Positions 1-64,000 of a stretch of 64,000 bases of DNA are shown here, in pieces. The position numbers were made by a program, and so were the translations under genes. Positions within the stretch are counted from its first letter, which is position 1. Every line of letters begins with the position of its first letter. Source of the DNA: a virus; the IMG/VR virus record IMGVR_UViG_3300022743_000002, positions 1 through 64,000 of that record, one strand, 5' to 3'. The notes beneath the pieces were generated by a model. The model saw only the letters and a program-made list of their open reading frames with translations. It was not told the DNA's origin and ran no database searches.

Positions 1-475
1 CCAGTGCACGTAGACCGGCTTGCGCTGCCGGCATGATGATGCCTGGGCCGCCTCCACCGCCTCCTCCACCACCGCCGCCGGGGCGGGCTGGGTGGGGTTG
101 AATTCCGGGTCCCGTCGGTACAGGTGGCGGTGCGAGCTGGGAGAACACTCCAGCGCCCAGCGTGTACGCCATGATCCGGTGCATCTGCCGATTGCGCGTG
201 CCTGGGTCCGGAAAAATCTGGTCGTAGTCAATGCCCATGAAACCCCTGCCGGACTGTCCGGTTGATTTCAGGCGGCGGTTTAGCTCACCGTGGACCTTGA
301 GTAGCTGCTGAAACTGCTTCTCCAGCGCAGCGACCTGGTCGACCGAATTAACGGATACCGGGTTGAACTGTAGCTTGTTGGCCCTGGCGATCTTATTGCC
401 AAGCGCATTGATTTTTTGCTCAAGCGCCGCAGTGTCGAGCTGCGCGTCAACGCCAATGGTAATTTTTTGTGCCAT
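1..475 (-). CDS. N-terminus of probable tail tape measure protein (runs off the window)
   Basis: Manually read ORF from ATG 475 (MAQKITIGVDAQLDTAALEQKINALGNKIARANK...), open to position 1; lies directly after the tail chaperone pair. Confidence 0.65.
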   Translation of the reverse strand, partial: MAQKITIGVDAQLDTAALEQKINALGNKIARANKLQFNPVSVNSVDQVAALEKQFQQLLKVHGELNRRLKSTGQSGRGFMGIDYDQIFPDPGTRNRQMHRIMAYTLGAGVFSQLAPPPVPTGPGIQPHPARPGGGGGGGGGGGPGIIMPAAQAGLRAL

Positions 476-476
476 A

Positions 477-760
477 TCAGCCTAGTTCTTCCCAATCGTC
501 GGAAGCATCGGGCGGTATTTCAGCGCCAATCTGCCTGGCAACGTCGTTTTCGTCAAAGTCCTCGTCCACAACTTCTTCCGCCCGCTTCGGGTCGTCGAAA
601 TAGGTGTGAGCCCAGTTATCGGTCAGCATTTCCTCAAAGGTCAAATCAAGGAAGCGCGGATCATTGGCTGTTAGTCGGTATCTCCTGCGGTACTCAAATT
701 CTACGGTCCTAGACCACTGAAGACCCGTTTCCTTCGCTTGCCTCTGCTGATTTTCTGCGA
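477..760 (-). CDS. Tail assembly chaperone, C-terminal (frameshift) extension
   Basis: +1 frame overlapping the end of the upstream chaperone; YRRRYRLTANDPRFLDLT motif and acidic tail; position between tube and tape measure. Confidence 0.6.
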
Positions 761-1062
761 AACGAGCGCTCCCGTGCGGAGAGCCCTCCATACACAGCGT
801 CCATCTTGGCGTAGGTATCGGGATCCAGTGGATCCAGGGTATCGAGGTCCCATCCTTCAGGTGAACGAACCGTCAGCACCTTGAGAGTTGAAATCCATCC
901 GCCAACGGCCTGCAGCCAGCCGGTGGGTTCGGCACCGTCAATGATGCGGGCGTATTCGACCTGAATCGAAATTTCATCGCGCATGGTTCGCCTGGCAAAC
1001 GTAAACTGCCCAACGCCTTCGACCTGGACAACAAAATCTGATTCTTTTGGGTTGCGCGCCAT
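709..1062 (-). CDS. Tail assembly chaperone
   Basis: 117 aa from ATG 1062 (AAAGGAAA upstream); follows tail tube; contains SFR (TCG TTT CGC) near its end. Confidence 0.7.
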   Translation of the reverse strand: MARNPKESDFVVQVEGVGQFTFARRTMRDEISIQVEYARIIDGAEPTGWLQAVGGWISTLKVLTVRSPEGWDLDTLDPLDPDTYAKMDAVYGGLSARERSFRRKSAEASEGNGSSVV

Positions 1063-1082
1063 GGATTTTCCTTTGGTTATTA

Positions 1083-1117
1083 AAAAAAAGGCCGCCACCC
1101 ACACGGGAAGGCGACCT
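1083..1117 (-). terminator. Rho-independent terminator after tail tube
   Basis: GGTCGCC...GGCGGCC stem followed by a long T run on the minus strand. Confidence 0.7.
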
Positions 1118-1135
1118 GTTGAGTCTATCAGTCGA

Positions 1136-1558
1136 TCAGGCCGACTTGCCGGTCACATCCAGAGCCATGAACTGACCAGACTGCACGACGATCTGGTGAG
1201 CACTGATATCAATGTCGCCCGAACTGTACGAGCAGCCGACATACTTGCGAATCAACTCGCCGCTATCCTTGTCATACTGCTCAAGATCGAACACCAGGCC
1301 CTGCAAGGCGGCGTCGCCATTCTCAGGCACGATGCCGGACGCCATCATGGCGCCCTTGATCAGCACCATTGAGCTCACGCTCAGGCTGTGACGCGCCATG
1401 CTCGGCACGTATTCCTGCGCGTGAATGTCGCCAATGCCGCTGGCCGGCTCCAGCCCGTAGTCGTCGCTGGCGCGAACGGATCGAACCATGCCGATTTGCT
1501 TGCCGTCGAACACAACAACAATCCGGTTACCGCTGCGTACTTTCAGATTTTGCTTCAT
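1136..1558 (-). CDS. Tail tube protein
   Basis: 140 aa directly after sheath; SGNRIVV..GKQIG and GIGDIHAQEYVP resemble SPO1/Twort-type tubes. Confidence 0.85.
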   Translation of the reverse strand: MKQNLKVRSGNRIVVVFDGKQIGMVRSVRASDDYGLEPASGIGDIHAQEYVPSMARHSLSVSSMVLIKGAMMASGIVPENGDAALQGLVFDLEQYDKDSGELIRKYVGCSYSSGDIDISAHQIVVQSGQFMALDVTGKSA

Positions 1559-1569
1559 GATTTTCTACC

Positions 1570-3285
1570 TTATGCCGTTGCCGAACCGGTAAACGGCACA
1601 GCGAAAATGGTGGCGAGAACATAGTTCACGGGGATGACTGGGCTGCACTGGAACTCAACCCTCAGAACATCGCCCTCCAGGCTAGCCGAAATGTTCTTGT
1701 AGGCTGGGCTGGCGGCATCACCAACGATCACACCTGGCCCCTGGGGTTCGGCGCGCGCAAGTTCACGCAATGTCGACTCGGCGATGCTGATTGCGCGGGA
1801 AATAACGAGCGGGTTGCCCTTTTGTCCGCGAAGTACATCAAGGGCTTCGCGGACGTTGCGAGCCACGAAGTCAACCGCCACGCCGCAGGACTGCTCAACC
1901 CGGTTGTAGTTGGTGTTCGTAAGCCACGTGGATATTGACTTCACCACCTTGTAGCCCTTGGGTGTATTTTCCAGGCAGAGCACGCCGCCATTGATCAGCA
2001 AATCAGTGTCTGTCGGGTTGCGCAGGTCACGCTCCAAACCGCGAACCTTGATCGATTTGTTGGTCAGCGGTGTTCCGGGGTTAGATCCGGCAAAGGCGCC
2101 AGCGATCAGTGCCGCGCTAATGTATGGCGGGTACAGCACCAAGTTTCCGGTGGCGTCGTAGTTGTAGTGCCCCAGGTGAACCAGCGAGGTACGGTCACTG
2201 TTGATGGATTTTGCCAAAGCGATCGCTGCGCTATCGCTGGTGCCTGACGGCGTACCACAGATCGCGCGGCGCTCTTTGCGGCCGACGTTTGACATGAACG
2301 CGACGTGCGCGTCAGCCATGGCGTGAATAGCCGGGTCGGAGGATACCGGCGTAATCCACTGAGCGTCGATGGTCTGCAGCGCAGTGAACCCATCGGACCA
2401 GTCACTGTTCGTTGTCGACCCGTCGCTACCGCCAGTCATGAACTGCGCCGCAGCCACCGCAGGTATCGCGCCAACGGACGCCACCCGCGTGGCCGTGACG
2501 AACCCCTCGGACGCGCTATTCAGCCAATCCACGGCCGCCTGGAGGTCGGCGCGAGCCGTGTACGTTGTGGTTTTCACGCTTACCGCGGTCACATAGTCCA
2601 AACCATTCAGGGCAGGCTGGGTATAGTTCCCATCGAGGACGGATGCCGCGAAGCCAGTCACAAGGTTGATGCGATCGACAACATCCTGGATCGTTTTGTA
2701 GACATTCAGGTCGAGCGTCAGGACCGGGGTGCCAGCAGGCGCAGCCAGCACCAGAGACGTTCCGGTAGTCGTCAGCGTCGCCGTAGCCTGGCCGCCCGTG
2801 TAGACGATGGAGAATGCCTGGCGAGCAATGTTGTCCTGCGTGTAGTAGGACTGGCCGCGCTGGATCGTCATGCGAACGCCCGACGTAGACCCTGCCTCCA
2901 CCTTGTAGCTGATGCTGTTTTCTTTCAGGCCGTAGTCCGACGAAGTCAGGTTGATAACGGCCACAGAGCCAGCGGCATTGATAACGCCGGTGGACTGTGT
3001 CGCAGGATTCACGCGAATCGCGATGACCTCGGACGGGCCACTGGTTTCGTTGCTGGGATCAAAGGCCGCCAAAACAGCATCCAGAAGTTCACCGGAAACA
3101 AGCGCAGCCTGCGCCTCAGACGGGCTGCCAAAGCGAAGCGCAGTCTTGGGCTTTCCGCCAGCAGAGCGACCAATCAGAGCGACGGCGTTGCCAACACTCA
3201 AATTCTGATTGCGCATTGCGTTGTCGCTAACGACAGACGCGGTAGTTGGGGAAACCAGTAGCTTCCCGTTAAAAAACACACTCAT
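1570..3285 (-). CDS. Contractile tail sheath protein
   Basis: 571 aa; MTGGSDG, GTPLTNKSI, LINGGVLCLE and C-terminal SPVIPVNYV sheath motifs. Confidence 0.92.
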   Translation of the reverse strand: MSVFFNGKLLVSPTTASVVSDNAMRNQNLSVGNAVALIGRSAGGKPKTALRFGSPSEAQAALVSGELLDAVLAAFDPSNETSGPSEVIAIRVNPATQSTGVINAAGSVAVINLTSSDYGLKENSISYKVEAGSTSGVRMTIQRGQSYYTQDNIARQAFSIVYTGGQATATLTTTGTSLVLAAPAGTPVLTLDLNVYKTIQDVVDRINLVTGFAASVLDGNYTQPALNGLDYVTAVSVKTTTYTARADLQAAVDWLNSASEGFVTATRVASVGAIPAVAAAQFMTGGSDGSTTNSDWSDGFTALQTIDAQWITPVSSDPAIHAMADAHVAFMSNVGRKERRAICGTPSGTSDSAAIALAKSINSDRTSLVHLGHYNYDATGNLVLYPPYISAALIAGAFAGSNPGTPLTNKSIKVRGLERDLRNPTDTDLLINGGVLCLENTPKGYKVVKSISTWLTNTNYNRVEQSCGVAVDFVARNVREALDVLRGQKGNPLVISRAISIAESTLRELARAEPQGPGVIVGDAASPAYKNISASLEGDVLRVEFQCSPVIPVNYVLATIFAVPFTGSATA

Positions 3286-3296
3286 GATGACCTCGC

Positions 3297-3521
3297 TTAA
3301 ACAGGCTGATTAACGAACAAGTCGAACCGGGAGCGGTAGGCCAACCCGGTATCCTTCACGCGACCAGCGGCGCGCTCGACATACGCAAAAGCGTTGATCA
3401 ATTCAGGCTTGGTCATCGTCTCTGACAGCCGAGCGCAAAATTCATTGATTGAAACCCCGGTATCCGGGGCCGCCGTCACCTCGGTGACCTCCGCCTGCTG
3501 CTTGGTGGTCTCGGTTGCCAT
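3297..3521 (-). CDS. Small hypothetical tail/neck-region protein
   Basis: 74 aa, GGAG RBS, tightly packed in the operon. Confidence 0.7.
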   Translation of the reverse strand: MATETTKQQAEVTEVTAAPDTGVSINEFCARLSETMTKPELINAFAYVERAAGRVKDTGLAYRSRFDLFVNQPV

Positions 3522-3530
3522 GTAGTCTCC

Positions 3531-4364
3531 TTAAATAACCAAATTGGATGTAACTGTTGAAATGGCCGGCACGTCGCCGCCGACCCGCACTGGCGCCTGG
3601 CATGAAAACGTGTTCATGACCTGATAAATTGGAGACGGGTACTCGCCATTGATGGCGTCAACGTCTTGCTGCGATAGGTTTGGCTTGATCCATCCGTAGC
3701 TATCGAACACCGACATATTCGCCACCACCAGCCGACGAATAGCTTTACGCAACTCGATCCGCTCGTCGCTATTCAGGGACCAGCCAATGATCATTAGTCG
3801 AACGCTAGCCAACCACCCCTCAGATTCTTCCCAGGAAAATCCGATGGCATCGAACTCGTCGCCGCTAATACTTTCCCCGAGCGCGCGATCGGCAGAGTCT
3901 TCCATTTCCAGGTGAATCGTCACCAGAGGAAAGCGAAGGCCTTGTTCAATGGAAGGAGGCGCCGTGTAAACCTGGATGTAGCCAAGCTCAGTTTGAAAAT
4001 GACCGCGATCACATTCAACGCGGAGTCCCGCTTCAATGCGCTCCCGCATATTCGACATGACGTCGGTTGTGTGATCCTGATAGGTCGCCGTCGGCGTGCC
4101 GCCAACAACATTCCCGGCCACCCAGGTTACATTGTCTGCGGTGTAATAGACTGCCCAGTAATAGAGCACGTCGTTGGCAAGGCCTGAAATATCGAGAAAG
4201 ACTACGTCGCTTCCCTGGTATGCCAGAAATGCGCCGGCATCATCGTGCCCGGAAAAGCTGCTCGTCGTTTTGCGCAACACCCGCCAGACAAGCGAGCCAG
4301 CAGGCGGGGCTACAAATACCCGGACTGCATTCCCCGCATACAAAGGCTGGACCGTTGTGATCAT
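3531..4364 (-). CDS. Putative neck/tail-terminator protein with N-terminal FN3-like domain
   Basis: First gene of the tail operon; start placed at ATG 4364, 7 nt after the late-promoter motif (alternative start 4370). Confidence 0.6.
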   Translation of the reverse strand: MITTVQPLYAGNAVRVFVAPPAGSLVWRVLRKTTSSFSGHDDAGAFLAYQGSDVVFLDISGLANDVLYYWAVYYTADNVTWVAGNVVGGTPTATYQDHTTDVMSNMRERIEAGLRVECDRGHFQTELGYIQVYTAPPSIEQGLRFPLVTIHLEMEDSADRALGESISGDEFDAIGFSWEESEGWLASVRLMIIGWSLNSDERIELRKAIRRLVVANMSVFDSYGWIKPNLSQQDVDAINGEYPSPIYQVMNTFSCQAPVRVGGDVPAISTVTSNLVI

Positions 4365-4371
4365 GGGCATG

Positions 4372-4387
4372 ATTTTGGCGTCACGAC
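4372..4387 (-). promoter_or_regulatory. Late-promoter motif for tail operon
   Basis: GTCGTGAC-GC-CAAAAT-N7-ATG. Confidence 0.75.
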
Positions 4388-4394
4388 ATGCGGG

Positions 4395-4408
4395 CGTGAC
4401 GCCATACT
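4395..4408 (+). promoter_or_regulatory. Late-promoter motif for the inverted neck gene
   Basis: CGTGAC-GC-CATACT-N6-ATG (ATG 4415). Confidence 0.75.
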
Positions 4409-4414
4409 CGCGGC

Positions 4415-5167
4415 ATGAGCACGATCAATTACCGCATCTCGCTAGACCTTGGCGCTCAAATGGAATTGAGTCGCGGCATCAAGGCAGAACTGTTCCCACT
4501 GGTAAATCAGGCTGTGAACGGGATCGCCCAGGCCACGGCGTCGCGCTGGATTGAGGCCGTGCAGCGCGCCAAGCTGTGGAGCGGAGAGAAGGACGCCTAC
4601 GCCAAGACGATCACGTACCGGATGATCGGTGATTTCAGTGCCGTCGTGGAGTCCGATTACCGCTACGCCCAGGATATAGAAACCGGGAGGCCACCGCGCG
4701 ACCTCAAGGCGATGCTGAACACCAGCATGAAGGTGCGGACGACCAACAAAGGAACGCGATACCTGATTATCCCATTCCGGCATAACGCCGACACCGTACC
4801 GGACCAGGCTCGCTCTATGAGCCTGAGCACAATTACCGGCCACGGTCGGCGCGTATCTGGCACCGGCGCCTTCAGCCTGTTGACGCGGGCGCCGGCAACC
4901 GTGCGGCAGCGCCAATATAACTGGGGCGATCGCCTCACGGGTCCCAACGTATCGAAGAACCAGCAAGGCATGGTGCGCATGAACACGGCGACAGGCTCAG
5001 GCAAAAAATCCAGCGCATACCTCACATTCAGGGTTATGAGCGAAAAGTCGCGGGGCTGGATAGTCCCGGCGCAACCAGGTCAGAACATCGCCCAGGGTGT
5101 GGCTCAGGAAATGCAACCTTTGGCGGACGAGTTTTTGGCCGAAGCCGTGAGGCGGACGCTCGGCTAA
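4415..5167 (+). CDS. Putative neck/tail-completion protein, inverted relative to the cluster
   Basis: 250 aa; YAQDIETG..P.DLK, YLIIPFRH and YLTFRVMSEKS.GW motifs typical of myovirus neck/morphogenesis proteins. Confidence 0.65.
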   Translation: MSTINYRISLDLGAQMELSRGIKAELFPLVNQAVNGIAQATASRWIEAVQRAKLWSGEKDAYAKTITYRMIGDFSAVVESDYRYAQDIETGRPPRDLKAMLNTSMKVRTTNKGTRYLIIPFRHNADTVPDQARSMSLSTITGHGRRVSGTGAFSLLTRAPATVRQRQYNWGDRLTGPNVSKNQQGMVRMNTATGSGKKSSAYLTFRVMSEKSRGWIVPAQPGQNIAQGVAQEMQPLADEFLAEAVRRTLG

Positions 5168-5805
5168 CGCCCAAACAAATCCCATTTCCTTGCCACGACA
5201 CGCTTGGGTAGCCTGGCCCCCTGGTGCTCACCTCGGTCACTCAGGTAGTCCTGGAAAATGAAATACTCGTCGTATTTGTTGCCATTGAGTGAGTAGACCA
5301 TACCAGCCGGCGGTTCACCAATGCCACCGGCCCACGTCAGGTGACCGGTATCGCTCACCGCTGGTATTCCGCCCTCGACGATCAGTCGCGTCGTAGGGTG
5401 CAGCCAAAATACCCGCGTGATATCTTTGACCGGGAACAGGACTCGCTCAGTTGGCGCTCCGTGAGTCATTGGCAGACTGAACACATCGGTGCTGTTGCGC
5501 ATGACAATGCGGTCAAACTGCCCGGCATTGTAGATCGGGCTGTCCTCTGGGATACTGAGAACCATGTCGCCATTCTCAAACATGCCAGACTGCATCCACT
5601 GAGCCTGCACCTTCTGGCTTGCCACGCCGGCTATAGTGGAGATGCCGGCATCCCATATACGTCCCTTGCCAACGCACAGCGCGTGCTTCGGGTCCGCCTG
5701 GCCTGACTGCGGGTTTATGCAGGCGCAGGCGTAGGACCTGCGCCATTCGAGCTCTTGCCCAATGTTGCGCAGAAAGACGTTAAATGCGGCCGGATTGAGT
5801 CGCAT
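5164..5805 (-). CDS. Putative head closure (neck) protein
   Basis: 213 aa with CAC..P / LCVGKG motif; follows the adaptor gene. Confidence 0.6.
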   Translation of the reverse strand: MRLNPAAFNVFLRNIGQELEWRRSYACACINPQSGQADPKHALCVGKGRIWDAGISTIAGVASQKVQAQWMQSGMFENGDMVLSIPEDSPIYNAGQFDRIVMRNSTDVFSLPMTHGAPTERVLFPVKDITRVFWLHPTTRLIVEGGIPAVSDTGHLTWAGGIGEPPAGMVYSLNGNKYDEYFIFQDYLSDRGEHQGARLPKRVVARKWDLFGR

Positions 5806-5806
5806 A

Positions 5807-6913
5807 TTACGCCCCCATCACACCAAAACGAACGCCATGAATGGCTGACATGAGGCCACCATTCGACCCCTTTCCGCCATTTAGAATTCGGTCGATCGTG
5901 TCGTGGTGCTTGTCCATATCGACACTCATTGATTGAGATAGGCCGTCGGCGCTGATTGATCCGGATTGCGGCAGGAATGCGTCCTCAATGATCTTCAGTG
6001 ATGCCTTCTTCATAACGACGTCCACCAGCTCAGGGTAGTCTGACGCAGCGTTGGCGAGTCCGGCGACGTAGGTGATCTGGATGGCCAAAGGGATGGACCG
6101 CCCGCCACCAATTGCCTGCATGACGAAGTTATTGAGTGGCGCCACAAACGCTGTGCTTGAGGGAACGAACTGAATGGTTCCGTACTTCTTGTCCATTCGC
6201 AGCCAATCGAGCGGAAGATCGTAATAGGAGCCAGCTCCACCAGGGTAGGCAAAGCGAACTCGACTAACTGACTGCAGCGGCTTGTTTCGCATCTTGATCA
6301 TGCCCCACTTGTCGTTGTACCCGAAAGACTCCGCGCTGTACTCATAACCAGGATCGATCGCCCAGGCCTGGCCGTTCAATGCGGTAATTTCGCCAGCAGT
6401 CGGCGTTTGGGGGAAAAACACAGTCGGAGCCAGCGGAACTCGCAGAGTGTGCGCAATCTCGGACTCGGCGGCGCGCAGCTTTCCCCAGATGTAGTCATCC
6501 GTCAGTGTCACGGATGGCAGCGCGCTACTGTAAGCCAACATCAGACGCTCAGTCCGCATCTTCAGAATTGTGCCAGCCTTGTCGGGAAACAGCGCGGAAT
6601 TATTGTCGCCGAATACCGCAACCTCCATGGGTATCAGCCAGGTCAGCGTGCCCACGGTAACGCGCATAAGTATGTCGCCAATTGGGAGTGCCGCAGTCTG
6701 GGCATTGGACAACGGAACCACAATGCTGCCAGCAGACCAATTGCTGCCAGTGGTTGTCTCCAGCACAGGCATGGAGCCTAGTAGTACGGTTACGCCATCA
6801 ACGGACGTAAATTGCGCAGAAACAACGGTTCCAGAAGCTATGACGTAAGGAATGCCGGCCTGCTTCAAATTGGCGGTGACATTGACAACGGCACCTTGGG
6901 TGATTGGATTCAC
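5807..6913 (-). CDS. Putative head-tail adaptor with extra N-terminal domain
   Basis: GTG start with AGGAG RBS; C-terminal ITYVAG...SISADGLSQS adaptor motif. Confidence 0.7.
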   Translation of the reverse strand: MNPITQGAVVNVTANLKQAGIPYVIASGTVVSAQFTSVDGVTVLLGSMPVLETTTGSNWSAGSIVVPLSNAQTAALPIGDILMRVTVGTLTWLIPMEVAVFGDNNSALFPDKAGTILKMRTERLMLAYSSALPSVTLTDDYIWGKLRAAESEIAHTLRVPLAPTVFFPQTPTAGEITALNGQAWAIDPGYEYSAESFGYNDKWGMIKMRNKPLQSVSRVRFAYPGGAGSYYDLPLDWLRMDKKYGTIQFVPSSTAFVAPLNNFVMQAIGGGRSIPLAIQITYVAGLANAASDYPELVDVVMKKASLKIIEDAFLPQSGSISADGLSQSMSVDMDKHHDTIDRILNGGKGSNGGLMSAIHGVRFGVMGA

Positions 6914-6921
6914 GATTTCTC

Positions 6922-7458
6922 CTAGGCGCCCGAAAGGGGCATATTTGTTGTCACATCAGCCGTCAAAACTTCAACGACCACCGTACTTCCGGTGCTAGCG
7001 GCTGATTTGACATCGGTGAGAGTGAGCGAAGACCGCGAGTTAATAGCCAACATCAACGCATTGTATTGCTCAGTGGTGATGCCCCCGGATGAGCCGCCGC
7101 CTGCGGTACTGATGCCCTGAGCCTGCACTGGCACCACCGACTTCACTAACACCTGAAACACGCCAAGCGTTGGAACGATGGGGTCGCCACCGCCATCCAC
7201 GAACAGGTTGCCGTCAATCACCAGCGTTTGATTCATCTCCATAGGGCGCACACGCCAGCCGTTTTGCAGGAAATAGTAGGGCGGAATGGATAACCCGCCG
7301 CCTAGATCATCCCCGCCAACCTGGCGAAACACGGCGCCGTATTTGGCATTGTCGGATGTGGCAAGCCAGTCCGCAGACCGGCTATAAAGCTCGGTCGCGG
7401 TAACGCTCGCACTGTCAAGTACGATGCGCTTTGTAGCCGCATCAAAAACGATGGCCAT
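6922..7458 (-). CDS. Putative virion accessory protein
   Basis: 178 aa; N-terminus resembles that of the neighbouring 544 aa protein. Confidence 0.7.
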   Translation of the reverse strand: MAIVFDAATKRIVLDSASVTATELYSRSADWLATSDNAKYGAVFRQVGGDDLGGGLSIPPYYFLQNGWRVRPMEMNQTLVIDGNLFVDGGGDPIVPTLGVFQVLVKSVVPVQAQGISTAGGGSSGGITTEQYNALMLAINSRSSLTLTDVKSAASTGSTVVVEVLTADVTTNMPLSGA

Positions 7459-7461
7459 GCT

Positions 7462-9096
7462 TTAAGCGTAGACTCTATCCTGCTCCGCCACCAAAGACAA
7501 ACTAATAGCCTTTGATCGAGTCAGCGTTCCAGTTGCAACCACAAACTTGCCAGAACCGGGGCGAATACCGATGAGTGTAACAGCCCTGTCGGTCGCTGCG
7601 GTAGCCCCGCCCTGCACGTTTCCGTCGTAATCGTAGGTAAATCCGATACTTGCTGCACTGATAGTGCCTGTGATCGGTGAACCAGAGGCGTCGTTCACAG
7701 TGATGGCACCAGATTCGCCGTAGTCGTTGCCTGCTCCGGGAGGTGCAGTGAACATCAGGCGGTAGCTCGAACCTGCACCAACCAAGGGCGCATTGAACGA
7801 GATGGTTCCTGCGGAAGCATAGGGGTAGTCACGGGTGGCAGCCGTGTTGTCGTAGCTGGTGAAGCTGTTGGTATCAGAGGCTGAGTAACCCATGATGGTC
7901 ACGCCCGAGCCGCCGCCGTTGGGGTTGGTCGGTGCGTAGAAGCCGGCCTTCAGTGCAGAACCGACGAAGTTCAGCAGCAGGGATGCAGTCTTACCGGTCA
8001 CCGAGCCGGCAGAGGCCAGGCCGTTGATGTTGCTGTTCTGACGCAGTTGGTACTGAATCTTGGTGTAAATCTGCTGCAAGCTGGCCGTAACAGGCGTTGC
8101 GCGTTGCAGCGTGAAAGACAGACCCGATGCCGAGCCGGTAACGGCCACAGTCGTCGTGATGCTGGTGGCAGTGGGCGTACCAGAGATGGTGTAGGTGCCC
8201 TTGCCTGCGCCCTCGTGAACAATCAGTGTACCGCCAGTGTAATTGGCACCTGTGATGCCGCCAGCAGCCGTGGTGAAGGTCGTTGTGCCGTTCGACACGC
8301 CATCCACGCCAGAGTGCGTGCCAACGTCAACCACGATACCGAAGTCACGCGGGGAACCTGAAGTGTCAATGTCCTTGCTGAAGGCCGTGGCGAAATACTT
8401 GACGTTGATTTCACTGTAAGGTGAGGCAGTAATGGAGGCATCTGCCACCGTCACGTCCAAGTCGGTTTCGTTGTTCAGCAGCAAGTTGACCAAGTACGCA
8501 CCGGTGGCCGTCTTACCTGTGTCTGACAGCACGGAGTCCTTGTACTTCTTCTGGTACTCACGAACGAAGCCCTTGAAGTAGGTGCGCTTGTCGAATGTGG
8601 TCGTGGTGGCGTCAGCAGAGATGTTGCCATACACCTGAATACCTTGGTTCACCTGATCGGTAAAGGTGAAGTTGGTGGGTGCGTCGGTGCTTGCGGCTTG
8701 GTAGTAAAGCTGCGAACCAGAAGACACCACGCCCAGGCCCACAATACCCACGTACTGACGAGCAAGTACGCCGGCCGAGTTATATTCAGACCAACCGCCA
8801 TCTCGTAGCATCTGACGTGTAGCGTCATTAGCAGGTTTCCATCCAGAGTAAGTTGCACCGTCCGTACCGAATTGATACTGACCAGATAACGCATCAAGGG
8901 CGTACATTGGAAATGGACTATCCTGATACGTTGAAGTGGCCCACAAGTCAACCAACTTCGAGTACAGCGCCTGAATGGTCACGCCATCCTTCGCAATCAG
9001 GTTGCCGGCAACGTTTAGAGTAAACGTCTTGGTGGTTTCATCTACCGTAAGCTCGGTGCCCACGTTGAGTTGTGATTTTGATGTGATTTTTGCCAT
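7462..9096 (-). CDS. Putative virion fibre/accessory protein
   Basis: 544 aa, Thr/Gly/Ala-rich beta-strand composition, GGAG RBS. Confidence 0.7.
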   Translation of the reverse strand: MAKITSKSQLNVGTELTVDETTKTFTLNVAGNLIAKDGVTIQALYSKLVDLWATSTYQDSPFPMYALDALSGQYQFGTDGATYSGWKPANDATRQMLRDGGWSEYNSAGVLARQYVGIVGLGVVSSGSQLYYQAASTDAPTNFTFTDQVNQGIQVYGNISADATTTTFDKRTYFKGFVREYQKKYKDSVLSDTGKTATGAYLVNLLLNNETDLDVTVADASITASPYSEINVKYFATAFSKDIDTSGSPRDFGIVVDVGTHSGVDGVSNGTTTFTTAAGGITGANYTGGTLIVHEGAGKGTYTISGTPTATSITTTVAVTGSASGLSFTLQRATPVTASLQQIYTKIQYQLRQNSNINGLASAGSVTGKTASLLLNFVGSALKAGFYAPTNPNGGGSGVTIMGYSASDTNSFTSYDNTAATRDYPYASAGTISFNAPLVGAGSSYRLMFTAPPGAGNDYGESGAITVNDASGSPITGTISAASIGFTYDYDGNVQGGATAATDRAVTLIGIRPGSGKFVVATGTLTRSKAISLSLVAEQDRVYA

Positions 9097-9104
9097 GTCG
9101 GCTC

Positions 9105-12100
9105 CTATATATAGTTTCTATCGACAAAAAGACTGACCGGTATCGTAGAGTCAGTTGTAGTGAGGGAAAGGTTGCGGATATAAAACGGCACATACCCAGG
9201 CTTAATGAAGCCAACGTCAACCGTCTGTGCTCCAGAATAGGTGTAGCCGTATGTCGTTCCGGCCATTGAATCCTTCAGGTCAAGTGTCGTTGTGGTACCT
9301 GCCACAAGCACCACAGCATCGCACCCTGTCGGCAAGCCTGTGAACGTCACTGTGTTCACGTCAAGGGCGTAAGTTGCAGCCCGGTCGGTATTGTTGGCGT
9401 TCGTGTAGAAGAACAGGCTGGTGATGGCCGTCGTGTTGGCTGTGCTGGTCTGAATCTTGATCTTCAGCGGGAAGCCAATCGTCGGGTCAATCGCTGCCTC
9501 AGACGGTAGGCGTGCAAAGTTCAGCACACCAGACACAGCCCCGGTGTTGGCAATGCTCACCACAATTGTTGTGGCATTGGTGATGCTGACCACCTTGGCC
9601 ATAGGCGCAATACCAGTGCCGAAAACGTAATCATCGACGGCCACGCCGGTCGTTGAGGTCATCGTCACGTTGGTGGTCGAGATAGTTCCACCGCCACCCG
9701 CACGAGGATAGATCAAGTTCTTGAAGGTCGTTCCACCGTCAAGGCTGTAAGTAATGTCGTAATTGCCGACCGTACCGCCTGCCATCACTGGCAGAATGTT
9801 AGGGAACGTGCTGTGCCCACGAATGTTCTTGTCTGCCGTGAAGATGGCGTATTGGCCAACCGTAGGCATATAGAGTGAACCGGCAGACGTAAAGGCTGCA
9901 CCGCCAGACAAGACAACCTGATTGGAAGTATCAGAAGTCGCCTCGTTCATCTGAATGGCCACCCGGCCATTGATCGGCGTGAAGGTCAGTGTTCCGGTTG
10001 CACCGCCTGCGTTCAAGCAGGTGAACTGGAAGGTGTTTCCGGTGTTGACGGGCGTTGCCGAAGCCGTGATCTGGGTCAAGGTCTTGACGCCAAGCACTAC
10101 AGCCGCTGCATCACTGGTCACGGTCACAAGCACTTGGTCGCCCACTCGCAAGCCGTGGTTGTTGCTGGTCACGGTACAGATCGTTGTGGCCCGGCTCCAT
10201 GCGGCCGCTGCAATGGTTGCAGGCTGCGCCGTGGTGTAGTAATCCATGAAGTGCGTGCCGTACACAGAAGTCTGTGCAGTCAACGCAGGCGTGGCTTGCA
10301 TTTGCCGAACAAAGCAGTTCAGCATTGGGTTCAGTTGAAGGCCCCAATCAGTGCCCCAAACGTCTTCGATGTAGACGTTCTTGGACGAGTTGTCAGCCGC
10401 AACCAGCAAGCCGCCGCGCAGGTGCGGTGTGTAGCACCTCTGAATGTAAACGCCGTTGGCCGCCGCAGAAGCCCCGAAGTTCACCAAGGCGTTCGCCATC
10501 GTCGGGTAATACTGCAAGTTCTGGCCGGCCGTCTGCCCGGCGTTGGTCACGGTCACTGTGAAGGTGTCAGCCGTTGGCACTGTGGCCACCGTCCAGAGAG
10601 TTGCCGTCGTTGTGGTAAGGGCCTTGGGGGCCACGTCAGAGCACATGTTGACGGCAATCAGGTCGCCCACCTTCAGGTTGTGCGCCACCTTGGTCACAGT
10701 GGTTACGGTGGTAGCCCTGGTCCAAGTCGAATCAACAAGCGGGCCGCCCATGTCAAGTGGGGCTGCTGCCGTACCAAGGTTTCGCAACTTGATGTTCTGG
10801 CAGCCGGCAACGCCAACGTTCAGGATGCCGGAGTAGGGTTGCACCAAAGACAGGCCGCCCCATGACAGGCCATCGAACTTCATGTTGTAACTGGCCGCCG
10901 TTCCCATGTCCCACACGAACATCGGGATTGCTGTAGCCGTCGTCGAGGCGATGTTGTCGTAGTAGACCGTGTTGGTCCATGTCACGCCATTGCAGCCTGT
11001 GATGAAAATACGGCCGCCGCCAAGAACTGTATCCTCGAAGGTGCAGCCGATCAGCCGGGTCATAGTGGCTGTGCCCGCCGTGGCGTTGGCCGCCTTGGTA
11101 AGCGAGTGCGACTTCAGGTTCGTGACTGTGAAGCCTGTGCAGTCTGCCCAACTCTCAACGTAAGTTCCTGCTGCTGCCTGAGCAATCCGGCTCATGGTGC
11201 AGTTGCGTATGGTGCCGCCCGCGAACATCAAATTCATGTTCAAGGCGATCTGAGTATTGGCCGTTCCGGTTTGCCCAACACCAACGTCCCACAAGGTCAT
11301 TGGGGATGCAACTTCAGAGATGGTCAGCGACTCGAACGTGGACACATACTTGCAGCTGACCGAATAGGCCTGTGCAAAACTCATGTACCAGGCGCAAGAC
11401 ACCTTGTTCATCACTACTGCGCCGCCGCCGGTCGTGGTGAAGTCGTAGCGGGTGGCCAAGGTGGCATTGGGCAGTGCGTTGGCCGTGCGGGCCGCCGTTG
11501 TGCAGCTTTGCAAGAAGACGTTGGGCACACGCAACTTTCGCCCGGCCGGCACAACGTAGCCGCCAGTGGAGTTGGTGCCGTCTGAGCCAAACGTGACAAG
11601 CCCCGCCGTTGAAATCCAGCACCACTTTCCGCGTATCGCGTCAGTCGCTATGTTGGCCAATAGTGCCGGGCGTGAACCTGCATTGGGGTAGAACTCATAT
11701 ACCGTTGCCGAGCCGCCTGAAGTCCAAGCACCTGGGTCAGCCGCCACAACCGTGAAGGTATCTGCTGTCTTGGCCGTGATGGTCAAGTCCGTGATGTTGT
11801 AACCCGAGGGCGCAGCACCTGTAATCGTTACGTCTTGGCCTATGCTAAAGCCATGCCCGGCGGCCGTGAATGTGATGTTGCCACCTGACGCCACAGCACC
11901 TGTAATGGTTGCCGCAGCAGACTGCACCCACACACCCGCCACGTAGGTCAGCGAGCCGTTTGTGGGAAGCTGGTAAGTCGAGGTGCGAGTACCGGTCGTC
12001 GTGACTCCAAGGAAGTCGTACCAAGTCCCGAGTGCAGAGAACGTACCAAGTCGGTTGCCGTTGATGGTGGAGGCTTCGTCGCCAACAATTTCAAGCCATC

Positions 12101-12572
12101 CGGGTGAATCAGCACCGGAAATGGTGAATGTGTAGCCAGCCTGTGTGAAGCTGCCGGACGTTGGGAAAGCTACGCCGTTCCAGGCTGCCACCTTGATGTA
12201 GCCCGTGGCTACGCCGGTCAAAACTGGGGCAGCCGTCACAGCAGAATACAAGCCCACCACGTAGCCTGTGGCCGAGCCGCAAGTAATCAAGGTGCCGGCC
12301 GTGATCGTTCCCGAGCCGGTGTTGAAGGGAATCAGCCGTGAATACCGCCCGTCAATCGTGACGTTGCCGCCCTTGGAGGCGTTGATGGTGATGTTGCCGA
12401 GCGACGTGGAAGTCGTGCCAGACAAGCCATAGCGGGTGTCTTGGTCAAGTGTTAAATTGAAGCCATTGGTGTCAATGGTGTCGCCGCCTGCACGCGCAGT
12501 CGCAACGCCCCAGATAGCGGCGTTACCAACATCGCGGAGCGTGGCATTTCCAGTGAGGACGTAGGCAACCAT
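9105..12572 (-). CDS. Large putative fibre/adhesin with three FCCH-like H-G/N-x-x-x-G repeats and a beta-helix-like centre
   Basis: 1155 aa, Thr/Ala/Gly-rich; repeats AGHGFSIGQDV, AHNLKVGDLI, NHGLRVGDQV. Confidence 0.7.
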   Translation of the reverse strand: MVAYVLTGNATLRDVGNAAIWGVATARAGGDTIDTNGFNLTLDQDTRYGLSGTTSTSLGNITINASKGGNVTIDGRYSRLIPFNTGSGTITAGTLITCGSATGYVVGLYSAVTAAPVLTGVATGYIKVAAWNGVAFPTSGSFTQAGYTFTISGADSPGWLEIVGDEASTINGNRLGTFSALGTWYDFLGVTTTGTRTSTYQLPTNGSLTYVAGVWVQSAAATITGAVASGGNITFTAAGHGFSIGQDVTITGAAPSGYNITDLTITAKTADTFTVVAADPGAWTSGGSATVYEFYPNAGSRPALLANIATDAIRGKWCWISTAGLVTFGSDGTNSTGGYVVPAGRKLRVPNVFLQSCTTAARTANALPNATLATRYDFTTTGGGAVVMNKVSCAWYMSFAQAYSVSCKYVSTFESLTISEVASPMTLWDVGVGQTGTANTQIALNMNLMFAGGTIRNCTMSRIAQAAAGTYVESWADCTGFTVTNLKSHSLTKAANATAGTATMTRLIGCTFEDTVLGGGRIFITGCNGVTWTNTVYYDNIASTTATAIPMFVWDMGTAASYNMKFDGLSWGGLSLVQPYSGILNVGVAGCQNIKLRNLGTAAAPLDMGGPLVDSTWTRATTVTTVTKVAHNLKVGDLIAVNMCSDVAPKALTTTTATLWTVATVPTADTFTVTVTNAGQTAGQNLQYYPTMANALVNFGASAAANGVYIQRCYTPHLRGGLLVAADNSSKNVYIEDVWGTDWGLQLNPMLNCFVRQMQATPALTAQTSVYGTHFMDYYTTAQPATIAAAAWSRATTICTVTSNNHGLRVGDQVLVTVTSDAAAVVLGVKTLTQITASATPVNTGNTFQFTCLNAGGATGTLTFTPINGRVAIQMNEATSDTSNQVVLSGGAAFTSAGSLYMPTVGQYAIFTADKNIRGHSTFPNILPVMAGGTVGNYDITYSLDGGTTFKNLIYPRAGGGGTISTTNVTMTSTTGVAVDDYVFGTGIAPMAKVVSITNATTIVVSIANTGAVSGVLNFARLPSEAAIDPTIGFPLKIKIQTSTANTTAITSLFFYTNANNTDRAATYALDVNTVTFTGLPTGCDAVVLVAGTTTTLDLKDSMAGTTYGYTYSGAQTVDVGFIKPGYVPFYIRNLSLTTTDSTIPVSLFVDRNYI

Positions 12573-12746
12573 TTATAAATACGAAAGTTTCGGGAAGTTG
12601 GCGTCACTGAACACCATGGCTTCTAGGGTGATGGCGTCGGGCGAAATCAACCCTGCGTCAGAAAGCGACTGCGCCATGGTGCTCCAGCTCATGTCGAAAA
12701 TCCATGCCTTGATGTTGCCGAGCTGCAGGCCAGGAATTACAACCAT
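12573..12746 (-). CDS. 57 aa hypothetical protein (not in the ORF track)
   Basis: GAGG RBS, MVVIPGLQLGNIKAWIFD...KLSYL*; stop abuts the ATG of the 1155 aa gene. Confidence 0.6.
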   Translation of the reverse strand: MVVIPGLQLGNIKAWIFDMSWSTMAQSLSDAGLISPDAITLEAMVFSDANFPKLSYL

Positions 12747-12785
12747 GACCTCATGGGCCGGCTTTTATTTGCAAGAAGGTACAGG

Positions 12786-13016
12786 TCAGAGCTTACTTGG
12801 CGCCACCAGCGTGTAGGTCGCCACGTTGGTCGTTCCGGCGGCGGCGGCGATGGCCGCGGAGGATACGCCAGCCGCCCCAATGGCGTCCAGCTTAGCCAGG
12901 ATGGCGTTCTGGTTGGTGATGATCGACTCCAGCATGTCGCCCAGTTTGGCGTTTGACGCAGCTGGCGTCGTGCGGTTCAGGTCATTCTTCAGATTTCCGG
13001 TGCCTTTGATGGACAT
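12786..13016 (-). CDS. Small virion (head decoration-like) protein
   Basis: 76 aa, Ala-rich, downstream of the capsid gene. Confidence 0.6.
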   Translation of the reverse strand: MSIKGTGNLKNDLNRTTPAASNAKLGDMLESIITNQNAILAKLDAIGAAGVSSAAIAAAAGTTNVATYTLVAPSKL

Positions 13017-13052
13017 AATTCAATCTTTCAAAATTGGGCAGTGCCCGGTTTA

Positions 13053-13388
13053 TTACTCGGCAGCTTTGGCTGCGGCGTCAGCCGCGACCTTTTCGGCGCC
13101 ATCAACCTCGGCCTTCAGGCGATCCAGGCTCCAATTCGCCTTCACCTTGAAGTCAATTTTGGCTGCGCGCTCCAGCAGAGCAGACTTCTCAGCATCGGCT
13201 GCGGCGGCCTTGGCGGCAGCCTCCTCGGGACTCACGGCGCCAACCAATTCGTATCCTGGAATAGACGCGAAGTCATTAGCAACGGCGTCGGTGATTTCTT
13301 CGGAAACCATACCCTTGGCGTGACTGACAAACGAAACGCCATTGATTTCTTCGCTGGCGTTGGGGAGGGTGCAAATAACCTTTGCCAT
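13053..13388 (-). CDS. Hypothetical protein with C-terminal HeH-like helix pair
   Basis: 111 aa after capsid; LLERAAKIDFKVKANWSLDRLK. Confidence 0.65.
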   Translation of the reverse strand: MAKVICTLPNASEEINGVSFVSHAKGMVSEEITDAVANDFASIPGYELVGAVSPEEAAAKAAAADAEKSALLERAAKIDFKVKANWSLDRLKAEVDGAEKVAADAAAKAAE

Positions 13389-13406
13389 GATTTTTCCTTG
13401 ATTGTT

Positions 13407-13434
13407 AAAAAGGGCACCCCGGAAGATGCCCCTT
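13407..13434 (-). terminator. Terminator after major capsid gene
   Basis: GGGCATC-TTCCGG-GGTGCCC followed by T5. Confidence 0.75.
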
Positions 13435-13447
13435 GCAGGTCAATTGA

Positions 13448-14899
13448 TTACTTCGGGAGCCACTTTGCGCCGTTGGGCAAAATGTTCTTGATCACGGCAT
13501 GATGGCGACGCTTGGTGATACGCAGGTAGCCGAACATCAGCTGAGCCCAGGGAATGACGGCCGCGTTGGTTGGGTACAACGGGAACTTCATCATGGGCAG
13601 CAGCTGGCGCCAGTTAATGGCATGGTCACCTGCGCTCATGTTGAGAACGTAGGCCTTGGTGGTGCCAGGAATGTCTCGGTTGTAGTCAGTGTAGGTCGTC
13701 GTTGCGCCCGCACACGCCACACGAGCCACCAGGCGGAAGTCGTTAGCGGCGTTGGTGCCGTTCATGCGGCTGCGATAAATGGCGTAGCCGGTCTCAGAGG
13801 CACCACCGGAGCGGGTGATGGTCAGCGTAACCTTCTTTCCGGCGGCCACGGCAGTCTGCGCGGTGATACGGCCGTCAGACTGGCCGTTGGCGTTCAAGCC
13901 GGTCACCAGGTAGTAGTAGTTACCGGCCCATGCCGCGCTGAAAGAAGAACTGGCGTCACTGACAGACGCATCGATGGCCAGGGTAGGCTTCATCGCGGTG
14001 TTGGCGGTAGCCAAAGCGGAATAGGTCACCTCAAACGGCACAGTCTGGTCGCCGTCGTTGATGAACACGTCATTGACGGTCTTCACGTCACCCCAAGAGG
14101 TGCGGATACCGACCACCGGCGAGCCCAGAGAAATGCCGCCGTTGGGGACGTTGTTCAGGCTCACGCGGAACGCTGGATCCAGACCCGTATCAAAGTCAGC
14201 CTGTGTGAGCTGGCTCATGAAAATGTGAGTAGGAGTCCCGAAGTTGTCGCGACGACTCACCTGGGCGGCGGCGGCGTTCACCATGTTGATAGATGCCAGA
14301 GACTGACCAGCGGCGTCCAGAATGTTGCCGGTGTCGACCTGGCCGGCAAGGATGCCTGCAGCGATCTGGGCATAGATGCCGTCGAACTCGGTAGGCACTA
14401 CAGCGCTGTCACCTTCAAAGGAAAGGTACTCAGCATCGGTCAGCAGCTGCTTGGCGCCAGCCTGCTGCTCAATCGCTTCCGAGCTGGCGAGGTTTTGCCC
14501 AAGAGTGGACACCAGAGAAACCTGACGCTTGGTCATCAGGTACTTCACCAGGCCGACGCGGCGAGCGTAGGAGCCGGTGGACTCATTGATGATACCAGTC
14601 TCGGTGTTAGTCGAGCCACCCAGGAATCCGCCGACGCCGGACTGTTCGGTCCATTCGTCAACTGTTGCTCCGGCGCCAGTCTTGGCCAGTTCGTTGAACA
14701 GGCGGAAATGCTTGTTTTCCTGGATGGTGGCCTGCATGGTCTTATCCAGGGACTGGATGCGCAACGCAGAACCGCCAGCGAAGCCAGACACGTCAGTGCC
14801 ATAACCGGCAGTCAAAGCCTTCTGCAAATCAGCCAGGACGTTTTCACCAACTTCGCCAGTCGTCGAACGGCCAGCTGCGATATCGGGAAGATTGATCAT
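13448..14899 (-). CDS. Major capsid protein (SPO1/Twort/A511-like)
   Basis: 483 aa; K|ALTAGYG..GGSALRIQSLD N-terminus and PTEFDGI resemble this capsid family. Confidence 0.9.
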   Translation of the reverse strand: MINLPDIAAGRSTTGEVGENVLADLQKALTAGYGTDVSGFAGGSALRIQSLDKTMQATIQENKHFRLFNELAKTGAGATVDEWTEQSGVGGFLGGSTNTETGIINESTGSYARRVGLVKYLMTKRQVSLVSTLGQNLASSEAIEQQAGAKQLLTDAEYLSFEGDSAVVPTEFDGIYAQIAAGILAGQVDTGNILDAAGQSLASINMVNAAAAQVSRRDNFGTPTHIFMSQLTQADFDTGLDPAFRVSLNNVPNGGISLGSPVVGIRTSWGDVKTVNDVFINDGDQTVPFEVTYSALATANTAMKPTLAIDASVSDASSSFSAAWAGNYYYLVTGLNANGQSDGRITAQTAVAAGKKVTLTITRSGGASETGYAIYRSRMNGTNAANDFRLVARVACAGATTTYTDYNRDIPGTTKAYVLNMSAGDHAINWRQLLPMMKFPLYPTNAAVIPWAQLMFGYLRITKRRHHAVIKNILPNGAKWLPK

Positions 14900-14928
14900 T
14901 TTGAAATTACCTCGTTGAAAATTTTGGA

Positions 14929-15549
14929 TTACTGCATGACGCGGGCGACGATGCTCTGGGGAATGGCTTCACCGCGGTTCAAGCAGCTTTCAGCCACGGC
15001 AATGTCTGTACCGGACAGGCGTCCTTCTTTCTGCGCGGCCAAAGCCTTCGCAAAAAACACATCGTGGCTCACGCCTGCCGGATCCGACTTCGCCATGGTG
15101 CCGGCACCAGGCTCCGGTTTCTCGACCACGGACACGACGGCTTTGCGGCCGCGGCCTTCTCCGGACAGCTTCTTGACGCTGTCGCTGAGCGACTTGATCA
15201 TCTCAGCCTGGCCTTTGATCAAGTCAATCGCGGATGCCATAGCCTTAGCCATGGTAGCCTCGCCCTTCTCGACCCGATCCTGCAGCGACTTCACCAAATC
15301 GGTGCCGTCCTGAGCTTCAACTTCCGTGCCGTCGTCAAGCGTAAACTTGAACGACTTTGCCATGGGCTTGTCGTCGCCGTCGTCGTCGCCGACAACATCA
15401 TCTGCATCACCATCCGAGCCGCCTTCCGCAGCGGCAGCTTGGATTTTTGATTCATCCTTACCGTCATCCGCCGGGAGCGCCTTGGTCATTGTTTCCTGAT
15501 CCGCACTGAGCTGACCCAGCTCAGCCATCAGCTTTTCAAATTGACTCAT
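14929..15549 (-). CDS. Putative scaffold protein
   Basis: 206 aa, acidic and helical, between protease and capsid; at least seven hydrophobic-x-K|S/A motifs (MTKA, MAKS, LVKS, MAKA, MIKS, MAKS, FAKA). Confidence 0.75.
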   Translation of the reverse strand: MSQFEKLMAELGQLSADQETMTKALPADDGKDESKIQAAAAEGGSDGDADDVVGDDDGDDKPMAKSFKFTLDDGTEVEAQDGTDLVKSLQDRVEKGEATMAKAMASAIDLIKGQAEMIKSLSDSVKKLSGEGRGRKAVVSVVEKPEPGAGTMAKSDPAGVSHDVFFAKALAAQKEGRLSGTDIAVAESCLNRGEAIPQSIVARVMQ

Positions 15550-16457
15550 GACTTACTCCGTTTGTTGAGACCATTTTTCAAATCGCGCATGAAGCGCTCC
15601 ACCCACTCAGCAGCCCTATCTGGCGCCATACTGAATTGCTTGGCGGCTTGCTCGACGAGCTCGCGGGCGCCAGGGTTCTTGCCAATGCCGCCGGTGCGCA
15701 TGCGCTCCGCCAGCTTGTTCCTAAAATCAAAATAGCTATGAATTGCGCCATCCAATGACTGCACGCGCATAGCCGAGCCGCCGGCAAGGGCGGCTGAATC
15801 TGTTCCGTATCCAGCTTCGAGTGCCTTTGCGAAGTCGAGGCCATCCGCCGACCAGGACTTCGCGAACGCGCCAAGGGGGATAGTTGCGCAGGTTCCAACG
15901 TGCTGATTTACCGGCGTTTTGGAAACGCCTATATTGTTCCAGCGGACCTTGCTCACGATCGCCTTGCGCATGCCGGTCTTAGCGTCGGCGACGACGGACT
16001 TTGCCAGGACGCTGCCGCCCACCGATGGATACCAGCGCTGGGGCGGGCTCACGTCAGTGATGGAAGACCAGAAGTCATTGGCGCGCTCAGCAGCCGGGCC
16101 GACGCCAGAATAAATCTCGGCCTTGACGAACGTCGTGCCACCTTTCTGGCGCACATCCAGCGGCCGACCGATTTCATACAGTTCGCAACCAGGTATGCCG
16201 GGCCTGCCTTGGGCTGCGTTTGGCTTACCAATCAGCGTGTAGTGATCAATGTCGATATTGCCGTAGCGTTTGAAATACTCCGCACTCTCAGCCAAGGCCT
16301 TCGCAGCGATCACCTCGTCCTGCTGATCAACCCCCTCGTTGCTGGCCTCAAAATAGACGATGCGTTGCCCGCCATCCATTTGGGGCGTTGCTTTGAGCAT
16401 CGAGCCGATACTCAGGAATTCAGGGATGCCAGCAAGGAGCTGATCGTCAGTTCTCAT
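15546..16457 (-). CDS. Prohead protease
   Basis: 303 aa; ASNEGVDQQDE, GNIDIDH, SVGG and TPVN motifs. Confidence 0.85.
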   Translation of the reverse strand: MRTDDQLLAGIPEFLSIGSMLKATPQMDGGQRIVYFEASNEGVDQQDEVIAAKALAESAEYFKRYGNIDIDHYTLIGKPNAAQGRPGIPGCELYEIGRPLDVRQKGGTTFVKAEIYSGVGPAAERANDFWSSITDVSPPQRWYPSVGGSVLAKSVVADAKTGMRKAIVSKVRWNNIGVSKTPVNQHVGTCATIPLGAFAKSWSADGLDFAKALEAGYGTDSAALAGGSAMRVQSLDGAIHSYFDFRNKLAERMRTGGIGKNPGARELVEQAAKQFSMAPDRAAEWVERFMRDLKNGLNKRSKS

Positions 16458-16463
16458 GCCGCA

Positions 16464-16479
16464 ATGATTGCGTCACGAC
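16464..16479 (-). promoter_or_regulatory. Late-promoter motif for protease-scaffold-capsid operon
   Basis: GTCGTGAC-GC-AATCAT-N6-ATG. Confidence 0.8.
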
Positions 16480-16504
16480 TTTATTGGCGCGGCAAAGCAA
16501 CAAC

Positions 16505-16527
16505 AAAAAAGGCCGCATAAAGCGACC
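16505..16527 (-). terminator. Terminator
   Basis: GGTCGC-TTTAT-GCGGCC followed by T6. Confidence 0.65.
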
Positions 16528-16549
16528 CTAACGCAATGAATTTACCTGC

Positions 16550-16807
16550 CTACGAGGCCAGCACAGCGTGGGCCTGCGCAATCACTTGCTCCAGCCGGCC
16601 ACGCTCCTCCACCAGGTGGGTGTACCGATCCTTGGCCGCATCATCGCCGTGCATGGCATCGGCGCGCGCCTTCTCTAGCTTTCCCTCGACGTCGGAAAGC
16701 ATATCAATTGAGCGATGCAAAATCTTTCGCTCCATCGCGTCAGTCTGAGCCGACATAGCGCCGAGCTCACCGAGTTGTCGGCGAGTGTTTCCAAGAATGG
16801 TGTTCAC
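16550..16807 (-). CDS. Hypothetical coiled-coil protein
   Basis: GTG start overlapping the upstream stop (GTGA); helical. Confidence 0.6.
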   Translation of the reverse strand: MNTILGNTRRQLGELGAMSAQTDAMERKILHRSIDMLSDVEGKLEKARADAMHGDDAAKDRYTHLVEERGRLEQVIAQAHAVLAS

Positions 16808-17019
16808 TTCCTGACCTCCGCAAGGCACTGCGAACGCAGATACGCACGCTTGATTGAGTAGCACTGGCCGGTATCGCTCCTGGCTCTGGCTAGGCAGTGC
16901 GTCCGGGCATCGCCGTCGTTGACGCTGTAGCAGGCAACGGCATCCACCTCAGCGATTGCCGCGGCTGGCGTGACTAGAAGTGCGGTGGCGTAGGCCAGAG
17001 AAAGAGCTGCGTATTTCAT
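16804..17019 (-). CDS. Small secreted Cys-containing protein
   Basis: Signal peptide, then two CYS...R..CLA repeats. Confidence 0.7.
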   Translation of the reverse strand: MKYAALSLAYATALLVTPAAAIAEVDAVACYSVNDGDARTHCLARARSDTGQCYSIKRAYLRSQCLAEVRK

Positions 17020-17032
17020 GGCTCAATAATAC

Positions 17033-20000
17033 TCAAAAAAGAGAACCCGGTGCATCTTTTTCAGCGACCTGGCGCTGCTTGATGTAGTGAGCGACCCCCG
17101 TGTCATCCAGGCCCTCCATGGGCGACGTCATGAGCTCGCGCAATCCGTATTTGCGTTGCAACCGCTCACGGGCCTTGTGAACCTCGGGGTGATCGGCAAT
17201 GCCGTCGATCAATTCCACGTTGTTTTTTTGCCCAGTTCGGAAAATTCGCCCGTTGCGCTGCGCATGAGTCATGGCGGTCTGCGGAGTGTCGTGCTGATAC
17301 AACCACTCGCCGCGCTGAATGTTCATACCGGTGGCGCCGGCATCGCTGGCGACAAGAATGTCAGCCTGGGCTTCACCTTGCTCCGGGTTGAACATGAGCC
17401 GCTTGCGCTCTTTTTCCTTGCCGCTATCAGATCCCGTGATGGTGACGACACGGTGCCCCTCTTTTTGCAGTCGCTCAGTGATCATTCGGACTGCTTCGCG
17501 ATTGTGGGCGAACACCACGCCGGGCTTGCCCTTACGATCGGCGGCCTTCTTCACGAGGTCGTCAATCAGCGGATTGTCGGGGTGCGTGTTGATAACGCGC
17601 TGCACGGCTGACGATCGCATGATGCCTAGCGACTGCTGAAGCCCCTTCGCCACCTCATCGTGATCAGCCTCGGCGACGCCATCGAACGATGCCGGGCTGA
17701 TGGCCTTCATGGCGGCAACATCGACCTTACCTTCCATGCGGGCAATGCGAGCGCTGGTGAAATGCTTGTCCAGTTCGGCCAGCGCTTGCTGCTGCCCGCC
17801 GGATAGAGCTACCTTGGATTCTTTGCGGTCAGCCGTGACGTCGGGGTCGATCTTGCTGGGGTAGACGTAACGCGCCATCTCGCGCTTGAGGGCATCCTTG
17901 GACGCCAATGTATCGGCGCCATAGCGACGCATAAAGGCGCCGCGGTCGTTGTAACGAGCCGGATCCATCTTGCGCATGAGGTCATACACTTCGCTGGCAT
18001 CATTCTTGACCGGATCACCTGACGCCGTGACGTAGTAGGGCGTATGGGCTGACAGAGCGTCGACGACGTTGGCCAGGCCGGAATTCTCCTTGCCTTGCCG
18101 GTTCAGTGTGTACTGGCTTTCGTCGGTAGTCAGATAGTCGAAGTTGATGCCTTCGCGCTCCATGATGCCACCCATCCAGTCCTTGCGCTCGGCGTCGGTC
18201 ATAGAGTTAAGGCGGTCCGCCATCTCGGACTCGCTGATACCGGAGTGCGTGGCGCCCAGGTGCATCATGTCGTCTCGGAACGACTGGTGTGTCATCACGC
18301 AGAAATGGTGGTCCGGGTTCTTGTAGGCCTTGATGCGCTCATCACGGCTGGCGCCAGGCTCAATGTGCCAATTGAATTTCCCGGGCTCCAGGTAGCGCAG
18401 AGCCTCGCCTGAGAACTGGCCCTGCACGATCGAAGGCACAAGAAACATTCCGCGCTTTGCCTTTCCTTGCTGGTGCAGGTGCGTAAAGGAAGCCAGCTGC
18501 AATAGTGACTTGCCGGATCCAGTGCCGAAGGCCGCGACGACGCGCTTATTTGCGTCGACCATCTTCACCAGGCGCTGACGGGCCGCATTCTTGCCGCCGC
18601 TCATCGTCGGAGCCCATAGTTTGGTGGGTTGCCCTGGCTTAAAGTTTTTCCCAACGACACCCATCATGCCGGCAATCTGCCTCTCAGCAACATGGCCAAG
18701 GCTGTGTCGCTCGTCGCCCTTTAGGTCTGCTTGCGTAGCCTCTTTTTCGACCGGGGCGTCATCGCTGCCAAAGAATCCCATCTGCGCCTGATTGAATGCC
18801 TCGTCCTGATCGCGCGCGGCATCCAGCTTGTCCGACACGCTTCCGGCTGCGTAGCGCCCCTGGGACCGCTCGCGCAGGCTGTCAACAAGCTCCCGCTCGC
18901 GTGCCTGCCGCTCCTCGCGCGCCGCGGGGTCGGTGGCGTCGAGGTGGTTCAGGTTGTTGCGGATGACGGACCGCCCCAGCTTGAGGGGCTTACCCGGGTT
19001 CAGCTTGTTGTGGTTGTCCGCGAATGCCTTGCCGACGTTGGAGCGGATCAGATCCTGAATGGCCTCGTAAGCCTTCTCGTGCCCGTGCATGGCCTCAACG
19101 TATTTCGGCCAGTCAAGACCGGCAGCGTTGGCTTTTGCCGCGGCTTCATTGCGCTGGGTGCTCCAGTCGCTCCACTCTGGATTGACGGTGGTGTCACCGA
19201 ACATGTCGGTGGTTTCTTTTTCGGGCTCGTTGGCTTCCAGCCGCTCAACTTCAGCGCGCAGTGCGCCCTGCTCGGGGCTTTCCTTCGCCACGTTGCGGTA
19301 AAAGTGCTCGCGCAGTGTACGCTGGTCCTGGCTGGTCAGTTCGCCAATCTGCTTGAATGCGGCTACGCCATCGGGGTGCTCGGACAGCGCCCGGTGCAGG
19401 GCATCAACCGACGTCTGGTCGACGCTGAAGGACTGCCGGTTCAAGGTGCTGCGCTCGCCACCATAACGGTTTTGCACGAACACGTCCGCATAGCCGTCAA
19501 ATGCGCCGGCCAGCGCCTCGGAGCGGCGCTGCTTGCCTTTGGCGTCCTTGAGCGGCGCCACGGCATCGAGCGCGGCGCGGTACTGCTCGGCCTTGTCGAA
19601 CCCGACTTTTTCAAAGAATGCCGCGCTCTGGATATCCGCCACGATATCGCCGGGCGCGTCACCGTCAGCTGCACGACCGCCGATGTAGTCGCGCAGGGAC
19701 TGCTCCAGGTCATCGCCTGGCGTGAACGGCTCCGCCAGTCGCGGTGCCACCCCGGGCTTGACGTCCATCGCCAGATCCGGGCGGTTAGCTACGCCAAGCG
19801 GAAGCCAGCCGTCCTCGTCCTCGTCGCCGCGGATGATGGACAGGTTGCGTTGCACCTGGGCGACGTCGTCGCGGGCGATCGGCTTTGCAAGGCGGTCCAT
19901 GCCGGCGGCGTTGATGGTCAGGAACGTGTCTCCGGCGACGGTGTCAAGCGTGTAGTCGCCGCGCTGCAGGCCGATAGCGCGCACCCGCTGGATTGCAGAC

Positions 20001-21589
20001 TCCATGCCGATCTTGCCGAGCGAGCCCTGCCACTTGTCTTTGGCGCCCTGCTTCATGGCAGTCACCAGAGCCGCATTGGCTTCCATCTCTCCCAGTGCCT
20101 GCCCCAGTATCTTTTGCGCGTCACCAACGGCGCGTCGCCGGCGGCCATTCATCTCCTGGGCGACCTGCAGGTCGGAGCCGTTTGCGGCCTCGCCCAGTTC
20201 AACCTCTTTTGCGGCGTCCATGAGCTCGCGGGCCTCGCCAAGCGCCTCGGCGCTGGTCTCCATGTAGTGGTGGAGGTGGAAATCCTGCACGCCTTCAGTG
20301 ATGCGCTCGACGTCTGCGGGCATGTCGGCGTGGATCCGGCGTGCCAGCACCTGAGCTGCACCGGCAATGCCAAGCACGTCCACCACGGAGCGGTCCACCA
20401 GGGCCTCGCCACCGACGGCAAGCGCCAGGCTGTTAATGCTGTTGTACGCGCCTATGCCGATATGCTTGCCCAGTGTTTCCTCGGGCTTTTCGCCGGCTAG
20501 GCGTTTGAACTCTGACAGGAACGCCAGTGTCTGTGCGGTGCGCAGGTCGTTGTTAAGGTCCTCGGTGATCTTGGCGTCATCGTCGGGGCTGGCGGTGTAC
20601 TCCAGCACGAACGCCTTGGGCTCGGATGGCGACTTGTCTATTTCGGCAGCTGCGGCGCGGGCTTTTTGTTGCACCTGCTTGAGCTTTTTAGCCGCCTTCA
20701 GGAGCTCGACGGCTTCCTTTGCCGACGCCAGCGTCTTTTCAGCCTTTGGCGCAGCGGGCTCGCGGATGCCTTCCAGTTCGGCCTTGACCAATTTGGCGGT
20801 CTCGCCACGTTGGACGGCAGCTTGCCGTTGCGCGTCGGTCAGGTTTGCGCGCTTCGCTTCCTTCGCTTTGTCGGCCTCCGCCTTCAATTCGTCTGCAGTC
20901 AAGCCGGATGCCTCAGCTCGGCCCTTGAAGTCCTGGCTGAAACCAAGTCCGCCCGGGTTGCTGTCGATTGGCGCCAAGTCCTGAACGCTCAGGGTCTCGG
21001 GGTCCTTGGCGTCTAGCGGCACCTCTCCTATTCCGCCTTCCATGCGCGCAGCGTGGTCAGCGACCAGCATTTGGCGCTGCAGGTCAACGGCCTGCACGGC
21101 CTGCTGCATGATGGCGCGGTGGTGTTTGTCGCGCATCTTTGCCTGGGCGGCTTCGCTCAGGTTCGCGTAGTCGGCCTCCGGAAACTCCAGCTTGCCCTTA
21201 TCCCAGCCCATGGTGGTCGCCACGGTCTGCACAAACTCGCGCTCGTGCTGACGCTGCTGGTCGCGAAGCGCCTGTTTAGCCTTATTCTTGGACTCCAGGA
21301 TGCCGGCTTCTTTGTCGGCGGCGCGCTGAGCCTTCTTTTCCTCGGCCTTGGATTTGCGACGGTCCTCGGCTTCCTTCTTGTACTCGGACTCCTTGCGGAC
21401 GCCGCGCAGCTTCAGGTAGTTCAGCTTGCCACCGGCGCCGCCTATCACATGGGCGCTGCCGTCCGCCTGTGGTTGGATTAAGACGGCTTGGCCATCAGAG
21501 CCAGGGCCGTTGGGGTGAACGGTGATCCAGCGGGCGCCATCCGGGATTGAGGCTTTCAGAAACAAAATTGGGCGGTCTTTTGGCAGCAT
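17033..21589 (-). CDS. Large SF2 (SNF2-like) helicase polyvalent protein
   Basis: 1518 aa; FGTGSGKS, DESQ, ASGDP, QRNGRIFRTGQ; N-terminal PILFLK|A tag. Confidence 0.85.
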   Translation of the reverse strand: MLPKDRPILFLKASIPDGARWITVHPNGPGSDGQAVLIQPQADGSAHVIGGAGGKLNYLKLRGVRKESEYKKEAEDRRKSKAEEKKAQRAADKEAGILESKNKAKQALRDQQRQHEREFVQTVATTMGWDKGKLEFPEADYANLSEAAQAKMRDKHHRAIMQQAVQAVDLQRQMLVADHAARMEGGIGEVPLDAKDPETLSVQDLAPIDSNPGGLGFSQDFKGRAEASGLTADELKAEADKAKEAKRANLTDAQRQAAVQRGETAKLVKAELEGIREPAAPKAEKTLASAKEAVELLKAAKKLKQVQQKARAAAAEIDKSPSEPKAFVLEYTASPDDDAKITEDLNNDLRTAQTLAFLSEFKRLAGEKPEETLGKHIGIGAYNSINSLALAVGGEALVDRSVVDVLGIAGAAQVLARRIHADMPADVERITEGVQDFHLHHYMETSAEALGEARELMDAAKEVELGEAANGSDLQVAQEMNGRRRRAVGDAQKILGQALGEMEANAALVTAMKQGAKDKWQGSLGKIGMESAIQRVRAIGLQRGDYTLDTVAGDTFLTINAAGMDRLAKPIARDDVAQVQRNLSIIRGDEDEDGWLPLGVANRPDLAMDVKPGVAPRLAEPFTPGDDLEQSLRDYIGGRAADGDAPGDIVADIQSAAFFEKVGFDKAEQYRAALDAVAPLKDAKGKQRRSEALAGAFDGYADVFVQNRYGGERSTLNRQSFSVDQTSVDALHRALSEHPDGVAAFKQIGELTSQDQRTLREHFYRNVAKESPEQGALRAEVERLEANEPEKETTDMFGDTTVNPEWSDWSTQRNEAAAKANAAGLDWPKYVEAMHGHEKAYEAIQDLIRSNVGKAFADNHNKLNPGKPLKLGRSVIRNNLNHLDATDPAAREERQARERELVDSLRERSQGRYAAGSVSDKLDAARDQDEAFNQAQMGFFGSDDAPVEKEATQADLKGDERHSLGHVAERQIAGMMGVVGKNFKPGQPTKLWAPTMSGGKNAARQRLVKMVDANKRVVAAFGTGSGKSLLQLASFTHLHQQGKAKRGMFLVPSIVQGQFSGEALRYLEPGKFNWHIEPGASRDERIKAYKNPDHHFCVMTHQSFRDDMMHLGATHSGISESEMADRLNSMTDAERKDWMGGIMEREGINFDYLTTDESQYTLNRQGKENSGLANVVDALSAHTPYYVTASGDPVKNDASEVYDLMRKMDPARYNDRGAFMRRYGADTLASKDALKREMARYVYPSKIDPDVTADRKESKVALSGGQQQALAELDKHFTSARIARMEGKVDVAAMKAISPASFDGVAEADHDEVAKGLQQSLGIMRSSAVQRVINTHPDNPLIDDLVKKAADRKGKPGVVFAHNREAVRMITERLQKEGHRVVTITGSDSGKEKERKRLMFNPEQGEAQADILVASDAGATGMNIQRGEWLYQHDTPQTAMTHAQRNGRIFRTGQKNNVELIDGIADHPEVHKARERLQRKYGLRELMTSPMEGLDDTGVAHYIKQRQVAEKDAPGSLF

Positions 21590-21595
21590 CCGCCC

Positions 21596-21611
21596 ATAGT
21601 AGGGTCACGAC
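21596..21611 (-). promoter_or_regulatory. Late-promoter motif
   Basis: GTCGTGAC-CC-TACTAT-N6-ATG. Confidence 0.8.
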
Positions 21612-21613
21612 CC

Positions 21614-21943
21614 CTACAGCCCGCCGGCGTCAGGATCCACCAACCGGAACGTGCCGCCGCCAGTCGGGTCCGCGACTTCGGACCCACCAAGGTTAAACGA
21701 CGCATTGGTGCGGTATTCCTCGATAGCGGCCGCAAGCGCAGCCTGCAGGTCCGCATGGGCCGGCATGCGCTCGAATACGGACTGATCCATGTGGTCACCA
21801 AGCAGGAACAGGTTGTCGCGGGTGTAGAACTTCTTCAGAACCTGCTTTACCAGGTACCAGTGCGAGCCAAAATTGACATACCGGCTAGGGTCGTCCTGGA
21901 GCAGCTGCAGCGTGCTGGCGGCGAAGGTTTTGGGGTCGATCAT
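21614..21943 (-). CDS. Hypothetical protein coupled to the DarB-like gene
   Basis: 109 aa; ATGA overlap with the upstream stop, AAGGAGG RBS. Confidence 0.75.
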   Translation of the reverse strand: MIDPKTFAASTLQLLQDDPSRYVNFGSHWYLVKQVLKKFYTRDNLFLLGDHMDQSVFERMPAHADLQAALAAAIEEYRTNASFNLGGSEVADPTGGGTFRLVDPDAGGL

Positions 21944-24900
21944 GCAGCCTCCTTAGCTTGCTGGTTTTCCAGCCGTTCTTGGTGTTCTTTGTGGCGCTGG
22001 GCGTCCAGCTGGGCGTCCAGCACCTCGCGAACCGTTTTCCGGTTTTTGTCTTCGCGCCCGTAATTGTAGTACGAACTCGATGGGGTGAACGCGCCGCCAA
22101 GCCTGATGTTTTTGTTTGCAAGCTGCCCTATCGTGTCATCCATGACGCCAGCGCGCTCGGCCAGTTTTCCAATCTGCTCCAGGGCTCGCGAGCTGGGCTT
22201 ATGGTACTCAGGACCATGCGTCATCGCCTCAAGCGTGTCCGTGTGGACTTTGCTCAGGCCATGTCGCTCGCCGGTGGCTGCGAAGGCGTCCGCCAGGTCA
22301 TCGTGGCCGCTATTGCGCGCCATGCGGATCAAGGCGGAGTGAATCGTTTTGCCGTGAGCATGCGACCATGCGTAATCATTGTGGCCGCCGTGGCGCATAG
22401 GAATGGTTGCATCCAGCTGACCCAGGTGCCGCGCACGGGCCCAGGCCATGGCTAACGCCTGCTTTGGGTACTTGGCGTAGAAGCTGGAATCTGCGCCATA
22501 TCCTTCCCTGCTTCCATGCAGAGAACCAAGTGGCAGCAGCTCATTGATGGCGTCTAGCGCCGACGGCGCCCGGCGGATGCGCTGCACCTGCTCTGTAGCC
22601 AATCTGGACTTGGCTTCGCGCTCCAAAGGGGAATCGATGCCATGCGTGGACACTCCACTCAGCTCACGCAGAAGTCCACGCATGGGGTTGATGTGCTTTT
22701 CTGTGTAGCTGGCGCCCTTGTACTCGCGGGCTGCAGAGCTTACGGATGCGCCACTGCGCGAGCCTCTGCCTCTGCCGCTGCCCTTACTCACATTCTGGAT
22801 GCCGATCTTTGCGCCTCGGCGCTCGTCCATCCACGCCTGAATTGCCTTTTCCTTTGCTGCGTCAGTCGGCAAAAGGTAGTCGTGGGTGTCGTGCAGCTTG
22901 GCGTGCTCGTAGCTCTCCGCCATTTTTATCTCGCCAGTTGCCTTGTCGACCATGGGAATGGCCCCGTATGGCATGCTGAACTTGTGCGACTTGGCGCCAT
23001 CCTTGATCTGCCGCTGAATCAGATCGTGGTTTTTCTCCAGCACTGCTGACGGCATCACCTTGACCTCGTTCCATGACGTCAGGCTGTTGAGCTTTGCCTC
23101 CGCCTGGGCAGTCATGGCCGCCCCGACTTCGGACGCCTCGGTTTCGGCATCGAACTTGAACGGCTTCGCGTCGCTGAGTTTGTCCACGGGAACGGTGACG
23201 TCACGGCCACCGCCGATGTTGGCATGGCGCCGCATTGTGACGGTGCCGGCGCGCATGTTGACGCCAGTCACCACCATCTTGCCTTCATCGGGGAACTCCA
23301 TTCCCTGATTGGCCGCCAGCACGGTGCCGCTCTGCGGATGAATCAGCACGTCGGTTACGCTGTCCAATGCTGATTTGGCGGGCCAGTATGCGTTATTGAA
23401 CAAAGCAGTCTTCGCAGCTTCGATCTTCTGGCGCAGGCGCTGACCGCTCACCGAATCACGGTTTTTCATGGACTTGTAGGTGCGGCTAATTTCGGTGAAT
23501 CGCACGTACTGGGCCTGCGCGTCTTCGCGCTTGCCGGCGTCGAACCGCTTGGTAGCCTCGTCCTTGTCTTTCTCAAATTCTGCGCGCGCAGCCTCGGGGT
23601 CGGCCGCCAGCATGATACGCATTTCGTCCCTGGATACCTTACCCTGACGGGCTAGGTTTTCGACCTTGTCGCCACCGTTCCAGAGTATGTCCTGCCAATC
23701 CTTTTTGGCCGACACCGCCTGGTAGCGATAGCCGTCAAAGCTGCCTTTCGACAGGTAGGTGTGGATGCGGACGGCTTCCTTGTTGTTGCCCTGGCGCAGG
23801 CCGCGGCCGTTGCGCTGCTGCAGCGTCGCCGGATCCCATGGCACGTCCATGTGGTGAATGTCCGTCGTGGTCTTTTGCATATTCAGGCCTTCGGCCATGG
23901 TGCAGTTGCCAATCACCACCTTAAATATGCCCGCATTCAGCTTGTCTGCAATGTTTTGCCGCTTGACTGACGACTTGGCCACATCGGCGTTGATGATGCC
24001 AATTTCCGACTTCTTGAAGCCAGCATCCACCAGTGCCGCGACGATCTTGTCATGGCTCTCAATCAGTTCACTGAAAACGATCTGACCGCCTTCTTTTGCG
24101 CCTTCCAGGCACTGCTTTGCCAGTTCTTTGTACTTGGGGCTTTCCGCACCAGCGTACCGCACCGGGTCCAAAATCGACAGGTCAAGCGCAGCCTTGTGCA
24201 TCTTGTCCATGATCGAAAAAATATGGGAGTCGCCGGTGGCGTCCTTCTTGCCAGATGACTCCTCGGCGAGCTCGCGCAGTTCAGCGTATGCGTCTTGCTG
24301 GGCGCGGGTCATATCGACCAGGTGCATGCGATCGTCGCGACTCGGGAGTTTCAGCCCAACCTCGGCTGCAGTGCGCCGATCGATGTAGCGCGACATGATT
24401 TCGCGCAGCTCGTCCATGTTCTTGAACCCAGCCACCACAGTGGCGTCCTCAATGTCACCCTTCGTTGATAGCACCTTGTCGGGCACAAATTCACAGAATC
24501 GGTCAAGGAATTCCTCGCTATTGCGGATGCCAATGCGCTCGAACGCCTCGGGTGCGATGTGCGACAACATCGAATAGACCTCAAGCGGACTATTCTTTGT
24601 CGGCGTTGCCGTCAGTCCGTGGACGTTCTTTCCGCCATTGGTCTCGCGGATCCAACGTGCTTTCATGTTGAAGTCCAAGGCTCGGTTACTCAGACCCTGG
24701 CCACCCAAGAACTTCGGCTGGTCGCCAAATCGTGCGCGCGCCGAATACAGGTTCTTTTGGTGGTGCATCTCGTCGGCAATGAGCATGTCAATACCAAGGT
24801 CTTCAAAATACACGGCGTTGGTGCGCTCACTGAATTCCCGCTGCGCTACGGACTGCTCAAAATTTTCTTTGATGGCCTTGCGCCGTTTGTCTCCGACGTT

Positions 24901-27900
24901 GTCCAGTTTGTCGCCGCGCTGTACCCAGAAGTCCTCGGAGTAGTATTGTTCCTTGCGCTCGGGCGTGATATCGATTTCCTCGAATGACGGCTCGCTGATG
25001 ATGACGAAGTCGTAATCGTTCTGCGTCATGTCGTGGTACTTGCGCTTGCGCTCGTCGGCGGTGTCATCGACGCCAACCAGCATGCCGTCCTTGTCCTTCG
25101 CGAAGTTTGCGCCGATCGTAAGGACCTTGGATCCTGGGAACCAATCCTGAGTTTCGCTATACCAGTTGGCCAGCACAGACTTTGGCGCGACGATGACCGG
25201 TCGCTTTGTAGTGCCCTGCACCTTGGCCATGCGAGCCAACAACAACCCGCCAAGGGTTTTACCCAGTCCAACGTCGTCAGCGATGATACCTTTGCCGGTC
25301 GCCAGGGAGCGGCGCAGGCTCGACCAGCGCCAGTCGCGCACGGACTTGTTGGGGTTCAGTCCTGGCACCTCGATGGGCTCATTTGAATACTCGGGCGCCA
25401 CAAAGCCGCGGAATGACCGATTGTATTTTTCCTCAATCGCGTCCCGGTGGGCGCTGGCGCACAGCCAGTCCTTGAATTCTACGTTCAGCGCATCGATGAC
25501 AGGACGGTACTCCTTCATCATCTTCGCGTCTTTGGTACCTCGATTCAGGTAGGCGTTGAGCGCCTTGTACTCCGTGCTGTACGAGTTTCCGCCAGTAATG
25601 AAGTACACACCGGAGTCAAATTTGACATCAATCGCTCGCTCCTTCTTGGTCCAGTCGTTTGCGTCTGGTCCATCGTGCAGCTTCCAGGTCATGAACTCCG
25701 ACAGGATGTGAGTCGGTATGAATGCAGAATTCACCTGAATGTCGACGTCATCGAGCGACTTCGGGTCAATCGTCTTTTCCAGCCGCTCAATCTGCAGGCG
25801 CAGTTTGTCGGCGAGCTCAGGGTGAGCGTTTGTTTCCAGTTCCTTCTTTGCTGCATCCAAGCGTAGCCACAGGTCGCCGGTGAGGTAAGCGTCCATGGTG
25901 GTCCATCCGCCAACGGCAAAGGCGTAACGTTGGTCGGCTGCCAGCTGGTCCTCGACCTCGTCCACGGTCTTACCAAGGCGATCGGCTAGCTCAGCGGCAT
26001 CGAATGTGTCGCCGTTGTGCTGGAGCGCCAGGGCCTGAGCGGTGGCATCGAATCCGCTTTCTGTCTTGCGCACGGTGCCGGTCACCAGGTCCGACAATTC
26101 ACCCTTGCGGTTCACCGCGCCCAGCAGGTTGAATATGATCTTGTTGACGTTGGCAGCCGTTTTCACGTCCACACTGTCATTTGGGTTGCCGTGCTTTTCC
26201 ACGTATGCGCGCACACGGTCCGCCAGGCCGTCACGCACGACGCCGCGCTTTGCCATCTCTATTTCAACGCCCAAAGCCTCGGCGTCGCTAATAGCTGCGG
26301 TTTGCATATACTCATCGACGCTATGCCAGCGCGGCGGGTCGCCCTGCAGCACGTAGGTGACGCCGTCCACGACCTTGGTGTCGCCCACCTTGGCGATGTT
26401 GGCGTATGGGCGCCGGAATGCCGCGGACAACGCGCGATCCTTGGCTTTCTGGTCGTCACCCAGGGCTCCGAGAATATGGTGCATGGTCACGCTGATGGCC
26501 GGTGCGCTCTCGCTTTCTGGCGTGAAATCGGCAATGGCGTCGGCGACCCCATCCATGGAGCCCTCGACAGTAATGTCGTTGCCCATACCAGCCTTCGCGC
26601 GCCAGCCTTCGGTCATGGTGCCGAGAACGTTGCTGGCGCCGCGCCCGGTGAAATACTCACCGGAAATGAACTCAGCATCCCAGACGCCCAGCTTTTGCAG
26701 TGTGGCTTGGTCGACCGTGCCAAGAGCTCCAGCGACGTCGTCGGGGCGCTTGCGCAGGTAAATGACGTCGGTAGTCACCTCGGTATGGCTGTGCTCGAAT
26801 GCCGTGTTTGGCATGCGTTGCGCGCCAAGGAATTCCCCCTTGGTTAGCAGACGCTCACGCAGGCTACGATTGGTCTTGCTGTCCATGATGCCGGTTGGCA
26901 CCACCAGGGCGACAATGCCGCCGGGCTTGCACTTATCCAGCGCGGTATCGGTGAAGTAGGCCTCAGCCGTGCTGATATCTTTCTTGTCGTCCTTAGCCAG
27001 GAAGCCGCGCGGACCATAGGGCGGGTTTCCAATGACAACGTCGAACTGGCGATCGTCGGACGTTGCGAAGCGCTCCAGGCTGGCTGTATGGATTTCGTGG
27101 CGGTCGCCGTGCAGGGCCGTGGCTGCGGCCGCGCTGGTGGGATCGAGCTCCACGCCGGTGACCTTGAAGCCAGCCGGCGCAGTGTGCAGGAAAACGCCGG
27201 TAGCGCAGCTCGGCTCCAGGGCGGTACCGCCGGTGACGCCCAGAGCGGCGATTGCCGTCCACATGCCGCGCGCCACTTCGGGATCCGTGTAGAACTCATT
27301 CAAGCTGTCGCCGCAGCCACCATTGCCGCTGTACTGGCGGAACAGAGCGCGGTCGGCGTCGCTGTACGGGCCACCGTCGGCCAAGCGCTTCACCACATCG
27401 GAATTGATGGCGAGGCGCTTTTTCTTGCTGGTGCCGGCCGGTACGCCGAATGGCGCTGTGGGGTCGTGGGGCACTACGAGGACGGGCGCGGGCTTATTTT
27501 CGACTTCGGCAGGTTTTGCCGGCTGTGTTTGCACTTTTTCTGCAGAAACAGTCTTTATTTTCCCCGCCTTCGCATCACGCTTATCTCGCCGGCGCTTGAG
27601 CTCAGCGTCGATTGCGTCGACGTCAACTTGCATTGAGTTGATCAGCGCAGTATTGACGGATCCGCCATCCCAGCCCTTGCGTTTTTCGGCTGCGATCTTT
27701 TGCGCGCCATAGTTGGATGCGCGCTCCAGGTCTTTGGTGCCTTCGCGCACCAGATCGGCAGCCGACAGATTGACAATGCGGTCGTAGTGTTCCCGCCACT
27801 CGCGGTGCGACCTATCCTGATCGGACTCATCAACCTCGCGGGCTGGCTTGACCTCAGCCTTTGGCGGCTTGACCGGCTCGGGCTTTGCCGGCGCGCGATG

Positions 27901-28548
27901 CTTCAGCGTCATATCAGACGCCATGCGCCTCACCGTTGCGCCAACCTTGAAAGCCGTGCGAGGTGGAACCTCAAGCACTGAAGTGGTCACAAGGTCGTCG
28001 TATCTGTGCTCGCTCACGAGCGCCGTGATTTCTTTCCCGACCCTGTCCTTGAAGGTAACCACATCGCCAGGCTGGAACTTCGCCCTGGACGGTTTCGACT
28101 CCTGCACTGGCGCCTTGTCCGCAAACAGATCCGGCGTCTCGCCCTTCTCCGGCTCCTTTTCCGCCACGGCATCGAACATGGCCGACACTTCAGCGGGAGT
28201 TTTTCCGGCCAGCTTCGCCATTTCAGCGAATAGAGCCTGCTGCTGTCCTTCGGAAAGACCGGCGATTGTGGAACCAAGCAAGCGCAGGCCGCCATGGCGG
28301 GCGATGAATGCGTCCAGCTTGGAGCGCTTTACTGCCGGCGCTGGAGCATTGTGCTCGGCAAACATATCCAGCGTAGCGTGGTGCGCCGGCGCCGGTGCGC
28401 GCTTTACCGACACTTTCTGGATGCGCACATGGGCATCGACTAACGCGCCATCTTTGCGGACATGGGCCGCAACGTGGACGGGCGCGTCAAACAGATTGAA
28501 TTGGGATTTGGTAAAAAAGATGAGCATGTGACAGCCTTCTGGGAGCAT
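21940..28548 (-). CDS. DarB-like N6-adenine methyltransferase / SNF2 helicase fusion
   Basis: 2202 aa; EFYT, LEPSCATG, GNPPYG methylase motifs; DDVGLGKT, DEMH, TATP, QRNGRGLRQGN helicase motifs. Confidence 0.9.
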   Translation of the reverse strand: MLPEGCHMLIFFTKSQFNLFDAPVHVAAHVRKDGALVDAHVRIQKVSVKRAPAPAHHATLDMFAEHNAPAPAVKRSKLDAFIARHGGLRLLGSTIAGLSEGQQQALFAEMAKLAGKTPAEVSAMFDAVAEKEPEKGETPDLFADKAPVQESKPSRAKFQPGDVVTFKDRVGKEITALVSEHRYDDLVTTSVLEVPPRTAFKVGATVRRMASDMTLKHRAPAKPEPVKPPKAEVKPAREVDESDQDRSHREWREHYDRIVNLSAADLVREGTKDLERASNYGAQKIAAEKRKGWDGGSVNTALINSMQVDVDAIDAELKRRRDKRDAKAGKIKTVSAEKVQTQPAKPAEVENKPAPVLVVPHDPTAPFGVPAGTSKKKRLAINSDVVKRLADGGPYSDADRALFRQYSGNGGCGDSLNEFYTDPEVARGMWTAIAALGVTGGTALEPSCATGVFLHTAPAGFKVTGVELDPTSAAAATALHGDRHEIHTASLERFATSDDRQFDVVIGNPPYGPRGFLAKDDKKDISTAEAYFTDTALDKCKPGGIVALVVPTGIMDSKTNRSLRERLLTKGEFLGAQRMPNTAFEHSHTEVTTDVIYLRKRPDDVAGALGTVDQATLQKLGVWDAEFISGEYFTGRGASNVLGTMTEGWRAKAGMGNDITVEGSMDGVADAIADFTPESESAPAISVTMHHILGALGDDQKAKDRALSAAFRRPYANIAKVGDTKVVDGVTYVLQGDPPRWHSVDEYMQTAAISDAEALGVEIEMAKRGVVRDGLADRVRAYVEKHGNPNDSVDVKTAANVNKIIFNLLGAVNRKGELSDLVTGTVRKTESGFDATAQALALQHNGDTFDAAELADRLGKTVDEVEDQLAADQRYAFAVGGWTTMDAYLTGDLWLRLDAAKKELETNAHPELADKLRLQIERLEKTIDPKSLDDVDIQVNSAFIPTHILSEFMTWKLHDGPDANDWTKKERAIDVKFDSGVYFITGGNSYSTEYKALNAYLNRGTKDAKMMKEYRPVIDALNVEFKDWLCASAHRDAIEEKYNRSFRGFVAPEYSNEPIEVPGLNPNKSVRDWRWSSLRRSLATGKGIIADDVGLGKTLGGLLLARMAKVQGTTKRPVIVAPKSVLANWYSETQDWFPGSKVLTIGANFAKDKDGMLVGVDDTADERKRKYHDMTQNDYDFVIISEPSFEEIDITPERKEQYYSEDFWVQRGDKLDNVGDKRRKAIKENFEQSVAQREFSERTNAVYFEDLGIDMLIADEMHHQKNLYSARARFGDQPKFLGGQGLSNRALDFNMKARWIRETNGGKNVHGLTATPTKNSPLEVYSMLSHIAPEAFERIGIRNSEEFLDRFCEFVPDKVLSTKGDIEDATVVAGFKNMDELREIMSRYIDRRTAAEVGLKLPSRDDRMHLVDMTRAQQDAYAELRELAEESSGKKDATGDSHIFSIMDKMHKAALDLSILDPVRYAGAESPKYKELAKQCLEGAKEGGQIVFSELIESHDKIVAALVDAGFKKSEIGIINADVAKSSVKRQNIADKLNAGIFKVVIGNCTMAEGLNMQKTTTDIHHMDVPWDPATLQQRNGRGLRQGNNKEAVRIHTYLSKGSFDGYRYQAVSAKKDWQDILWNGGDKVENLARQGKVSRDEMRIMLAADPEAARAEFEKDKDEATKRFDAGKREDAQAQYVRFTEISRTYKSMKNRDSVSGQRLRQKIEAAKTALFNNAYWPAKSALDSVTDVLIHPQSGTVLAANQGMEFPDEGKMVVTGVNMRAGTVTMRRHANIGGGRDVTVPVDKLSDAKPFKFDAETEASEVGAAMTAQAEAKLNSLTSWNEVKVMPSAVLEKNHDLIQRQIKDGAKSHKFSMPYGAIPMVDKATGEIKMAESYEHAKLHDTHDYLLPTDAAKEKAIQAWMDERRGAKIGIQNVSKGSGRGRGSRSGASVSSAAREYKGASYTEKHINPMRGLLRELSGVSTHGIDSPLEREAKSRLATEQVQRIRRAPSALDAINELLPLGSLHGSREGYGADSSFYAKYPKQALAMAWARARHLGQLDATIPMRHGGHNDYAWSHAHGKTIHSALIRMARNSGHDDLADAFAATGERHGLSKVHTDTLEAMTHGPEYHKPSSRALEQIGKLAERAGVMDDTIGQLANKNIRLGGAFTPSSSYYNYGREDKNRKTVREVLDAQLDAQRHKEHQERLENQQAKEAA

Positions 28549-28554
28549 CCCCAG

Positions 28555-28570
28555 AGGGTAGCGTCACGAT
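28555..28570 (-). promoter_or_regulatory. Late-promoter motif
   Basis: ATCGTGAC-GC-TACCCT-N6-ATG. Confidence 0.8.
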
Positions 28571-28572
28571 GC

Positions 28573-30903
28573 TCAGCGCGGCGCCAGGAATACTACAGGC
28601 ATAGACTTTGTAATGTCTGGATTAGAGCCATCGAACTCGCCATTGTTGCCGATAGCCGATTTGATCTGCGTCGGATCAAAAACGACGTACTCAGCGGGGT
28701 AGTCACCGTTCTGGATGTGCCCGTAGCTCAAAATTACACCGTCGTGGCCCTTGGCGGCCAGTTCCTGCGTCCACTTCGCGGCAGCTTCATTGTCACCGCG
28801 GCGCTCGGCGAGCATCAGCCGCTGCTTGTCTTCCAGTGTGGCCTGATACGGGTTCTTTAGGCTCAGGTAGACAGGCATCACGTTGGGTGACGCGCCAGCC
28901 TTGAGGTTGGTGTAGCTGTTGGAGATTTCGGTGTCGTTGGTGAAGTAGAAGCCCTGACCGAGCCAGCCGTTGTCTTTTTTGTTGGCGTGGCCGTGCTTGA
29001 ACTCAGCGAAGTCATCAGCGGTTCCGTGATAAACGATCAACGGCTTACCATTCCCGTCAACCACTTTACTGCCTCGAAACCAGGTCTTGAACTTCGCGGT
29101 TTCGGTTGGATGCTGGAGCGCGGCCGGCTTCGGGGCCAGTCCAGCAGCCACAGCCTGCAACGCCTTCCTGGGGTCTACAAACTCCAATTTGGTGCCCATG
29201 TCGGTGTGACCGACGCGGATCAGGCTCTTGATGTGCGGGCGCACGGCGTGTGACGTGATGCCGAACACCTCGGCGGCCGCTGGAATGAACCACTTGAGCC
29301 CAGATGAGCCAGCTTTCAGGCCTAGCCGATTTAGGTCCATATCCGTGACTTCGCCGCCGGCCATCAACCGATCGCGCATGGCGGCCAGCGCGGTGGCGCG
29401 ATCGGCCTTGTTTTTGGCGGAACTCTCGCGGTTCGATAGCCACTGCTTGCCCTGCGCCGCAGCATCCTCCGGCTTCGCGTGGTACGCGCTCAAAATATCT
29501 TTGCCCGGGAGCTCGACCGCGTAGTGGCCAGCGATTAGCCCTTTGCCGCGCGACCAGGTTGTGCCCTCGGGGAAATCGGACAGCAGGTGGTCGTGCTCGT
29601 GCTCGCCCGCGGGCTCGGTGTGCTGGAGCTCGTCGGCGAACATATCTGGCGTGTGAGTTACCGCGTCCTTGCCGTTCAGCGGGCTCGGCCCCATCGGTTT
29701 GCCGCTCATGGGGCCGCCAAATAGGCTCATTTGCCCGGGCGTAGCATGCGGGCGCGCAGATCGACCCTGATACCCAGCGACGTTCACCAGACGACCGCCA
29801 CGCAGGTACGGGCCAACATGGGATTTGAAGAACAAGACCATGCTCTTGGCGATGGTGGCGCCGCCGGCCGTACCTCGGCTTTCCACGCCGTTGTCGTCGT
29901 TGAACTTCTTGGCGACCTTGATCAACTCCATCGCCGGCATGCCGATCTTGATGATGGGTAGCTGCTTGCCTTCGAGCGCAGCGACGGCCCAGCGGTGGTG
30001 ACCGTCGAGCACGCGATTGTCGGACGACACCAGAATGCGGGTTTTGGCGTCGTACCGGCCCGCCCGCGTCTCGTCCGTCAGGTAGTCCATATTGGCGGCG
30101 TTGTAGGTGCCCTGGGTCGGCTTCAGTTCGGACGGGTTCACCGTGGCCTCGGTCACGGAAACACCTGACTCACGCAGCCCGTTCAAGAACTTTTCTTTCA
30201 CGCCGCTCGGAACCTGGGGCATGTCATCCCGGCGGATGCCAAGCGACGGCTTGAACATTTCCGCGTACTGCTGGTGCCGCTGGCGCTTGTCTTCGTGGGC
30301 CTGCACCACAGTTCCATCGGAGCGGGTGTAGGTATCGACGTGGGCCTTCAGCAGCAGCGCCTTGATCATGGCAGGCTTGTCGATCGTGGCGCGCACCTTG
30401 GAAACGAACTCGGCCACCGGCATGGCGGTGATGGGGCCCAGGAAACGCGGGTCGGTGTAGTTGGCCAGAAATGCCTGCTTGGCGTCTTCCTCGCTATCGA
30501 ACCCGGCCATGGCCTTGTCTTCATCGTAGCGGGTCCAGTCGCCATAGGTGTTCTGGTGCACCACGTAGACCATGGGCGCGTCCGGGTTCGGGCCCATGTA
30601 GATATCGACCGGGTCACCATCCACGCCCATGGATCCGACCACCTCGCCGTAGTCGTAGGACATGCGGATTTCCCAGGCCTCGCCGGACCGGTTCACGCCG
30701 CGGCGCACGGATCCCGCCGGATTCTCAATTGCCAGCGTCAGTCCCTGCCATTCGATGCGTGGCTTCTTGTAGGCGCCCTCGCCGGCCTGGGCGGCACTGG
30801 GCTCGCCGGGGTTTCGGCGAACTTCGCCTTCCCCCAGGTCGGCAGGCTTGGCGGCGCCGCTCATTGCCTGTGTGACGGGGTGGGATTTGAGGAAAACGAT
30901 CAC
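28573..30903 (-). CDS. Polyvalent protein: inorganic pyrophosphatase-like, ParB-like and ADP-ribosyltransferase (ART-PolyVal-like) domains
   Basis: 776 aa; DYG..DGDPVD..DEDK; LKPTQ..VLDGHHRW; VYHGT..GFYFT..LKNP..HDGVI..EYVVFDPTQIKS. Confidence 0.85.
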   Translation of the reverse strand: MIVFLKSHPVTQAMSGAAKPADLGEGEVRRNPGEPSAAQAGEGAYKKPRIEWQGLTLAIENPAGSVRRGVNRSGEAWEIRMSYDYGEVVGSMGVDGDPVDIYMGPNPDAPMVYVVHQNTYGDWTRYDEDKAMAGFDSEEDAKQAFLANYTDPRFLGPITAMPVAEFVSKVRATIDKPAMIKALLLKAHVDTYTRSDGTVVQAHEDKRQRHQQYAEMFKPSLGIRRDDMPQVPSGVKEKFLNGLRESGVSVTEATVNPSELKPTQGTYNAANMDYLTDETRAGRYDAKTRILVSSDNRVLDGHHRWAVAALEGKQLPIIKIGMPAMELIKVAKKFNDDNGVESRGTAGGATIAKSMVLFFKSHVGPYLRGGRLVNVAGYQGRSARPHATPGQMSLFGGPMSGKPMGPSPLNGKDAVTHTPDMFADELQHTEPAGEHEHDHLLSDFPEGTTWSRGKGLIAGHYAVELPGKDILSAYHAKPEDAAAQGKQWLSNRESSAKNKADRATALAAMRDRLMAGGEVTDMDLNRLGLKAGSSGLKWFIPAAAEVFGITSHAVRPHIKSLIRVGHTDMGTKLEFVDPRKALQAVAAGLAPKPAALQHPTETAKFKTWFRGSKVVDGNGKPLIVYHGTADDFAEFKHGHANKKDNGWLGQGFYFTNDTEISNSYTNLKAGASPNVMPVYLSLKNPYQATLEDKQRLMLAERRGDNEAAAKWTQELAAKGHDGVILSYGHIQNGDYPAEYVVFDPTQIKSAIGNNGEFDGSNPDITKSMPVVFLAPR

Positions 30904-32060
30904 TTTGGTTCCTTGCGCGGCATGGCCGCCAGCTTGTCACGCATCCATTGCCCGAACTCCACATCGTCACCTGGCCGGTCCTGAATCGTCGGAACCCAGC
31001 GCCCACGGCAATGCGGGTGCACCAGGCCGACTGGCACCTGCCACATCTCCTCGGGCTCGCGCTCCTTGAACACGGACCCCACGCGCTTGCGTGGGCTGGC
31101 GCTTCGCCCAACGTTGGTTTTGCCCGGCCAAATCATGGTCTCCGGGTCCTTGTCCTCGCGGGCGGCGTCCACGACTTCCATGACGCGGCCGTCGATTTTG
31201 CGACAGAACGCACAGGCGTTTTTGTACTGCTCGACACGCTTGACCTTGGTGCCCATGGGTAGAGACGACACGTAGCCGGCGGTCTGTGCTTCGCCGGCCT
31301 CGGTCACGGCGATCCGCCGCCAGTCGCGGTTCAGCGTGCCGAACTGGTCGAGGAGCTTGGTCTCCAGACTCGACGACGGTGCCGGCAGTCCGAGCTCGCG
31401 CTCCGTGACGTGCTCGGCAATGACGCCACGCATGCGGTGCCGGACGTCATTGGCGATGTTGCGGACATTCTCGGCACAGCGGGTTTCAGCGTGAGCCATG
31501 GTAGCGCGCTGTGCGACGGTGCCGCCAAACGCCGCAATGGCCTCAGCGGCCGTGCTCGGCATGGCCGCCAGCAGCACGTCGGCCTGCTTGGCGTCGGCGG
31601 CCTCCATGTTGGCCTGCACGCGCCCCATGAGGCTGGCACGTGTCGACAACCAGTCGGCCTCGGTGCGCATGTCGTCTGCAGGCAGGTAGCGCTGCACCGT
31701 CGCGTCGACGGCAAGCATGTGGTCTTCCAGCGTCCAATCGGACGGCGGGAGGTGTTCGAGGTAGATATGGACCAGAGAGAGCTCGCTTTGCGTCCATCGC
31801 TCCATCATGCCGCCAGGGCGAATGATGCGCTCGCCGGGCTTGTGTCGGACGCCGGCGGTCCAGGCCTGAATCTCGGTGCGCACGGCGTCAAGGCGATCGA
31901 GACCGCGCTGCGTGAAAAGCTCGACCAGGCGACGCAGCAACGGGCTATCCATTGGCGCCCAGATGCCGTCGTCGTGGTCATGCGTGGACTTGCACAGGAA
32001 CTCCAGAGCGTCGTTTGTGACGCGCTCACCAAGTTCAATTAAATCGACGAACAAAGACAT
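30900..32060 (-). CDS. MuF-like head morphogenesis protein
   Basis: 386 aa; RIAVTE, ACAFC and HPHCRG motifs. Confidence 0.8.
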   Translation of the reverse strand: MSLFVDLIELGERVTNDALEFLCKSTHDHDDGIWAPMDSPLLRRLVELFTQRGLDRLDAVRTEIQAWTAGVRHKPGERIIRPGGMMERWTQSELSLVHIYLEHLPPSDWTLEDHMLAVDATVQRYLPADDMRTEADWLSTRASLMGRVQANMEAADAKQADVLLAAMPSTAAEAIAAFGGTVAQRATMAHAETRCAENVRNIANDVRHRMRGVIAEHVTERELGLPAPSSSLETKLLDQFGTLNRDWRRIAVTEAGEAQTAGYVSSLPMGTKVKRVEQYKNACAFCRKIDGRVMEVVDAAREDKDPETMIWPGKTNVGRSASPRKRVGSVFKEREPEEMWQVPVGLVHPHCRGRWVPTIQDRPGDDVEFGQWMRDKLAAMPRKEPK

Positions 32061-32066
32061 GCTGGC

Positions 32067-32082
32067 AGTATGCGATCACGAC
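32067..32082 (-). promoter_or_regulatory. Late-promoter motif for MuF
   Basis: GTCGTGAT-CG-CATACT-N6-ATG. Confidence 0.8.
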
Positions 32083-32252
32083 GAAAAGCCGGAGCGGTTT
32101 CCAGCCCCGGCGATCCGGCGCGACCCTGGCACGGCGCGTAAACGCCGGAAAGGAACCGACCTCCAACCCTCAATGGACGTCGGCGCCATGTCGCGCTGCG
32201 GCCTTTATATCCCGAATGAACCGCAAACGGTCACGCTCAAGCCAACACTAAC
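32083..32252 (-). ncRNA. Candidate structured ncRNA B (~170 nt, late promoter)
   Basis: Own copy of the promoter motif with no ATG at +1; nested stems; ends in a GC hairpin plus T4. Confidence 0.55.
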
Positions 32253-32258
32253 AATGGC

Positions 32259-32274
32259 AGTGTGCAGTCACGAC
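32259..32274 (-). promoter_or_regulatory. Late-promoter motif with no downstream start codon
   Basis: GTCGTGAC-TG-CACACT-N6-G. Confidence 0.7.
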
Positions 32275-32300
32275 AAAAAAACCCGGCACAAGGCCGGGTT
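32275..32300 (-). terminator. Rho-independent terminator
   Basis: AACCCGGC-CTTGT-GCCGGGTT followed by a T run. Confidence 0.85.
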
Positions 32301-32305
32301 AAAAG

Positions 32306-32570
32306 CTCCGACCCAGGGAGGAAAGGCCGGCCACTTGCGTGGGGGTTGATGGCGGCCGAAGGTGATCACCCTGCTATCGACCGGGAACCCCCAGCCGTTC
32401 GGCATCTTCGCCATCAAGAATGAGACCTTACCACTGGCTGCATCCGCGTTTAAGTAGATACACCATAATCTCATACTTGATGACCCTGCAAGCAGGCATC
32501 AAGGGCACCTAACGGGTACCAGTCGACGTGATTAAGTGCCGTCGCACGGAGTTGTCTACTCAGGTCCGAA
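32306..32570 (-). ncRNA. Candidate structured ncRNA A (~265 nt)
   Basis: Multiple 8-12 bp stems and an imperfect 5'/3' closing stem, directly followed by a terminator; no credible ORF. Confidence 0.55.
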
Positions 32571-32592
32571 AACTAATTCTAATCACAAATAA

Positions 32593-33189
32593 CTATATTT
32601 GTGCAATGCCGCGCAAATATATTTCATCAAAAATAGCATCGAGTACGGGGTGACGCTGGCTCATGGCCGTTACCACCTGGCGCGCATCGCTGTAATACTT
32701 GCGCTTTCTGTCTGCGCCCCAAGCCGGTGGCATAACCAGCAGGTCCCGCAAGTTAGCAGTCTTGTCTGCCACCTTCACGGCGGCCGCCCTGGGGCTCATG
32801 GTTTGCGCGTGGGCTACCTGCATCGCCAGCTTGTCTTCGGGCTTCACGTCTTCGTTCGTGAGCTCCGCCACGGCGTCGGCAACGTCATGACCAAATTCAG
32901 CCACCAGGTTTTCGTGGCTGACGCCGCAGTCCTCAATGGTGTCGTGCAGCAGAGCCGTGATCAGCGTGGCGTCATCGGTGACGCCAGCCTCATCGTGCAG
33001 GATTCGGGCGACTGCGCGCGGGTGTTCGATGTAGGGAACCTTGGGCGCGCCAGGCTGGCCCTTGCGGTACTGGCCGGTGTGGGCCCGCTCCGCGAACTTG
33101 TCGGCGCGCCTGACGTGAGGGGAAACGTAAACGCCATTGCGGCGGGTATGGCCCGCCACATGAACCGTTGATTTGAACAAGAGGATCAC
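32593..33189 (-). CDS. HD-domain (p)ppGpp hydrolase-like protein (SAH/Mesh1 family)
   Basis: AHTGQYRK, PYIEHP, ALLHDTIED, VKVADKTANLRD; N-terminal ILLFK|S tag. Confidence 0.88.
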   Translation of the reverse strand: MILLFKSTVHVAGHTRRNGVYVSPHVRRADKFAERAHTGQYRKGQPGAPKVPYIEHPRAVARILHDEAGVTDDATLITALLHDTIEDCGVSHENLVAEFGHDVADAVAELTNEDVKPEDKLAMQVAHAQTMSPRAAAVKVADKTANLRDLLVMPPAWGADRKRKYYSDARQVVTAMSQRHPVLDAIFDEIYLRGIAQI

Positions 33190-33398
33190 GCCTGATCCCT
33201 GGTCTCGGCCTTTTGTTCACCCATGTAGGGCTTCACTTCGTCGAGGGTCATGGGGTTGCTCAGCCTACGTACCCTGTCGACGTCGCCTTCGTAGGGCTTC
33301 CATTGGCCGGTCCGCTCTAGGTAGACCTCCATCTTGCCGCCGGCATCCCGGAAAACAGCCCCCTCGACCTCAAAATACTGCTCAGTTCCCATTTTCAC
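33186..33398 (-). CDS. 70 aa hypothetical protein between synthetase and hydrolase (candidate antitoxin/regulator)
   Basis: Overlaps both neighbours; function inferred from position only. Confidence 0.65.
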   Translation of the reverse strand: MKMGTEQYFEVEGAVFRDAGGKMEVYLERTGQWKPYEGDVDRVRRLSNPMTLDEVKPYMGEQKAETRDQA

Positions 33399-34980
33399 GC
33401 CCCTTCAAATTCCACAAGATCATTCTAGGCGTTGGCATAGATTTAGTCAAATTTGATGATTCATTCTGTTGTTGTTTCTCACCAGCCTTAGCTTTCTCCC
33501 AGGCATCACCGTAGAGAGACTCCTGCTCTTTCATGGCGGCGGCGTGCGTCTCACGGTCCTTGGCGTCCCATTTGCTTGTATCTGAGCCAACGCCATTCTC
33601 GCGATATTTACCTTCTATTGATCGCGTTGTCTCGTATGGCTTGTGGCCTTTTTCCTTGGCCAGCGTCATTGGCTTCACGTGCACCTGCATCTCGGCGAGC
33701 ATGCCGTTGGGTAGCCGCATGATCATGTTGATATCGCGGTAGCCGCCCGGCAATGGCTTGACCAGGTTGTTCTTGGGCTTCTGCGCCAGCTCGATGCCGG
33801 CCGCCTTGAGCTCGGCGAGCACCTTCGGGATTTGGGTGACGCCAGGCACTGCGATTGTGGCGCGCACCATGTCGCGCAGCTGCGACCAGTCGCCGTCGTA
33901 GTCCTGGGCGACCTTCTCCTTGGCGCGCTTCTCGCCCTTGAGCGGGCCCATGAACAGGTAGCCGCGATCGTCGTCCCAGTGCTCGGGCAGCATGTAGTCG
34001 GTGTCGGACAGGTCGGCCGGATTGCGGCCTTCCTTCTCGGCGTTGATCTTCTCCTCGTGCTGGGCGTGGTCCAGCGACTGCGGGCGCTTGCCGGTCACCA
34101 GACCAAGATTCTGCGCGACCTTGCTGAGCATATCGCTGTACTGCTTCAGGCCTTCCTCGCCCTTGGACTTCAGTTCATCCCATGACTGGACAGGCTGATT
34201 GACCTTGGTCGGCAGCTTATCGAGCTCTGAGGTATCGAATAGCGCGCGAGCGATCCCCTCGGCGCCGTCGGGGGCCGGCTTTGGCGTTCCCGGCGCGTCT
34301 ACCTGGTTGGGTTGCGTCTCCTGGTGCGGACTCGCGTCCGGCTTACCTTCGCCGCCCCAGTGGTGGGTAATTTTGTCATGCGTTACAAGGTGTTGGCCAC
34401 CGGCGCTGTCCCGGACACGCACGCCGTCCTTGCCGGATGCCGTTACCTCGCCGTGCCCCTTGTGCTCGCCATTGGCAAAGCCGACGTGCTGGCCGCGCTG
34501 GGCCGGCGGGCTACCCTGGTCAGTGCTGACCCACTTGGTAGTTTGAACGCCATTCTTATCAGTGATTACCTTCTTTTGCAGACCGGGTGCACCAGCGTAG
34601 GTTCCCGGCGCTGACGCCTTCATAAATAGCATGACGGGCCGCGTGTGCCCCATTGATTTAGCGACCATTGGGTCTTCCTTGGATTCGTTTGGTATTGCCA
34701 CAAATCGACGCCGGCCGGACTTGTCCTCGACCAGCATGCCATCCTCTCCTTGATCGACGACGGCGTATTTTTGCAGGGCCCGGGTCTTGTGACCAAGGAC
34801 CTTGTCCCATCGGACCGGGTGATGGCCGCCGTCAATCTCGACGGTTACGCCGTGCTTTCCGTGCGCCTTGACCAAGCCGGTGCGCGGTTGTCCGCGGTGG
34901 TGCACATACAGATGGTCGCCCACCTCGACGTCGTGGCGCGGCTCCGGCTCCGGGCGCGGCTTAGGCTTCTGGTAGGTCAT
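33382..34980 (-). CDS. RelA/SpoT-type small alarmone synthetase domain protein with N-terminal SH3/KOW-like modules
   Basis: GPLKGEKRAKEK, LRDMVRAT, GGYRDIN and AEMQVH synthetase motifs. Confidence 0.85.
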   Translation of the reverse strand: MTYQKPKPRPEPEPRHDVEVGDHLYVHHRGQPRTGLVKAHGKHGVTVEIDGGHHPVRWDKVLGHKTRALQKYAVVDQGEDGMLVEDKSGRRRFVAIPNESKEDPMVAKSMGHTRPVMLFMKASAPGTYAGAPGLQKKVITDKNGVQTTKWVSTDQGSPPAQRGQHVGFANGEHKGHGEVTASGKDGVRVRDSAGGQHLVTHDKITHHWGGEGKPDASPHQETQPNQVDAPGTPKPAPDGAEGIARALFDTSELDKLPTKVNQPVQSWDELKSKGEEGLKQYSDMLSKVAQNLGLVTGKRPQSLDHAQHEEKINAEKEGRNPADLSDTDYMLPEHWDDDRGYLFMGPLKGEKRAKEKVAQDYDGDWSQLRDMVRATIAVPGVTQIPKVLAELKAAGIELAQKPKNNLVKPLPGGYRDINMIMRLPNGMLAEMQVHVKPMTLAKEKGHKPYETTRSIEGKYRENGVGSDTSKWDAKDRETHAAAMKEQESLYGDAWEKAKAGEKQQQNESSNLTKSMPTPRMILWNLKGRENGN

Positions 34981-36722
34981 GATTGAATTCTGAACACCGG
35001 CAGGCCAAACGACTTGGCTATGTCCTGCTGATCATCTCCGGGCCTCTCCGTAGCCCCAGCATCATCGGGCGCCCCGAAGTCTTGCCCGCCCTGATCGTCA
35101 CCAAAATCCTGATCGCCGCCGCCGTCATCGCCGTCATCGGTCGACTGCCCAGGCTCAGCGCCAGGCTGGCCGTAGTCCTCTTGCTGCGGCATTGCCTCTT
35201 GTTGCCAGGCGCCAACCAGCGAGGGATTCAATGGAGCGTCACCCCACTTACCGTCGGCCTTGTCGACGCCGTCCTCGGCTCGGATCTCGTTGACGGTGCG
35301 CGTCATTTTTTTGCGCTCCCAGATCGTCTTTTCGTCTTCCTCGTCCAGGCCGGTGAACTGGAATTCGTACTTGTCACTGAACTCGCCAATGACGTACTCG
35401 CTCAGCGTGGACTCGAAATAGCTCAGCAGGGGGCGCAGGCCCTTGTCTTTGCTGTTGACGATCTTCTCCTCGGTGTCGTCTCCGCTCAGCGATGACGTTC
35501 CGGACGTGAAGCTCTCAAAATTGATTTCCTCGGGCGCAATGCCGTAGATCGCGCAGATGATGGATGACAAGAACGTCATCCACTTGGCGAACATGATTTC
35601 GTTGGCGGCGTTACCGAATTCCGTGAAGTCGGCTTTCGACTCCTGATCCTTGGACACCATGACGGGCAGCGTCCAGGCGTTATTGACGCCCTTGACCATG
35701 CCGTTCCAGTAGCGCTTAAAGGCGGCAACATCCTCGTCGCTGTAGTTTCCGTACAGGTTCAGCATGCCCTTGGGTATGGCGTTGCTGTCGAAAAATTTGG
35801 TGTTGTAGGTGAAGGCGTTCAGAAAGCCCGTCACCACGCGGATAAGCAGTTCCGTCTCGGACAGTCCGTAGCCGCCAGCAAGCACGTCGGTGCGTGGGTT
35901 GCGCGGCACATACACCAGGTCGTCATAGGTGTAGGCGCTGCGGATCTGGCCTTGCACGACCTGGAGGGCGAAAATCTCGTCTTCGCCTTGGTAGCCGTCT
36001 TCGCTGCACAACCGAATGGTGGCTCCGTCGACGGCGTACATGCCGTCCAGGCCGAGCGACTTGTCGCGCTTCCACTCGGTCTCAATCGGTGCGCTGTCCA
36101 TGGTGAGGCTGTCGCGCACCAGCTTCATCATGAAGTTTTGGAAGTTGTCGCGCTTCAGGCGCAGGCGCTGGCGGGGCTTGGTCTCCCAGCCGCTGTTGGT
36201 CACGAATGACTCCAGCAGCTTAATGGTGGCCTTTTCGTTTTCGTCGATGTTCTCCAGCTTTTCCTTGCTGGCGATCCTGAAACCCGACCCCTTGCCACCC
36301 TTCTGCGGCCGGCAAAACCTGGCCACCTGGCGCTGGCGCGTCATTATGACGGCGTTCAAAATCGGCGTTTGGTCCACCATGGCGCGCATGGCATCAAACG
36401 TGAATTGGCCGGGTCGCTCGAACCAGTCGCCGTTGATGTTGATCTGCAGGTCGTCCAGCCAGACCGACTGCATGCCGGGCTTCTTGTCTTTGATGGCATT
36501 CGACGGGAACGGGATGACGTTCTGCTTTTGCAGCGACTTCGCCATGGCCTGATCGTCCAGGTCACGGTTGATGTAGTCAATGATGGGCTGAATGTTCGCC
36601 GCCGGTATCAGGTCCGACAACGCCTTGGGCATGCTGGATTTTTGAAGCTCCGCCATGGCTTCAGTCCGCTCGTCGGCGGGCGCACGTGGATCAGCGAGTA
36701 TGGCGCGGGCAGCATCAGTCAT
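34977..36722 (-). CDS. Portal protein
   Basis: 581 aa; DGATIRL, GYGLSETE, PKGML, ICAIYGIAPEEIN, KGLRPLL and TVNEIRA portal motifs. Confidence 0.92.
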   Translation of the reverse strand: MTDAARAILADPRAPADERTEAMAELQKSSMPKALSDLIPAANIQPIIDYINRDLDDQAMAKSLQKQNVIPFPSNAIKDKKPGMQSVWLDDLQININGDWFERPGQFTFDAMRAMVDQTPILNAVIMTRQRQVARFCRPQKGGKGSGFRIASKEKLENIDENEKATIKLLESFVTNSGWETKPRQRLRLKRDNFQNFMMKLVRDSLTMDSAPIETEWKRDKSLGLDGMYAVDGATIRLCSEDGYQGEDEIFALQVVQGQIRSAYTYDDLVYVPRNPRTDVLAGGYGLSETELLIRVVTGFLNAFTYNTKFFDSNAIPKGMLNLYGNYSDEDVAAFKRYWNGMVKGVNNAWTLPVMVSKDQESKADFTEFGNAANEIMFAKWMTFLSSIICAIYGIAPEEINFESFTSGTSSLSGDDTEEKIVNSKDKGLRPLLSYFESTLSEYVIGEFSDKYEFQFTGLDEEDEKTIWERKKMTRTVNEIRAEDGVDKADGKWGDAPLNPSLVGAWQQEAMPQQEDYGQPGAEPGQSTDDGDDGGGDQDFGDDQGGQDFGAPDDAGATERPGDDQQDIAKSFGLPVFRIQS

Positions 36723-36728
36723 GCCTGA

Positions 36729-36744
36729 AGGGTAACGTCACGAC
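36729..36744 (-). promoter_or_regulatory. Late-promoter motif for portal operon
   Basis: GTCGTGAC-GT-TACCCT-N6-ATG. Confidence 0.8.
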
Positions 36745-36762
36745 ATTTTTTATCCCGGAGTG

Positions 36763-36792
36763 TTGCTTATTTTTGAGTAATGGCATTAGAAT
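36763..36792 (+). promoter_or_regulatory. Candidate sigma70 promoter for the plus-strand cassette
   Basis: TTGCTT-N18-TAGAAT upstream of an AAGGAG RBS. Confidence 0.5.
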
Positions 36793-36816
36793 TCGTCAAC
36801 ATTCACAAGGAGTTTT

Positions 36817-37059
36817 ATGCACACACCCGAACAAGCCAAAGGCCTTTGGTGCCCAATGGTGCGTATTGCGCGCCGCGAAGACCCGGACCCGAATGCCCGC
36901 ACCACCGTCGTCGCAGGCTGCAACACCGACGCCCTTGGCAAGGTCCGCGTACCCGCGTCCTGCCGCTGCATCGCCAACGAGTGCGCGATGTGGCGCTGGG
37001 CGGATGGTCCGGACGGCCTGGGGTACTGCGGGCTGGCTCCGCTACCCAAAACTGATTAG
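36817..37059 (+). CDS. Small Cys-rich hypothetical protein
   Basis: AAGGAG RBS; WCP..CIANECAMWRW..GYCGLA. Confidence 0.75.
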   Translation: MHTPEQAKGLWCPMVRIARREDPDPNARTTVVAGCNTDALGKVRVPASCRCIANECAMWRWADGPDGLGYCGLAPLPKTD

Positions 37060-37146
37060 CAAGCTGTTTTTATTTTGTATTTCCCCAGTGAAACTCTGGA
37101 GACGCCAATATCCCGGGCGCGAGTCGGGCGCAAATTACCTACCATC

Positions 37147-38058
37147 ATGTTTAAGAACGCAAGTGTTTTCAAAATCAAACTAACCCAGCACGCGCTGACG
37201 CAGACACTGAACGACGCCGCTGGCCGCGCACTTTTCCTGCCATGCTACCCAACTCAGGAGCGCTCAGTCGGCTGGGTTTCACCACGCGGCCATGAGCACG
37301 GCCCGCTGGTGGAGAACATTGGCGGGCACCTGATCATGCGCTTGATGATCGAAACCAAGACGGTGCCAACCCAGGCCATCGATGACGCCGTGGCTGCCAA
37401 GGTCAAGAAGATCGAGGAGACCACCGGACGCAAGCCCGGCAAGAAGGAAATGAGCGAGCTCAAGTCAGACGCGCGCCTGGCTTTGCTGCCAAACGCATTC
37501 GCGCAGCGCGCTGCCGTCTTTGTTTGGATTGACCGGGAAAACGGTCGGCTGGTGCTGGACGCCGCCGGCCAGAACCGCGTCGACGAGGTCGCCACGCAGC
37601 TAATCAAGCTGGTGGACGGCGTCGTCATCGGGTTCCTGACTACCCAGACGTCGCCGGCTGCCGCCATGACGATGTGGCTCAATGACCACGACGCACTCGC
37701 CAGAGACTTCAGCATTGGCCGGTCCGCCACGCTCAAGGCTACCGACGAGAGCAAGGCGGTCGTGCGTTACACACGCCACGGGCTGGACACCGACGAGGTC
37801 CGCCAGCATATCGCCCAGGGCAAGATAGCGACCAAGCTGGCGCTGACGTATCGCGATCGCGTGGCTTTCACGCTGACTGACGGCGGAGTGCTGACTGGGC
37901 TCGAATTCCTTGACTCCGTATTCGAGGAGCGCGCCGACACGGCCGCCGACAGCTTTGACGCCGACGTCGCCATTCTCACCGGGGAGTTGTCCAGGCTGAT
38001 CCCTGACCTGGTCGAGGAAATGGGCGGGGAGTTCGATGAAGAAGGCGGCGCAGCATGA
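37147..38058 (+). CDS. rdgC: Recombination-associated protein RdgC
   Basis: MFKNASVF start, SVGWVSP, LLPNAF, GKIATKLAL, FDADVAILTGEL. Confidence 0.9.
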   Translation: MFKNASVFKIKLTQHALTQTLNDAAGRALFLPCYPTQERSVGWVSPRGHEHGPLVENIGGHLIMRLMIETKTVPTQAIDDAVAAKVKKIEETTGRKPGKKEMSELKSDARLALLPNAFAQRAAVFVWIDRENGRLVLDAAGQNRVDEVATQLIKLVDGVVIGFLTTQTSPAAAMTMWLNDHDALARDFSIGRSATLKATDESKAVVRYTRHGLDTDEVRQHIAQGKIATKLALTYRDRVAFTLTDGGVLTGLEFLDSVFEERADTAADSFDADVAILTGELSRLIPDLVEEMGGEFDEEGGAA

Positions 38059-38270
38059 GTGAATCGGAGATTGAATCGCTTCGCTCTCGCGTGAGGGAAT
38101 TATGCAACCTCGTCCGAAAGGTGCACAAAGCCAAGGGCCGATACCACACCCAGCTGGCGATGTGCGACCTGTTTGACTCCGTGGGTCTGCCTAGTGAGCG
38201 CCCAGAGAAGGATGGCGCGAGCGCGCGCGAACACAATCGCCCCGACGACACTGAGGGCGGGAAAATATGA
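38055..38270 (+). CDS. Hypothetical protein
   Basis: ATGA-coupled to both neighbours. Confidence 0.65.
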   Translation: MSESEIESLRSRVRELCNLVRKVHKAKGRYHTQLAMCDLFDSVGLPSERPEKDGASAREHNRPDDTEGGKI

Positions 38271-38791
38271 TCACCTACAAGACCCAACCAGGAACCATAC
38301 CCCATCGAGCGGTCGCGTATCTGCGAACTTTGCCACCGGGAACGCAAAAAAGTACCGCAGAGCTGGCGCACGCCATTGACGCGGACCCGGAAACCATTGT
38401 GTTCACCATGCGCCCAGCGCGAGATGCCGGGATGGTCAATGCCGAATACGTGCCTGGCGACAAACGACGACTGTACTGGAGTCTTGGCAATGGATTGCAG
38501 CAGCCAACACCGGCCGAACAACCCGATAAGCAGCCCGCGCCTACACGCGAGGCGGCCAAACCAAAAGCGAAAAAAGAACCAAAAGCCGCGCCACCGGAAA
38601 GCTCCGAATTAGACGCCAACCCGCCGACGGCAGTAAAAACAAAGAGGACGCGAACCCCGAGGCTTCGCCGCAATTTCCGCGTTGGGTGGTTCACCGATGG
38701 CACGGCACATATTGAGATAGGGCAACATAAATTCGTCCTGGACAGCGTCGAGACGGCGGCCATCGCGGACATTTTCAAGAGGTTGAAATGA
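38267..38791 (+). CDS. Hypothetical protein with winged-HTH-like N-terminus
   Basis: STAELAHAIDADP..; coupled overlaps. Confidence 0.65.
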   Translation: MITYKTQPGTIPHRAVAYLRTLPPGTQKSTAELAHAIDADPETIVFTMRPARDAGMVNAEYVPGDKRRLYWSLGNGLQQPTPAEQPDKQPAPTREAAKPKAKKEPKAAPPESSELDANPPTAVKTKRTRTPRLRRNFRVGWFTDGTAHIEIGQHKFVLDSVETAAIADIFKRLK

Positions 38792-39072
38792 TTGAACCAA
38801 TCAAGGCCGGCGACATGGCCGAAGTCGTTGGTGGCCTGGGCAGGGCCAAAAGCCCGAACCTTGGGCTGATCGTTACCGTCGTGTCATTCCAGGGCGAGCA
38901 TAGCCAGCATGGCCGGATATGGCGCTGCAAGTCGCCGCACCTTCAGCAACTTGGCGATGCCGGGCAGTATGTAATCGCCGGATGGGCTGACCTGGCTCAA
39001 TCATGGCTTCGCAAGATTGAGCCGCCAAAGTTCAAAACCGCCACGTCGGCGAAGCTCGAAGCCAGTCATTAA
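38788..39072 (+). CDS. Hypothetical SH3-like phage protein
   Basis: IKAGDMAEVV...WLRKIEP; coupled start. Confidence 0.65.
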   Translation: MIEPIKAGDMAEVVGGLGRAKSPNLGLIVTVVSFQGEHSQHGRIWRCKSPHLQQLGDAGQYVIAGWADLAQSWLRKIEPPKFKTATSAKLEASH

Positions 39073-39116
39073 ATTACGCCGCCGGGTGCGTTACCCGGAT
39101 TTTCTAGGAGACTCCA

Positions 39117-39392
39117 ATGAATAAGACACAACTGATTGCAGCCGTCGCATCAGACACAAACCTGAGCACCGAAGATGCTCGCAAAGCCGTCGATGCTGTA
39201 ATTTCCAACCTATCGTCCGGCATGAGGAACGGGGACACCGTTACCATTCATGGCTTTGGCTCGTTCAGCGCAGCAGACAAAGCCGCACGCATGGGTCGCA
39301 ACCCAAACACCGGACAGGCGACAGAGATTGCCGCCCGCAAGGCGCCGCGATTCAAACCAAGCGCAGCGCTCAAGGCTGCTCTAAACGCCTGA
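39117..39392 (+). CDS. HU-family DNA-binding protein
   Basis: MNKTQLI..GFGSF..ARMGRNPNTG..PRFKPSAALK. Confidence 0.95.
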   Translation: MNKTQLIAAVASDTNLSTEDARKAVDAVISNLSSGMRNGDTVTIHGFGSFSAADKAARMGRNPNTGQATEIAARKAPRFKPSAALKAALNA

Positions 39393-39486
39393 TTTCGCAC
39401 CCTCCCACATCAAATTTACATGCCTGGCTTGCAAAAAGCTCAAGACCGGTATATTCGCCCTCCCCGAAGCGACGCGGGGAGGGGAA

Positions 39487-40332
39487 ATGGGCTCGTCAAT
39501 TCAATACAAACCAGGCACAAAGAGACGCGACGCCAGGCTTGGTGATGTTCATGTGCACGTATTTGAAGACGCCATCGGAATAGATTCAATCGTCGTACCA
39601 GAGCACTCCATTTTTATTCTGGCTCGCGGCGTTTCGATGGTCGACATTTTAGAATCCGGTGAGCTACCAAGGCACACATACGGAGCTGGGTCCATCAGGT
39701 TTCTCCCGGCTGGCACACACCTATCGTCGGTCGATGTTTCTGCGCCCTACACAGAGACGATGATCCGCGTTCCGGAAAGCGCGTTCCGCCAGGCCGCCCG
39801 CGACAAAATTTGCTACAACTCACTGCAGTGGAGCTTTGTGAGGGCGCCAGCTGAGAAGACGTTCGGCGTCGCCCAAACGCTAGCCAATGTAGCCATGGCT
39901 GAGAATCCATCCCCGCTGTTTGTAGACGCCGTAATCAATGCGCTTTGCATTGGCGTCATGTGCACCAACATGGACCGGACCTATGAGGCCACGCGCCAAG
40001 TTCCGGGCGGGCTGTCGCCAGAGCGGCAGCGTCGCGTCGTCGAATTCATTGAGAAAAACCTATCGGAGACAATCACGCTATCCGACGTGGCTCATGTCGC
40101 CGCGCTGAGCCCGTTCCATTTCAACCGGGCATTCCGCGCATCGATGGGCACAACGCCATCGAGGTATGTCATGTCCATGCGGGCGTTAAGAGCCAAGCGG
40201 ATGCTGTGCGACCGCACAATGCAAATCGCCTGCGTAGCGATGGAGTGCGGATTCAGCAACCAAAGCCATTTCACCACGGCCTTTAAGAAGGCAACCGGGA
40301 TGACGCCGGCAGAGTGGCGCCGCAATAACTGA
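39487..40332 (+). CDS. AraC-family transcriptional regulator
   Basis: C-terminal double HTH: LSPFHFNRAF..G..P and CGFSNQSHFTTAFKKATGMTP. Confidence 0.92.
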   Translation: MGSSIQYKPGTKRRDARLGDVHVHVFEDAIGIDSIVVPEHSIFILARGVSMVDILESGELPRHTYGAGSIRFLPAGTHLSSVDVSAPYTETMIRVPESAFRQAARDKICYNSLQWSFVRAPAEKTFGVAQTLANVAMAENPSPLFVDAVINALCIGVMCTNMDRTYEATRQVPGGLSPERQRRVVEFIEKNLSETITLSDVAHVAALSPFHFNRAFRASMGTTPSRYVMSMRALRAKRMLCDRTMQIACVAMECGFSNQSHFTTAFKKATGMTPAEWRRNN

Positions 40333-40420
40333 GTCACAAGCTGTTTTATATGTGACGCCAAGTTCGCGCCACCATTAGCTTTTCGCGTGTTTTCCGTTTT
40401 CTCGTGTGATAGCCGGGCGC

Positions 40421-40789
40421 TTATCGGGCGCCAGTTACGCGCTTTTCACCGTCGTATTTTGCCTTTGCGTCCTTCAGCGGCTGCTGGCGCTTCTTTAGCT
40501 CCATGTGCGCATAGTGCACCTCGTCGATGTACTGTCCGCCCTTTTTGTCGTTGCCCATTGCGTAGGCGTGCTTGGCCGCCTCTTTGGCATCCTTGATCAC
40601 GTAATGGAGCTGGTCTTCGCTGTAGGTCGCAAATTTGCCCTGGGTCCGGCTGTGCCAGTTTTCCTCGTCGCGCCAGTCTTTTTTTGGTTTGGCGGCCTGC
40701 CGCTTGTCGTCATGCGCACCCACAACGGAGCCGTCCTTGCGCGTGAACGTATCAATGTGCGACTTGAAAAATAGGGCGAGTGCTTTCAT
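40421..40789 (-). CDS. 122 aa basic protein carrying the shared tag
   Basis: MKALALFFK|SHIDTFTRKDGSVVGAH; has its own late promoter. Confidence 0.8.
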   Translation of the reverse strand: MKALALFFKSHIDTFTRKDGSVVGAHDDKRQAAKPKKDWRDEENWHSRTQGKFATYSEDQLHYVIKDAKEAAKHAYAMGNDKKGGQYIDEVHYAHMELKKRQQPLKDAKAKYDGEKRVTGAR

Positions 40790-40795
40790 TCCCGC

Positions 40796-40811
40796 ATTTT
40801 GCGATCACGAC
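40796..40811 (-). promoter_or_regulatory. Late-promoter motif overlapping the TerL stop codon
   Basis: GTCGTGAT-CG-CAAAAT-N6-ATG. Confidence 0.8.
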
Positions 40812-42925
40812 CTACGCGCCACAAAAAGCACGCAGCTGACGTCGCGCACGCCCACCTGAAGCTGGCGGTCCTCGCACATGCCGGTATCAGCATTGCGTGC
40901 CGTGCACCGCCCGCATACGCCATCCGGCAGGGTTTCCAGCATGGTTGTGACCGCCGTCGGCAGTCCGTGCATGTTCATGCTGGCCGCTTTGTCTTTGAGC
41001 TCTTGCTGCGCGCTACCCCCGTCCGGAATAATGAAGGTCGCGGTTCCGTGCGACCGGGACCAGGCGACGTCGCAAAGCATGTTGGCATAGCTAAAGTGCG
41101 GGTCGATCCCGACCTTCTTCACGCTGCGCTTGTACTGGTTCGTCTCGTCGTCCTTCTCAGCCACCAACGCCGTTTTGGTGAAGTGGTGAAATGCCCGCGG
41201 CAACACCGCCATGGTCTGGGTCTTGCCCTTCTCGATCACGTCCTGCACCAGGCCTTGCGGATCCGGGAACAGGCACAGCTGGCCAGTCAGGCGCGCCATA
41301 CTGACCTGCATGCACTTGTACTGGTCCATGCGCAGCGTGTAGCGGTCGCGCTCATTTTCATCGGTCCGGCGATCGCTTACGTCTAACCTGGGTGCGTCGC
41401 CCCACAGGACCATACCCTCCTTGACCTGACCGAAGCTGTCGCAAATAAACACCCGACCCTTGTGGCGATTTGCGAAGCGCTTGGCGTCGTTGTAGTTCGG
41501 GTTGATTTCGACAACGCACACCGCGACGCCAAAAGCGTCCATGAGCTCGTCGCAGCGTCCAAACGGGTCAGCGTCGTAGATTTCCTCTACGTGCACCACA
41601 GCCTGGCGCCCGTCCGGCAGTCGCTCCTTGATAACGGCGACGTTGAAGTTGCCCATTTGGTCGATACCCATGAAGCAACTGCGACCGCGGGTCTTCCACT
41701 GCACCCCGGCGGCCTTGCCGGCCTCCACGCACGCCGCCAAGTGCTCCAGGGTGACTGGCACCTGACTGGGGTCGACATAGGGCTTGCCGCGCTTGCGATT
41801 GAAAAAGTTCTTCATATCGCTGGCGGTCTGGTACGCCGTGATGATTTCATCGGCGCTGATCGTTGGGCTCAGGTACTGCGGGAAGTGGATCGACCGGATC
41901 CGCAGCCGGCGCTCCTTGAGTGGCACGCCCACCTCGGGCCCGCGATCACGTTCCGGGTGCTCGGCTCGCCACTCGCCGGCCTGGGTGTCGTCAATCCAGT
42001 GACCGTTGGGGCAGACGTAGCGGTATATTTCCCGCTGCTTGTCCCACTTAATGCAGTCCGGGAAATAGTCGTCCAGGGGCTTGCTGGTGCCGCACGTCGG
42101 GCATGTCGTGTGAAACTGGTGCTTGGTGCCCTTCTTGTACCAAAAGTCGATATCGGCGTCGGGCCAGTTTGCGGTAGACCCCATGAGCATGAAGCGGACC
42201 GTGCTGGCGCTGACGCGCTCGTAGGTCTTCTCGATTTGCTCCAGCGTCATCTCCTGCACCTCGTCGAAGCTCAGGACGTCCATGGGAATGGACTCCGTCG
42301 TCGCGCGGCCGCTGGTCCAGCTGAAGATGAAAAGCGCCTGGTCGATGCGGCGCCGGTTGACGTTGCCCTCGCCCTGCTTGCGGCCGCTGCCGTCTGGTGC
42401 GTCCTGGGTCATGAGCTCGTGCACGCTGGGCACGCTGCGCACGATCGGCATGAAGCGCTCGCTCGATTTCAGGCCGGCCAGATTCATGTCGGGCAGGAAC
42501 ATGCCGACGATGCAGGGACCGAACTTTATGCCGAGGTAGATCGTCGCCAGCATCTCCATGACGGTGAAGCCAACCTGGGCGCACTTCATGAGCACCAGGA
42601 CGTACCGGTAGGCTTCCTCGCGCGTGCTTGGTATCTGGTCGTAGATCCACGCCATAGCCGGGCGGTCGTCGAGGGTGAAGCGCTTGCCGTCCACCTTGAG
42701 GCCGTCGCTGCCGTCGGGCTTTGTGCCGCGGCCCAAGTGCTCGCACCACTCGCGGAATGACTGGCCGTCCGGGATGACTTCCTTTTCGTTGATGCGAAAC
42801 CCGGTCTTGGCTTCCAGCTGGGCAATCGCTTGCGCCAGCCCACCATTGAAGTCGGGCATGCGGCGACGGTTGCCGCTCCCGGCGCCGGTAGGCTTGTAGG
42901 CGCGGCCGTTAGCTGCGAAGGCCAT
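40805..42925 (-). CDS. Terminase large subunit (GpA-like)
   Basis: MKCAQVGFT, SSERFMP, LSFDEV, CPTCG Zn finger, MGIDQ nuclease motif, DPHFSYA. Confidence 0.88.
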   Translation of the reverse strand: MAFAANGRAYKPTGAGSGNRRRMPDFNGGLAQAIAQLEAKTGFRINEKEVIPDGQSFREWCEHLGRGTKPDGSDGLKVDGKRFTLDDRPAMAWIYDQIPSTREEAYRYVLVLMKCAQVGFTVMEMLATIYLGIKFGPCIVGMFLPDMNLAGLKSSERFMPIVRSVPSVHELMTQDAPDGSGRKQGEGNVNRRRIDQALFIFSWTSGRATTESIPMDVLSFDEVQEMTLEQIEKTYERVSASTVRFMLMGSTANWPDADIDFWYKKGTKHQFHTTCPTCGTSKPLDDYFPDCIKWDKQREIYRYVCPNGHWIDDTQAGEWRAEHPERDRGPEVGVPLKERRLRIRSIHFPQYLSPTISADEIITAYQTASDMKNFFNRKRGKPYVDPSQVPVTLEHLAACVEAGKAAGVQWKTRGRSCFMGIDQMGNFNVAVIKERLPDGRQAVVHVEEIYDADPFGRCDELMDAFGVAVCVVEINPNYNDAKRFANRHKGRVFICDSFGQVKEGMVLWGDAPRLDVSDRRTDENERDRYTLRMDQYKCMQVSMARLTGQLCLFPDPQGLVQDVIEKGKTQTMAVLPRAFHHFTKTALVAEKDDETNQYKRSVKKVGIDPHFSYANMLCDVAWSRSHGTATFIIPDGGSAQQELKDKAASMNMHGLPTAVTTMLETLPDGVCGRCTARNADTGMCEDRQLQVGVRDVSCVLFVARRS

Positions 42926-42928
42926 GCG

Positions 42929-43606
42929 TTAGAGCCTCATGGACATGGTCATGCCGGTGCGACTGTTGAGCTCAGCCAGGCGCGTCATGATGCGCCGCTG
43001 GCACTCCGGCGACTCCTGGCCAATCTCCTCGATGATGGTCTCGTAGAAGTTTTGCATGGTGCGCAGGTCCCACACCTCCTGAACAGCCTTGATGGCGGTC
43101 TCCAGCAGGTCGGCGCGCCGCACGATCGACTTGTCGAAGGCGGCCGGGTTTTTGATCCGCTCGCCAGTGATCACGCCGTCGCTGTCCGTCACCTGGGTAA
43201 TAGCGAAGGCTCGCAGCATACTTGCGTCGCGGTACAGGCTGTGAATTTCGGCCACAAAGTCCAGCGTTGCCAAGCCGGTCTCTCCGTTTTTGGCAATGTA
43301 GGCCGGACTGGGTGCCGCCGGCAGGTGTTTGGTAATGCTCTCGGTGCCGTTCTCCTCGGACTCCAGCGCGCGATCGTCCTTGCGGATTTTCTTGACCTTT
43401 TGCACCAGCTTCGCCTTGGCGTTGATCAGCTGTGGCTTGGGTACGTCGGCGGCTTTGGCCTCACGGATTAGGCGCCACTTGGTGGCAATGCCAATCTCCG
43501 GATGCGTTTCCAGGATCGGCGTCCAATTGGTGGATCCGACGGTAGCCAGGTGCCTTGCCACGGCTTCCGTGAACGATGCTTTGATGCGGGGGTCGAGTGC
43601 AGCCAT
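42929..43606 (-). CDS. Putative terminase small subunit
   Basis: 225 aa helical protein with an HTH-like N-terminus, immediately upstream of TerL. Confidence 0.65.
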   Translation of the reverse strand: MAALDPRIKASFTEAVARHLATVGSTNWTPILETHPEIGIATKWRLIREAKAADVPKPQLINAKAKLVQKVKKIRKDDRALESEENGTESITKHLPAAPSPAYIAKNGETGLATLDFVAEIHSLYRDASMLRAFAITQVTDSDGVITGERIKNPAAFDKSIVRRADLLETAIKAVQEVWDLRTMQNFYETIIEEIGQESPECQRRIMTRLAELNSRTGMTMSMRL

Positions 43607-43612
43607 GATCGA

Positions 43613-43628
43613 ATGATAGCGTCACGAT
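43613..43628 (-). promoter_or_regulatory. Late-promoter motif for terminase operon
   Basis: ATCGTGAC-GC-TATCAT-N6-ATG. Confidence 0.8.
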
Positions 43629-43700
43629 GATAGTGTGATAGCGCGCCACGCGATCCAGACTAACCGACGCGAGCCGCGCCCGAGCCGCGCCCGACAGGGC

Positions 43701-43735
43701 AAAAAAATACCCGCAACCCAATGTGGGCGCGGGTC
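43701..43735 (-). terminator. Terminator ending the accessory gene run
   Basis: ACCCGC..CCCA..TGGG..GCGGGT followed by A and T7. Confidence 0.65.
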
Positions 43736-43762
43736 TCAGGCCGGGAGGAAACAGCTTACAGA

Positions 43763-44011
43763 TCAGTTTTCACGCGCCAGGCGCCACCTACGCCAGACCC
43801 AGCTCACGCCGTTGATGGCGAAGTCCAAAGCAATGATGGTGGCGATGGCCGCGGAAATGATGACAGGACTCAGCACCAGGAACCTGAAGACAGATCCGCC
43901 GACGATCAACACATAAGCAAACGCCGACAGCCAGATAGTTGCAGCATACAGCCCGGCAATCAATACGTGCATGAAGTTCTCCCGGTCAAATCCAACCGGG
44001 TCAAAGTACAC
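43763..44011 (-). CDS. Small membrane protein
   Basis: Two hydrophobic segments and a basic C-terminus; start uncertain. Confidence 0.55.
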   Translation of the reverse strand: MYFDPVGFDRENFMHVLIAGLYAATIWLSAFAYVLIVGGSVFRFLVLSPVIISAAIATIIALDFAINGVSWVWRRWRLAREN

Positions 44012-44057
44012 GCGGCGCCAGGGATGCGCGCCATGGCAAGGCGTGAATTGCGGTGAA

Positions 44058-44309
44058 CTACTCAGAACAACCCTGATCCGAGTAGCAGGACGACCGTAGC
44101 ATCATGGGGCGATTCAGAGCCGGAACGTCTTGGTATCGGGGTTTCGTCAAAACATTGGAAAGCTCACGCTGCGCCGGATCGGTCACCGGCGGCGTTTGGT
44201 TGTACTCAGGGTACATGGTGACGGTCTCCCGAACATCCCCCTTTGTGGCAACGTATGGGATAGCGAACGCCAGGGCAGCGGCGGCTACAAGAATTTCGGT
44301 TTTGGTCAT
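44058..44309 (-). CDS. Small exported/membrane protein
   Basis: N-terminal hydrophobic segment; coupled start. Confidence 0.6.
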   Translation of the reverse strand: MTKTEILVAAAALAFAIPYVATKGDVRETVTMYPEYNQTPPVTDPAQRELSNVLTKPRYQDVPALNRPMMLRSSCYSDQGCSE

Positions 44310-44746
44310 GGAACCCCCACCATTTTGTTGATTGTCACGGCGGCGTGAACGATGGCGTTGACGCTAGCGGACTCAATAATCGAGGTCGCACGCTGGGACG
44401 CTGCGCCGAACGCCCGGGCGTCGGCAATACTAACCCGGGATCCGGCCGCCTTGCATTGCTCGGCCGCGCTTATGGCACCGCGAATGATGCGCAGGTCAGG
44501 CGAGTCGGACCGCATCGTGTCGTACACGTGAGCGAATCCGGCGATTGCCAGCATGGTGACAATGCCGTCAATCACACCGGTGTCCGCCTCGCCTATCTCC
44601 ATCCACGCGCGCGTCTGGTCGACCATTAGGGCATTGAGCCACTTCTTGCGGGTTACCTCAGCGGCTTCATTGATGCGGGCCTGGGCGCGATCGTTGTCGC
44701 TTGGCGCATGCGTTGAACCACGACGAAGGAACGCGAGCAGATTCAT
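44306..44746 (-). CDS. Hypothetical protein
   Basis: ATG 44746 with GGAGGGAG RBS, coupled. Confidence 0.65.
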   Translation of the reverse strand: MNLLAFLRRGSTHAPSDNDRAQARINEAAEVTRKKWLNALMVDQTRAWMEIGEADTGVIDGIVTMLAIAGFAHVYDTMRSDSPDLRIIRGAISAAEQCKAAGSRVSIADARAFGAASQRATSIIESASVNAIVHAAVTINKMVGVP

Positions 44747-44925
44747 TGCGCTCCCTCCGCTGGGCAGCCAGGGCGATCGTCCATGCAGGTGCGCGGCGGT
44801 ACGCCTCGAACCGTGATGCCGCATGTCGGGCAGGTCCAGCACGTGACGATCAGCGGCTCACCAGCTGGCAGGACCTTGGCCAAGAGCTCGGGCTCCTGGG
44901 CTTGGGGGCGGTCGGGGTCGATCAT
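44743..44925 (-). CDS. Small Zn-ribbon-like protein
   Basis: WTCPTCG; ATGA coupling on both sides. Confidence 0.5.
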   Translation of the reverse strand: MIDPDRPQAQEPELLAKVLPAGEPLIVTCWTCPTCGITVRGVPPRTCMDDRPGCPAEGAQ

Positions 44926-45233
44926 GGGGTGATGGGGGTCATGGCTGCGAGAGCGGGGTGAACGTCTGCAGTCTTGGCGGCCTGGCCAATCTGGTATGGC
45001 GTCCACTCAGCGTATGGTGCGAACGGCTTATAGCCCTCGTCACCCTGCAGCAGCGTGATATTGCTCAGGCTGATCTGCTTGCCGATGTGGTCGACGATAG
45101 ATAGGTTGACGCAGTGGTCATTGTGGACATAGGCGATGGTCGCCGCCATGGGCTGGGTGTCGTCGTCGCTATAAACACCTTTGTAGCCGTTGGACCAGAA
45201 CCACACCACGCGCCCGACTGTTGGTTTGATCAT
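44922..45233 (-). CDS. Conserved phage hypothetical protein
   Basis: MIKPTVGRVVWF..PMAATIAYV..VNL; coupled start. Confidence 0.7.
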   Translation of the reverse strand: MIKPTVGRVVWFWSNGYKGVYSDDDTQPMAATIAYVHNDHCVNLSIVDHIGKQISLSNITLLQGDEGYKPFAPYAEWTPYQIGQAAKTADVHPALAAMTPITP

Positions 45234-45871
45234 GCTGCACCGCCTTCCTTCGCCAGGCGCTCGCGCAGCGCGTAGCCCATCAGCGGCCAGACCTTTTGCA
45301 CGGCATTGGCGCGCGCGATTTTGCGGCCCAGCTCGGCATCGAAGTTCTCGGGGCTGGCGCAGGCCGACTCGCCGGTGACGGTGAAGCCGTTGCGCAGTAC
45401 CAGGACGCAAAAAGTCAACAGAGAGAGCGGGTGATCGACTTCGCGGATTGGGTTGTAACTGATGCAGTCAACACCGTTTTGGGCGGTGAAGTAGTATTCA
45501 CTGGCGATGTTCGCCTCAATATCCGCAGGCGTCACACGCGGCGCCGTCAGGCCCTTGGCTTTGATTTCGGCTTCGATGGGGTCTGCACTCAGATGCTCAG
45601 TCTGTGCGTCTGGCTTTGTTTCCACTGGGGCGGACGTGTCAGCGACGGTCGTCGGGCGCGTATCGGGCGCGGTGCCACCCAGCACGTGCTCCAGCATGGC
45701 GCGAGCTTGGACGGCATTTAGCAGATTGGTGCCGATTGGCACGGCGTTGTTTTTCGCAGCGCTGATACGGTCGAACGTGATGTAGCAGTCAGGCGCGAAG
45801 TCCGCCGGCAGATTCCAACTCAAAAAGCGGGACACCATGTCGTCGGTGACGACGGTGGCGGGGTTGGTCAT
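45230..45871 (-). CDS. Phage gp49/66-family domain protein
   Basis: APRVTPADIE..NGFTVTGESACASPENFDAELGRKIA..WPLMGY. Confidence 0.8.
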   Translation of the reverse strand: MTNPATVVTDDMVSRFLSWNLPADFAPDCYITFDRISAAKNNAVPIGTNLLNAVQARAMLEHVLGGTAPDTRPTTVADTSAPVETKPDAQTEHLSADPIEAEIKAKGLTAPRVTPADIEANIASEYYFTAQNGVDCISYNPIREVDHPLSLLTFCVLVLRNGFTVTGESACASPENFDAELGRKIARANAVQKVWPLMGYALRERLAKEGGAA

Positions 45872-46015
45872 AGGGTCTCCAGTAGTCGCCGGGATCCGCC
45901 CGGCTCGGTTTCTGAATTGTACTCTTTTTTGATCATTCCGAATCGTCGGGCAGTTCGGGCCAGCTGGCGCGCCACATCACGGCACAAAACATCCACAGGG
46001 CGAGCGGTGGCCACA

Positions 46016-46540
46016 TTAGGCGGCCCTCCCGGCAGCAAGGAATGAGGCGATGGTGTTGTCCCATGCGCCGTAGCGCTGCACCTCGGCATTGAACGCGGCG
46101 ACGTCGTGCTCCACCAGGCGCCATACCGGGTAGCCGTCCTTGTCGAACTTCATCGCCCCGTACTCGTCGGTGGCTTGCCGGACGTGACAGAGCTCGTGAT
46201 AGACCAGCGCCTCGCGCTCGATCGCCGACGCTTCCGCCCACCATGTCGCATCGATTACGATGACGTAGTCAGGCAGCCCGCGGAGTAGCCGCGTCAGCAT
46301 CATCGCGAACAGGTCTTTGAACGCTCCCTGGCACATGGTCTTGACGGCGTGCACGGATCCAAGCTCGACCTTGCCACCCTTCTCTTTGGGTGTCGCCCGC
46401 ATGAGGTAGCCAAAGCGCACCTCATGCTCTGCAAGCGGGAAATGCTCGGGCAGCCGCATCAGGCGCTCGGCAATGGTCGCCGGGTGCGTAGCCTCGTCTG
46501 GCAGCATGAATGGGTCGAATTCGTCGTTGGTGTCGTTCAT
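46016..46540 (-). CDS. Putative phage metallopeptidase
   Basis: REALVYHELCH (HExxH), HDV..F..V.RYG. Confidence 0.75.
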   Translation of the reverse strand: MNDTNDEFDPFMLPDEATHPATIAERLMRLPEHFPLAEHEVRFGYLMRATPKEKGGKVELGSVHAVKTMCQGAFKDLFAMMLTRLLRGLPDYVIVIDATWWAEASAIEREALVYHELCHVRQATDEYGAMKFDKDGYPVWRLVEHDVAAFNAEVQRYGAWDNTIASFLAAGRAA

Positions 46541-46555
46541 GGCTGTAGTGTGGTG

Positions 46556-46948
46556 TCACGCCGCCCCAAACAGAGCAGCCGTCAGCGGGTCTCGCCTGGG
46601 CGCCTTATCTCGCCAGTAGGCCGCGCGCCGCCTCGCCAGGACGTCGTCCCAGTCGCCATTTTTTCGGCGCGTCTCGCGGCTTCGTCGGTCTCGATCCTTT
46701 TGTGTGGACCGCTTGAGCCGGCACCGGACGTCGGCACCGGGCCCCGGGTGATAGATGGCTACGGAAATGCCGGGGCACTTCTCCGAGCGCTTCCAGTCTC
46801 CGATGTGGGCTTGCCGGTTGTCGCGCAGATACGCCAGCCAGCGGGTGACGGCCGCAAGGCTAACACCAGTGGCTGCGTGGATTTCGGCATGCGTGCCTGG
46901 CAGCGCCGCCAGCACAGCCTCACGGGCGGGGCTTTTGCGTTGCTTCAT
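46556..46948 (-). CDS. HTH-containing hypothetical protein
   Basis: THAEIHAATGVSLAAVTRWL; C-terminal RDPLTAALFG. Confidence 0.7.
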   Translation of the reverse strand: MKQRKSPAREAVLAALPGTHAEIHAATGVSLAAVTRWLAYLRDNRQAHIGDWKRSEKCPGISVAIYHPGPGADVRCRLKRSTQKDRDRRSRETRRKNGDWDDVLARRRAAYWRDKAPRRDPLTAALFGAA

Positions 46949-47139
46949 GTGAACAGATCAATGGTCAAATGGTCCCGCGTCACAGCTTCAGCCGCCAGGC
47001 TCCTTGGCGCCAGCAGGCCGGCCTTGAGAGCGCACACCGGCCCGACCGGGTAGCCACCCTGCAGCGCAGCAGCTTTCAGCATAGGGCGATGGCACAAGGC
47101 GCAAACCATACGGACGCGCGGATAAGGTTTTTTGGTCAT
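46945..47139 (-). CDS. Small Zn-finger protein
   Basis: CALCHRPM..GPVCA. Confidence 0.65.
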   Translation of the reverse strand: MTKKPYPRVRMVCALCHRPMLKAAALQGGYPVGPVCALKAGLLAPRSLAAEAVTRDHLTIDLFT

Positions 47140-47243
47140 TTTCGATTACTTTGCAGCGCCCGACCTGCGCCCGAAAAGCGGAGCCAAACGGCTGAAAGCT
47201 AGTATCCATGCGGGTTTTCTGGGTTTCATAAACAGCTTGCGAG

Positions 47244-47537
47244 TCAGTTATGCGTCGGCGCGCTTACCTGGACAGCGGTAACCCGTGCCGGGAATTCAGG
47301 CGTCGGACTGTCCTCGCGCTGGCAGCGTATGCCGGCGTCGACGCCAGTCTTGAGTTTGATGCCGCAGCAGCACACCGCGGCCTCGCTGGATCCTTGCGCC
47401 TCGGCTTCACACCCAGAGCAGCGGTACGTCCGCCGCCGATCGAAGGCCTCGTGCATCAGCACGCGCGAAAAGCACACTCTGCAAATGTGGTCAGTGATGA
47501 CCCAGCCCTGCACCGGCTCGCGCATTGACTTCACCAC
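47244..47537 (-). CDS. Cys-rich Zn-binding protein
   Basis: HICRVC, CSGC, CCCG. Confidence 0.7.
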   Translation of the reverse strand: MVKSMREPVQGWVITDHICRVCFSRVLMHEAFDRRRTYRCSGCEAEAQGSSEAAVCCCGIKLKTGVDAGIRCQREDSPTPEFPARVTAVQVSAPTHN

Positions 47538-48067
47538 AGCCGCGCCTGCCTGATTGCCGCCGGCGGCGTTGAGTTGAACGCGAACACCACGGACTGTTTG
47601 GAGTCGCGCAGCACGGCCACCACCAACTCATCGGTGTCCACGCTGTGCCGCAGCTTGAGCGTGCACAGCTCGGAGCCATGCCGGTACCGGATCCGCCTGG
47701 CATCTAGCGCGCACAGCTTGACGGGCGCCGTGCCCTTGGCATTGCGGCCCTTGACCAGCTCATATTCGCGATTTTTGCACGACACACACACCATGCCGCC
47801 AATCAGCCGGCCAGCAGAGCGGTGGCACCTGGCGCACGTCAGCGTGCCCTTGAGCGGCGACATTGAGGCCGCAACCTCACCAGCATGGACGGCGCCAATC
47901 GGGCACAGCCTGCAGTTGGAGTGACTCCCGTCGTTGAGCTCATCGGCGCGCCGCCACGAATCCCGGCATGCCGCAGTGGACAGCGTCGCCCGCATGCGTT
48001 CACAGCGGAAATACAGCTTCCCAGGTACGTTTTCGTAGGTGAAATAATCAACCATGCGCGGCCCCAT
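47531..48067 (-). CDS. Cys-rich Zn-binding protein (possible transcription regulator)
   Basis: CRLCPIG..H, CARC, CVSC. Confidence 0.7.
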   Translation of the reverse strand: MGPRMVDYFTYENVPGKLYFRCERMRATLSTAACRDSWRRADELNDGSHSNCRLCPIGAVHAGEVAASMSPLKGTLTCARCHRSAGRLIGGMVCVSCKNREYELVKGRNAKGTAPVKLCALDARRIRYRHGSELCTLKLRHSVDTDELVVAVLRDSKQSVVFAFNSTPPAAIRQARLW

Positions 48068-48211
48068 TTAATCGTATTTGTGCAATTCTACACCTTGAAT
48101 TCCAAATTTGAGCAAGTGTTTTACAGTGATTTTGCGTGAAGCCCAAGCATTTATGTATTGCTTTATCAATTTATTATTATAATTTCCCCGCCCACAACCA
48201 AGGAGTGAACG

Positions 48212-48472
48212 ATGACTGATTCCACACAGGCAAAGCGCCCATTGATCGACATGAGCGCATTCAAGGCAAAGCTGATCCAGAAGAACGGCAGAGGCCGACG
48301 CGGTAAGTACCCCTGGGATTCGATGAAGATCGACGACTGCTTTTTTGTCGACAACGATCAATCCCGAATTTCCAGCGTGCGCAGCATGGCCAGCGCAAAG
48401 GGGCGCGATCTGGGTAAGAAGTTCTCAGTGACCATCGGGGCCGGTGGAAGCTGGGTTACAAGGGAGAAGTAA
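48212..48472 (+). CDS. Small basic DNA-binding-like protein
   Basis: AAGGAG RBS; GRRGKYPWDSM..DCFFV. Confidence 0.75.
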   Translation: MTDSTQAKRPLIDMSAFKAKLIQKNGRGRRGKYPWDSMKIDDCFFVDNDQSRISSVRSMASAKGRDLGKKFSVTIGAGGSWVTREK

Positions 48473-48479
48473 CTAGGTA

Positions 48480-48735
48480 TCAGGTCGGTATCGGCCGAAG
48501 GGCTTTGACTTTCAAGGCTTTTTCGGCGAAATACCGCCTATAAATAAATAAAATTCTTTTTAGAGATAGTAGAGTAGAGAGAGGTATGGGAATGAATGAA
48601 ATTTTTTGTTTCTCTTTATATTTCTTCTTCTGTCTTTGTGTCTGGGTGATCCGGCGGTAGGTGCGGTAGCAAATCTCCGAAAAACCGATAATTTTCTTAT
48701 AAATCAACCACTTGCGCGTAACCGCGCGATACCGA
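48480..48735. other. Candidate replication origin (AT-rich, strand-asymmetric intergenic region)
   Basis: Purine tract then pyrimidine tract, flanked by TACCG/CGGTA repeats. Confidence 0.4.
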
Positions 48736-48742
48736 GGAAGCC

Positions 48743-49381
48743 ATGAAAATCGATAATGTGCTCAAAATCCGCCGATCCATCTTGGCATTGGAGCCCGGTG
48801 CGTCGGCGACGATCAATCTACAAGGCGAGGACTTGAACGACGTTCTTGCCGAAGCAAAGAACTTTGTTAAAAGCCGAAAACTGCTGTGCGCCTTTGAAAT
48901 GGACGGTCGCGGATTGCGCGTCACCCGCGTCGCCGGCGGGTCAGGCTCAAACCTTTACCCTGAAATAGATGCCCTAGAAGTTGGGGGGTCGAAGCTCTTT
49001 GAGCTGCCGCCAGCCCTTCACCAGCGGATACGGCTGGCCGCCAGCAACAGATCAAGGTCGACGGGGGTACGATTGTCCTGCACCCGCGACGGCGACTTCA
49101 TTCGTGTCACCCGACTGCCTGTAACGGACGACGACGAGGCGGCATGTGGGGCAATCCAGCTCCCTGCCAGGGCTACGAAATACGACATGGAGCGCCTTGC
49201 AAATGGCGAGCGCCTGACGTTCAGCTTGGAGCGACGTGACCACCACAAGCTGCGCCTGGCCGCCCACCGCCACGCCGTCAAAACCGGCTGGACTATCAGG
49301 TGCAGGATCCAGGACGACGGAACTATGCTGGTTTATCGCGCTGATCTGCCGACGACCGTGATAGCGACCCCAAACCCCTAG
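48743..49381 (+). CDS. Hypothetical protein with three tandem small domains
   Basis: GAGG RBS; repeated 'ALE.G.S...R..A...LRVTR' units resembling the 48212 protein. Confidence 0.7.
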   Translation: MKIDNVLKIRRSILALEPGASATINLQGEDLNDVLAEAKNFVKSRKLLCAFEMDGRGLRVTRVAGGSGSNLYPEIDALEVGGSKLFELPPALHQRIRLAASNRSRSTGVRLSCTRDGDFIRVTRLPVTDDDEAACGAIQLPARATKYDMERLANGERLTFSLERRDHHKLRLAAHRHAVKTGWTIRCRIQDDGTMLVYRADLPTTVIATPNP

Positions 49382-49539
49382 TCAAATCAATGGTATTTCA
49401 CGATAGTGCTATCACAACTATCAGAGTGACGCCGTGATAGCGCTACGTAATAACTAATCAAATTTGCGTAAATACAACACACGACTTACTCAAAATTGAT
49501 TACACTGATGGCATGGAATTAAACAAAAAGGAGTTTGAG

Positions 49540-49761
49540 ATGACAGCTATCAGCATCGCAGGAGCCGCAGTAATCGTGCCCGCCGCCAGCCTGGTGGCCT
49601 ACAAGCAGCTCGATGACGAGACCATCGCAACTGTGTCCGGCAACCGCGTGGCGATCTGGAACATTGAAGGCGATGACGCAATCCAGCTCGGCAACCTGGC
49701 CGCTGGCACCTCTGGGCTGTCGATCGACCAGATGATCAGCAAACTCTGGGCCAAGGCCTGA
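49540..49761 (+). CDS. Hypothetical protein
   Basis: AAGGAG RBS before ATG 49540. Confidence 0.7.
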   Translation: MTAISIAGAAVIVPAASLVAYKQLDDETIATVSGNRVAIWNIEGDDAIQLGNLAAGTSGLSIDQMISKLWAKA

Positions 49762-49799
49762 TTCCACCGCCCCCTGATTTTCTTTACTGCCTAACTACC

Positions 49800-50000
49800 A
49801 TGTTCAAATCCCTCAAAAACCTTTTCTTCCCGCCATTGCCAACCGCCATGGAGCTGGCCGTCCGTGAACTCGCTGCCGCAGAGCGCGAAAAGCTGATCGC
49901 CGAGACTGATCGCGAACGCGCCACCGCATGCGTGACCTTCCGCGACGCCCAGATCAAGCGCCTGCGCGCCTACCTGGCGGCCAATGGGGCGCAGTCGTGA
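49800..50000 (+). CDS. Hypothetical coiled-coil protein
   Basis: 66 aa, coupled to the next gene. Confidence 0.65.
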   Translation: MFKSLKNLFFPPLPTAMELAVRELAAAEREKLIAETDRERATACVTFRDAQIKRLRAYLAANGAQS

Positions 50001-50272
50001 AGTCGCAGGAAAAGCGCGCCGACTGCTGCGACGACTCGGGTCAATGCACTCATGGTTACGGGTGCCCGCTGCGCGTGACCATGCAGCCGGATCACTGCGA
50101 AACGACCATCAATGCGGCGTGGTTTCTCATTGACCTGGCCTGGGGCTTTTTGGCCGCCCTGGGCCTCGTATCCGTCGCCGCGCTCGTCGGGCTTTACCTG
50201 GCTGGGTTCTTTCACTGGCTGTCCACCAAATACCCCGGCAACGCGGTCCTGCAATTATTGTTCGGGACCTGA
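49997..50272 (+). CDS. Small Cys-rich membrane protein
   Basis: GTGA overlap; CCD..G.C.HG.GCP.R plus a TM segment. Confidence 0.6.
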   Translation: MKSQEKRADCCDDSGQCTHGYGCPLRVTMQPDHCETTINAAWFLIDLAWGFLAALGLVSVAALVGLYLAGFFHWLSTKYPGNAVLQLLFGT

Positions 50273-50273
50273 T

Positions 50274-50561
50274 ATGACAACCAACTACGCCAACATCATT
50301 AAAAACCTTGAGGCAACGTGCAGCTGCACGATGGCAGGCCGCGAGGGTGCGGCCGCAATGCGCCAGCTGTTGGAGCGCGTGGCCGAGTTGGAGTCGCGGC
50401 AAATTGTTGGCAACCCGGACGCCTACACCGTTGGCCTGCAGCATCCGCACTGGCATGAGGTGCAACTGACAATGGGCGATCTGAGCAAGCACTGGGGGCG
50501 TCATATCGACGGCGGCGACGTCAGGGTGTACGCCATCTACGCGATCGTGGTGAAGCCATGA
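50274..50561 (+). CDS. Hypothetical protein
   Basis: ATG 1 nt after the upstream stop; ends before a terminator. Confidence 0.6.
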   Translation: MTTNYANIIKNLEATCSCTMAGREGAAAMRQLLERVAELESRQIVGNPDAYTVGLQHPHWHEVQLTMGDLSKHWGRHIDGGDVRVYAIYAIVVKP

Positions 50562-50582
50562 CAGGCGCCGCCAAGACAAACC

Positions 50583-50606
50583 AGCCCGCCTAGTGCGGGC
50601 TTTTTG
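50583..50606 (+). terminator. Rho-independent terminator
   Basis: AGCCCGC-CTAGT-GCGGGCT followed by a T run. Confidence 0.8.
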
Positions 50607-50690
50607 CTATGCTCGGGGCTTCGACACGGACGAGCATTTTGTGCAAGTTCACTCAGGGGGTCGCCTTCACAGGTTGACCCCTTGTTTTAT

Positions 50691-53474
50691 TTAGAACGCT
50701 GGCTCTGTACGGTCGGCTGACACGATGGGCCCCAGCGGGATCCGGATGCACTTGTTCTGCATGCCGTTGAACCGCTCTGGCTTGTTGTCGTTCTTGTCGG
50801 CACCCTCAACCCGAAGCAGGACGCCGCGCAGGTCCGCCTCGAACGTGGTGCCCTGCATGAGCCGCTTGAGCTCATTGGAGTTATTTGACAACACCAACCA
50901 CCCGCCCTTCACCTTCATGCCATGGCGCTGCAGCAGAGCATCGGCTGTGACGTCGTTAATTTCAGTCATGCCGGTGGAGTCGCTGCTTGCGGCCTTCAGC
51001 AGCTCGTAGACCGTTAGTTCCGTCCCGCTCTTTACCCGGATGTGAGCCTCCATCAACGATGACAGGGCGCGGTGAGACTCGTCGCTGTCGGCGTTGTCTC
51101 TCAGCTCTTGCCAATTGTGGCTATCGAATATCACCCTGGCTTGATCTGTTGTGGCGACCGACGACGATATAAGCGACCATGCGCCAGCCAGGAGCGCGCC
51201 ATACTGATCGCCATCGCGCTGACTTCCAAACACGTCGGCACCAACGGAACTAAAGACCTCGATATTCTTCAACGTGACTGGAAGTAGCTCAATGCTACGA
51301 CGCAGTAGGCGACCGCGCATCGGAGAGTCCTCGCGCCCGCAAAACTCGTACATGGCGTCTCGCATGCGCGACCAATCGCGGCCGGAGTTACTGTCGGACT
51401 CTTTGCCTGACTTGAGGGTAAGCACAGTAAGGCGGTCAATGTCGGCTTTGTGCTTGAGCGCGACCTGGATCGACGCCAGGCAGAACATTGAGCGGATGTG
51501 ATAGGTCATGCCGCTACCGTCAGTCGTACCCTTGAGCGTTTCCGCGTCGGACTCGGTGGACGCCTGGCGTATCAGGCCAAGGATGGACTGCACGCGCCTT
51601 GCGTCGCCCTCCTCGTTAGACTCAGACTCGTCCATGATCACCGGCCTGGCGTCGGCGCGCAGCCGCTGGCGGATACCCGCCTCGGAGCTATTGCCCTGCG
51701 CAAACACGTCGGTGCCCTTGAGTAGACTGTGACCGAACTTAGCTAGGCTGGACTTGCCGGATCCGGCGCCACCGGTCATCCAAATGTGCGGGCGCCACGG
51801 AATGGCACCACAGATAGGCGCCAGCGCGATCCAGCCGGCGAAAAGCAGAGCGCTGCCGTCCACCGTCCACCGAAACATTTTGATTATGTCGACCAGCTTC
51901 TGCCCGTCCTCGTCGGTCATCATCTCGTCGGCCGGTAACTGCATGGACTTCGCCATTTCGTACACGAACTTCGATGTGATCTGGGTGACGTCCATAGGCT
52001 CACCGTCGACCGACAGGTGGCTACCGTGGTGATAGACCACGCGGCCATCATCCAGCCAGGCGCCGCGGCCACGGATCTTCTCGGTGTCGAATATCCCGCG
52101 TTGCTCTGCGGTCCGGATGATGAATTGCGCGGCCGCCTTGGTATCGATCGCCGATCGCGCGCCGGGAAAGTGCATCTCCCACCAGTTGATATCGGCGAGC
52201 TCGATCAATCCGACTTCGCTGAAATCGCCCTTGCTTCGCTCGGTGATCTGCCGCTTGCCGTGCTGGAAAATGTAGTACGTCTCGCGGTTGTAGCCCAGGA
52301 TCGTGAAGTGACCATTGCGAGCAGGCACATCGCCACCGACGTCGGCAGTAGGTAGGACGGTCACGGAACCATCGAACGGCGCAGGCTCTGGTGGGCCGTC
52401 CTCCCAGGGCTGAGGGTCATGGACGTCGTCCTCGGGAAGCGACTCTGGCGGGTTGATAGCCTCGGCAATGGCATCGCGCACCGCGTCGGCACCGCATGCC
52501 ACGAACAGGTCATTGAAGTCGGTCGGCTTGCCGTCGGCATCCTCGGGGAAGTGGGGAATGGCAACGACGCCACCAACGGCCGCCGCAGCTTTGCTGGCAT
52601 GGTGCACGCCGGGGTTTTCGATCGGCTGGAGCGTGAACCGGTCATTGTCGGCGAGGAACACCAGCAGGGCCTCGGGGAAGCGCTTGCGCAGCACCTGGCC
52701 CACTGCCAGCAGGTTGCCGGCGTCGAATGCCACAATCGCCGCGTGGCCCGTGACCTCGTGAGCCGTCGCCATGGTGGCATAGCCTTCGCCGATTGCGATC
52801 ACCTGGCGCTGGACGCCTGCGACCTCCATCGTCACCGGCTTGCCGAAGCTGTAGAACAGACCGGACTTGGCGCCCCCAGACAGGAAATCCTTGTCGCGGT
52901 CGCCGACCTTGCCCGTGAATATGGCCTGCAGGCTGTGAATCTTCTTGCCGGCATCGCGAATTGGGATCAGCAGCGCCTGCTTGCTGATGACGCGCACCTC
53001 GCCGGTTTCCGGGTCCTTCTTCTCCCATGCGCCAACCCGTAGGCCGTGGGATTTGACTTGCTTGCGAGTCAGGTACGGGTGATCGGTGCACTCGGCGGCC
53101 GCATCCCAGCAGGACACAGCACGCGCCGCGGCCTCGGCCCTGGTGGCGGCCTCAGCGGCCTCGCGCTCGACCTTCTGGCGCTCGATGCGCTCGCGATAGG
53201 CGCGGCGCTCCTCGGGCGTCAGTGGTTTGGTCTTTTCCTTGCTGGTCCAGGTGAATTTGGCTGTGTTGCCGTAGCGCTTATTACAACCAAAGGCTCCCGA
53301 AGGCTTGCCGTCTAAATGTAGAACGTACCACCCAGTGCGGGTTAGCTTGCGGTCGCCGTCGACGTGGATACGATGAAATTTGCCATCAGCAATGATTTCG
53401 TCGCTGACTGGAATGTCTTGCTCGCGCATTGCGGCGCGGAACTGGTCAATTATTTGAGATTCATTCATACGCAC
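50691..53474 (-). CDS. DNA primase-helicase (Toprim plus P-loop)
   Basis: HPYL, GEGYAT, AFDAGNL, ADND, TDFND; GGAGSGKS, IMDE. Confidence 0.88.
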   Translation of the reverse strand: MRMNESQIIDQFRAAMREQDIPVSDEIIADGKFHRIHVDGDRKLTRTGWYVLHLDGKPSGAFGCNKRYGNTAKFTWTSKEKTKPLTPEERRAYRERIERQKVEREAAEAATRAEAAARAVSCWDAAAECTDHPYLTRKQVKSHGLRVGAWEKKDPETGEVRVISKQALLIPIRDAGKKIHSLQAIFTGKVGDRDKDFLSGGAKSGLFYSFGKPVTMEVAGVQRQVIAIGEGYATMATAHEVTGHAAIVAFDAGNLLAVGQVLRKRFPEALLVFLADNDRFTLQPIENPGVHHASKAAAAVGGVVAIPHFPEDADGKPTDFNDLFVACGADAVRDAIAEAINPPESLPEDDVHDPQPWEDGPPEPAPFDGSVTVLPTADVGGDVPARNGHFTILGYNRETYYIFQHGKRQITERSKGDFSEVGLIELADINWWEMHFPGARSAIDTKAAAQFIIRTAEQRGIFDTEKIRGRGAWLDDGRVVYHHGSHLSVDGEPMDVTQITSKFVYEMAKSMQLPADEMMTDEDGQKLVDIIKMFRWTVDGSALLFAGWIALAPICGAIPWRPHIWMTGGAGSGKSSLAKFGHSLLKGTDVFAQGNSSEAGIRQRLRADARPVIMDESESNEEGDARRVQSILGLIRQASTESDAETLKGTTDGSGMTYHIRSMFCLASIQVALKHKADIDRLTVLTLKSGKESDSNSGRDWSRMRDAMYEFCGREDSPMRGRLLRRSIELLPVTLKNIEVFSSVGADVFGSQRDGDQYGALLAGAWSLISSSVATTDQARVIFDSHNWQELRDNADSDESHRALSSLMEAHIRVKSGTELTVYELLKAASSDSTGMTEINDVTADALLQRHGMKVKGGWLVLSNNSNELKRLMQGTTFEADLRGVLLRVEGADKNDNKPERFNGMQNKCIRIPLGPIVSADRTEPAF

Positions 53475-53674
53475 TCCATGATGCGCATGTATTATTTTTA
53501 CTCATTCCGGCTGCTATCCAGAGTTGTCGCTGAGGGTAAATGCTCGGGCCAGGCGCCAGCAGTAGCGCTTTTCGGTAGCTAACCTATGCCTTCGCAAAAC
53601 ATGTTGTCTCACGCCGCCATGATTCAGCCCCAAAGGCTTCGCGTGACGACGCATGAAAGCTGGTGATTATGCCT

Positions 53675-54124
53675 CTATTTTGATGCGCTCCGAGGAACCG
53701 GTCGCCATTCTTGAATAATCTTTTTTGCGGCATCCGGACTATTGGCGACGCCAGCTATGCCGCCGGCCTTGTGCACCTGGGCGATAAAGTTGAACTGGTC
53801 GTCGCTGGTGCGGCCGCCTTTGGACTTCTTGGTCTCAATAGCCGTGAACACAGCGCAGGTTGCGCCAACCATGTCCTCGGTAATCAACACCGGCGTCCAC
53901 CCAATAAGGTCGCTGGTACCATTCACTGGATCGCCATTCGTGCGGGAGAACCCAAGCGCGATAGGTCTGGCCGCCAGCAGGTGAGCGCTACCGTCAGTGA
54001 GTTTGCGCACGCCAGCCGGGCCCATGCCAGACAACCAGGCGCGCCCGGTGTTCACACGGAACAGGATCGTGGTCGACGCCACGGCCGCCCACACCAATCG
54101 CTGGACGCTGGACTCAGCCGCCAT
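53675..54124 (-). CDS. VRR-NUC family nuclease
   Basis: LFRVNTG, GTSDLIG, AIETK, Q.NFI..V..AGGIAG. Confidence 0.82.
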   Translation of the reverse strand: MAAESSVQRLVWAAVASTTILFRVNTGRAWLSGMGPAGVRKLTDGSAHLLAARPIALGFSRTNGDPVNGTSDLIGWTPVLITEDMVGATCAVFTAIETKKSKGGRTSDDQFNFIAQVHKAGGIAGVANSPDAAKKIIQEWRPVPRSASK

Positions 54125-54620
54125 GCTGAGTCCCATCAAGCGGGCTAAATGTCTCGTCGTTGGAGTCAATGCTGAGCCCGGCTCTCGCCTGCAGCATCGA
54201 CACCTCGGTATAGTGCCGTGGCGCCTTATCAGCGTGACGATCAAGTATCTCGCCAGCCTTCGCATTCAGATGGGCATAAAACTCCCGTGAGCGCGGAGGC
54301 CGGTCGTCGGTGATCATGCCCTGGATCATTGCGTCACGCAGTACCACCAAAGACGCGATGGCCTTGGTGATGTGGTGCAAGCCAGAATCAGGATCAATGT
54401 CGACCCCCTCCCACCAGTCCATGAGGTGGCGCATGGTGGCGTCGTAGTAGACGGACGATTGGACGCCCACAACTCGGTAGTTGTGGCGACCGTATTTTGC
54501 CGCTCCCTCCAACATCGCCACACCGACCTCCGCAAGTACAGCGGCCGACACGGTAGACATAGGGGCTTTGCGGATACCTATGGAATCCTTTGGGTTTGAT
54601 GGCTTAATCATTTCAATCAA
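54114..54620 (-). CDS. dATP/dGTP diphosphohydrolase domain protein (DUF5664-like)
   Basis: NPKD..G..K, GAAKYGRHNYR, RHL..WWEG.D.DPDSGLHH. Confidence 0.8.
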   Translation of the reverse strand: MIEMIKPSNPKDSIGIRKAPMSTVSAAVLAEVGVAMLEGAAKYGRHNYRVVGVQSSVYYDATMRHLMDWWEGVDIDPDSGLHHITKAIASLVVLRDAMIQGMITDDRPPRSREFYAHLNAKAGEILDRHADKAPRHYTEVSMLQARAGLSIDSNDETFSPLDGTQHGG

Positions 54621-55076
54621 TCAGAACGGTATCTCGTCGTCTTCGGGTACATTGCGCTGTGCGGGTGCCTGGCGCTGTGCCGGCGCCTGTTGGCGTTGCT
54701 GTGCCGGTGCCCCCGCCTGCCGCTGGGCTTGCCCATCCCCGGCGCTGCCAAGCAGCTGCATGCGGTCGCCCTTGATTTCTGTGATTTGCTTCTCGTTGCC
54801 GTCCTTGTCGGTGTACTTGCGAACCGAAAATTCGCCGGTAATCTGCAGCTGGCTTCCCTTTCGGCAATACTCGCCGACGATTTCAGCGGTCTTCCCAAAG
54901 AACGACACCGGCACCCAGGTAGTCACTTCTTTTTTCTCGCCGCTGTTCTTGTCCTTCCAGCTTTTTCCGACGGCGATGCTGATGTTCACGGCGGCGTCAC
55001 CGTTGGGCAGGTAACGCAACTCGGGGTCCCGCCCCAGGCGCCCAATGAAGACGCACATATTCAAATCATTTGCCAC
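54621..55076 (-). CDS. ssb: Single-stranded DNA-binding protein
   Basis: IGRLGRDPELRY; C-terminal DDEIPF. Confidence 0.95.
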   Translation of the reverse strand: MANDLNMCVFIGRLGRDPELRYLPNGDAAVNISIAVGKSWKDKNSGEKKEVTTWVPVSFFGKTAEIVGEYCRKGSQLQITGEFSVRKYTDKDGNEKQITEIKGDRMQLLGSAGDGQAQRQAGAPAQQRQQAPAQRQAPAQRNVPEDDEIPF

Positions 55077-55088
55077 GATGGGCCTTTC

Positions 55089-56762
55089 TTAAAACGCGGC
55101 CTCTTGGCCGCCGGTTGGTGGAAATAGATCACCGCGCATAGGTTCGATGCGGCCATCGGTGTATGCCTGGCGGTGCTGGTCGAACCGCTCTCGCAGCTCC
55201 TTCAGCGCCTTTGGCTTGTATTGCTTGAGGTCGCTCAGGTAGACGCCGAACGTCACCACGGGATCCTGGCCGGTCTTCCGTCGCCAGTCCTGCAGGTCGA
55301 ATATCAGGCTGGTGCGAAGCTCTGCCTTTTCCTCGCGCGCCCTTACGATCGCCTCAGCACGGGTGCGGCTGTAGCCAAGCTGGCGCATCATGTCGTCGAC
55401 GGACTTTGCTGCCGACTGGGCGCTGCGCTGCTGCTGACGCAGTTTGGCTTGCATGTCCTCGGTGACCTGGTGGAGCTCGCCGTCGATGTGCTCGATGCTG
55501 CGGGCGCCAGTTATCGGGTACTCAAACCCGCAGGACGGGCACACCGGCGCCGGCATGTGGGCGACGAAGCACTGCGGGCACTGCTTAATTTCAATCGTCT
55601 CCTCGTCGACCTCCTTGGGCCCCTTCTTCTTCTTTTTGCGGCCGTCGAGCGTCCACTCGCGGACCTCGTTGGGTAGCCCATGCTTGCGCTTGAAGCCGCC
55701 GTCTATCAGTGCGCCCACGTTGCCAACATGGTCCAGCAGATAACAGGTGGTCTTGCCCTGACTGGGCCGCATGACGCGCCCGGCCTGCTGCAGGAATAGT
55801 GCCTCGCTGGCCGTTGGCCGCAGCATGATGCAGCACTCCAGATCAGGCAGGTCGTAGCCCTCGCTGACCAGATCGACCGTGCAGGCGCCATGCAGCAGGC
55901 CATTGCGCAGCTTTTTGTTGACCGCCGTGCGCTCGGCATCGCTCATCTCTGGCGCGCCCACCAGCAGATCGAACAGGTACCCGGCAGCATTGAATTCTGC
56001 GCACACGTGGCGAGCGTGTTCGATGCTGGAGCAGAACACGATGGCGCGAACGCCAGGGCATATCTTGGTGTACTGAGCCACCGCGGATCCAGTGATCTTG
56101 GGCTTGTCGACGGCGGCCGCCAACTGCTTTGCGTTGTAGTCGCCGGCGGCGTCGCGCTTGACGCCCTTGAGATCCGGCACCTCCAGGCTGGTGTAGACAA
56201 TCGGGTTGAGTAGCATTCCGCGCTCGATGAGCTCAGCCACGGATGGGCCCAGCACCATCGCCTTGAACACGCCGCCGGCATGCTCACCCAGGCCTTTGCC
56301 GTCGGTGCGCACCGGTGTTGCGGTGACGCCAAGCATGGGCGGCTTGCCGAGTAGATCGTAGGCGCGGCCCCACTTGTTGCCGTCGACCACGTGGTGGGCC
56401 TCGTCAAAGATGAGTAGGTCAAACTCATAGCTTCGGGTCTTCAGACGAGACAGCAGCGTGTCCACGCTTGCGACCTGCACCAGGGCGCGCGGGTTCGGTG
56501 TGAAGTGCGGGCTAATGAGGCCATGTTCGATGCCAAGTGCCTGCAACGAGGCGGATGCCTGCAGTAGCAACTCCTTGCGGTGCACGATGATGCACACCGA
56601 GCGGCCCTTGTCGGCCGCATTGGACGCGATGTAGCTGAAGGTGTAGGTCTTTCCGCCGCCAGTCGGGAGCACAAAAAGCACTGGGCTATTCTTGGCGCGG
56701 AATTCGGCACGGACCTCGGTGACGGCGACCTGCTGGTAGTCGCGAAGACTGATTTTGCTCAC
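55089..56762 (-). CDS. SF2 DExH helicase with Zn finger
   Basis: LRDYQ, PTGGGKT, DEAHH, TATP, QQAGRVMR, CPQC..CPSC. Confidence 0.92.
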   Translation of the reverse strand: MSKISLRDYQQVAVTEVRAEFRAKNSPVLFVLPTGGGKTYTFSYIASNAADKGRSVCIIVHRKELLLQASASLQALGIEHGLISPHFTPNPRALVQVASVDTLLSRLKTRSYEFDLLIFDEAHHVVDGNKWGRAYDLLGKPPMLGVTATPVRTDGKGLGEHAGGVFKAMVLGPSVAELIERGMLLNPIVYTSLEVPDLKGVKRDAAGDYNAKQLAAAVDKPKITGSAVAQYTKICPGVRAIVFCSSIEHARHVCAEFNAAGYLFDLLVGAPEMSDAERTAVNKKLRNGLLHGACTVDLVSEGYDLPDLECCIMLRPTASEALFLQQAGRVMRPSQGKTTCYLLDHVGNVGALIDGGFKRKHGLPNEVREWTLDGRKKKKKGPKEVDEETIEIKQCPQCFVAHMPAPVCPSCGFEYPITGARSIEHIDGELHQVTEDMQAKLRQQQRSAQSAAKSVDDMMRQLGYSRTRAEAIVRAREEKAELRTSLIFDLQDWRRKTGQDPVVTFGVYLSDLKQYKPKALKELRERFDQHRQAYTDGRIEPMRGDLFPPTGGQEAAF

Positions 56763-58561
56763 AGTGCCGCCAGTCTACGCAGCTCGGCGTCAATACGGCA
56801 GCCAATCCAGCGCACGTTTGGCACGGCCCAGCTGTTGCCCAAGGCCTTGTAGCGGGGACCGTCCGGGCAATCCTGTGTGGTTGGTTCGCGCAAACCCCGA
56901 CCGGTGGTTTCAATCAACCACTCCTCAAAGCTTTTGCCGCCGCTCATGGCGCCTTTGCGCTTTGCGTAGACTTGGTACGCTTTCCACGGGATAGCTGTGT
57001 AGTTGTCAGGAAACCCCTGCAGTCGCTCGCACTCGACGGGCGTGAGGCGGCGGACTTGCATGCCCACCAGTGCACCGTTGTGCCGTCGCGGCCCGTTGTT
57101 GGCATCGAGCGTCGCGTGGGTGTCACCAACGCGGACGCCCGACTGGCTGGACTGAAACGCAACCGCCGTCGGGTTCTTCGCCCCCATGCTCGGAGCAATA
57201 TCCTCCGCGCTGGCGCATTGAGTGCCGGAGAGGTTTGCCGGGAATGCAATCGCAGGCGAATGCGCCCCAGCCGCAAGCGGGTGGCATGGGTCACCGGGTT
57301 GTGGGTTGCTGCGATTTTGTGGGCTTGTCACCTGCGTAGTGTCGAAGACGATAGCTGGTGGCGGGCTGTTTGCATCCAGACTGGCGGTGTAGTTTTCGTA
57401 GAACTTCCCGGCTTGGTTGCTCTGGGTGTTGTGCAGTTTAGTGGAATAGGCCACCGGCACCGCAATCGCATGAACGTCATGGCCGTGCATCGCGTTCAAA
57501 GTGAAGGACGGGCCATCAGCCTGGGCGACGGCGTTGCCTTTGCTGCCCTGCATGTTGACCATGGCCACCGGCACCAGCGGCGTCCCCCGCCCCGTGCCGT
57601 CCTCGCTGACGTCAAAGCCTTCGCCGCGCAAGGAGTGACTCACCGGCTGCACCAGGAAGGTCTCACTCTCAAAGTCCATCCTGCCGCTGGCGCTGGCGCA
57701 TGCGTTTCTGGCAGTCGCTACGTCGATGGGGCCGGCTGTGTTGTTGCCGCCGTAGGCCATCACCGCTACCGCAAGTTGGTTTCTGATCGGCCCATCCTTG
57801 GCTCGCGTGTCCAGTGTCGGGCTTAGATCTGTGAAGCGACCGCCTCCAGGGCCAATTTCAACGCCTCCGGCAACGCCTTGCCGCGCTTGTCGGCTCGGCG
57901 CAGTATCCCGGCGCACGCCGTCGAACTCAAAAAGAACCTTGACGGGATCGAACCCGTCTCTAGCACTTGCGACAACGAACACACGGCGGCGTCGTTGGGC
58001 CACTCCGAAGTATTGGGCGTCGAGTACCCGCCACGCGACTGTTCGCGCGGGTCCATGCACAGTACCCGCGTTTGTCCACCTGCCCCCTGGCGGGACCAGC
58101 GGATCATCTTCGCCGGCAAGTCCTGCCAGAAAGCATCCAAAGGCGTTGTCTTTAGTGCTGAGGACTCCGGGTACGTTTTCCCAGAAGATGGTGGCGGGCT
58201 GCTCTCCGCGAACAAGTCGTGCTGCATCAATTTCATTGGCAATCTCGCAAAAAATGAGTGAAAGATTTCCGCGCGCGTCATCCAGGGACTTGCGCAGACC
58301 CGCTACCGAAAACGCTTGGCACGGCGTGCCACCGCAAAACACATCAGGCGCCACGACTTCGCCGGAGCGAATACGCTCTGGCAGCTTGGTCATATCGCCC
58401 AGGTTAGGAACGTCAGGGTAGTGGTGCGCCAGGACGGCGCAGGGAAACGGCTCAATCTCAGAAAGCCAAGCTGCGCGCCATCCCAAAGGATGCCAAGCAA
58501 CCGATGCGGCCTCAATGCCACTACATACAGACCCGAAGGTAATTTGGTTCATAAAAAACAC
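56759..58561 (-). CDS. DNA (cytosine-5) methyltransferase, alpha-type subunit
   Basis: SVCSGIE, GGTPCQ, WENVPG, QRRRRVF, RRLTP.ECERLQGFP, YKALGNS. Confidence 0.92.
   Translation of the reverse strand: MFFMNQITFGSVCSGIEAASVAWHPLGWRAAWLSEIEPFPCAVLAHHYPDVPNLGDMTKLPERIRSGEVVAPDVFCGGTPCQAFSVAGLRKSLDDARGNLSLIFCEIANEIDAARLVRGEQPATIFWENVPGVLSTKDNAFGCFLAGLAGEDDPLVPPGGRWTNAGTVHGPARTVAWRVLDAQYFGVAQRRRRVFVVASARDGFDPVKVLFEFDGVRRDTAPSRQARQGVAGGVEIGPGGGRFTDLSPTLDTRAKDGPIRNQLAVAVMAYGGNNTAGPIDVATARNACASASGRMDFESETFLVQPVSHSLRGEGFDVSEDGTGRGTPLVPVAMVNMQGSKGNAVAQADGPSFTLNAMHGHDVHAIAVPVAYSTKLHNTQSNQAGKFYENYTASLDANSPPPAIVFDTTQVTSPQNRSNPQPGDPCHPLAAGAHSPAIAFPANLSGTQCASAEDIAPSMGAKNPTAVAFQSSQSGVRVGDTHATLDANNGPRRHNGALVGMQVRRLTPVECERLQGFPDNYTAIPWKAYQVYAKRKGAMSGGKSFEEWLIETTGRGLREPTTQDCPDGPRYKALGNSWAVPNVRWIGCRIDAELRRLAAL
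57823..58236 (-). CDS. Nested alternate-frame methyltransferase beta subunit (M.EcoHK31I-beta-like)
   Basis: SLSQVLE..IPSRFFLS..ACAGILRRA..RGK.LP..L..AL in a second frame inside the MTase gene; start uncertain (58281/58236/58227). Confidence 0.7.
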   Translation of the reverse strand: MKLMQHDLFAESSPPPSSGKTYPESSALKTTPLDAFWQDLPAKMIRWSRQGAGGQTRVLCMDPREQSRGGYSTPNTSEWPNDAAVCSLSQVLETGSIPSRFFLSSTACAGILRRADKRGKALPEALKLALEAVASQI

Positions 58562-58597
58562 GCCTCAAGTAATCACGGCGCGCCTCAAAAATTAGAT

Positions 58598-58819
58598 TCA
58601 ACGTGTGACGGGCGGCTGCGCTTCACGCTGCGCAACGATTTCCTCCATCCTGGTGACGATGGCGATCGTCTTGGGTGTGCTCTTTTTCCAGCGGTCTGGA
58701 GTTGCGCGCGAAATGCCAGCTTCCTTGCAGATGCTGGTGAAATTCAACCCGGCGGCCTTAGCGCGCGCCTCAATGTCGGCGATCCGGCGCTTAAAGGTGT
58801 CGGTGAAAGTTGTGATCAT
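58598..58819 (-). CDS. Cro-like HTH regulator
   Basis: LNFTSICKEAGISRATPDRWK; first gene of the leftward replication operon. Confidence 0.7.
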   Translation of the reverse strand: MITTFTDTFKRRIADIEARAKAAGLNFTSICKEAGISRATPDRWKKSTPKTIAIVTRMEEIVAQREAQPPVTR

Positions 58820-58971
58820 GATGGCCCTAATCAAAAAAGTAATTTCGCGAAGTGTACCGTATTTAATCAATGTCGCCAACGTTTTGTGATGACTTGCGGA
58901 GACGATCCGTGACTTCTTGCGCCAAAACCATGAACAACGCAGTATTGCAGGGACTTTTTGTGCTCATGTTG

Positions 58972-59000
58972 TTGTCGATTGATCAAATTTGATTCATAAT
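58972..59000 (+). promoter_or_regulatory. Candidate sigma70 promoter with a palindrome in the spacer
   Basis: TTGTCG-N17-CATAAT containing ATCAAATTTGAT. Confidence 0.55.
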
Positions 59001-59036
59001 TCGACTGCGTAATCATTTTTAACCACGAAAGACCCT

Positions 59037-59912
59037 ATGAACTCAGCTGCTCACTTATTGACGCCCGACGCAGACGGCGTACTGGCGCCGCCACACCCCC
59101 TGGGGCTGGTGGAATGCACCAATGCCCAGTACCACAGCGGCCCAGGCGTATCTAAATCGCACCTTGATGCCATCGCGAACGTCAGTCCGCTGCACTACTA
59201 CGCCAAGTATCTGGATCCAAACCGCGTGCGTGCCGAGCCCACGGCCGCCATGATCATGGGTAGCGCCGTGCATAGCGCCGTGCTGGAGCCCGACTTGTTT
59301 CCATCCGAATACGTCATGGCGCCCCAAGGCATCAATCGCCGAACTAACGCCGGCAAGGAGGAGTACGCGGCTTTCGAGAAGGCCAACGCCAACAAGACCG
59401 TGCTGGACCCGGAAGACTTCGCAACTTGCTTGGCCATCCGCGACGCCGTGTATCGCCACCCCGTTGCAGGCGGCCTGCTAACTGGCGGCCGGGCCGAGCA
59501 GTCGTTCTATGCGATCGACAAGGAAACAGGCGAGCTCATGAAGTGCCGAACCGACTACATGCACGACAGTGGCGCAATGATTGTGGACTTGAAGACAACG
59601 GACGACGCCAGCCCGGACGGATTCGGCAAGTCGGCCGCCAATTTCCGCTACCCAGTTCAAACTGCCTGGTACAACGGCGTGCTGGACGCAGCTTTCGGCG
59701 AGCATCCTGCTGACTGGGTTTTCCTGGCTGTTGAGAAGAAGCCGCCCTACGCCGTCGGGATTTACTTCATGGAGCCTGACGTCGTGGCTCGCGCAAATAT
59801 CGCGGCGCGCCGCGACTTCATGCGGATCGTTGAGGCCAAGCGCAGCGGGCATTGGCCGGACTACGGCGTTACCCCCCTGCCGCTGGCCTTGCCGGCCTGG
59901 AGCAAGCTGTGA
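59037..59912 (+). CDS. RecE/exonuclease VIII-like PD-(D/E)xK nuclease
   Basis: YH..GVSKSHL, GSAVH..VLEP, KCRTD..VDLKT, Y.VQ.AWY. Confidence 0.88.
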   Translation: MNSAAHLLTPDADGVLAPPHPLGLVECTNAQYHSGPGVSKSHLDAIANVSPLHYYAKYLDPNRVRAEPTAAMIMGSAVHSAVLEPDLFPSEYVMAPQGINRRTNAGKEEYAAFEKANANKTVLDPEDFATCLAIRDAVYRHPVAGGLLTGGRAEQSFYAIDKETGELMKCRTDYMHDSGAMIVDLKTTDDASPDGFGKSAANFRYPVQTAWYNGVLDAAFGEHPADWVFLAVEKKPPYAVGIYFMEPDVVARANIAARRDFMRIVEAKRSGHWPDYGVTPLPLALPAWSKL

Positions 59913-60547
59913 GCGCCGTCGTGTCCATGATGGTGGGCGGCCACGAGCGCGTCGCCTACACCGTCGAGCATCGTGGTAACTGCGTGCTGATCCACGGCGA
60001 CGTGCCGGCAAGCGCGTTTGCTGTCCTGTCGCAACTTGCCTCACCGGAGGCAGTGATGGACCCTGACGTCGCCCGTATGTACGGCGTTACATTTGCAATG
60101 GGGATGCCGGACGACCTCGAAGCACTGCGATCTGCCGGCGTGCCTGCTGCAGAGCAACACATACGCGCCAGCGCTCCAGGCCTGAGCGAGGATGCCGTGC
60201 ACTGGCTTGCCGGTGGCGAGCGCGGCATGAGCAGCGAGGCCATATTCACCTTCCTGACGGGCATCGACTGCACCGGCAGGATCCGCCTTCACGATCTTCC
60301 GCGCAGCTACGACCACCCTTACGACCCCGGGGATTTCAGGCGCTGCCGACTGCTGCTTGAGCAGGTTCCTGAACTGGTACCGCTATTCCCAAGGATGGCC
60401 GGTGCGTCACCCCAGTGGTCTGCGCTGGTGCACGCATGGCCCGCGATTTGCGCCACCATGGATGCCGAGTGTCCAAGCTGGCGCGGCGCCAGCGAACAGT
60501 ACGCACACCAAACATACGAACTCATCAAGAAGGCCATTGGCCGCTAA
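59909..60547 (+). CDS. Conserved phage hypothetical protein
   Basis: GTGA coupling; WL..GERGMSS..HPYDPGDFRRC. Confidence 0.75.
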   Translation: MSAVVSMMVGGHERVAYTVEHRGNCVLIHGDVPASAFAVLSQLASPEAVMDPDVARMYGVTFAMGMPDDLEALRSAGVPAAEQHIRASAPGLSEDAVHWLAGGERGMSSEAIFTFLTGIDCTGRIRLHDLPRSYDHPYDPGDFRRCRLLLEQVPELVPLFPRMAGASPQWSALVHAWPAICATMDAECPSWRGASEQYAHQTYELIKKAIGR

Positions 60548-60550
60548 GTC

Positions 60551-61843
60551 ATGAAAATCAACCATATTTCCATTTCCAACATCCTCGGCATCACTGAGCT
60601 GGAATTCAGCCCCGAAGGTTTCACCCAGATCAGCGGCCCCAACGGCACCGGCAAGACGTCCGTTCTGGAGGCTATCAAGTCCGTCCTGCAGTCCGGCCAC
60701 GACGCCACCTTGCTGCGCAAAGGCGCCGAAAAGGGCGAAGTTGTGCTGGTCCTGGACGACGGCATGGAGCTCTCAAAGTCCGTGACGGGCTCCGGCAGCA
60801 CCACCAGTGTGCGCCGCGACGGCAAGAAGCTGACGCGCCCCGCTGAAGCCATCAAGGCGCTGACAGATAGCCTCAGCGTCAACCCGGTGGACTTCCTGCT
60901 GGCGCCCAAAAAAGACCGCGTGAAGGCCTTGCTGGAAGCAATGCCGCTGGAAGCCGACACCGCGCACCTGGCCGAGATTGCCGGGTTCCCGGTGAAGGCT
61001 CAGCCCGGCCTGCACGCCCTGCACGTAATCAGCATGGTGCACCAGCAGGTGTACGACGAGCGCACCGGAACCAACCGTGCCGTGAAGGAGAAGACCGCCA
61101 CCATCAACCAGCTGGAGGCAGCGGTACCGCCGGCGCCCCAGGGCGTGGAGGGAAGCGAGTCCGATCTGATGGCAGCAGTCACCGCCGCCGAGACAGCGCG
61201 CACCACCACACTAACCAAGATCCAGACCAAGTTGGACGGCCTGCGCACCGACGCACAGGCCAAGATCGATGCCATCAAGGCCCAAGCCCAAGCGGATATT
61301 GATGCCGTGCGCGCCGAGTTGTCGGAGAGCGAGGGCAAAGCCCAGGCCGCACGCGACAAAGCTGTCACCGCATGCACCAGCGCCACTCAGCCACTGCACT
61401 CCCAGCTCCAGGTCATCCGCAACGACCGCGAGGCCAGCGGCCGGCGCCAGCAGACGTTGGACACCATCGCCACGCTGCGCACCGAGCTGGAGACACTGAC
61501 GGCGGACGCGGCCGCGCAGACCCAGGCACTCGACGCCATCGATGCCTACAAGTCCGAACTACTGTCGAGCCTGCCAATTCCTGGCCTGGAGGTGCGCGAC
61601 GGCGAGATATTCCGCAACGACGTGCCGTTCGATCGCCTAAATACAAGCCAGCAGGTCGAGGTAGCCGTGGAGATAGCTAAACTTCGCGCCGCGGATCTGG
61701 GAGTGATTTGCGTCGATCGGATCGAGTGTCTCGACAGCGCAAGCCTTGAAGCCTTCAAAGCCGCTGCGATCGCAAGCGACCTGCAGTTGTTTGTAACCCG
61801 CGTCGCCGACGACGGATTCTCAATCGAAACAACAAATAAATAG
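60551..61843 (+). CDS. SMC/RecF-like ABC ATPase with coiled coil
   Basis: GPNGTGKTS, central coiled coil, LNTSQ signature, ICVDRIE. Confidence 0.85.
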   Translation: MKINHISISNILGITELEFSPEGFTQISGPNGTGKTSVLEAIKSVLQSGHDATLLRKGAEKGEVVLVLDDGMELSKSVTGSGSTTSVRRDGKKLTRPAEAIKALTDSLSVNPVDFLLAPKKDRVKALLEAMPLEADTAHLAEIAGFPVKAQPGLHALHVISMVHQQVYDERTGTNRAVKEKTATINQLEAAVPPAPQGVEGSESDLMAAVTAAETARTTTLTKIQTKLDGLRTDAQAKIDAIKAQAQADIDAVRAELSESEGKAQAARDKAVTACTSATQPLHSQLQVIRNDREASGRRQQTLDTIATLRTELETLTADAAAQTQALDAIDAYKSELLSSLPIPGLEVRDGEIFRNDVPFDRLNTSQQVEVAVEIAKLRAADLGVICVDRIECLDSASLEAFKAAAIASDLQLFVTRVADDGFSIETTNK

Positions 61844-61903
61844 CCAAATTTGAGCACGGTCAACAAATACTCAAATATAATCAAGTCTCATTTTGGAGAA
61901 CCC

Positions 61904-62446
61904 ATGAAAACCTTCATTCAAATCGCGATACCGTCCGGGCACGTCTACGAAATCCCGGTGGCGGCGGTCGCAAACAACCGTGCCGCGTACTACCACGCAT
62001 CTCACTCCGACGAGTTCCCGACGCTGGAGTCTGCAATGGAGGACACCATCGAGGTATTCAAAGATGACCTCTACAACATCAAAGACTGGGCATCAGGCAA
62101 TATGAATTGGGAGGACCTGGAGCCCCACGCCCGCCTGATCCGCTTCACGCCAGCCGATACGCCATGGCACGAAGGCGAGTGGACCTATCACGACCACCGG
62201 GCGATGGTCGGAGAGCTGGATGGCGCGATGATCATGCAGTCGCCCGTGGAATTCGTCGCGCAAACGATGATGGAGTCGCACCAGCTCTGCAACGTTACCG
62301 TACTGAATACCCAAGACGGTAGTCCGTTTGGCGCGGTGGTTGTGATCATGGGGACCTCACAGGTTGTCGACGCCTTCATTGCCACAATCAAATACACCGC
62401 CGAGCAGATCACCGGAGGATATTTGCCTCCAGAAGCAACTCACTAA
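61904..62446 (+). CDS. Hypothetical protein
   Basis: GGAG RBS before ATG 61904. Confidence 0.75.
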   Translation: MKTFIQIAIPSGHVYEIPVAAVANNRAAYYHASHSDEFPTLESAMEDTIEVFKDDLYNIKDWASGNMNWEDLEPHARLIRFTPADTPWHEGEWTYHDHRAMVGELDGAMIMQSPVEFVAQTMMESHQLCNVTVLNTQDGSPFGAVVVIMGTSQVVDAFIATIKYTAEQITGGYLPPEATH

Positions 62447-62722
62447 CCCTCAACTCTGAAAGTAACTATGCAACGATCACAACCATTCGCCCGTGCTAGC
62501 GCAATGATGACACTTGTCGCAGCATCTATGTCGCTGAGCAGCGAGGGCCTGCGACAGGCCGCGCTGGCTGAAATCCCGCCCTACGAGTCCCGCGGCAAGG
62601 GCAAGGCGGAAACCGTAGTGCAGCCGGTGCGCAGATGGCTGGAATCCGTGCGGCTCGCAAGTCCCGCAACGTGCGTCGCCACCGCGCGGCATGCCGCGGC
62701 TAATAACCCTCAACTCTGAAAG
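62444..62722 (+). repeat. 19 bp direct repeats (TAACCCTCAACTCTGAAAG) at 62444-62462 and 62704-62722
   Basis: Exact match read from the sequence. Confidence 0.9.
62468..62719 (+). CDS. Small hypothetical protein, possibly frameshifted near 62603
   Basis: An alternate frame gives an Arg-rich C-terminus ending in TAA TAA at the second repeat. Confidence 0.5.
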   Translation: MQRSQPFARASAMMTLVAASMSLSSEGLRQAALAEIPPYESRGKGKAETVVQPVRRWLESVRLASPATCVATARHAAANNPQL

Positions 62723-62728
62723 ACTGAC

Positions 62729-63790
62729 ATGAGTGAAAACCTACCCGCAACCCAAGAGCAGCAACACCAACCCGCGCCGTTCCAACGACATAGCCTGCCA
62801 GGTCACGGCATGAACGCCGGCGCCGTTGCGATTGAGTCCGAACGCGCCATTGCTGAAGCCCAAGGCCAGCTCACGCTCGCCAAGCGCTTCCCGCGCAGCG
62901 TGACGGCATCAATCAGCGACTTCCTGGAGGCCTGCAACAGCCCGGCATTTGCGCAGACCGCCTTCTATAGCGTGCCCAACCGCGGCAGCGGACCCAGCAT
63001 CCGCCTAGCTGAGGAGGCGGCGCGTTGCTACGGCAATTTTGTGTACGGCCACCGAGAGCTGTCGCGAAGCGAAGGCAAGTCCGAGATTGAGGTCTATGCC
63101 TGGGATATGGAGAAAAACAACCGCTCCAGCCGCCAAATCACGGTTATGCACGTCGTGGACACGAAGAACGGCCCCAAGAAGCTGGTCGACCAATCCGACA
63201 TTGACAACAAGATCGCAAACGTCGCCAGCAAGCAGATGCGCGGCCGCATCCTGGCTCTTATGCCAAAACACATGATTGCCGCCGGCATTGAGGCTTGCAA
63301 ACTGACGATTGCCGGAGGTGGCGAAAAGCCGATCAGCGAGCGCATCCTGGCAATGTCAAAGGCGTTCAGCAAGTTTGGCGTCAACTCGGCGCACCTCACT
63401 GCGCATCTCGGTCACGATCTTGACGACACTACCGTCGATGAGCTGGCCGACCTGATGGGTATTTACAACGCCATCAAGGAAGGCGCCAAGGCGAGCGAGT
63501 ATTTCAAACCGAATACCGACGGCGATGACGCCACAGCCAACACAGCGGCGTCCATATTGCAGCGCTCAAAGGTTTCAGCCGCGGCACGCATAAAGTCGCC
63601 GGATCAAACCACGACCACGACGCCTAAAAAAGAGACGGCGGCCGCCTTACAAAAAAGCAATCCACCGGAACCCGATCGCAAGGCGGAGAAAGAGGAGGTT
63701 ACCGAATCTCAACATAAGCAGCCCCCGAAAGATGCGACTCCACAGCGCGAGCAGGCATCAAGCGCAGCCGATGAAGACGACGTATTTTGA
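62729..63790 (+). CDS. Putative single-strand annealing (recombinase) protein
   Basis: AKRFPRS..AFYS.P..GPSIRLAE; in the operon with RecE-like nuclease and ATPase; acidic DEDDVF tail. Confidence 0.6.
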   Translation: MSENLPATQEQQHQPAPFQRHSLPGHGMNAGAVAIESERAIAEAQGQLTLAKRFPRSVTASISDFLEACNSPAFAQTAFYSVPNRGSGPSIRLAEEAARCYGNFVYGHRELSRSEGKSEIEVYAWDMEKNNRSSRQITVMHVVDTKNGPKKLVDQSDIDNKIANVASKQMRGRILALMPKHMIAAGIEACKLTIAGGGEKPISERILAMSKAFSKFGVNSAHLTAHLGHDLDDTTVDELADLMGIYNAIKEGAKASEYFKPNTDGDDATANTAASILQRSKVSAAARIKSPDQTTTTTPKKETAAALQKSNPPEPDRKAEKEEVTESQHKQPPKDATPQREQASSAADEDDVF

Positions 63791-63811
63791 TGACAGATAT
63801 AGGAGAGGGCG

Positions 63812-64000
63812 CTGACTAGGAAATATCTGACGCCAGCCGAGGTATCGGACAGGTATAGCGGATCGGTATCCGTGCGCACTTTAGCCAATTGGCGTTGGGC
63901 TGGGAACGGACCGAAATTTACAAGAGTCGGCGGACGAATACTCTACGACTTGAATGAGTTGGTTAAGTGGGAAGACAAGCGCACTGTCGAGCACACCAGT
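63812..64000 (+). CDS. Excisionase-like HTH protein (CTG start, truncated by the window)
   Basis: KYLTPAEVSDRY..VSVRTLANWR..G.GPKF.RVGGRILY; AGGAG RBS before the CTG. Confidence 0.75.
   Translation, partial: MTRKYLTPAEVSDRYSGSVSVRTLANWRWAGNGPKFTRVGGRILYDLNELVKWEDKRTVEHTS

What the first reader, a model, noticed from the sequence alone, without database searches (positions are those of the whole stretch)
28573..30903. 776 aa protein looks like a cleavable polyprotein with tags at domain junctions
Seen: MIVFLK|SH - PPase-like domain - MIK|ALLLK|AH - ParB-like domain - IAK|SMVLFFK|SH - linker plus ART domain - ITK|SMPVVFLAPR*. Internal tags are doubled (K|S, hydrophobic run, K|S), so cleavage would excise the tag and release separate enzymes. 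The synthetase (VAK|SMGHTRPVMLFMK|A; C-terminal LTK|SMPTPRMILW) and the portal (IAK|SFGLPVFRI) share this pattern. Inference: 'polyvalent' phage proteins here are fusions of tagged modules that are processed inside the head.
Basis: partly seen in the sequence, partly recalled or inferred. Interest (0 to 1): 0.82.

Follow-up and report, generated by a model that had tools for sequence, protein, structure and literature searches.

The report
Cut-and-address tags joining phage cargo enzymes
A phage gene next to its head-assembly genes strings three or four enzymes together with short greasy peptides ending in lysine, which match the site where this phage family's head protease cuts, so the enzymes are probably loaded into the capsid as one chain and cut apart there, although no cutting has been measured.

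Summary
The 776-aa ORF (28573-30903, minus strand) carries an InPase domain, a ParB-N-like domain, an unknown domain and an ART-PolyVal domain. It has four short tags, each a hydrophobic run bounded by h-x-K|[S/A].

- **Position:** all four tags lie in low-confidence AlphaFold linkers or at the termini.
- **Specificity:** the strict tag pattern occurs six times in all six-frame ORFs of the window, each time in a head-module cargo gene.
- **Conservation:** among 208 homologues, the residue ending the InPase module is K in 207. It is then followed by a stop behind a tag (67 homologues), by a tag plus another module (92), or directly by another module (46).
- **Shuffling:** stand-alone InPase genes, such as Bordetella phage PHB04 gp028, end exactly at the first internal tag. 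Three module types recur behind either an N-terminal leader or another module's K|.
- **Cut site:** the K|[S/A] site aligns with the annotated mature start of the Listeria phage A511 capsid protein (ALK|SFTTGYG). The motif is 4.5-fold enriched in scaffold, protease and portal.

Cleavage of the cargo itself is inferred, not shown. The closest known cases are the T4 and P1 capsid-targeting sequences and polyvalent proteins. I rate this a new variant of a known kind. The scan has flagged the same grammar before, on other DNA from at least 94 genomes.

The parts
28573..30903 (-). 776-aa polyvalent cargo gene (GTG start, stop at 28573-28575)
   Evidence: ORF list. Start context with AAGGAA SD and GTGA overlap with the upstream gene. 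Identical protein P0001 found on contigs of up to 89,771 bp.
30886..30903 (-). N-terminal leader MIVFLK (residues 1-6), predicted cut K6|S7
   Evidence: Homologues start M-[IVLF]4-K-[SA]-H-P. pLDDT is below 50 over residues 1-29.
30373..30798 (-). InPase (type I inorganic pyrophosphatase-like) domain, residues 36-177
   Evidence: Pfam PF18823, E 2.5e-42. Foldseek matches 4z70, 2uxs and 4ecp. pLDDT 72-97.
30343..30369 (-). Junction tag 1: M179-I-K181|A-L-L-L-K186|A187
   Evidence: Among 208 homologues the K181 equivalent is K in 207 and the next residue is A/S/G in 205. PHB04 gp028 ends here with ...MIKALVLFLAARPAN*. pLDDT is below 50 over 178-193.
30283..30342 (-). Basic hairpin type 1 (HVDTYTRSDGTVVQAHEDKR, residues 188-207)
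   Evidence: 77 occurrences in the homologue set; 75 follow K-[TASG]-x and 23 lie within the first 15 residues of a protein. The same motif follows the leader of the HD hydrolase and of the DarB-like protein.
29872..30300 (-). ParB-N/Srx-like domain with DGHHRW, residues 202-344
   Evidence: Foldseek matches 5k5d/5k5a, the pNOB8-like ParB-N domain. phrog_2859 over residues 203-337. No Pfam hit at E<1. pLDDT 82-96.
29821..29853 (-). Junction tag 2: I351-A-K353|S-M-V-L-F-F-K360|S361
   Evidence: pLDDT is below 50 over 345-394. Homologue P0002 lacks the ParB module, with the joint at this tag.
29713..29820 (-). Basic hairpin type 2 (VGPYLRGGRLVNVAGYQGR) plus PGQMSLFG, residues 362-397
   Evidence: 102 occurrences, all preceded by K-[ASG]-x and 100 of them by a hydrophobic run. 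Nearly invariant columns Y366-F395 in alignment A1.
29104..29607 (-). Folded domain of unknown function, residues 433-600
   Evidence: AlphaFold pLDDT 92, pTM 0.71. Best VIA-align Z 4.8, no clear fold match. No Pfam hit.
28618..29103 (-). ART-PolyVal ADP-ribosyltransferase domain, residues 601-762
   Evidence: Pfam PF18760, E 7.7e-29. Weak PARP matches.
28576..28614 (-). C-terminal tag I764-T-K766|S-M-P-V-V-F-L-A-P-R*
   Evidence: Homologues end ...PDITK[SA] + 0-12 residues + hydrophobic run + basic residues + stop, or continue into another module at this K. pLDDT is below 50 over 763-776.
14816..14827 (-). Predicted maturation site of the major capsid protein, L-Q-K27|A28
   Evidence: BLASTP aligns it with A511 Cps ALK23|S24, the annotated mat_peptide start. 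SPO1 gp6.1 and phage 812 MCP have K|A and K|S at the same column, and chain 9row_B starts there. Conserved in PHB04, Dolphis, ST4, Touem01 and Mecenats66.
15546..16457 (-). Prohead protease (303 aa), the presumed cutting enzyme
   Evidence: phrog_1028 head maturation protease, E 2.8e-34. 24% identical to the A511 prohead protease over 205 aa. Contains six h-x-K-[SA] motifs.
34980..35021 (-). Portal C-terminal tag D-I-A-K|S-F-G-L-P-V-F-R-I-Q-S*
   Evidence: K[AS]FG[LF]P..[RK] is conserved at the portal C-terminus in all six related phages.
28504..28527 (-). Leader of the DarB-like 2202-aa protein (MLIFFTK|S)
   Evidence: PHB04 gp027 starts MIILLTK|AQLALFD. In locus L058 the same module follows ...APAMIK|AQQLSLFDAPV.
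21551..21571 (-). Leader of the 1518-aa helicase (PILFLK|A)
   Evidence: In loci L031, L041, L053, L072 and L075 the same WITVHPNG module follows an internal h-x-K|[SA].
33169..33189 (-). Leader of the HD (alarmone hydrolase-like) 198-aa protein (VILLFK|S)
   Evidence: PHB04 gp032 starts VIVFLK|AQVAGYTRQDG. HD_4 Pfam hit.
34615..34665 (-). Internal tag of the 532-aa protein (VAK|SMGHTRPVMLFMK|A)
   Evidence: PHB04 gp034 has LVTK|SLGADGRVLLFFK|A at the same place.
33385..33450 (-). C-terminal tag of the 532-aa protein (LTK|SMPTPRMILWNLKGRENGN*)
   Evidence: PHB04 gp034 ends LQK|AAPFSKMIMLIRRT*.

Best explanation
The 776-aa protein is capsid cargo of a PHB04-like myophage, built as a polyprotein.

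**Module grammar.** Each module is bounded by a site of the form hydrophobic-x-Lys|Ser/Ala. This is the same site at which this phage lineage's SPO1/A511-type prohead protease trims the major capsid protein. The short hydrophobic run next to the site (MIVFLK, ALLLK, SMVLFFK, SMPVVFLAPR), possibly together with the basic hairpin that follows it, serves as a docking or address element. That element brings the chain into the procapsid or presents the site to the protease.

**Predicted products.** Inside the prohead the protease cuts at K6, K181, K186, K353, K360 and K766. This would release three fragments and small hydrophobic peptides:
- a 19-kDa InPase fragment
- an 18-kDa ParB-like fragment
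- a 44-kDa fragment holding the unknown domain and the ART domain

The fragments would then be injected with the DNA.

**Why modules shuffle.** Because the grammar is the same at N-termini, C-termini and junctions, modules can be fused, split and reordered at K|[SA] without losing loading or release.

**What is shown and what is inferred.**
- Shown: motif positions, their conservation, shuffling at the joint, and equivalence of the motif with the mapped capsid site of a homologue.
- Inferred: cleavage of the cargo, the address function, and injection.
For: 1. **Linker position.** All four tags lie in AlphaFold segments with pLDDT below 50, between confidently folded domains.
2. **Site equivalence.** The A511 record annotates the Cps mature peptide as starting at S24 after ALK. 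BLASTP puts the window's LQK27|A28 on that site. SPO1 and phage 812 capsid proteins have K|A and K|S in the same column, and a deposited mature chain (9row_B) begins there. The window's protease is homologous to the A511 prohead protease.
3. **Motif statistics.** [ILVMF].K[SA] occurs 19 times against 4.2±2.0 expected in portal, protease, scaffold and MCP (z 7.6). The scaffold has 7 and the mature capsid body has none beyond the N-terminal site. Tail and replication proteins show 17 against 14 expected (z 0.9).
4. **Junction conservation.** K is present in 207 of 208 homologues at the end of the InPase module. It is followed by stop-after-tag in 67, tag plus next module in 92, and a direct next module in 46.
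5. **Same module behind a leader or behind another module, joint at K|.**
   - DarB N-terminus: window MLIFFTK|SQFNLFDAPV, L058 AMIK|AQQLSLFDAPV.
   - Helicase N-terminus: window ILFLK|AS..WITVHPNG, L031/L075 and others h-x-K|[SA]..WITVHP.
   - InPase N-terminus: window MIVFLK|SHPVTQAM, P0070 SSITK|SHPAIQGA.
6. **Lineage link.**
   - 78 of 80 related viral loci carry this portal, MuF-like, MCP or protease set.
   - Leptospira phage LE1, which has the same capsid type (NFMK|SFNANSDG), has tags after its InPase.
   - F116 and Vibrio phage douglas 12A4 have the same enzyme domains but other virion types, and no tags.
7. **Window specificity.** The strict tag pattern occurs only in five head-module genes of the window.
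Against: - No proteomic or biochemical datum shows that any cargo protein of this phage group is cut. The experimental anchor concerns only the capsid protein of a 25%-identical relative.
- At junctions the residue after K is often G or T, whereas head-protein sites here are A or S.
- The basic hairpins are always preceded by K-x-x. The lysine could therefore belong to a structural leader-plus-hairpin unit rather than to a scissile bond.
- The giant neighbours hold 4 to 7 further h-x-K-[SA] motifs inside folded regions, so the motif alone cannot define cutting.
- A crude test of BLAST breakpoints against tag positions gave no enrichment (0.099 against 0.088 within 15 residues).
- The count of 0 tags inside domains against 307 outside is partly circular.
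Confidence: 0.6

Rival explanations
1. The tags, with their hairpins, are address or docking elements only. They bind scaffold, capsid interior, portal or the MuF-like protein, and the protein is packaged and injected as one uncut 84-kDa chain. At most the N-terminal leader is removed. The lysine is part of the docking motif.
For: - Hairpins never occur without the preceding K-x-x and hydrophobic run, so the two look like one unit.
- P1 DarB is loaded through an uncleaved-looking N-terminal signal (PMC9024508).
- N4 vRNAP is packaged unprocessed (PMC5512222).
- G or T after the lysine is frequent at junctions.
Against: - The junction motif matches the capsid maturation site and is strongly enriched in proteins that proteases normally digest.
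- Many homologue junctions keep only h-x-K|[SA], with no hydrophobic run. That fits a cut site better than a docking strand.
- C-terminal tags have no hairpin.
Confidence: 0.27
2. The tags are neutral linker relics of gene fusion: remnants of former N- and C-termini, or short recombination homologies. They have no role in assembly or processing.
For: Modules clearly were fused and split at these places, and AlphaFold sees the tags as unstructured.
Against: - Relics would decay, yet K is kept in 207 of 208 homologues and the hydrophobic run in most.
- The same grammar is kept on stand-alone genes at both ends.
- It is also kept on portal, scaffold and protease across six phages.
- Internal tags hold one hydrophobic run, not the two expected from an end-to-end fusion.
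Confidence: 0.06
3. The internal K-S-M positions are internal translation starts. They would yield separate proteins, each with its own N-terminal leader (MVLFFKSH resembles MIVFLKSH).
For: Three tags in the window read K-S-M, and the sequence after M355 mimics the true N-terminus.
Against: - There is no Shine-Dalgarno sequence before the internal ATG (ccatcgccaagagcATG).
- In homologues the residue after K[SA] is usually V, I, L, A or H, not M.
Confidence: 0.03

Closest known systems
Phage T4 capsid targeting sequence (CTS) of internal proteins IPI-III and Alt, removed by prohead protease gp21 at I/L-x-E| (Mullaney and Black 1996, as cited in PMC12991175 and PMC9024508)
   Same: A short N-terminal peptide on injected enzymes, ending in the same site at which the head protease trims capsid proteins. 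Cargo is loaded into the prohead and then trimmed.
   Different: - The site here is h-x-K|[S/A] and the protease is of the SPO1/A511 type, not gp21.
- The leader is a 4-6-residue hydrophobic run.
- Tags also sit at C-termini and between enzyme modules, so a multi-enzyme chain would be cut apart.
- A basic hairpin follows the site.
- Nothing has been tested experimentally.
Phage P1 Dar system: DarB with an N-terminal 30-residue capsid targeting signal, plus Ulx, DdrB and DarA (PMC9024508)
   Same: - The neighbouring 2202-aa MTase-helicase is a DarB relative (30% identity to P1 darB by tblastn).
- PHB04 has an Ulx-like gene beside it.
- The cargo lies among head genes and has an N-terminal signal.
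   Different: - P1 cuts its capsid protein after Glu (E120|S121), and the authors found no consensus among Dar N-termini.
- Here one explicit grammar is shared by all cargo.
- The P1 DarB N-terminus (MNKLSMGVFRCSS) shows only a vague likeness.
Phage-type polyvalent proteins (Iyer, Burroughs, Anand, de Souza, Aravind 2017; PMC5512222)
   Same: InPase, ParB-like and ART-PolyVal domains sit in one polypeptide encoded among virion genes. The paper draws the polyprotein analogy explicitly.
   Different: - The paper proposes release by an embedded zincin-like MPTase domain. This protein has none.
- Here release would be in trans, by the prohead protease at junction tags.
- The paper does not mention linker tags: the word 'linker' occurs 0 times.
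Maturation of the capsid protein in SPO1-like phages (Listeria phage A511 Cps, 23 residues removed; mat_peptide annotated in NC_009811)
   Same: The capsid and protease families are homologous and the aligned cleavage column is the same, K|S/A.
   Different: That knowledge concerns the capsid protein only. Cargo proteins bearing the site and tags are not described for A511 or SPO1 in what I could read.
Multi-site processing of head and ejection proteins in giant phages (phiKZ, 201phi2-1, SPN3US; PMC10052503, PMC7411985)
   Same: The prohead protease cuts many packaged proteins, some at several sites.
   Different: - The motif differs (after Glu) and so does the protease lineage.
- No shared hydrophobic tag or module-shuffling grammar is reported there, as far as I read. 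I saw the abstracts only.

Membership tests
Phage-type polyvalent proteins (Iyer et al. 2017) | Two or more unrelated effector domains in one polypeptide | tested here: met
   Pfam InPase plus ART-PolyVal. ParB-N fold by Foldseek. A fourth folded domain at residues 433-600.
Phage-type polyvalent proteins (Iyer et al. 2017) | Encoded among late or virion genes of a phage or prophage | tested here: met
   The gene lies between the portal (34977-36722) and the protease, scaffold and MCP genes (13448-16457). It is translationally coupled to the MuF-like gene.
Phage-type polyvalent proteins (Iyer et al. 2017) | Embedded MPTase peptidase for self-processing (frequent, not obligatory) | tested here: not met
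   No peptidase family in the Pfam, NCBIfam or PHROG scans of the 776-aa protein.
Substrates of the SPO1/A511-type prohead protease | The phage encodes a homologous protease and capsid protein, with the mapped K|S/A site conserved | tested here: met
   MCP aligns to A511 Cps with K27|A28 on K23|S24. Protease is 24% identical to the A511 protease. SPO1 and phage 812 MCPs share the column.
Substrates of the SPO1/A511-type prohead protease | The protein carries the site in an accessible, unstructured segment | tested here: met
   All six h-x-K-[SA] motifs lie in segments with pLDDT below 50.
Substrates of the SPO1/A511-type prohead protease | The protein is actually cleaved at these sites in proheads | not testable with these tools
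   This needs virion proteomics or co-expression. No such data were found for PHB04-like phages.
T4-type capsid targeting sequence systems | A short terminal peptide is necessary and sufficient to load a protein into the prohead | not testable with these tools
   Only indirect support: the tag is shared by otherwise unrelated head-module proteins and is absent from the same enzyme domains in other virion lineages.
T4-type capsid targeting sequence systems | The peptide ends in the consensus site of the phage's own prohead protease | tested here: met
   The leaders end in K|[SA], the same site as the predicted capsid, portal, scaffold and protease sites.
P1 Dar-like antirestriction cargo | A DarB-type MTase-helicase (and an Ulx-like partner) next to head genes | tested here: met
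   This applies to the neighbouring 2202-aa protein, not to the 776-aa protein itself. Pfam N6_Mtase/Eco57I plus SNF2 plus Helicase_C. tblastn to P1 darB. Ulx-like gene in PHB04.

The most novel reading that the evidence does not exclude
Phages with SPO1/A511-type heads, from Proteobacteria to Leptospira, may share a general, recombination-friendly 'address-and-cut' grammar: a hydrophobic run, then h-x-K|[S/A], often followed by a basic hairpin.

Under this reading:
- Any enzyme placed behind the cassette is loaded into the capsid.
- The head protease releases it in trans.
- It is injected with the DNA.

If so, the injected counter-defence arsenal (InPase, ParB-like, ART, Acb1, GNAT, RadC, DarB, helicases, alarmone enzymes) could be read from sequence. 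Modules could be swapped at a single residue. The cassette could also be reused to deliver foreign proteins from phage heads.
Probability: 0.5. Interest if true: 0.8.

Novelty: new variant of a known kind. Interest (0 to 1): 0.66.

Why it matters
- **A second route to processing polyvalent proteins.** They are thought to be processed, if at all, by their own embedded peptidases. A trans-acting head protease with junction tags would be a second, simpler solution. It would also explain how these proteins shuffle modules so freely.
- **Prediction from sequence.** The grammar gives a sequence-level rule for predicting which phage proteins travel in the capsid. It covers anti-CBASS, antirestriction and ADP-ribosylating enzymes, in phages that have never been cultured.
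- **Possible use as a delivery handle.** The cassette suggests a compact way to load proteins into phage heads.
- **A practical warning.** Cuts after lysine look like tryptic ends, so routine trypsin-based virion proteomics would miss this processing. That may be why it has not been described.

Tried and rejected
- **BLAST-breakpoint test.** Breakpoints were no closer to tags than random positions (0.099 against 0.088 within 15 residues). I judge the test badly designed, because tags and hairpins are themselves conserved and HSP ends are fuzzy. It therefore gives no support.
- **Tags inside against outside domain hits.** The result was 0 against 307. It is real but partly circular, since the domains were defined from the query.
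- **Protease-type covariation.** The one locus fetched, L006, showed only tail and baseplate genes, so the idea stays untested.
- **Internal translation starts.** Rejected: there is no SD sequence and the Met is not conserved.
- **Known family for the hairpins or tags.** None was found in Pfam, NCBIfam or PHROGs.
- **Fold of domain 433-600.** No match above Z 4.8.
- **Sec/Tat-type signal.** The leader is far too short; this rests on inspection only.
- **Tool failure.** One large alignment of 84 sequences failed in the tool and was replaced by 31 sequences.
- **Literature searches.** I found no description of such tags. The library is incomplete, so this is no proof of absence.
Full report
**What is there.**
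- The window is the first 64 kb of an 87,750-bp single-contig phage genome.
- The ORF 28573-30903 (minus strand) encodes 776 residues from a GTG start. The start has an AAGGAA ribosome-binding site and overlaps the stop of the upstream 386-aa gene.
- Pfam finds InPase at residues 38-169 (E 2.5e-42) and ART-PolyVal at 616-757 (E 7.7e-29).
- An AlphaFold model built on 31 homologues has mean pLDDT 73 and four confident folded blocks: 36-177, about 202-344, about 433-600 and 601-762.
- Foldseek matches the first block to inorganic pyrophosphatases and the second to the pNOB8-like ParB-N domain, with weak PARP matches for the last.
- The third block, folded alone at pLDDT 92, has no clear structural relative; the best Z is 4.8.
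The exception is that its 'linker' holds a real extra domain.

**The tags.**
- Every quoted string is present: MIVFLK6|S, M179IK181|ALLLK186|AH, I351AK353|SMVLFFK360|SH and I764TK766|SMPVVFLAPR*.
- They fall in the model's low-confidence stretches: 1-29, 178-193, 345-394 and 763-776.
- All six [ILVMF].K[SA] motifs of the protein lie in these four places.
- The strict pattern [ILVFM]{4,6}.?K[SA] occurs six times in 437 six-frame ORFs (55,045 residues). Each hit is in one of five neighbouring genes: the 1518-aa helicase, the 2202-aa DarB-like methylase-helicase, this protein, the 198-aa HD hydrolase and the 532-aa protein. Four of the hits are at the N-terminus.

**Relatives.**
- The capsid protein is 45-50% identical to those of Bordetella phage PHB04, Pseudomonas phages Dolphis and Touem01, Aeromonas phage ST4 and Morganella phage Mecenats66. 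It is distantly related to SPO1/Twort-type capsid proteins.
- PHB04 has the same gene order. Its InPase, however, is a separate 169-aa gene (gp028) that begins VGAVVLLKA and ends ...DKPAMIKALVLFLAARPAN*. It therefore stops exactly where the window protein has its first internal tag.
- All six phages keep a portal C-terminus of the form K[AS]FG[LF]P..[RK], a capsid N-terminal h-x-K|[AS]L(Q/T/E)A, and MLKA near the protease N-terminus.

**Homologue survey.**
- Two database searches gave 240 relatives.
- Of the 208 that cover the end of the InPase module, 207 have K at the position of K181. The next residue is A in 151, S in 38 and G in 16.
- After that residue, 67 proteins stop within 22 residues (nearly all after a hydrophobic run plus basic residues), 92 continue with a hydrophobic run, [KR][ASTG] and another module, and 46 continue at once.
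- Dozens of stand-alone InPase proteins of 160-200 aa carry both an N-terminal leader and a C-terminal tag.
- Architectures vary widely: InPase-ParB-tag-D-ART, InPase-tag-D-ART, InPase-tag-ART-tag and tag-ART-InPase-tag. Partner domains include Acb1, GNAT, RadC, PAPS reductase, LPD3 and DUF5710.

**Modules joined at K|.** The same module appears either behind an N-terminal leader or behind another module, with the joint at K|.

| Module | Behind an N-terminal leader (window) | Behind another module |
|---|---|---|
| InPase | MIVFLK\|SHPVTQAM | P0070: SSITK\|SHPAIQGA |
| DarB-like | MLIFFTK\|SQFNLFDAPV | L058: APAMIK\|AQQLSLFDAPV |
| Helicase | ILFLK\|ASIPDGARWITVHPNG | L031, L041, L053, L072, L075: h-x-K\|[SA], 6-10 residues, WITVHP |

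**Is K|[S/A] a protease site?**
- The GenBank record of Listeria phage A511 annotates the mature capsid protein as starting at S24, after ...QEDALK.
- BLASTP aligns that K|S with the window's DLQK27|A28LTAGYG.
- SPO1 gp6.1 (DALNK|ALEAGH) and phage 812 MCP (EDVVK|SFQTGYG) share the column, and the deposited chain 9row_B begins at the equivalent of A28.
- The window's protease (phrog_1028) aligns with the A511 prohead protease at 24% identity over 205 residues. The alignment includes a shared FxK|SW...G(Y/H)GT segment that copies the capsid's mature N-arm.
- The motif [ILVMF].K[SA] occurs 19 times against 4.2±2.0 expected in portal, protease, scaffold and capsid protein (z 7.6). The scaffold has seven and the capsid protein only its N-terminal one.
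- The same motif gives 25 against 15.5 expected in cargo (z 2.5) and 17 against 14.0 in tail and replication proteins (z 0.9). This is the pattern expected of a maturation protease that digests scaffold and spares the shell.

**Link to the head lineage.**
- Of 80 viral contigs with close InPase relatives, 78 carry homologues of this portal, MuF-like protein, capsid protein or protease in the flank, and 77 have the M[IVL]K|[ASGCT] ending. The two loci without markers lack it.
- Leptospira phage LE1 has a capsid protein reading NFMK|SFNANSDG. After its InPase it has KKAK|SVIIK|SSIKNLFLK|S plus a hairpin.
- F116 p60 and the 3026-aa protein of Vibrio phage douglas 12A4 have the same enzyme domains but other virion types, and they have no tags.
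- The sample is small and not independent. It does fit a signal that belongs to the head machinery rather than to the enzymes.

**The hairpins.**
- Behind most tags comes one of two basic hairpins: VxxYT(R/K)xDGxxV..H, or VG(P/A)YLRGG(K/R)xVN..GYQGR followed by PGQMSLFG.
- The second occurs 102 times, always after K-[ASG]-x, and 100 of those follow a hydrophobric run. The first occurs 77 times, 75 of them after K-[TASG]-x, and 23 lie at protein N-termini.
The hairpin, which would remain on the mature fragment, may be the address label, or leader plus hairpin may be one uncut unit. I cannot separate these readings.

**Comparison with what is known.**
- T4 internal proteins and Alt carry an N-terminal targeting sequence that gp21 removes at I/L-x-E (cited in PMC12991175).
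- P1 DarB is loaded by its first 30 residues.
- Iyer et al. 2017 describe these very domains as 'polyvalent proteins' and compare them to polyproteins. They propose release by embedded MPTase domains and do not mention linker tags.
- The present protein has no peptidase domain.
- I found no paper describing the tag grammar.
- The scan itself has flagged the same theme in at least 94 other genomes and in this genome. Those are unchecked notes, not evidence.

**Verdict.**
- Well supported: the modules are bounded and exchanged at h-x-K|[S/A], and this motif equals the lineage's capsid maturation site.
- A good inference (about 0.6) but unproven: the head protease cuts the 776-aa protein into fragments of 19.0, 18.4 and 43.8 kDa plus small peptides, and the hydrophobic runs address it to the prohead.
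- Weak points: G or T is frequent after the lysine, the hairpin coupling is unexplained, motif copies exist inside the folded parts of the giant neighbours, and one of my own tests failed.
- Cuts after lysine mimic tryptic ends, so the decisive experiment must avoid trypsin.

Noticed in passing
window 15546-16457 (-), protease residues about 198-242; L010 3442-4236 (A511 protease): After FAK|S the protease carries a copy of the capsid protein's mature N-arm (SW..GYGTDSAALAGGSAMRVQSL). A511's protease has the same feature (FMK|SWTTGHGTTPDTQVNAGALRRESL), so it is conserved across very distant SPO1-type heads.
   Followed up: partly
L011 11383-14040 (Leptospira phage LE1 gp25): The N-terminus of this InPase-bearing protein (MLTANSEGNTDVGNLTGGAALQ) resembles the mature N-arm of the LE1 capsid protein (K|SFNANSDGITDVTALTNGAAT). 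This could be a different way of riding into the capsid.
   Followed up: no
window 28480-28503 (-) (DarB-like residues 16-23, first residue 16 follows S15) and 29719-29736 (-) (776-aa residues 390-395): Sliding-clamp-binding-like peptides sit right behind the predicted cut sites: K|SQFNLFD in the window, K|AQLALFD in PHB04 and K|AQQLSLFD in L058. A nearly invariant PGQMSLFG follows hairpin 2.
   Followed up: no
P0103, P0067, P0079, P0092 (homologues): InPase modules are joined through the same K|A-plus-hairpin junction to an anti-CBASS Acb1 domain, a GNAT acetyltransferase, a RadC-like JAB domain or a PAPS-reductase domain. This suggests virion-delivered counter-defence enzymes.
   Followed up: partly
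window 14929-15549 (-): The 206-aa scaffold-like protein has seven h-x-K-[SA] motifs (MTKA, MAKS, LVKS, MAKA, MIKS, MAKS, FAKA). This is far above expectation and fits complete digestion during maturation.
   Followed up: partly
window 21940-28548 (-) and 17033-21589 (-): The mechanical ORF starts (MLPEGCH..., MLPKDRP...) lie 7 and 3-6 residues upstream of the leaders. PHB04 starts at MIILLTKA and MKPILFLKA, so the true starts may be further in (M8 for the DarB-like gene).
   Followed up: no
L009 3836-4075 (P1 darB): P1 DarB begins MNKLSMGVFRCSS. Residues 6-10, reported as needed for packaging, read MGVFR. This is a hydrophobic-plus-basic pentad faintly like the portal tag PVFR(I). The likeness is too weak to count as evidence.
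   Followed up: no
window 29104-29607 (-): A well-folded 168-residue domain (pLDDT 92) lies between hairpin 2 and the ART domain. It has no Pfam hit and no structural match above Z 4.8. It is conserved in many homologues, with invariant W106-F107-I108-P109 in domain numbering.
   Followed up: partly
window 30900-32060 (-): The 386-aa protein upstream has the MuF-like C-terminal HPHCRGRW motif and conserved synteny in all relatives. It has no Pfam, NCBIfam or PHROG hit and no tag.
   Followed up: no

Follow-up and report, generated by a model that had tools for sequence, protein, structure and literature searches.

To our knowledge, only few phage-encoded structured RNAs have proven folds. The 6S RNA of phage lambda is a 194-nt PR'-tR' transcript made from the late promoter at the head of the late (morphogenesis) region; it is a by-product of Q antitermination, and the lambda late genes do not have a downstream promoter of their own. 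The pRNA of phi29 (RF00044) belongs to protein-primed phages with a gp16 ATPase. Other systems that bear comparison are the small RNAs with a CU-rich seed such as anti-hemB (RF02837), the morons of phages and the late promoters of phage P1, whose late genes require the activator Lpa (PMC8198154).

Here we have analysed an RNA, named RNA B, encoded in the head module of a freshwater phage. The conclusion that RNA B is a stand-alone non-coding RNA gene of a new family, with a predicted promoter and a predicted terminator, is well supported by comparison of its relatives, because all 19 members are flanked by promoter boxes, 32 of 43 base pairs are compensatory, G-U pairs fix the strand and no ORF is conserved, and also because a 5' hairpin lies at the predicted +1 in most relatives. 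A stand-alone RNA gene had already been proposed in the first-pass annotation, which was made from the single sequence, and the box-flanked family, the covariation, the invariant G-U pairs and the lack of a conserved ORF now support this proposal.

Genomic setting and promoter box

The window, meaning the whole stretch of 64,000 nucleotides that was analysed, represents the first 64 kb of an 87.75-kb IMG/VR record from freshwater with an estimated completeness of 95%. The phage belongs to a clade of roughly 90-kb phages with cultured members on Bordetella, Pseudomonas, Aeromonas, Yersinia and E. coli. All genes around RNA B are located on the minus strand, and their coordinates are collected in Table 1 together with the elements of RNA B itself.

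Table 1: Genes, predicted promoters and predicted structural elements at the RNA B locus (window positions).
Feature	Position	Strand	Remarks
Large terminase	40805-42925	-	GpA-type
Portal	34977-36722	-	Pfam search
532-aa gene	between portal and HD_4 hydrolase in listed gene order	-
HD_4 hydrolase	32593-33189	-	Pfam HD_4
530-nt gap	between HD_4 hydrolase and 386-aa gene		holds RNA A and RNA B
RNA B promoter copy	32252..32273	-	TCGTGA 32268-32273, 3 nt, CACACT 32259-32264, 6 nt, predicted +1 G at 32252
RNA B, predicted 170-nt transcript	32083..32252	-	covariance model R1, 155.8 bits
P0, variable 5' hairpin	32241..32258	-	GCCA...UGGC, straddling +1
Invariant ACCG ahead of P1	32228-32231	-
P1 hairpin	32198..32224	-	GCGGUU / 15-nt loop CAUUCGGGAUAUAAA / GGCCGC; nearly invariant in 14 members
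Core three-way-junction domain	32118..32196	-
P2	32190-32196 / 32118-32124	-
Bulged A	32189	-
P2a	32184-32188 / 32127-32131	-	UGGCG/UGCCA
GG bulge	32125-32126	-	opposite bulged A, between P2 and P2a
P3 hairpin	32156..32183	-	CCGACGUCC / loop AUUGAGGGUU / GGAGGUCGG; 8/9 pairs compensatory
J3/4	32147..32155	-	predicted unpaired pyrimidine-rich strand UUCCUUUCC
P4 hairpin	32133..32146	-	GGCGU / UUAC / GCGCC; 6/6 pairs compensatory
Terminal hairpin	32088-32111	-	GCCGGGGCUGGAAACCGCUCCGGC; 8-10 pairs, terminator scan
U-tract	32083-32087	-	UUUUC; next box one base beyond
Second promoter copy	32058..32081	-	ATG of 386-aa gene at its +1
386-aa head-module gene	30900-32060	-	ATG at +1 of second promoter copy
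Polyvalent InPase/ART protein gene (cargo)	after 386-aa gene	-	Pfam search
2202-aa methylase-helicase, then 1518-aa helicase		-
Head protease	15546-16457	-	PHROG search

The 386-aa gene has no Shine–Dalgarno (SD) sequence ahead of its ATG. Its earlier label 'MuF' agrees with the place after the portal and with the 'minor head protein' annotations on distant Thermus phage matches, but not with the database searches, as Phage_Mu_F was not matched in Pfam at E values up to 10 (one unrelated weak match was obtained) and the PHROG and PDB searches gave zero matches. C283, C286, H348 and C351 of the protein, which lie in CxFC and HPxCRGRW contexts, are invariant across seven homologues. MuF-family proteins carry the motif HPxCRC, which is similar to HPxCRGRW.

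RNA B is preceded by a box of the pattern TCGTGA-N3-nAnnnT, which occurs on the minus strand in nine copies in the window and in 13 copies in the 87.75-kb genome. TCGTGA-N15-ATG was observed seven times in the window against 0.69 expected, a tenfold enrichment, and all seven copies are on the minus strand at the ATG of a long ORF without an SD sequence. In the -10-like hexamer the A at -11 and the T at -7 are invariant; judged from the sequence, the geometry would be that of a sigma-70-type -10 box without a -35 box, with a predicted start 7 nt past the hexamer. From the genes that it precedes we infer that the box is a phage-specific late-type promoter starting RNA B at about 32252, and this undescribed promoter appears to drive the late genes of the clade, often as leaderless messages. 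RNA B would then probably be made and accumulate late, together with the head and cargo proteins.

At its predicted +1 RNA B reads G-U-U and has no start codon. The first-pass annotation had described this promoter copy as the only one without an ATG at +1; the missing ATG was confirmed, and the claim of uniqueness is nearly right within the window, the one exception being the copy at 4386, where the ATG is at +2. Beyond the window the copies at genome positions 78900, 78395 and 71539 have leaders, the one at 78900 with an SD sequence, and the box is therefore independent of an ATG. The four copies at 78900, 78395, 71539 and 82999 comprise one AGGAG leader, one 3-nt leader, one 26-nt leader and one ATG at +1, and the 26-nt leader precedes a small membrane-protein-like ORF.

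Both boxes flanking RNA B (32063-32082 and 32255-32274) match the 20-nt pattern GTCGTGAYNGCAYACTGCCA exactly, far past the box consensus, which suggests a duplication or a gene conversion between the two promoters. The two flanking copies of the relatives L003 and L004 are unlike each other outside the consensus. The box is kept in every member of the RNA B family, mostly with CACACT or GACACT, it stands on each side of RNA B in 19/19 members, and it is also kept before the homologue of the 386-aa gene in the cultured relatives Bordetella phage PHB04 and Pseudomonas phage Dolphis.

The RNA B family, its fold and its genomic slot

In order to collect relatives of RNA B we searched IMG/VR and metagenome contigs with the downstream protein and the most conserved RNA motif, followed by a covariance model for the divergent ones. 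This gave 18 further distinct homologues on viral and metagenome contigs, so that the family comprises 19 members with the window copy. All of them are found at the same place just upstream of the 386-aa gene, with one copy per genome, and the covariance model R1 has RNA B as its single match in the 87.75-kb genome. A model of the core alone matched 13 of 46 distinct loci with the 386-aa gene, always directly upstream of it. Cultured phages and plasmids searched by blastn did not match RNA B, and a pattern scan of 185,579 reference genomes gave chance matches only. The same holds for a permissive cmscan of the 216-nt stretch and the homologue L023 against Rfam 15 (at most 14 bits), and an Rfam scan of 5 kb gave zero matches within 32083-32252.

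The conserved fold has up to seven helices. P3 and P4 are the two hairpins of a three-way junction closed by P2 and P2a, and this core domain is the sole part common to all 19 members. In 16 sequences nine of the 12 pairs of P2 and P2a are compensatory and 97–100% of the cells are paired. Three members (L077, L078 and L100) form a variant subfamily with another 5' domain in place of P1 and without P4, which keeps P2, P2a, P3, the GG(G) bulge and the strand CCCUCCA. P1 has a 6-bp stem with two invariant U-G pairs, which would read A-C on the opposite strand, and its loop (CAUUCGGGAnnUAAA) is among the conserved unpaired parts of the family. Since several pairs are U-G in all or most sequences, the transcribed strand is therefore the minus strand. 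In eight of ten close relatives the predicted +1 G is the first base of the variable hairpin P0, which frequently has a GNRA loop; this supports the start site, and P0 is dispensable as it is missing from L064. An optional hairpin P5 before the terminal hairpin is found in seven members (CCGC/GCGG changes to CCAC/GUGG in L071). A closing helix of ACCG with the strand after P2 was also considered and was rejected as inconsistent across the sequences.

The folding energy of the single sequence (-77.3 kcal/mol, z = -2.0 versus shuffles) is modest and the opposite strand behaves much alike; the real support for the fold therefore comes from covariation in the relatives, a check already named in the first-pass annotation. 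In 16 model-aligned sequences 96.5% of the cells pair, compared with 32–53% when the partners are slid by one to three columns, and 32 of 43 pairs change on both sides; 0/500 shuffles reach the observed values. As this alignment is fitted to the model, which flatters the figures, ten homologues were also aligned unfitted with MAFFT and folded with RNAalifold, resulting in identical helices with 23/43 compensatory pairs. Four of the five helices seen earlier in the single sequence hold in the comparative fold, namely TGCGGTT/GGCCGCA (P1), GCGCGAC/GTCGCGC (P2), CCGACGTCC/GGAGGTCGG (P3) and the terminal GCCGGGGC/GCTCCGGC with its TTTT, which abuts the promoter of the next gene. The fifth, ATGGCG/CGCCGT, is not a conserved pairing and is replaced by P2a (UGGCG/UGCCA) and the separate hairpin P4 (GGCGU/GCGCC).

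The terminal hairpin shows compensatory changes in 7 of 10 pairs (16 sequences) on an unusually conserved stem sequence and is followed by UUUU, a covarying intrinsic terminator as expected for an sRNA gene, so that the 3' end of RNA B would probably lie at about 32083-32087. The U-tract is absent from three of 16 members (L023, L113 and L077). A scan for alternative pairings competing with the terminator gave only 4-6-bp options on invariant G-rich strands, and such anti-terminator or alternative folds were rejected as by eye they are not kept in the divergent L075.

A coding function of RNA B was rejected as well. The ORFs of 11 homologues differ in frame, start and length, so that no frame is conserved, and the 37-codon ORF of the window has no counterpart in frame or sequence among the relatives. 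Its ATG reads ACG in four of ten relatives, with the pairing partner changing along from U-A to C-G, and indels among the relatives have lengths that are not multiples of three.

RNA B is absent from PHB04, which carries the same alarmone, head and cargo genes, and is therefore accessory in the clade; it is also absent from Dolphis, where the alarmone and cargo genes are absent too. The site of RNA B is a general insertion slot, which is occupied by RNA A, by a different RNA in relatives and by a GIY-YIG endonuclease gene in one relative. In the latter (L026:9835-10610) an insert of about 780 nt sits exactly between the RNA B hairpin and the next promoter and carries the endonuclease gene on the reverse strand (Pfam E = 9.6e-08), which resembles a free-standing homing endonuclease. 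Both RNA B and the next promoter are intact in L026 despite the insert.

The neighbouring RNA A (window 32273-32605, minus strand) ends in the motif CCUCCCUG plus a terminator and matches the Rfam family anti-hemB, but its 40.5 bits fall short of the gathering score (49.5). Upstream of RNA A stands a sigma-70-like promoter (TGCACA-18-TAGAAT, 32576-32605), in contrast to the phage box of RNA B, and the two neighbouring RNAs therefore seem to be on different promoter types. In relatives without RNA B another conserved structured stretch of about 200–300 nt fills the slot upstream of the 386-aa homologue; it was found at L060:3750-3975 (Dolphis) and in L008, L009, L085, L097, L102 and L108. This stretch has a hairpin with the loop GGGGCUAA and a motif GCGGAGrrGCGCA, and is similar in its 5' part to the beginning of RNA A (CCUGAGUA). 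It looks like a leader in L085, L097 and L102, where it stands behind a TCGTGA box and the gene is not preceded by a second one.

Possible roles of RNA B

A CU-rich run is present at J3/4 in all 19 members, including the variant subfamily without P1 and P4, and reads UCUCCU, CUCCU, CCUUUCCU or CCCUCCA in the relatives. With a predicted unpaired probability of 0.89 in the window and 0.2–0.9 elsewhere, this strand would be the most persistent single-stranded feature of the family, and its sequence looks anti-SD-like. Because it is found at the same structural place in 19/19 members, even without P1 and P4, and also because the neighbouring RNA A has the CCUCCCUG motif with its sub-gathering match to anti-hemB, we tentatively favour RNA B as a trans-acting riboregulator showing a conserved pyrimidine-rich, anti-SD-like strand, at a confidence clearly below even. 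The covarying helices P2, P2a, P3 and P4 might then form a rigid scaffold exposing J3/4, joined in the main subfamily by the invariant P1 loop, and both could base-pair with certain early phage or host messages at their purine-rich ribosome-binding regions. Stability would come from the terminal hairpin and its U tail, which might also serve as a handle for a chaperone. Late messages beginning at their own AUG would be exempt as they lack a purine-rich region. Internal late genes, for example a 776-aa gene after the head gene, use SD-like sequences, so that the phage would be hurt by a general block of SD sequences, which makes a global anti-SD role unlikely. An anti-SD-like RNA from a late-type promoter would link late transcription to translation control.

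The searches for targets do not single out a message. When the P1 loop, J3/4 and the P3 loop were scanned for duplexes with all start regions in the phage genome, the scores were not above those of shuffled controls. J3/4 pairs with the SD sequence of the 776-aa gene over 8 bp perfectly in the window and over 7 bp in L071; its specificity for this downstream gene was rejected as own-genome pairs are not better than cross-genome pairs (permutation p = 0.47). As antisense targets of the P1 loop we found only its own antisense strand plus a 10-bp match within noise. This 10-bp complement, including one G-U, is located at window 21555-21570 on the minus strand, about 20–35 nt inside the leaderless message of the 1518-aa helicase, and its pairing energy (-17.1 kcal/mol) does not go beyond the tail that 11,696 windows would give. 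A pairing of the end of the P1 loop (AAAGGCC) with the first codons of the head gene was rejected since by eye it occurs in some genomes but is mismatched, without compensation, in others.

The riboregulator reading is weakened because the target scans are null, the pairing of the CU strand with SD sequences is non-specific and the U-tract is missing in three members. Furthermore, the CU strand lies inside a junction with moderate predicted accessibility and could equally be a tertiary partner of G-rich loops. A riboregulator is also disfavoured by the degree of structural conservation, which is seen more often in RNAs that bind a protein or a ligand than in base-pairing sRNAs. A protein-binding or assembly role is nearly as likely: RNA B might sequester or scaffold a late protein of the phage or a host factor (e.g. 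S1, Hfq, ProQ, CsrA or RNase E), or it could be a cofactor of head assembly or cargo loading or be packaged itself; a packaged, structural or packaging-related RNA had been suggested in the first-pass annotation. The complex junction, the invariant P1 loop, the A and GG bulges and the conserved loop of the terminal hairpin would suit such a binding partner, and the terminal hairpin is kept where the U-tract is lost, which suggests that it is more than a terminator. RNA B also stands invariably where the head/cargo gene block begins, and the polyvalent cargo gene follows the head gene in most RNA B-positive loci, but this link follows phylogeny and is inseparable from it. Against a need for RNA B in assembly within the clade stand PHB04, with the same head and cargo genes, and Dolphis, without cargo genes, both of which manage without RNA B; the GpA-type large terminase does not need a packaging RNA of the phi29 type, and the argument for a packaging-related role is the location, which is a general insertion slot. 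If RNA B does bind a protein, it would provide an entry into head assembly or cargo loading. We consider it highly improbable that RNA B is loaded into the capsid with the adjacent cargo enzymes, or is a cofactor loading them; if capsid loading were true, it would be a virion-borne RNA of a tailed dsDNA phage, which could act in the next host at injection.

Less probable than either of these, and in our opinion unlikely, is a role in cis, in which RNA B would be an attenuator, insulator or leader that meters transcription into the head and cargo genes, or would modulate the abutting promoter. A cis role would be in line with its invariable place next to the same gene on the upstream side, where the hairpin touches the promoter of that gene, with the weak or absent U-tract of three members, which makes some read-through likely, and with the leader-type layouts with the other RNA and no second box that exist in the clade (L085, L097 and L102). 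RNA B itself does not have the layout of a leader, as a second TCGTGA box intervenes between its hairpin and the ATG in 19/19 members. The AUG of the 386-aa gene lacks an SD sequence and would be buried in a read-through transcript, and such messages should therefore translate poorly. A conserved anti-terminator pairing was not found, the candidates being short and failing by eye in L075, and in L026 RNA B is intact though the homing endonuclease gene parts it from the promoter. A riboswitch-like RNA sensing a ligand, for example the alarmones of the synthetase/hydrolase pair just upstream, is very improbable. The compact multi-helix fold with conserved junction nucleotides would be compatible with a sensor, and the HD hydrolase (HD_4) with its synthetase partner is found upstream in 6/6 close loci with visible flank. 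Nevertheless Rfam gives no match to ppGpp/PRPP (ykkC) or any other riboswitch family, an expression platform coupled to the gene is absent, and PHB04 has the alarmone module without RNA B. In L113 RNA B directly follows a short synthetase-like gene fragment with no hydrolase between, and in L075 and L076 the hydrolase was not seen in 1.5 kb upstream. A link between RNA B and the alarmone module was rejected as it is inseparable from phylogeny.

Comparison with known systems

As a new family whose comparative support is unusually clean and whose gene anatomy is clear, RNA B is a candidate for Rfam. Like the phi29 pRNA it is a structured phage RNA of about 170 nt for which a connection to head and packaging was considered. 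A phi29-type pRNA was rejected, as RNA B has no RF00044 or other Rfam match, the phage has a GpA-type large terminase instead of a gp16-type ATPase together with a standard portal, and close relatives assemble without RNA B.

The box before RNA B resembles the late promoters of P1 in having a -10 box without a -35 box and a conserved element some 20 nt before the start, and in standing ahead of morphogenesis, cargo (Dar-like) and lysis genes. The upstream element is the hexamer TCGTGA here and an inverted repeat in P1, and many starts here coincide with an ATG unlike in P1, which serves as a model for the promoter only; an activator was not identified here. As in lambda 6S, the RNA would be a short terminated transcript from a late promoter ahead of the morphogenesis genes, here of about 170–200 nt as predicted from sequence; in contrast to lambda, the terminator of RNA B is followed by a second promoter box in 19/19 members, and the RNA has a covarying multi-helix fold.

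With anti-hemB and other sRNAs with a CU-rich seed RNA B shares the predicted unpaired anti-SD-like pyrimidine motif, the GC-rich terminator hairpin with a U tail and the organisation as a stand-alone gene. A shortened copy of anti-hemB forms the tail of the neighbouring RNA A, whereas RNA B itself has no match; its CU strand is part of a three-way junction instead of a linker or loop, RNA B exceeds these sRNAs in length and by far in structure, and its promoter is the phage box and not of the sigma-70 type. Finally, like a phage moron, RNA B would be transcribed as a self-contained unit; it lies between two conserved genes of the head module, in a slot open to other inserts. It differs from morons in that its product is an RNA and in that it stands behind the phage's own late-type box, so that lytic rather than prophage expression is expected.

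What the first reader, a model, noticed from the sequence alone, without database searches (positions are those of the whole stretch)
32306..32570. Unrecognised ~265 nt structured ncRNA A between hydrolase and MuF
Seen (plus coordinates): pairings 32532-32540/32504-32512 (9 bp), hairpin 32476-32503, 32555-32562/32451-32458, and 32346-32354/32409-32417 enclosing GCCGAA/TTCGGC. An imperfect closing stem 32561-32570/32306-32315 is followed by a strong terminator. The minus-strand RNA has TTTCCTCCCT (anti-SD-like) near its 3' end and a tRNA-5'-half-like stretch GCGGATGCAGCCAGTGGTAAGG. Inference: a large phage ncRNA, perhaps an antitoxin or decoy for the adjacent alarmone module, or an SD-blocking sRNA. 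Function is speculative.
Basis: partly seen in the sequence, partly recalled or inferred. Interest (0 to 1): 0.75.

Follow-up and report, generated by a model that had tools for sequence, protein, structure and literature searches.

The report
Phage RNA gene with anti-SD tail
The flagged stretch is a real, roughly 300-base non-coding RNA gene of a freshwater phage; its last 60 bases are a shortened copy of a known bacterial regulatory RNA that probably blocks ribosome-binding sites, and its front part is a folded domain not yet described.

Summary
Real feature, partly known. On the minus strand a sigma-70-type promoter overlaps the stop codon of the HD hydrolase gene. It is followed by about 297 nt of ORF-less, hairpin-rich sequence and a strong intrinsic terminator (about 32570 to 32273).

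Ten related IMG/VR phage contigs keep the same promoter at the same place. What follows is a hypervariable RNA cassette of 280 to 1800 nt. In relatives it carries tRNAs, a permuted tmRNA (Rfam 93-106 bits) and shuffled hairpin modules. The window holds the minimal version.

Its 3' end has a hairpin whose loop reads UUUCCUCCCUG, then a U-rich spacer, a terminator and U7. It scores 40.5 bits against Rfam anti-hemB (cut-off 49.5). The equivalent module in relative L115 scores 54.7 and nearly matches a chromosomal Rubrivivax copy. The tail is therefore a truncated, host-derived, Hfq-type anti-Shine-Dalgarno sRNA.

The 5' 230 nt has no Rfam match. Its hairpins are kept by compensatory changes in 3 to 9 other cassettes.

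The tRNA-half and alarmone-antitoxin ideas find no support. No RNA-seq data exist, and the targets are unknown.

The parts
32576..32605 (-). Sigma-70-type promoter: -35 TGCACA (32605..32600), 18-nt spacer, -10 TAGAAT (32581..32576). The -35 lies in the last codons of the HD gene; the -10 lies just after its TAG stop (32595..32593).
   Evidence: Consensus scan. The -10 is kept in 10 related cassettes as TAGAAT, TATAGT, TATGAT or TAGGAT: positions 1, 2 and 6 never change, and it lies outside the coding sequence.
32273..32570 (-). Predicted primary transcript 'RNA A', about 297 nt. The 5' end is inferred from the -10 position; the 3' end is the U-tract.
   Evidence: No conserved ORF: the 68-aa frame 32474..32268 has no Pfam-style family hit in PHROGs, and the homologues carry frame-breaking indels.
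32527..32537 (-). M1: conserved A/U-rich motif ACUUAAUCACG. Pairing partner not established.
   Evidence: Identical 11-mer in L002; ACUUAAUAAC in L030.
32504..32520 (-). M2 hairpin GGUACC-CGUUA-GGUGCC.
   Evidence: Four copies in WIN, L002 and L030 (two copies), with compensatory changes at pairs 3 and 4. Ensemble probability 0.96-1.0.
32476..32503 (-). M3 hairpin: strand A1 CUUGAUG, upper stem CCUG-CUUG-CAGG, strand A' CAUCAAG.
   Evidence: Present in 8 cassettes with covariation.
32420..32474 (-). PX stem (AUGAGAU...GUCUCAU) with a variable insert. The insert contains the 'tRNA-half-like' stretch.
   Evidence: The basal stem is kept with different sequences in L002, L030 and L121. Insert length is 39-98 nt across cassettes.
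32346..32417 (-). M4 module: P1 UUGAUGGCG/CGCCAUCAA (strands A2/A2'), P2 GCCGAA/UUCGGC, P3 GGCUGGG-GGUU-CCCGGUC, P4 GGGU-GAUC-ACCU.
   Evidence: RNAalifold on 3 sequences gives 23 pairs, 2 of them compensatory. The P3 hairpin is also in L121. CM R1 finds the full module only in WIN, L112 (=L002) and L030.
32331..32342 (-). P5 mini-hairpin CCAC-GCAA-GUGG.
   Evidence: L115 has GCAC-UCAC-GUGC: the closing pair is swapped C-G to G-C.
32308..32330 (-). P6 hairpin CCGGCC/GGUCGG presenting the loop UUUCCUCCCUG (32324..32314), the anti-Shine-Dalgarno seed.
   Evidence: Rfam anti-hemB alignment. L115 has stem CCUGCU/AGCAGG, with two compensatory pairs. A metagenomic variant changes U32311 to C, turning G.U into G-C. 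Loop bases are unpaired with probability 0.7-0.99.
32273..32307 (-). U-rich spacer (GAGCUUUUAA), intrinsic terminator hairpin 32300..32280 and U7 tail 32279..32273.
   Evidence: Terminator scan. The same arrangement ends the cassettes of L121, L115, L116, L118 and L125.
32268..32274 (-). GTCGTGA motif (putative late-promoter element). It marks the 3' border of the cassette and the start of the next unit ('RNA B').
   Evidence: The motif lies 15-16 nt before the ATG of six minus-strand genes. It directly follows the terminator in all related cassettes.

Best explanation
RNA A is a non-coding RNA gene on the minus strand. Host RNA polymerase probably transcribes it from a conserved sigma-70 promoter that overlaps the end of the HD hydrolase gene, and a strong intrinsic terminator stops it after about 297 nt.

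It is the minimal version of a hypervariable RNA cassette that related freshwater Burkholderiales phages carry at this position. In those phages the cassette is loaded with tRNAs, a permuted tmRNA and other modules.

The RNA has two parts.
1. A phage-specific 5' domain of hairpins. These are a 5' stem-loop, M2, and a conserved triad M3-PX-M4 built on repeated complementary strands CUUGAUG/CAUCAAG.
2. A 3' tail that is a shortened, host-derived homologue of the Hfq-binding sRNA anti-hemB/ncS04. It has a hairpin whose loop reads UUUCCUCCCUG, a U-rich spacer, a terminator hairpin and a U7 tail.

Most likely mechanism: the tail acts in trans, either as part of the full transcript or after nuclease processing. 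With Hfq, its CU-rich loop pairs with G-rich Shine-Dalgarno regions and blocks translation initiation on selected host or phage mRNAs. The 5' domain would then give stability, provide processing sites or act as a scaffold.

Shown here: the anatomy, conservation, covariation and family scores. Inferred: transcription, Hfq binding, RBS occlusion and the role of the 5' domain.
For: Promoter and terminator:
- Both were found by consensus scans.
- The -10 lies outside coding sequence and keeps T1, A2 and T6 in 10 cassettes.

Same locus in relatives:
- It holds bona fide RNA genes: tmRNA_permuted at 104, 93 and 106 bits, and tRNAs.

Hairpins kept by compensatory changes:
- M3 in 8 cassettes.
- M4.
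- M2, PX, P3, P5 and P6.
- G.U pairs fix the strand.

The 3' tail:
- It scores 40.5 bits, E 7e-8, against anti-hemB over the full model length.
- The L115 tail scores 54.7 bits, above the 49.5 cut-off.
- Chromosomal copies in Rubrivivax (62 bits) and Aquincola (53.6 bits) share the loop and, with L115, almost the whole sequence.
- A CU-rich motif before the terminator is also present in L121 and L192, and in C-rich form in L017.
- The loop is predicted to be unpaired.

Literature:
- anti-hemB = ncS04 is a Northern-confirmed sRNA for which Hfq binding has been reported.
- CU-rich unpaired stretches of such Burkholderia sRNAs are predicted to cover ribosome-binding sites (PMC5688073).
- CCUCCUCCC loops are regarded as anti-SD motifs (PMC4615179).
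Against: - No expression data exist: no RNA run holds the phage.
- The window's tail is below the Rfam cut-off and lacks the family's middle hairpin.
- No convincing target was found in the phage. The best duplexes are ordinary G-rich sites, and a 7-nt match at the HD RBS is within chance. The host genome is unknown.
- The function of anti-hemB itself is unknown.
- The 230-nt 5' domain is conserved, yet this model does not explain it.
- The full M4 module has only three known copies, so the statistics are weak.
Confidence: 0.5

Rival explanations
1. Residual leader and trailer of a phage stable-RNA operon. The cassette exists to express tRNAs and tmRNA. This phage has lost the cargo. What remains (M2, the M3-PX-M4 triad, the terminator region) are processing or stability elements, for example long helices cut by RNase III or RNase E. 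They have no trans-acting function of their own.
For: - The A1-A'-PX-A2 triad is present in all 9 cassettes whatever their cargo. In L013/L116 the A2 strand directly precedes tRNA-Met.
- The A':A2 plus PX helix is about 16 bp long and is predicted with probability about 1.
- Cassette sizes range from 280 to 1800 nt, and the modules are shuffled.
Against: - The modules in the window are intact and still covary rather than decay.
- The CU-rich tail is conserved in five cassettes and derives from a free-standing host sRNA.
- L113 keeps a cassette of similar length with different content, which suggests selection for some RNA product even without a tRNA.
Confidence: 0.25
2. Structured 3' UTR and insulator of the toxin/antidote operon. 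Transcripts of the alarmone synthetase, 70-aa ORF and HD genes read through into RNA A, because no terminator lies between them. The hairpins protect the antidote mRNA from 3' exonucleases. The terminator shields the late head genes from early transcription.
For: - No terminator-like site lies between the HD stop (32593) and 32300.
- The strong terminator is immediately followed by the GTCGTGA late motif in every relative.
Against: - A dedicated, conserved -10 element sits after the HD stop codon.
- The triad and the CU-rich tail also occur in L192 behind a holin-like gene, with their own promoter-like sequence and no HD or toxin genes in the stretch read.
- In relatives the same position encodes tRNAs and tmRNA, which are not UTR elements.
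Confidence: 0.12
3. Sensor, decoy or antitoxin RNA for the neighbouring alarmone module. The M4 domain binds (p)ppApp/(p)ppGpp or the toxin itself, or the RNA mimics a tRNA target.
For: - The position directly after the HD hydrolase is conserved in about 10 related contigs.
- M4 has a strongly conserved internal sequence.
Against: - No riboswitch family matches at E up to 10.
- The full M4 module is in only 3 cassettes, while the HD genes are in all.
- In the L192 stretch read, the triad and tail occur without the alarmone genes.
- No tRNA or tRNA-like call is made in the window, and there is no tandem repeat array.
Confidence: 0.05
4. Not a functional RNA. It is GC-rich intergenic filler whose hairpins arise by chance, or it holds a small protein gene (68-aa ORF 32474..32268).
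For: - The folding z-score is equal on both strands.
- An ATG-started 68-codon frame exists.
Against: - Compensatory changes occur in several helices.
- The promoter and terminator are conserved.
- There is an Rfam near-hit.
- The ORF has no family match.
- The homologues have 3-, 5- and 7-nt indels and no matching ORF.
Confidence: 0.05

Closest known systems
anti-hemB (Rfam RF02837; ncS04 of Burkholderia cenocepacia), a chromosomal Hfq-binding sRNA of Burkholderiales
   Same: - The first hairpin has an almost identical CU-rich loop (UUUCCUCCCUG against the consensus UUCUCCUCCCUGA).
- It has a U-rich spacer, a Rho-independent terminator and a long U tail.
- The full-length model alignment gives E 7e-8.
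- The counterpart in relative L115 passes the cut-off and nearly equals a Rubrivivax chromosomal copy.
   Different: - The window copy scores 40.5 bits, below the 49.5 cut-off.
- It lacks the middle hairpin.
- It has no promoter of its own and forms the last 60 nt of a ~297-nt phage transcript.
- It sits in the head-gene region of a phage, not upstream of hemB.
Anti-SD-loop sRNAs: Betaproteobacteria 'toxic' double-hairpin sRNAs (RF02278) and the cuckoo/CcsR family (PMC4615179)
   Same: A CCUCC(U)CCC-type motif sits in an unpaired loop, and the predicted action is occlusion of ribosome-binding sites.
   Different: There is only one such loop. The RF02278 score is 19.9 bits against a cut-off of 50. 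The large 5' domain is absent from those families.
sRNAs cut from the 3' end of longer transcripts, such as the tRNA 3' external spacer sRNA 3'ETS-leuZ and 3'-UTR-derived Hfq sRNAs of enterobacteria (named from my own knowledge)
   Same: The seed and terminator lie at the 3' end of a longer stable-RNA transcript. In relatives they sit right behind tRNA, tmRNA or tRNA-like elements.
   Different: Processing is not shown here, and the window cassette holds no tRNA.
Large phage-borne structured RNAs found next to tRNAs (GOLLD, ROOL) and the small stable RNAs of the phage T4 tRNA region (named from my own knowledge)
   Same: These are phage-encoded, ORF-less structured RNAs in a tRNA/tmRNA neighbourhood, with GNRA-type loops and unknown function.
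   Different: No Rfam match to GOLLD or ROOL. RNA A is much smaller. Its modules are shuffled between relatives, which argues for independent hairpins rather than one globular fold.
Phage-encoded two-piece (permuted) tmRNA genes, e.g. in a marine OM43 methylophage (PMC9004378)
   Same: Relatives L013, L017 and L115 carry a permuted tmRNA in the same cassette.
   Different: The window has no tmRNA or tRNA.

Membership tests
anti-hemB sRNA (Rfam RF02837) | Covariance-model score at or above the curated gathering score (49.5 bits) | tested here: not met
   The window at 32333..32273 scores 40.5 bits, E 7e-8. The homologous module in relative L115 scores 54.7 bits. Host-type chromosomes score 62 and 53.6 bits.
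anti-hemB sRNA (Rfam RF02837) | First hairpin presenting the CU-rich loop (consensus UUCUCCUCCCUGA) | tested here: met
   P6 at 32330..32308 has the loop UUUCCUCCCUG. The stem covaries with L115.
anti-hemB sRNA (Rfam RF02837) | Middle hairpin between the seed hairpin and the terminator | tested here: not met
   The model's 18-nt element aligns to 0 nt in the window. It is present in L115 and in the Rubrivivax and Aquincola copies.
anti-hemB sRNA (Rfam RF02837) | Rho-independent terminator with a long U tail | tested here: met
   8-bp stem plus U7.
anti-hemB sRNA (Rfam RF02837) | Free-standing transcript of about 80-105 nt with its own promoter | tested here: inconclusive
   No promoter-like site lies directly upstream of P5/P6. 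The only one found starts the 297-nt RNA. Transcript ends were not measurable.
anti-hemB sRNA (Rfam RF02837) | Binds Hfq (reported for ncS04, PMC5688073) | not testable with these tools
   Only the sequence hallmarks are present: a U-rich spacer, a terminator and a U7 tail.
Betaproteobacteria toxic sRNA (RF02278) / cuckoo RNAs | Two or more adjacent hairpins that each carry a CCUCCUCCC-type loop; model score at or above 50 bits | tested here: not met
   19.9 bits, with a single CU-rich loop.
tRNA / tRNA-like element | Cloverleaf detected by ARAGORN or the Rfam tRNA model | tested here: not met
   No call in the window. The GCGGAUGCAGCC stretch lies in the non-conserved PX insert.
tmRNA (standard or permuted) | Match to RF00023, RF01850 or RF04321 | tested here: not met
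   None in the window at E up to 10. It is present in relatives L013, L017 and L115.
Riboswitches for alarmones/nucleotides (ykkC subtypes and others in Rfam) | Match to the family covariance model | tested here: not met
   No such family among 12 sub-threshold hits at E up to 10.
Type III antitoxin RNA (ToxI-like) | Tandem array of short direct repeats | tested here: not met
   Tandem Repeats Finder returns 0 rows for 32000-32700.

The most novel reading that the evidence does not exclude
RNA A is the minimal form of an undescribed phage 'RNA cassette platform'. The platform has a fixed promoter and a switchable three- or four-strand junction (A1 CUUGAUG / A' CAUCAAG / A2 CUUGAUGG / A2'). This junction can fold either as tandem hairpins or as one long helix. 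Its PX arm and flanks accept exchangeable cargo RNAs: tRNAs, a permuted tmRNA or a captured host anti-SD sRNA. In this phage the six genes behind GTCGTGA motifs have 15-16-nt leaders without a Shine-Dalgarno sequence. The anti-SD tail could therefore selectively depress SD-dependent (host) translation while those late genes escape.
Probability: 0.1. Interest if true: 0.8.

Novelty: new variant of a known kind. Interest (0 to 1): 0.45.

Why it matters
- The finding shows a phage carrying a trimmed copy of a host Hfq-type sRNA (anti-hemB/ncS04) whose cellular role is still unknown. Phage capture suggests that this sRNA controls something worth hijacking, and it offers a compact version for target hunting.
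- It defines a hypervariable RNA-gene cassette in freshwater Burkholderiales phages. The cassette mixes tRNAs, a two-piece tmRNA, a host sRNA and unknown covarying modules behind one conserved promoter.
- The conserved M3-PX-M4 triad, with its two mutually exclusive pairings, is a new RNA motif that can be tested by structure probing.
- The practical impact is modest until a transcript and a target are shown.

Tried and rejected
- **Rfam.** At gathering thresholds the whole window gives no hit.
- **tRNA/tmRNA.** ARAGORN finds none in the window.
- **GenBank phages.** blastn in distant mode with the intergenic region finds no match.
- **M4 core pattern.** An exact-pattern scan finds only L002 and L030 in IMG/VR. 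It finds 0 in GTDB genomes and 0 in metagenome contigs.
- **HD protein as bait.** It gives no close relative in GTDB genomes (at most 43% identity) or in metagenome contigs (at most 47%). The homologue set therefore stays at about 10 IMG/VR contigs.
- **M3 pattern in genomes.** It gives one hit inside a Dehalococcoidia coding region, judged to be chance.
- **A module shared by L017 and L192.** It gives 0 hits in genomes.
- **RNA evidence.** No RNA holder is listed.
- **Laying four DNA runs.** This gave only short contigs. One covers 32267-32352 and then diverges.
- **Target search with the seed.** Exact complement search and a duplex scan of the whole 87.7-kb phage and of the toxin-module start sites found nothing beyond chance.
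- **REP-like dispersed repeat idea.** No other M3-like hairpins occur in the genome.
- **Pairing of M1 with the promoter region or with the AAGAUGCC segment.** It is not conserved in L002 or L030.
- **Coding.** The 68-aa ORF is rejected.
- **Earlier-scan look-ups.** They gave context only.

Full report
**Setting**

The window is the first 64 kb of an 87.75-kb IMG/VR virus record. Around the finding all genes lie on the minus strand:
- a portal gene, 36722..34977;
- a 532-aa ORF and a 70-aa ORF;
- an HD_4 phosphohydrolase, 33189..32593 (Pfam E 4e-13);
- a 532-nt gap;
- a 386-aa ORF, 32060..30900. It has no Pfam hit and only a weak 'minor head protein' PHROG match (E 0.005);
- a polyvalent InPase/ART protein.

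I confirmed only the HD domain.

**Is there an RNA gene?**

On the minus strand a sigma-70-type promoter (TGCACA, 18 nt, TAGAAT; 32605..32576) overlaps the TAG stop of the HD gene. An 8-bp GC-rich hairpin plus U7 (32300..32273) ends the unit. The predicted transcript is about 297 nt (32570..32273).

Rfam at curated thresholds and ARAGORN find nothing in the window. The fold is more stable than that of shuffles (z -3.4), but equally so on both strands. Energy alone therefore proves little.

The stronger evidence is comparative. Using the flanking proteins as bait, I found about ten distinct related IMG/VR contigs. All of them keep the promoter at the HD stop codon. The -10 lies outside the coding sequence and varies only at positions 3-5: TAGAAT, TATAGT, TATGAT or TAGGAT. 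All of them also end the following non-coding stretch with a terminator that is directly followed by the motif GTCGTGA.

In the window that motif sits 15-16 nt before the ATG of six minus-strand genes, which have no Shine-Dalgarno sequence. It is presumably a late-promoter element, as earlier readers suggested.

**What lies between promoter and terminator in relatives**

The stretch measures 280 to about 1800 nt and is mosaic. It contains real RNA genes:
- permuted tmRNA (RF04321) at 103.8, 92.6 and 106.3 bits in L017, L013 and L115;
- tRNA-Met and tRNA-Glu;
- a tRNA with a 34-nt insert in L030.

The locus is therefore a hypervariable RNA-gene cassette. The window holds one of its two shortest versions, with no tRNA or tmRNA.

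**Anatomy of RNA A (minus strand)**

- 5' stem-loop.
- M1, ACUUAAUCACG (32537..32527). The identical 11-mer is in L002.
- M2 hairpin (32520..32504). There are four copies in three cassettes, with compensatory changes at two pairs.
- M3 hairpin (32503..32476).
- PX stem (32474..32420) with a variable insert.
- M4 (32417..32346), made of helices P1 to P4.
- P5 mini-hairpin (32342..32331).
- P6 hairpin (32330..32308), with the loop UUUCCUCCCUG.
- U-rich spacer, terminator and U7.

Covariation:
- M3 is present in 8 cassettes. It shows a U-A to A-U swap, wobble changes and four different upper stems.
- M4 in three sequences gives 23 consensus pairs, 2 of them compensatory.
- The M4 hairpin P3 (GGYYGGG-GGUU-CCYGGYC) is also in L121.
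- PX, P5 and P6 keep their pairing with different sequences.
- Several conserved G.U pairs would be C.A mismatches on the plus strand, which fixes the strand.
- A covariance model of M4 finds the full module only in the window, L002 and L030.

**A structural ambiguity**

M3, PX and M4 are built on four strands:
- A1, CUUGAUG;
- A', CAUCAAG;
- A2, CUUGAUGG;
- A2', CCAUCAA.

The order A1-A'-PX-A2 occurs in all nine cassettes examined. This includes L192, a different phage in which the RNA lies between a holin-like gene and an integrase.

A' can pair with A1, giving the M3 hairpin, or with A2, extending PX into a helix of about 16 bp. A':A2 is perfectly Watson-Crick in 7 of 9 cassettes and changes together in L002 (CAUCAGG with CCUGAUG). 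A1:A' has wobbles or a mismatch in 4 of 9.

The thermodynamic ensemble of the 297-nt RNA puts A':A2-PX at probability about 1. Sequential, co-transcriptional folding would favour the tandem hairpins instead, and P1 (A2:A2') has its own support. I cannot decide between the two; structure probing would.

**The 3' tail is a known kind**

With permissive thresholds, 32333..32273 aligns over the whole anti-hemB model (RF02837) at 40.5 bits, E 7e-8. That is below the 49.5 cut-off because the middle hairpin is missing. It is the only such site in the phage.

The corresponding tail of relative L115 has the middle hairpin and scores 54.7 bits. Chromosomes of Rubrivivax and Aquincola carry copies at 62 and 53.6 bits. 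In Rubrivivax the copy is a free-standing gene of about 90 nt beside a divergent gene that I read as hemB from its translation. The L115 tail is almost identical to that copy. The phage lineage has therefore captured a host sRNA, and the window's copy is a diverged, shortened derivative.

CU-rich tails before the terminator also occur in L121, L192 and, in C-rich form, in L017. A metagenomic contig shares 32267-32352 and then diverges. Its U32311-to-C change turns the P6 G.U pair into G-C. This agrees with a modular tail.

[quoted passage not shown] CU-rich unpaired stretches in such sRNAs are predicted to cover ribosome-binding sites. PMC4615179 describes CCUCCUCCC loops as anti-SD motifs.

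**Mechanism and limits**

The best-supported reading is a phage sRNA gene whose effector is the anti-SD tail, fused to a phage-specific structured domain of unknown role. I found no specific target in the phage. The host genome is unknown, although the beta-type tmRNA in relatives and the Rubrivivax-like sRNA point to Burkholderiales. No RNA-seq run holds the phage.

Rival readings are a cargo-less operon leader and trailer, a 3' UTR and insulator, an alarmone sensor or decoy, and chance or coding sequence. I weigh them in the Rival explanations section. The alarmone link is weakened by L192, by the narrow spread of M4, and by the absence of any riboswitch, tRNA-like or repeat signal.

- Three pairings are conserved: 32476-32503; 32346-54/32409-17 with GCCGAA/UUCGGC; and the terminator.
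- Three are not: 32532-40/32504-12; 32555-62/32451-58; and the closing stem.
- The 'tRNA half' lies in the non-conserved PX insert.

**Verdict**

This is a real ncRNA gene and a new variant of a known kind. It combines a host-derived anti-SD sRNA tail with an undescribed 5' domain, and it is the minimal member of a modular phage RNA cassette. Interest is moderate.

Noticed in passing
window 32076-32274 (minus strand): The next unit ('RNA B') starts at a GTCGTGA motif and ends in a second terminator-like hairpin just before the 386-aa gene. It is conserved in 7 related cassettes, with 49 consensus pairs of which 13 show compensatory changes. An invariant core reads GACCG..GCGG..UCGGGA.AUAAAGGCCGCAG. 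It may be a leader or attenuator of the head genes, or a late ncRNA.
   Followed up: partly
L017:4239-4611, L013:4090-4340, L115:5289-5657: Related phages carry complete permuted (two-piece) tmRNA genes in the same cassette: RF04321 at 93-106 bits, with beta_tmRNA at 85 bits in L115. ARAGORN reads the tag peptide VNANDSTYLVRAAA in L017. tRNA-Met and tRNA-Glu genes lie beside them.
   Followed up: partly
L030:4082-4186: A tRNA-like gene scores 41.9 bits against the Rfam tRNA model but is 105 nt long, with an insert of about 34 nt between the D and T arms. ARAGORN does not call it. It could be an intron-bearing or long-variable-arm tRNA.
   Followed up: no
L017:4745-4820 and L192:6640-6700 (minus): tRNA-like elements with a good T arm (GCAGGUUCGAGUCCUGC or CUCGGUUCGACUCCGAG) and an acceptor-like stem, but no normal anticodon loop. 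They lie directly before the CU-rich tail and terminator.
   Followed up: no
window minus strand: 40811, 36744, 32274, 32082, 21611, 16479, 4387: The GTCGTGA motif lies 15-16 nt upstream of the ATG of six genes with no Shine-Dalgarno sequence in between. This suggests a phage-specific late promoter giving very short-leader mRNAs. The copy at 32274 precedes no ORF.
   Followed up: partly
window 34981-35000 (minus strand, upstream of the 532-aa ORF): The 532-aa (alarmone synthetase-like) ORF starts 6 nt after TTCAGAATTCAATC. This resembles the RNA A promoter's TTAGAATTCA -10 region, so that gene may be expressed as a leaderless mRNA from a similar promoter.
   Followed up: no
L192:6560-7260 (minus strand): In a different phage (40.9-kb contig), an RNA cassette with the same A1-A'-PX-A2 triad and a CAUUCCUCCCUG tail lies between a holin-like membrane protein gene and a tyrosine-integrase-like gene. 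That is where attP sites with RNA-gene fragments are usually found.
   Followed up: partly
window 32361-32372 (minus strand), L002:1383-1394, L030:3828-3839: The P4 tetraloop of M4 is GAUC in the window and UGCA in L002 and L030. Both are self-complementary, so a loop-loop dimer is conceivable. With two independent observations this may be chance.
   Followed up: no
L113:4094-4375: Another relative has a cassette as short as the window's (about 280 nt) but with largely different content. A long stem is closed by CCAUCAAG...CUUGAUGG in the reverse order, and there is no CU-rich tail.
   Followed up: no
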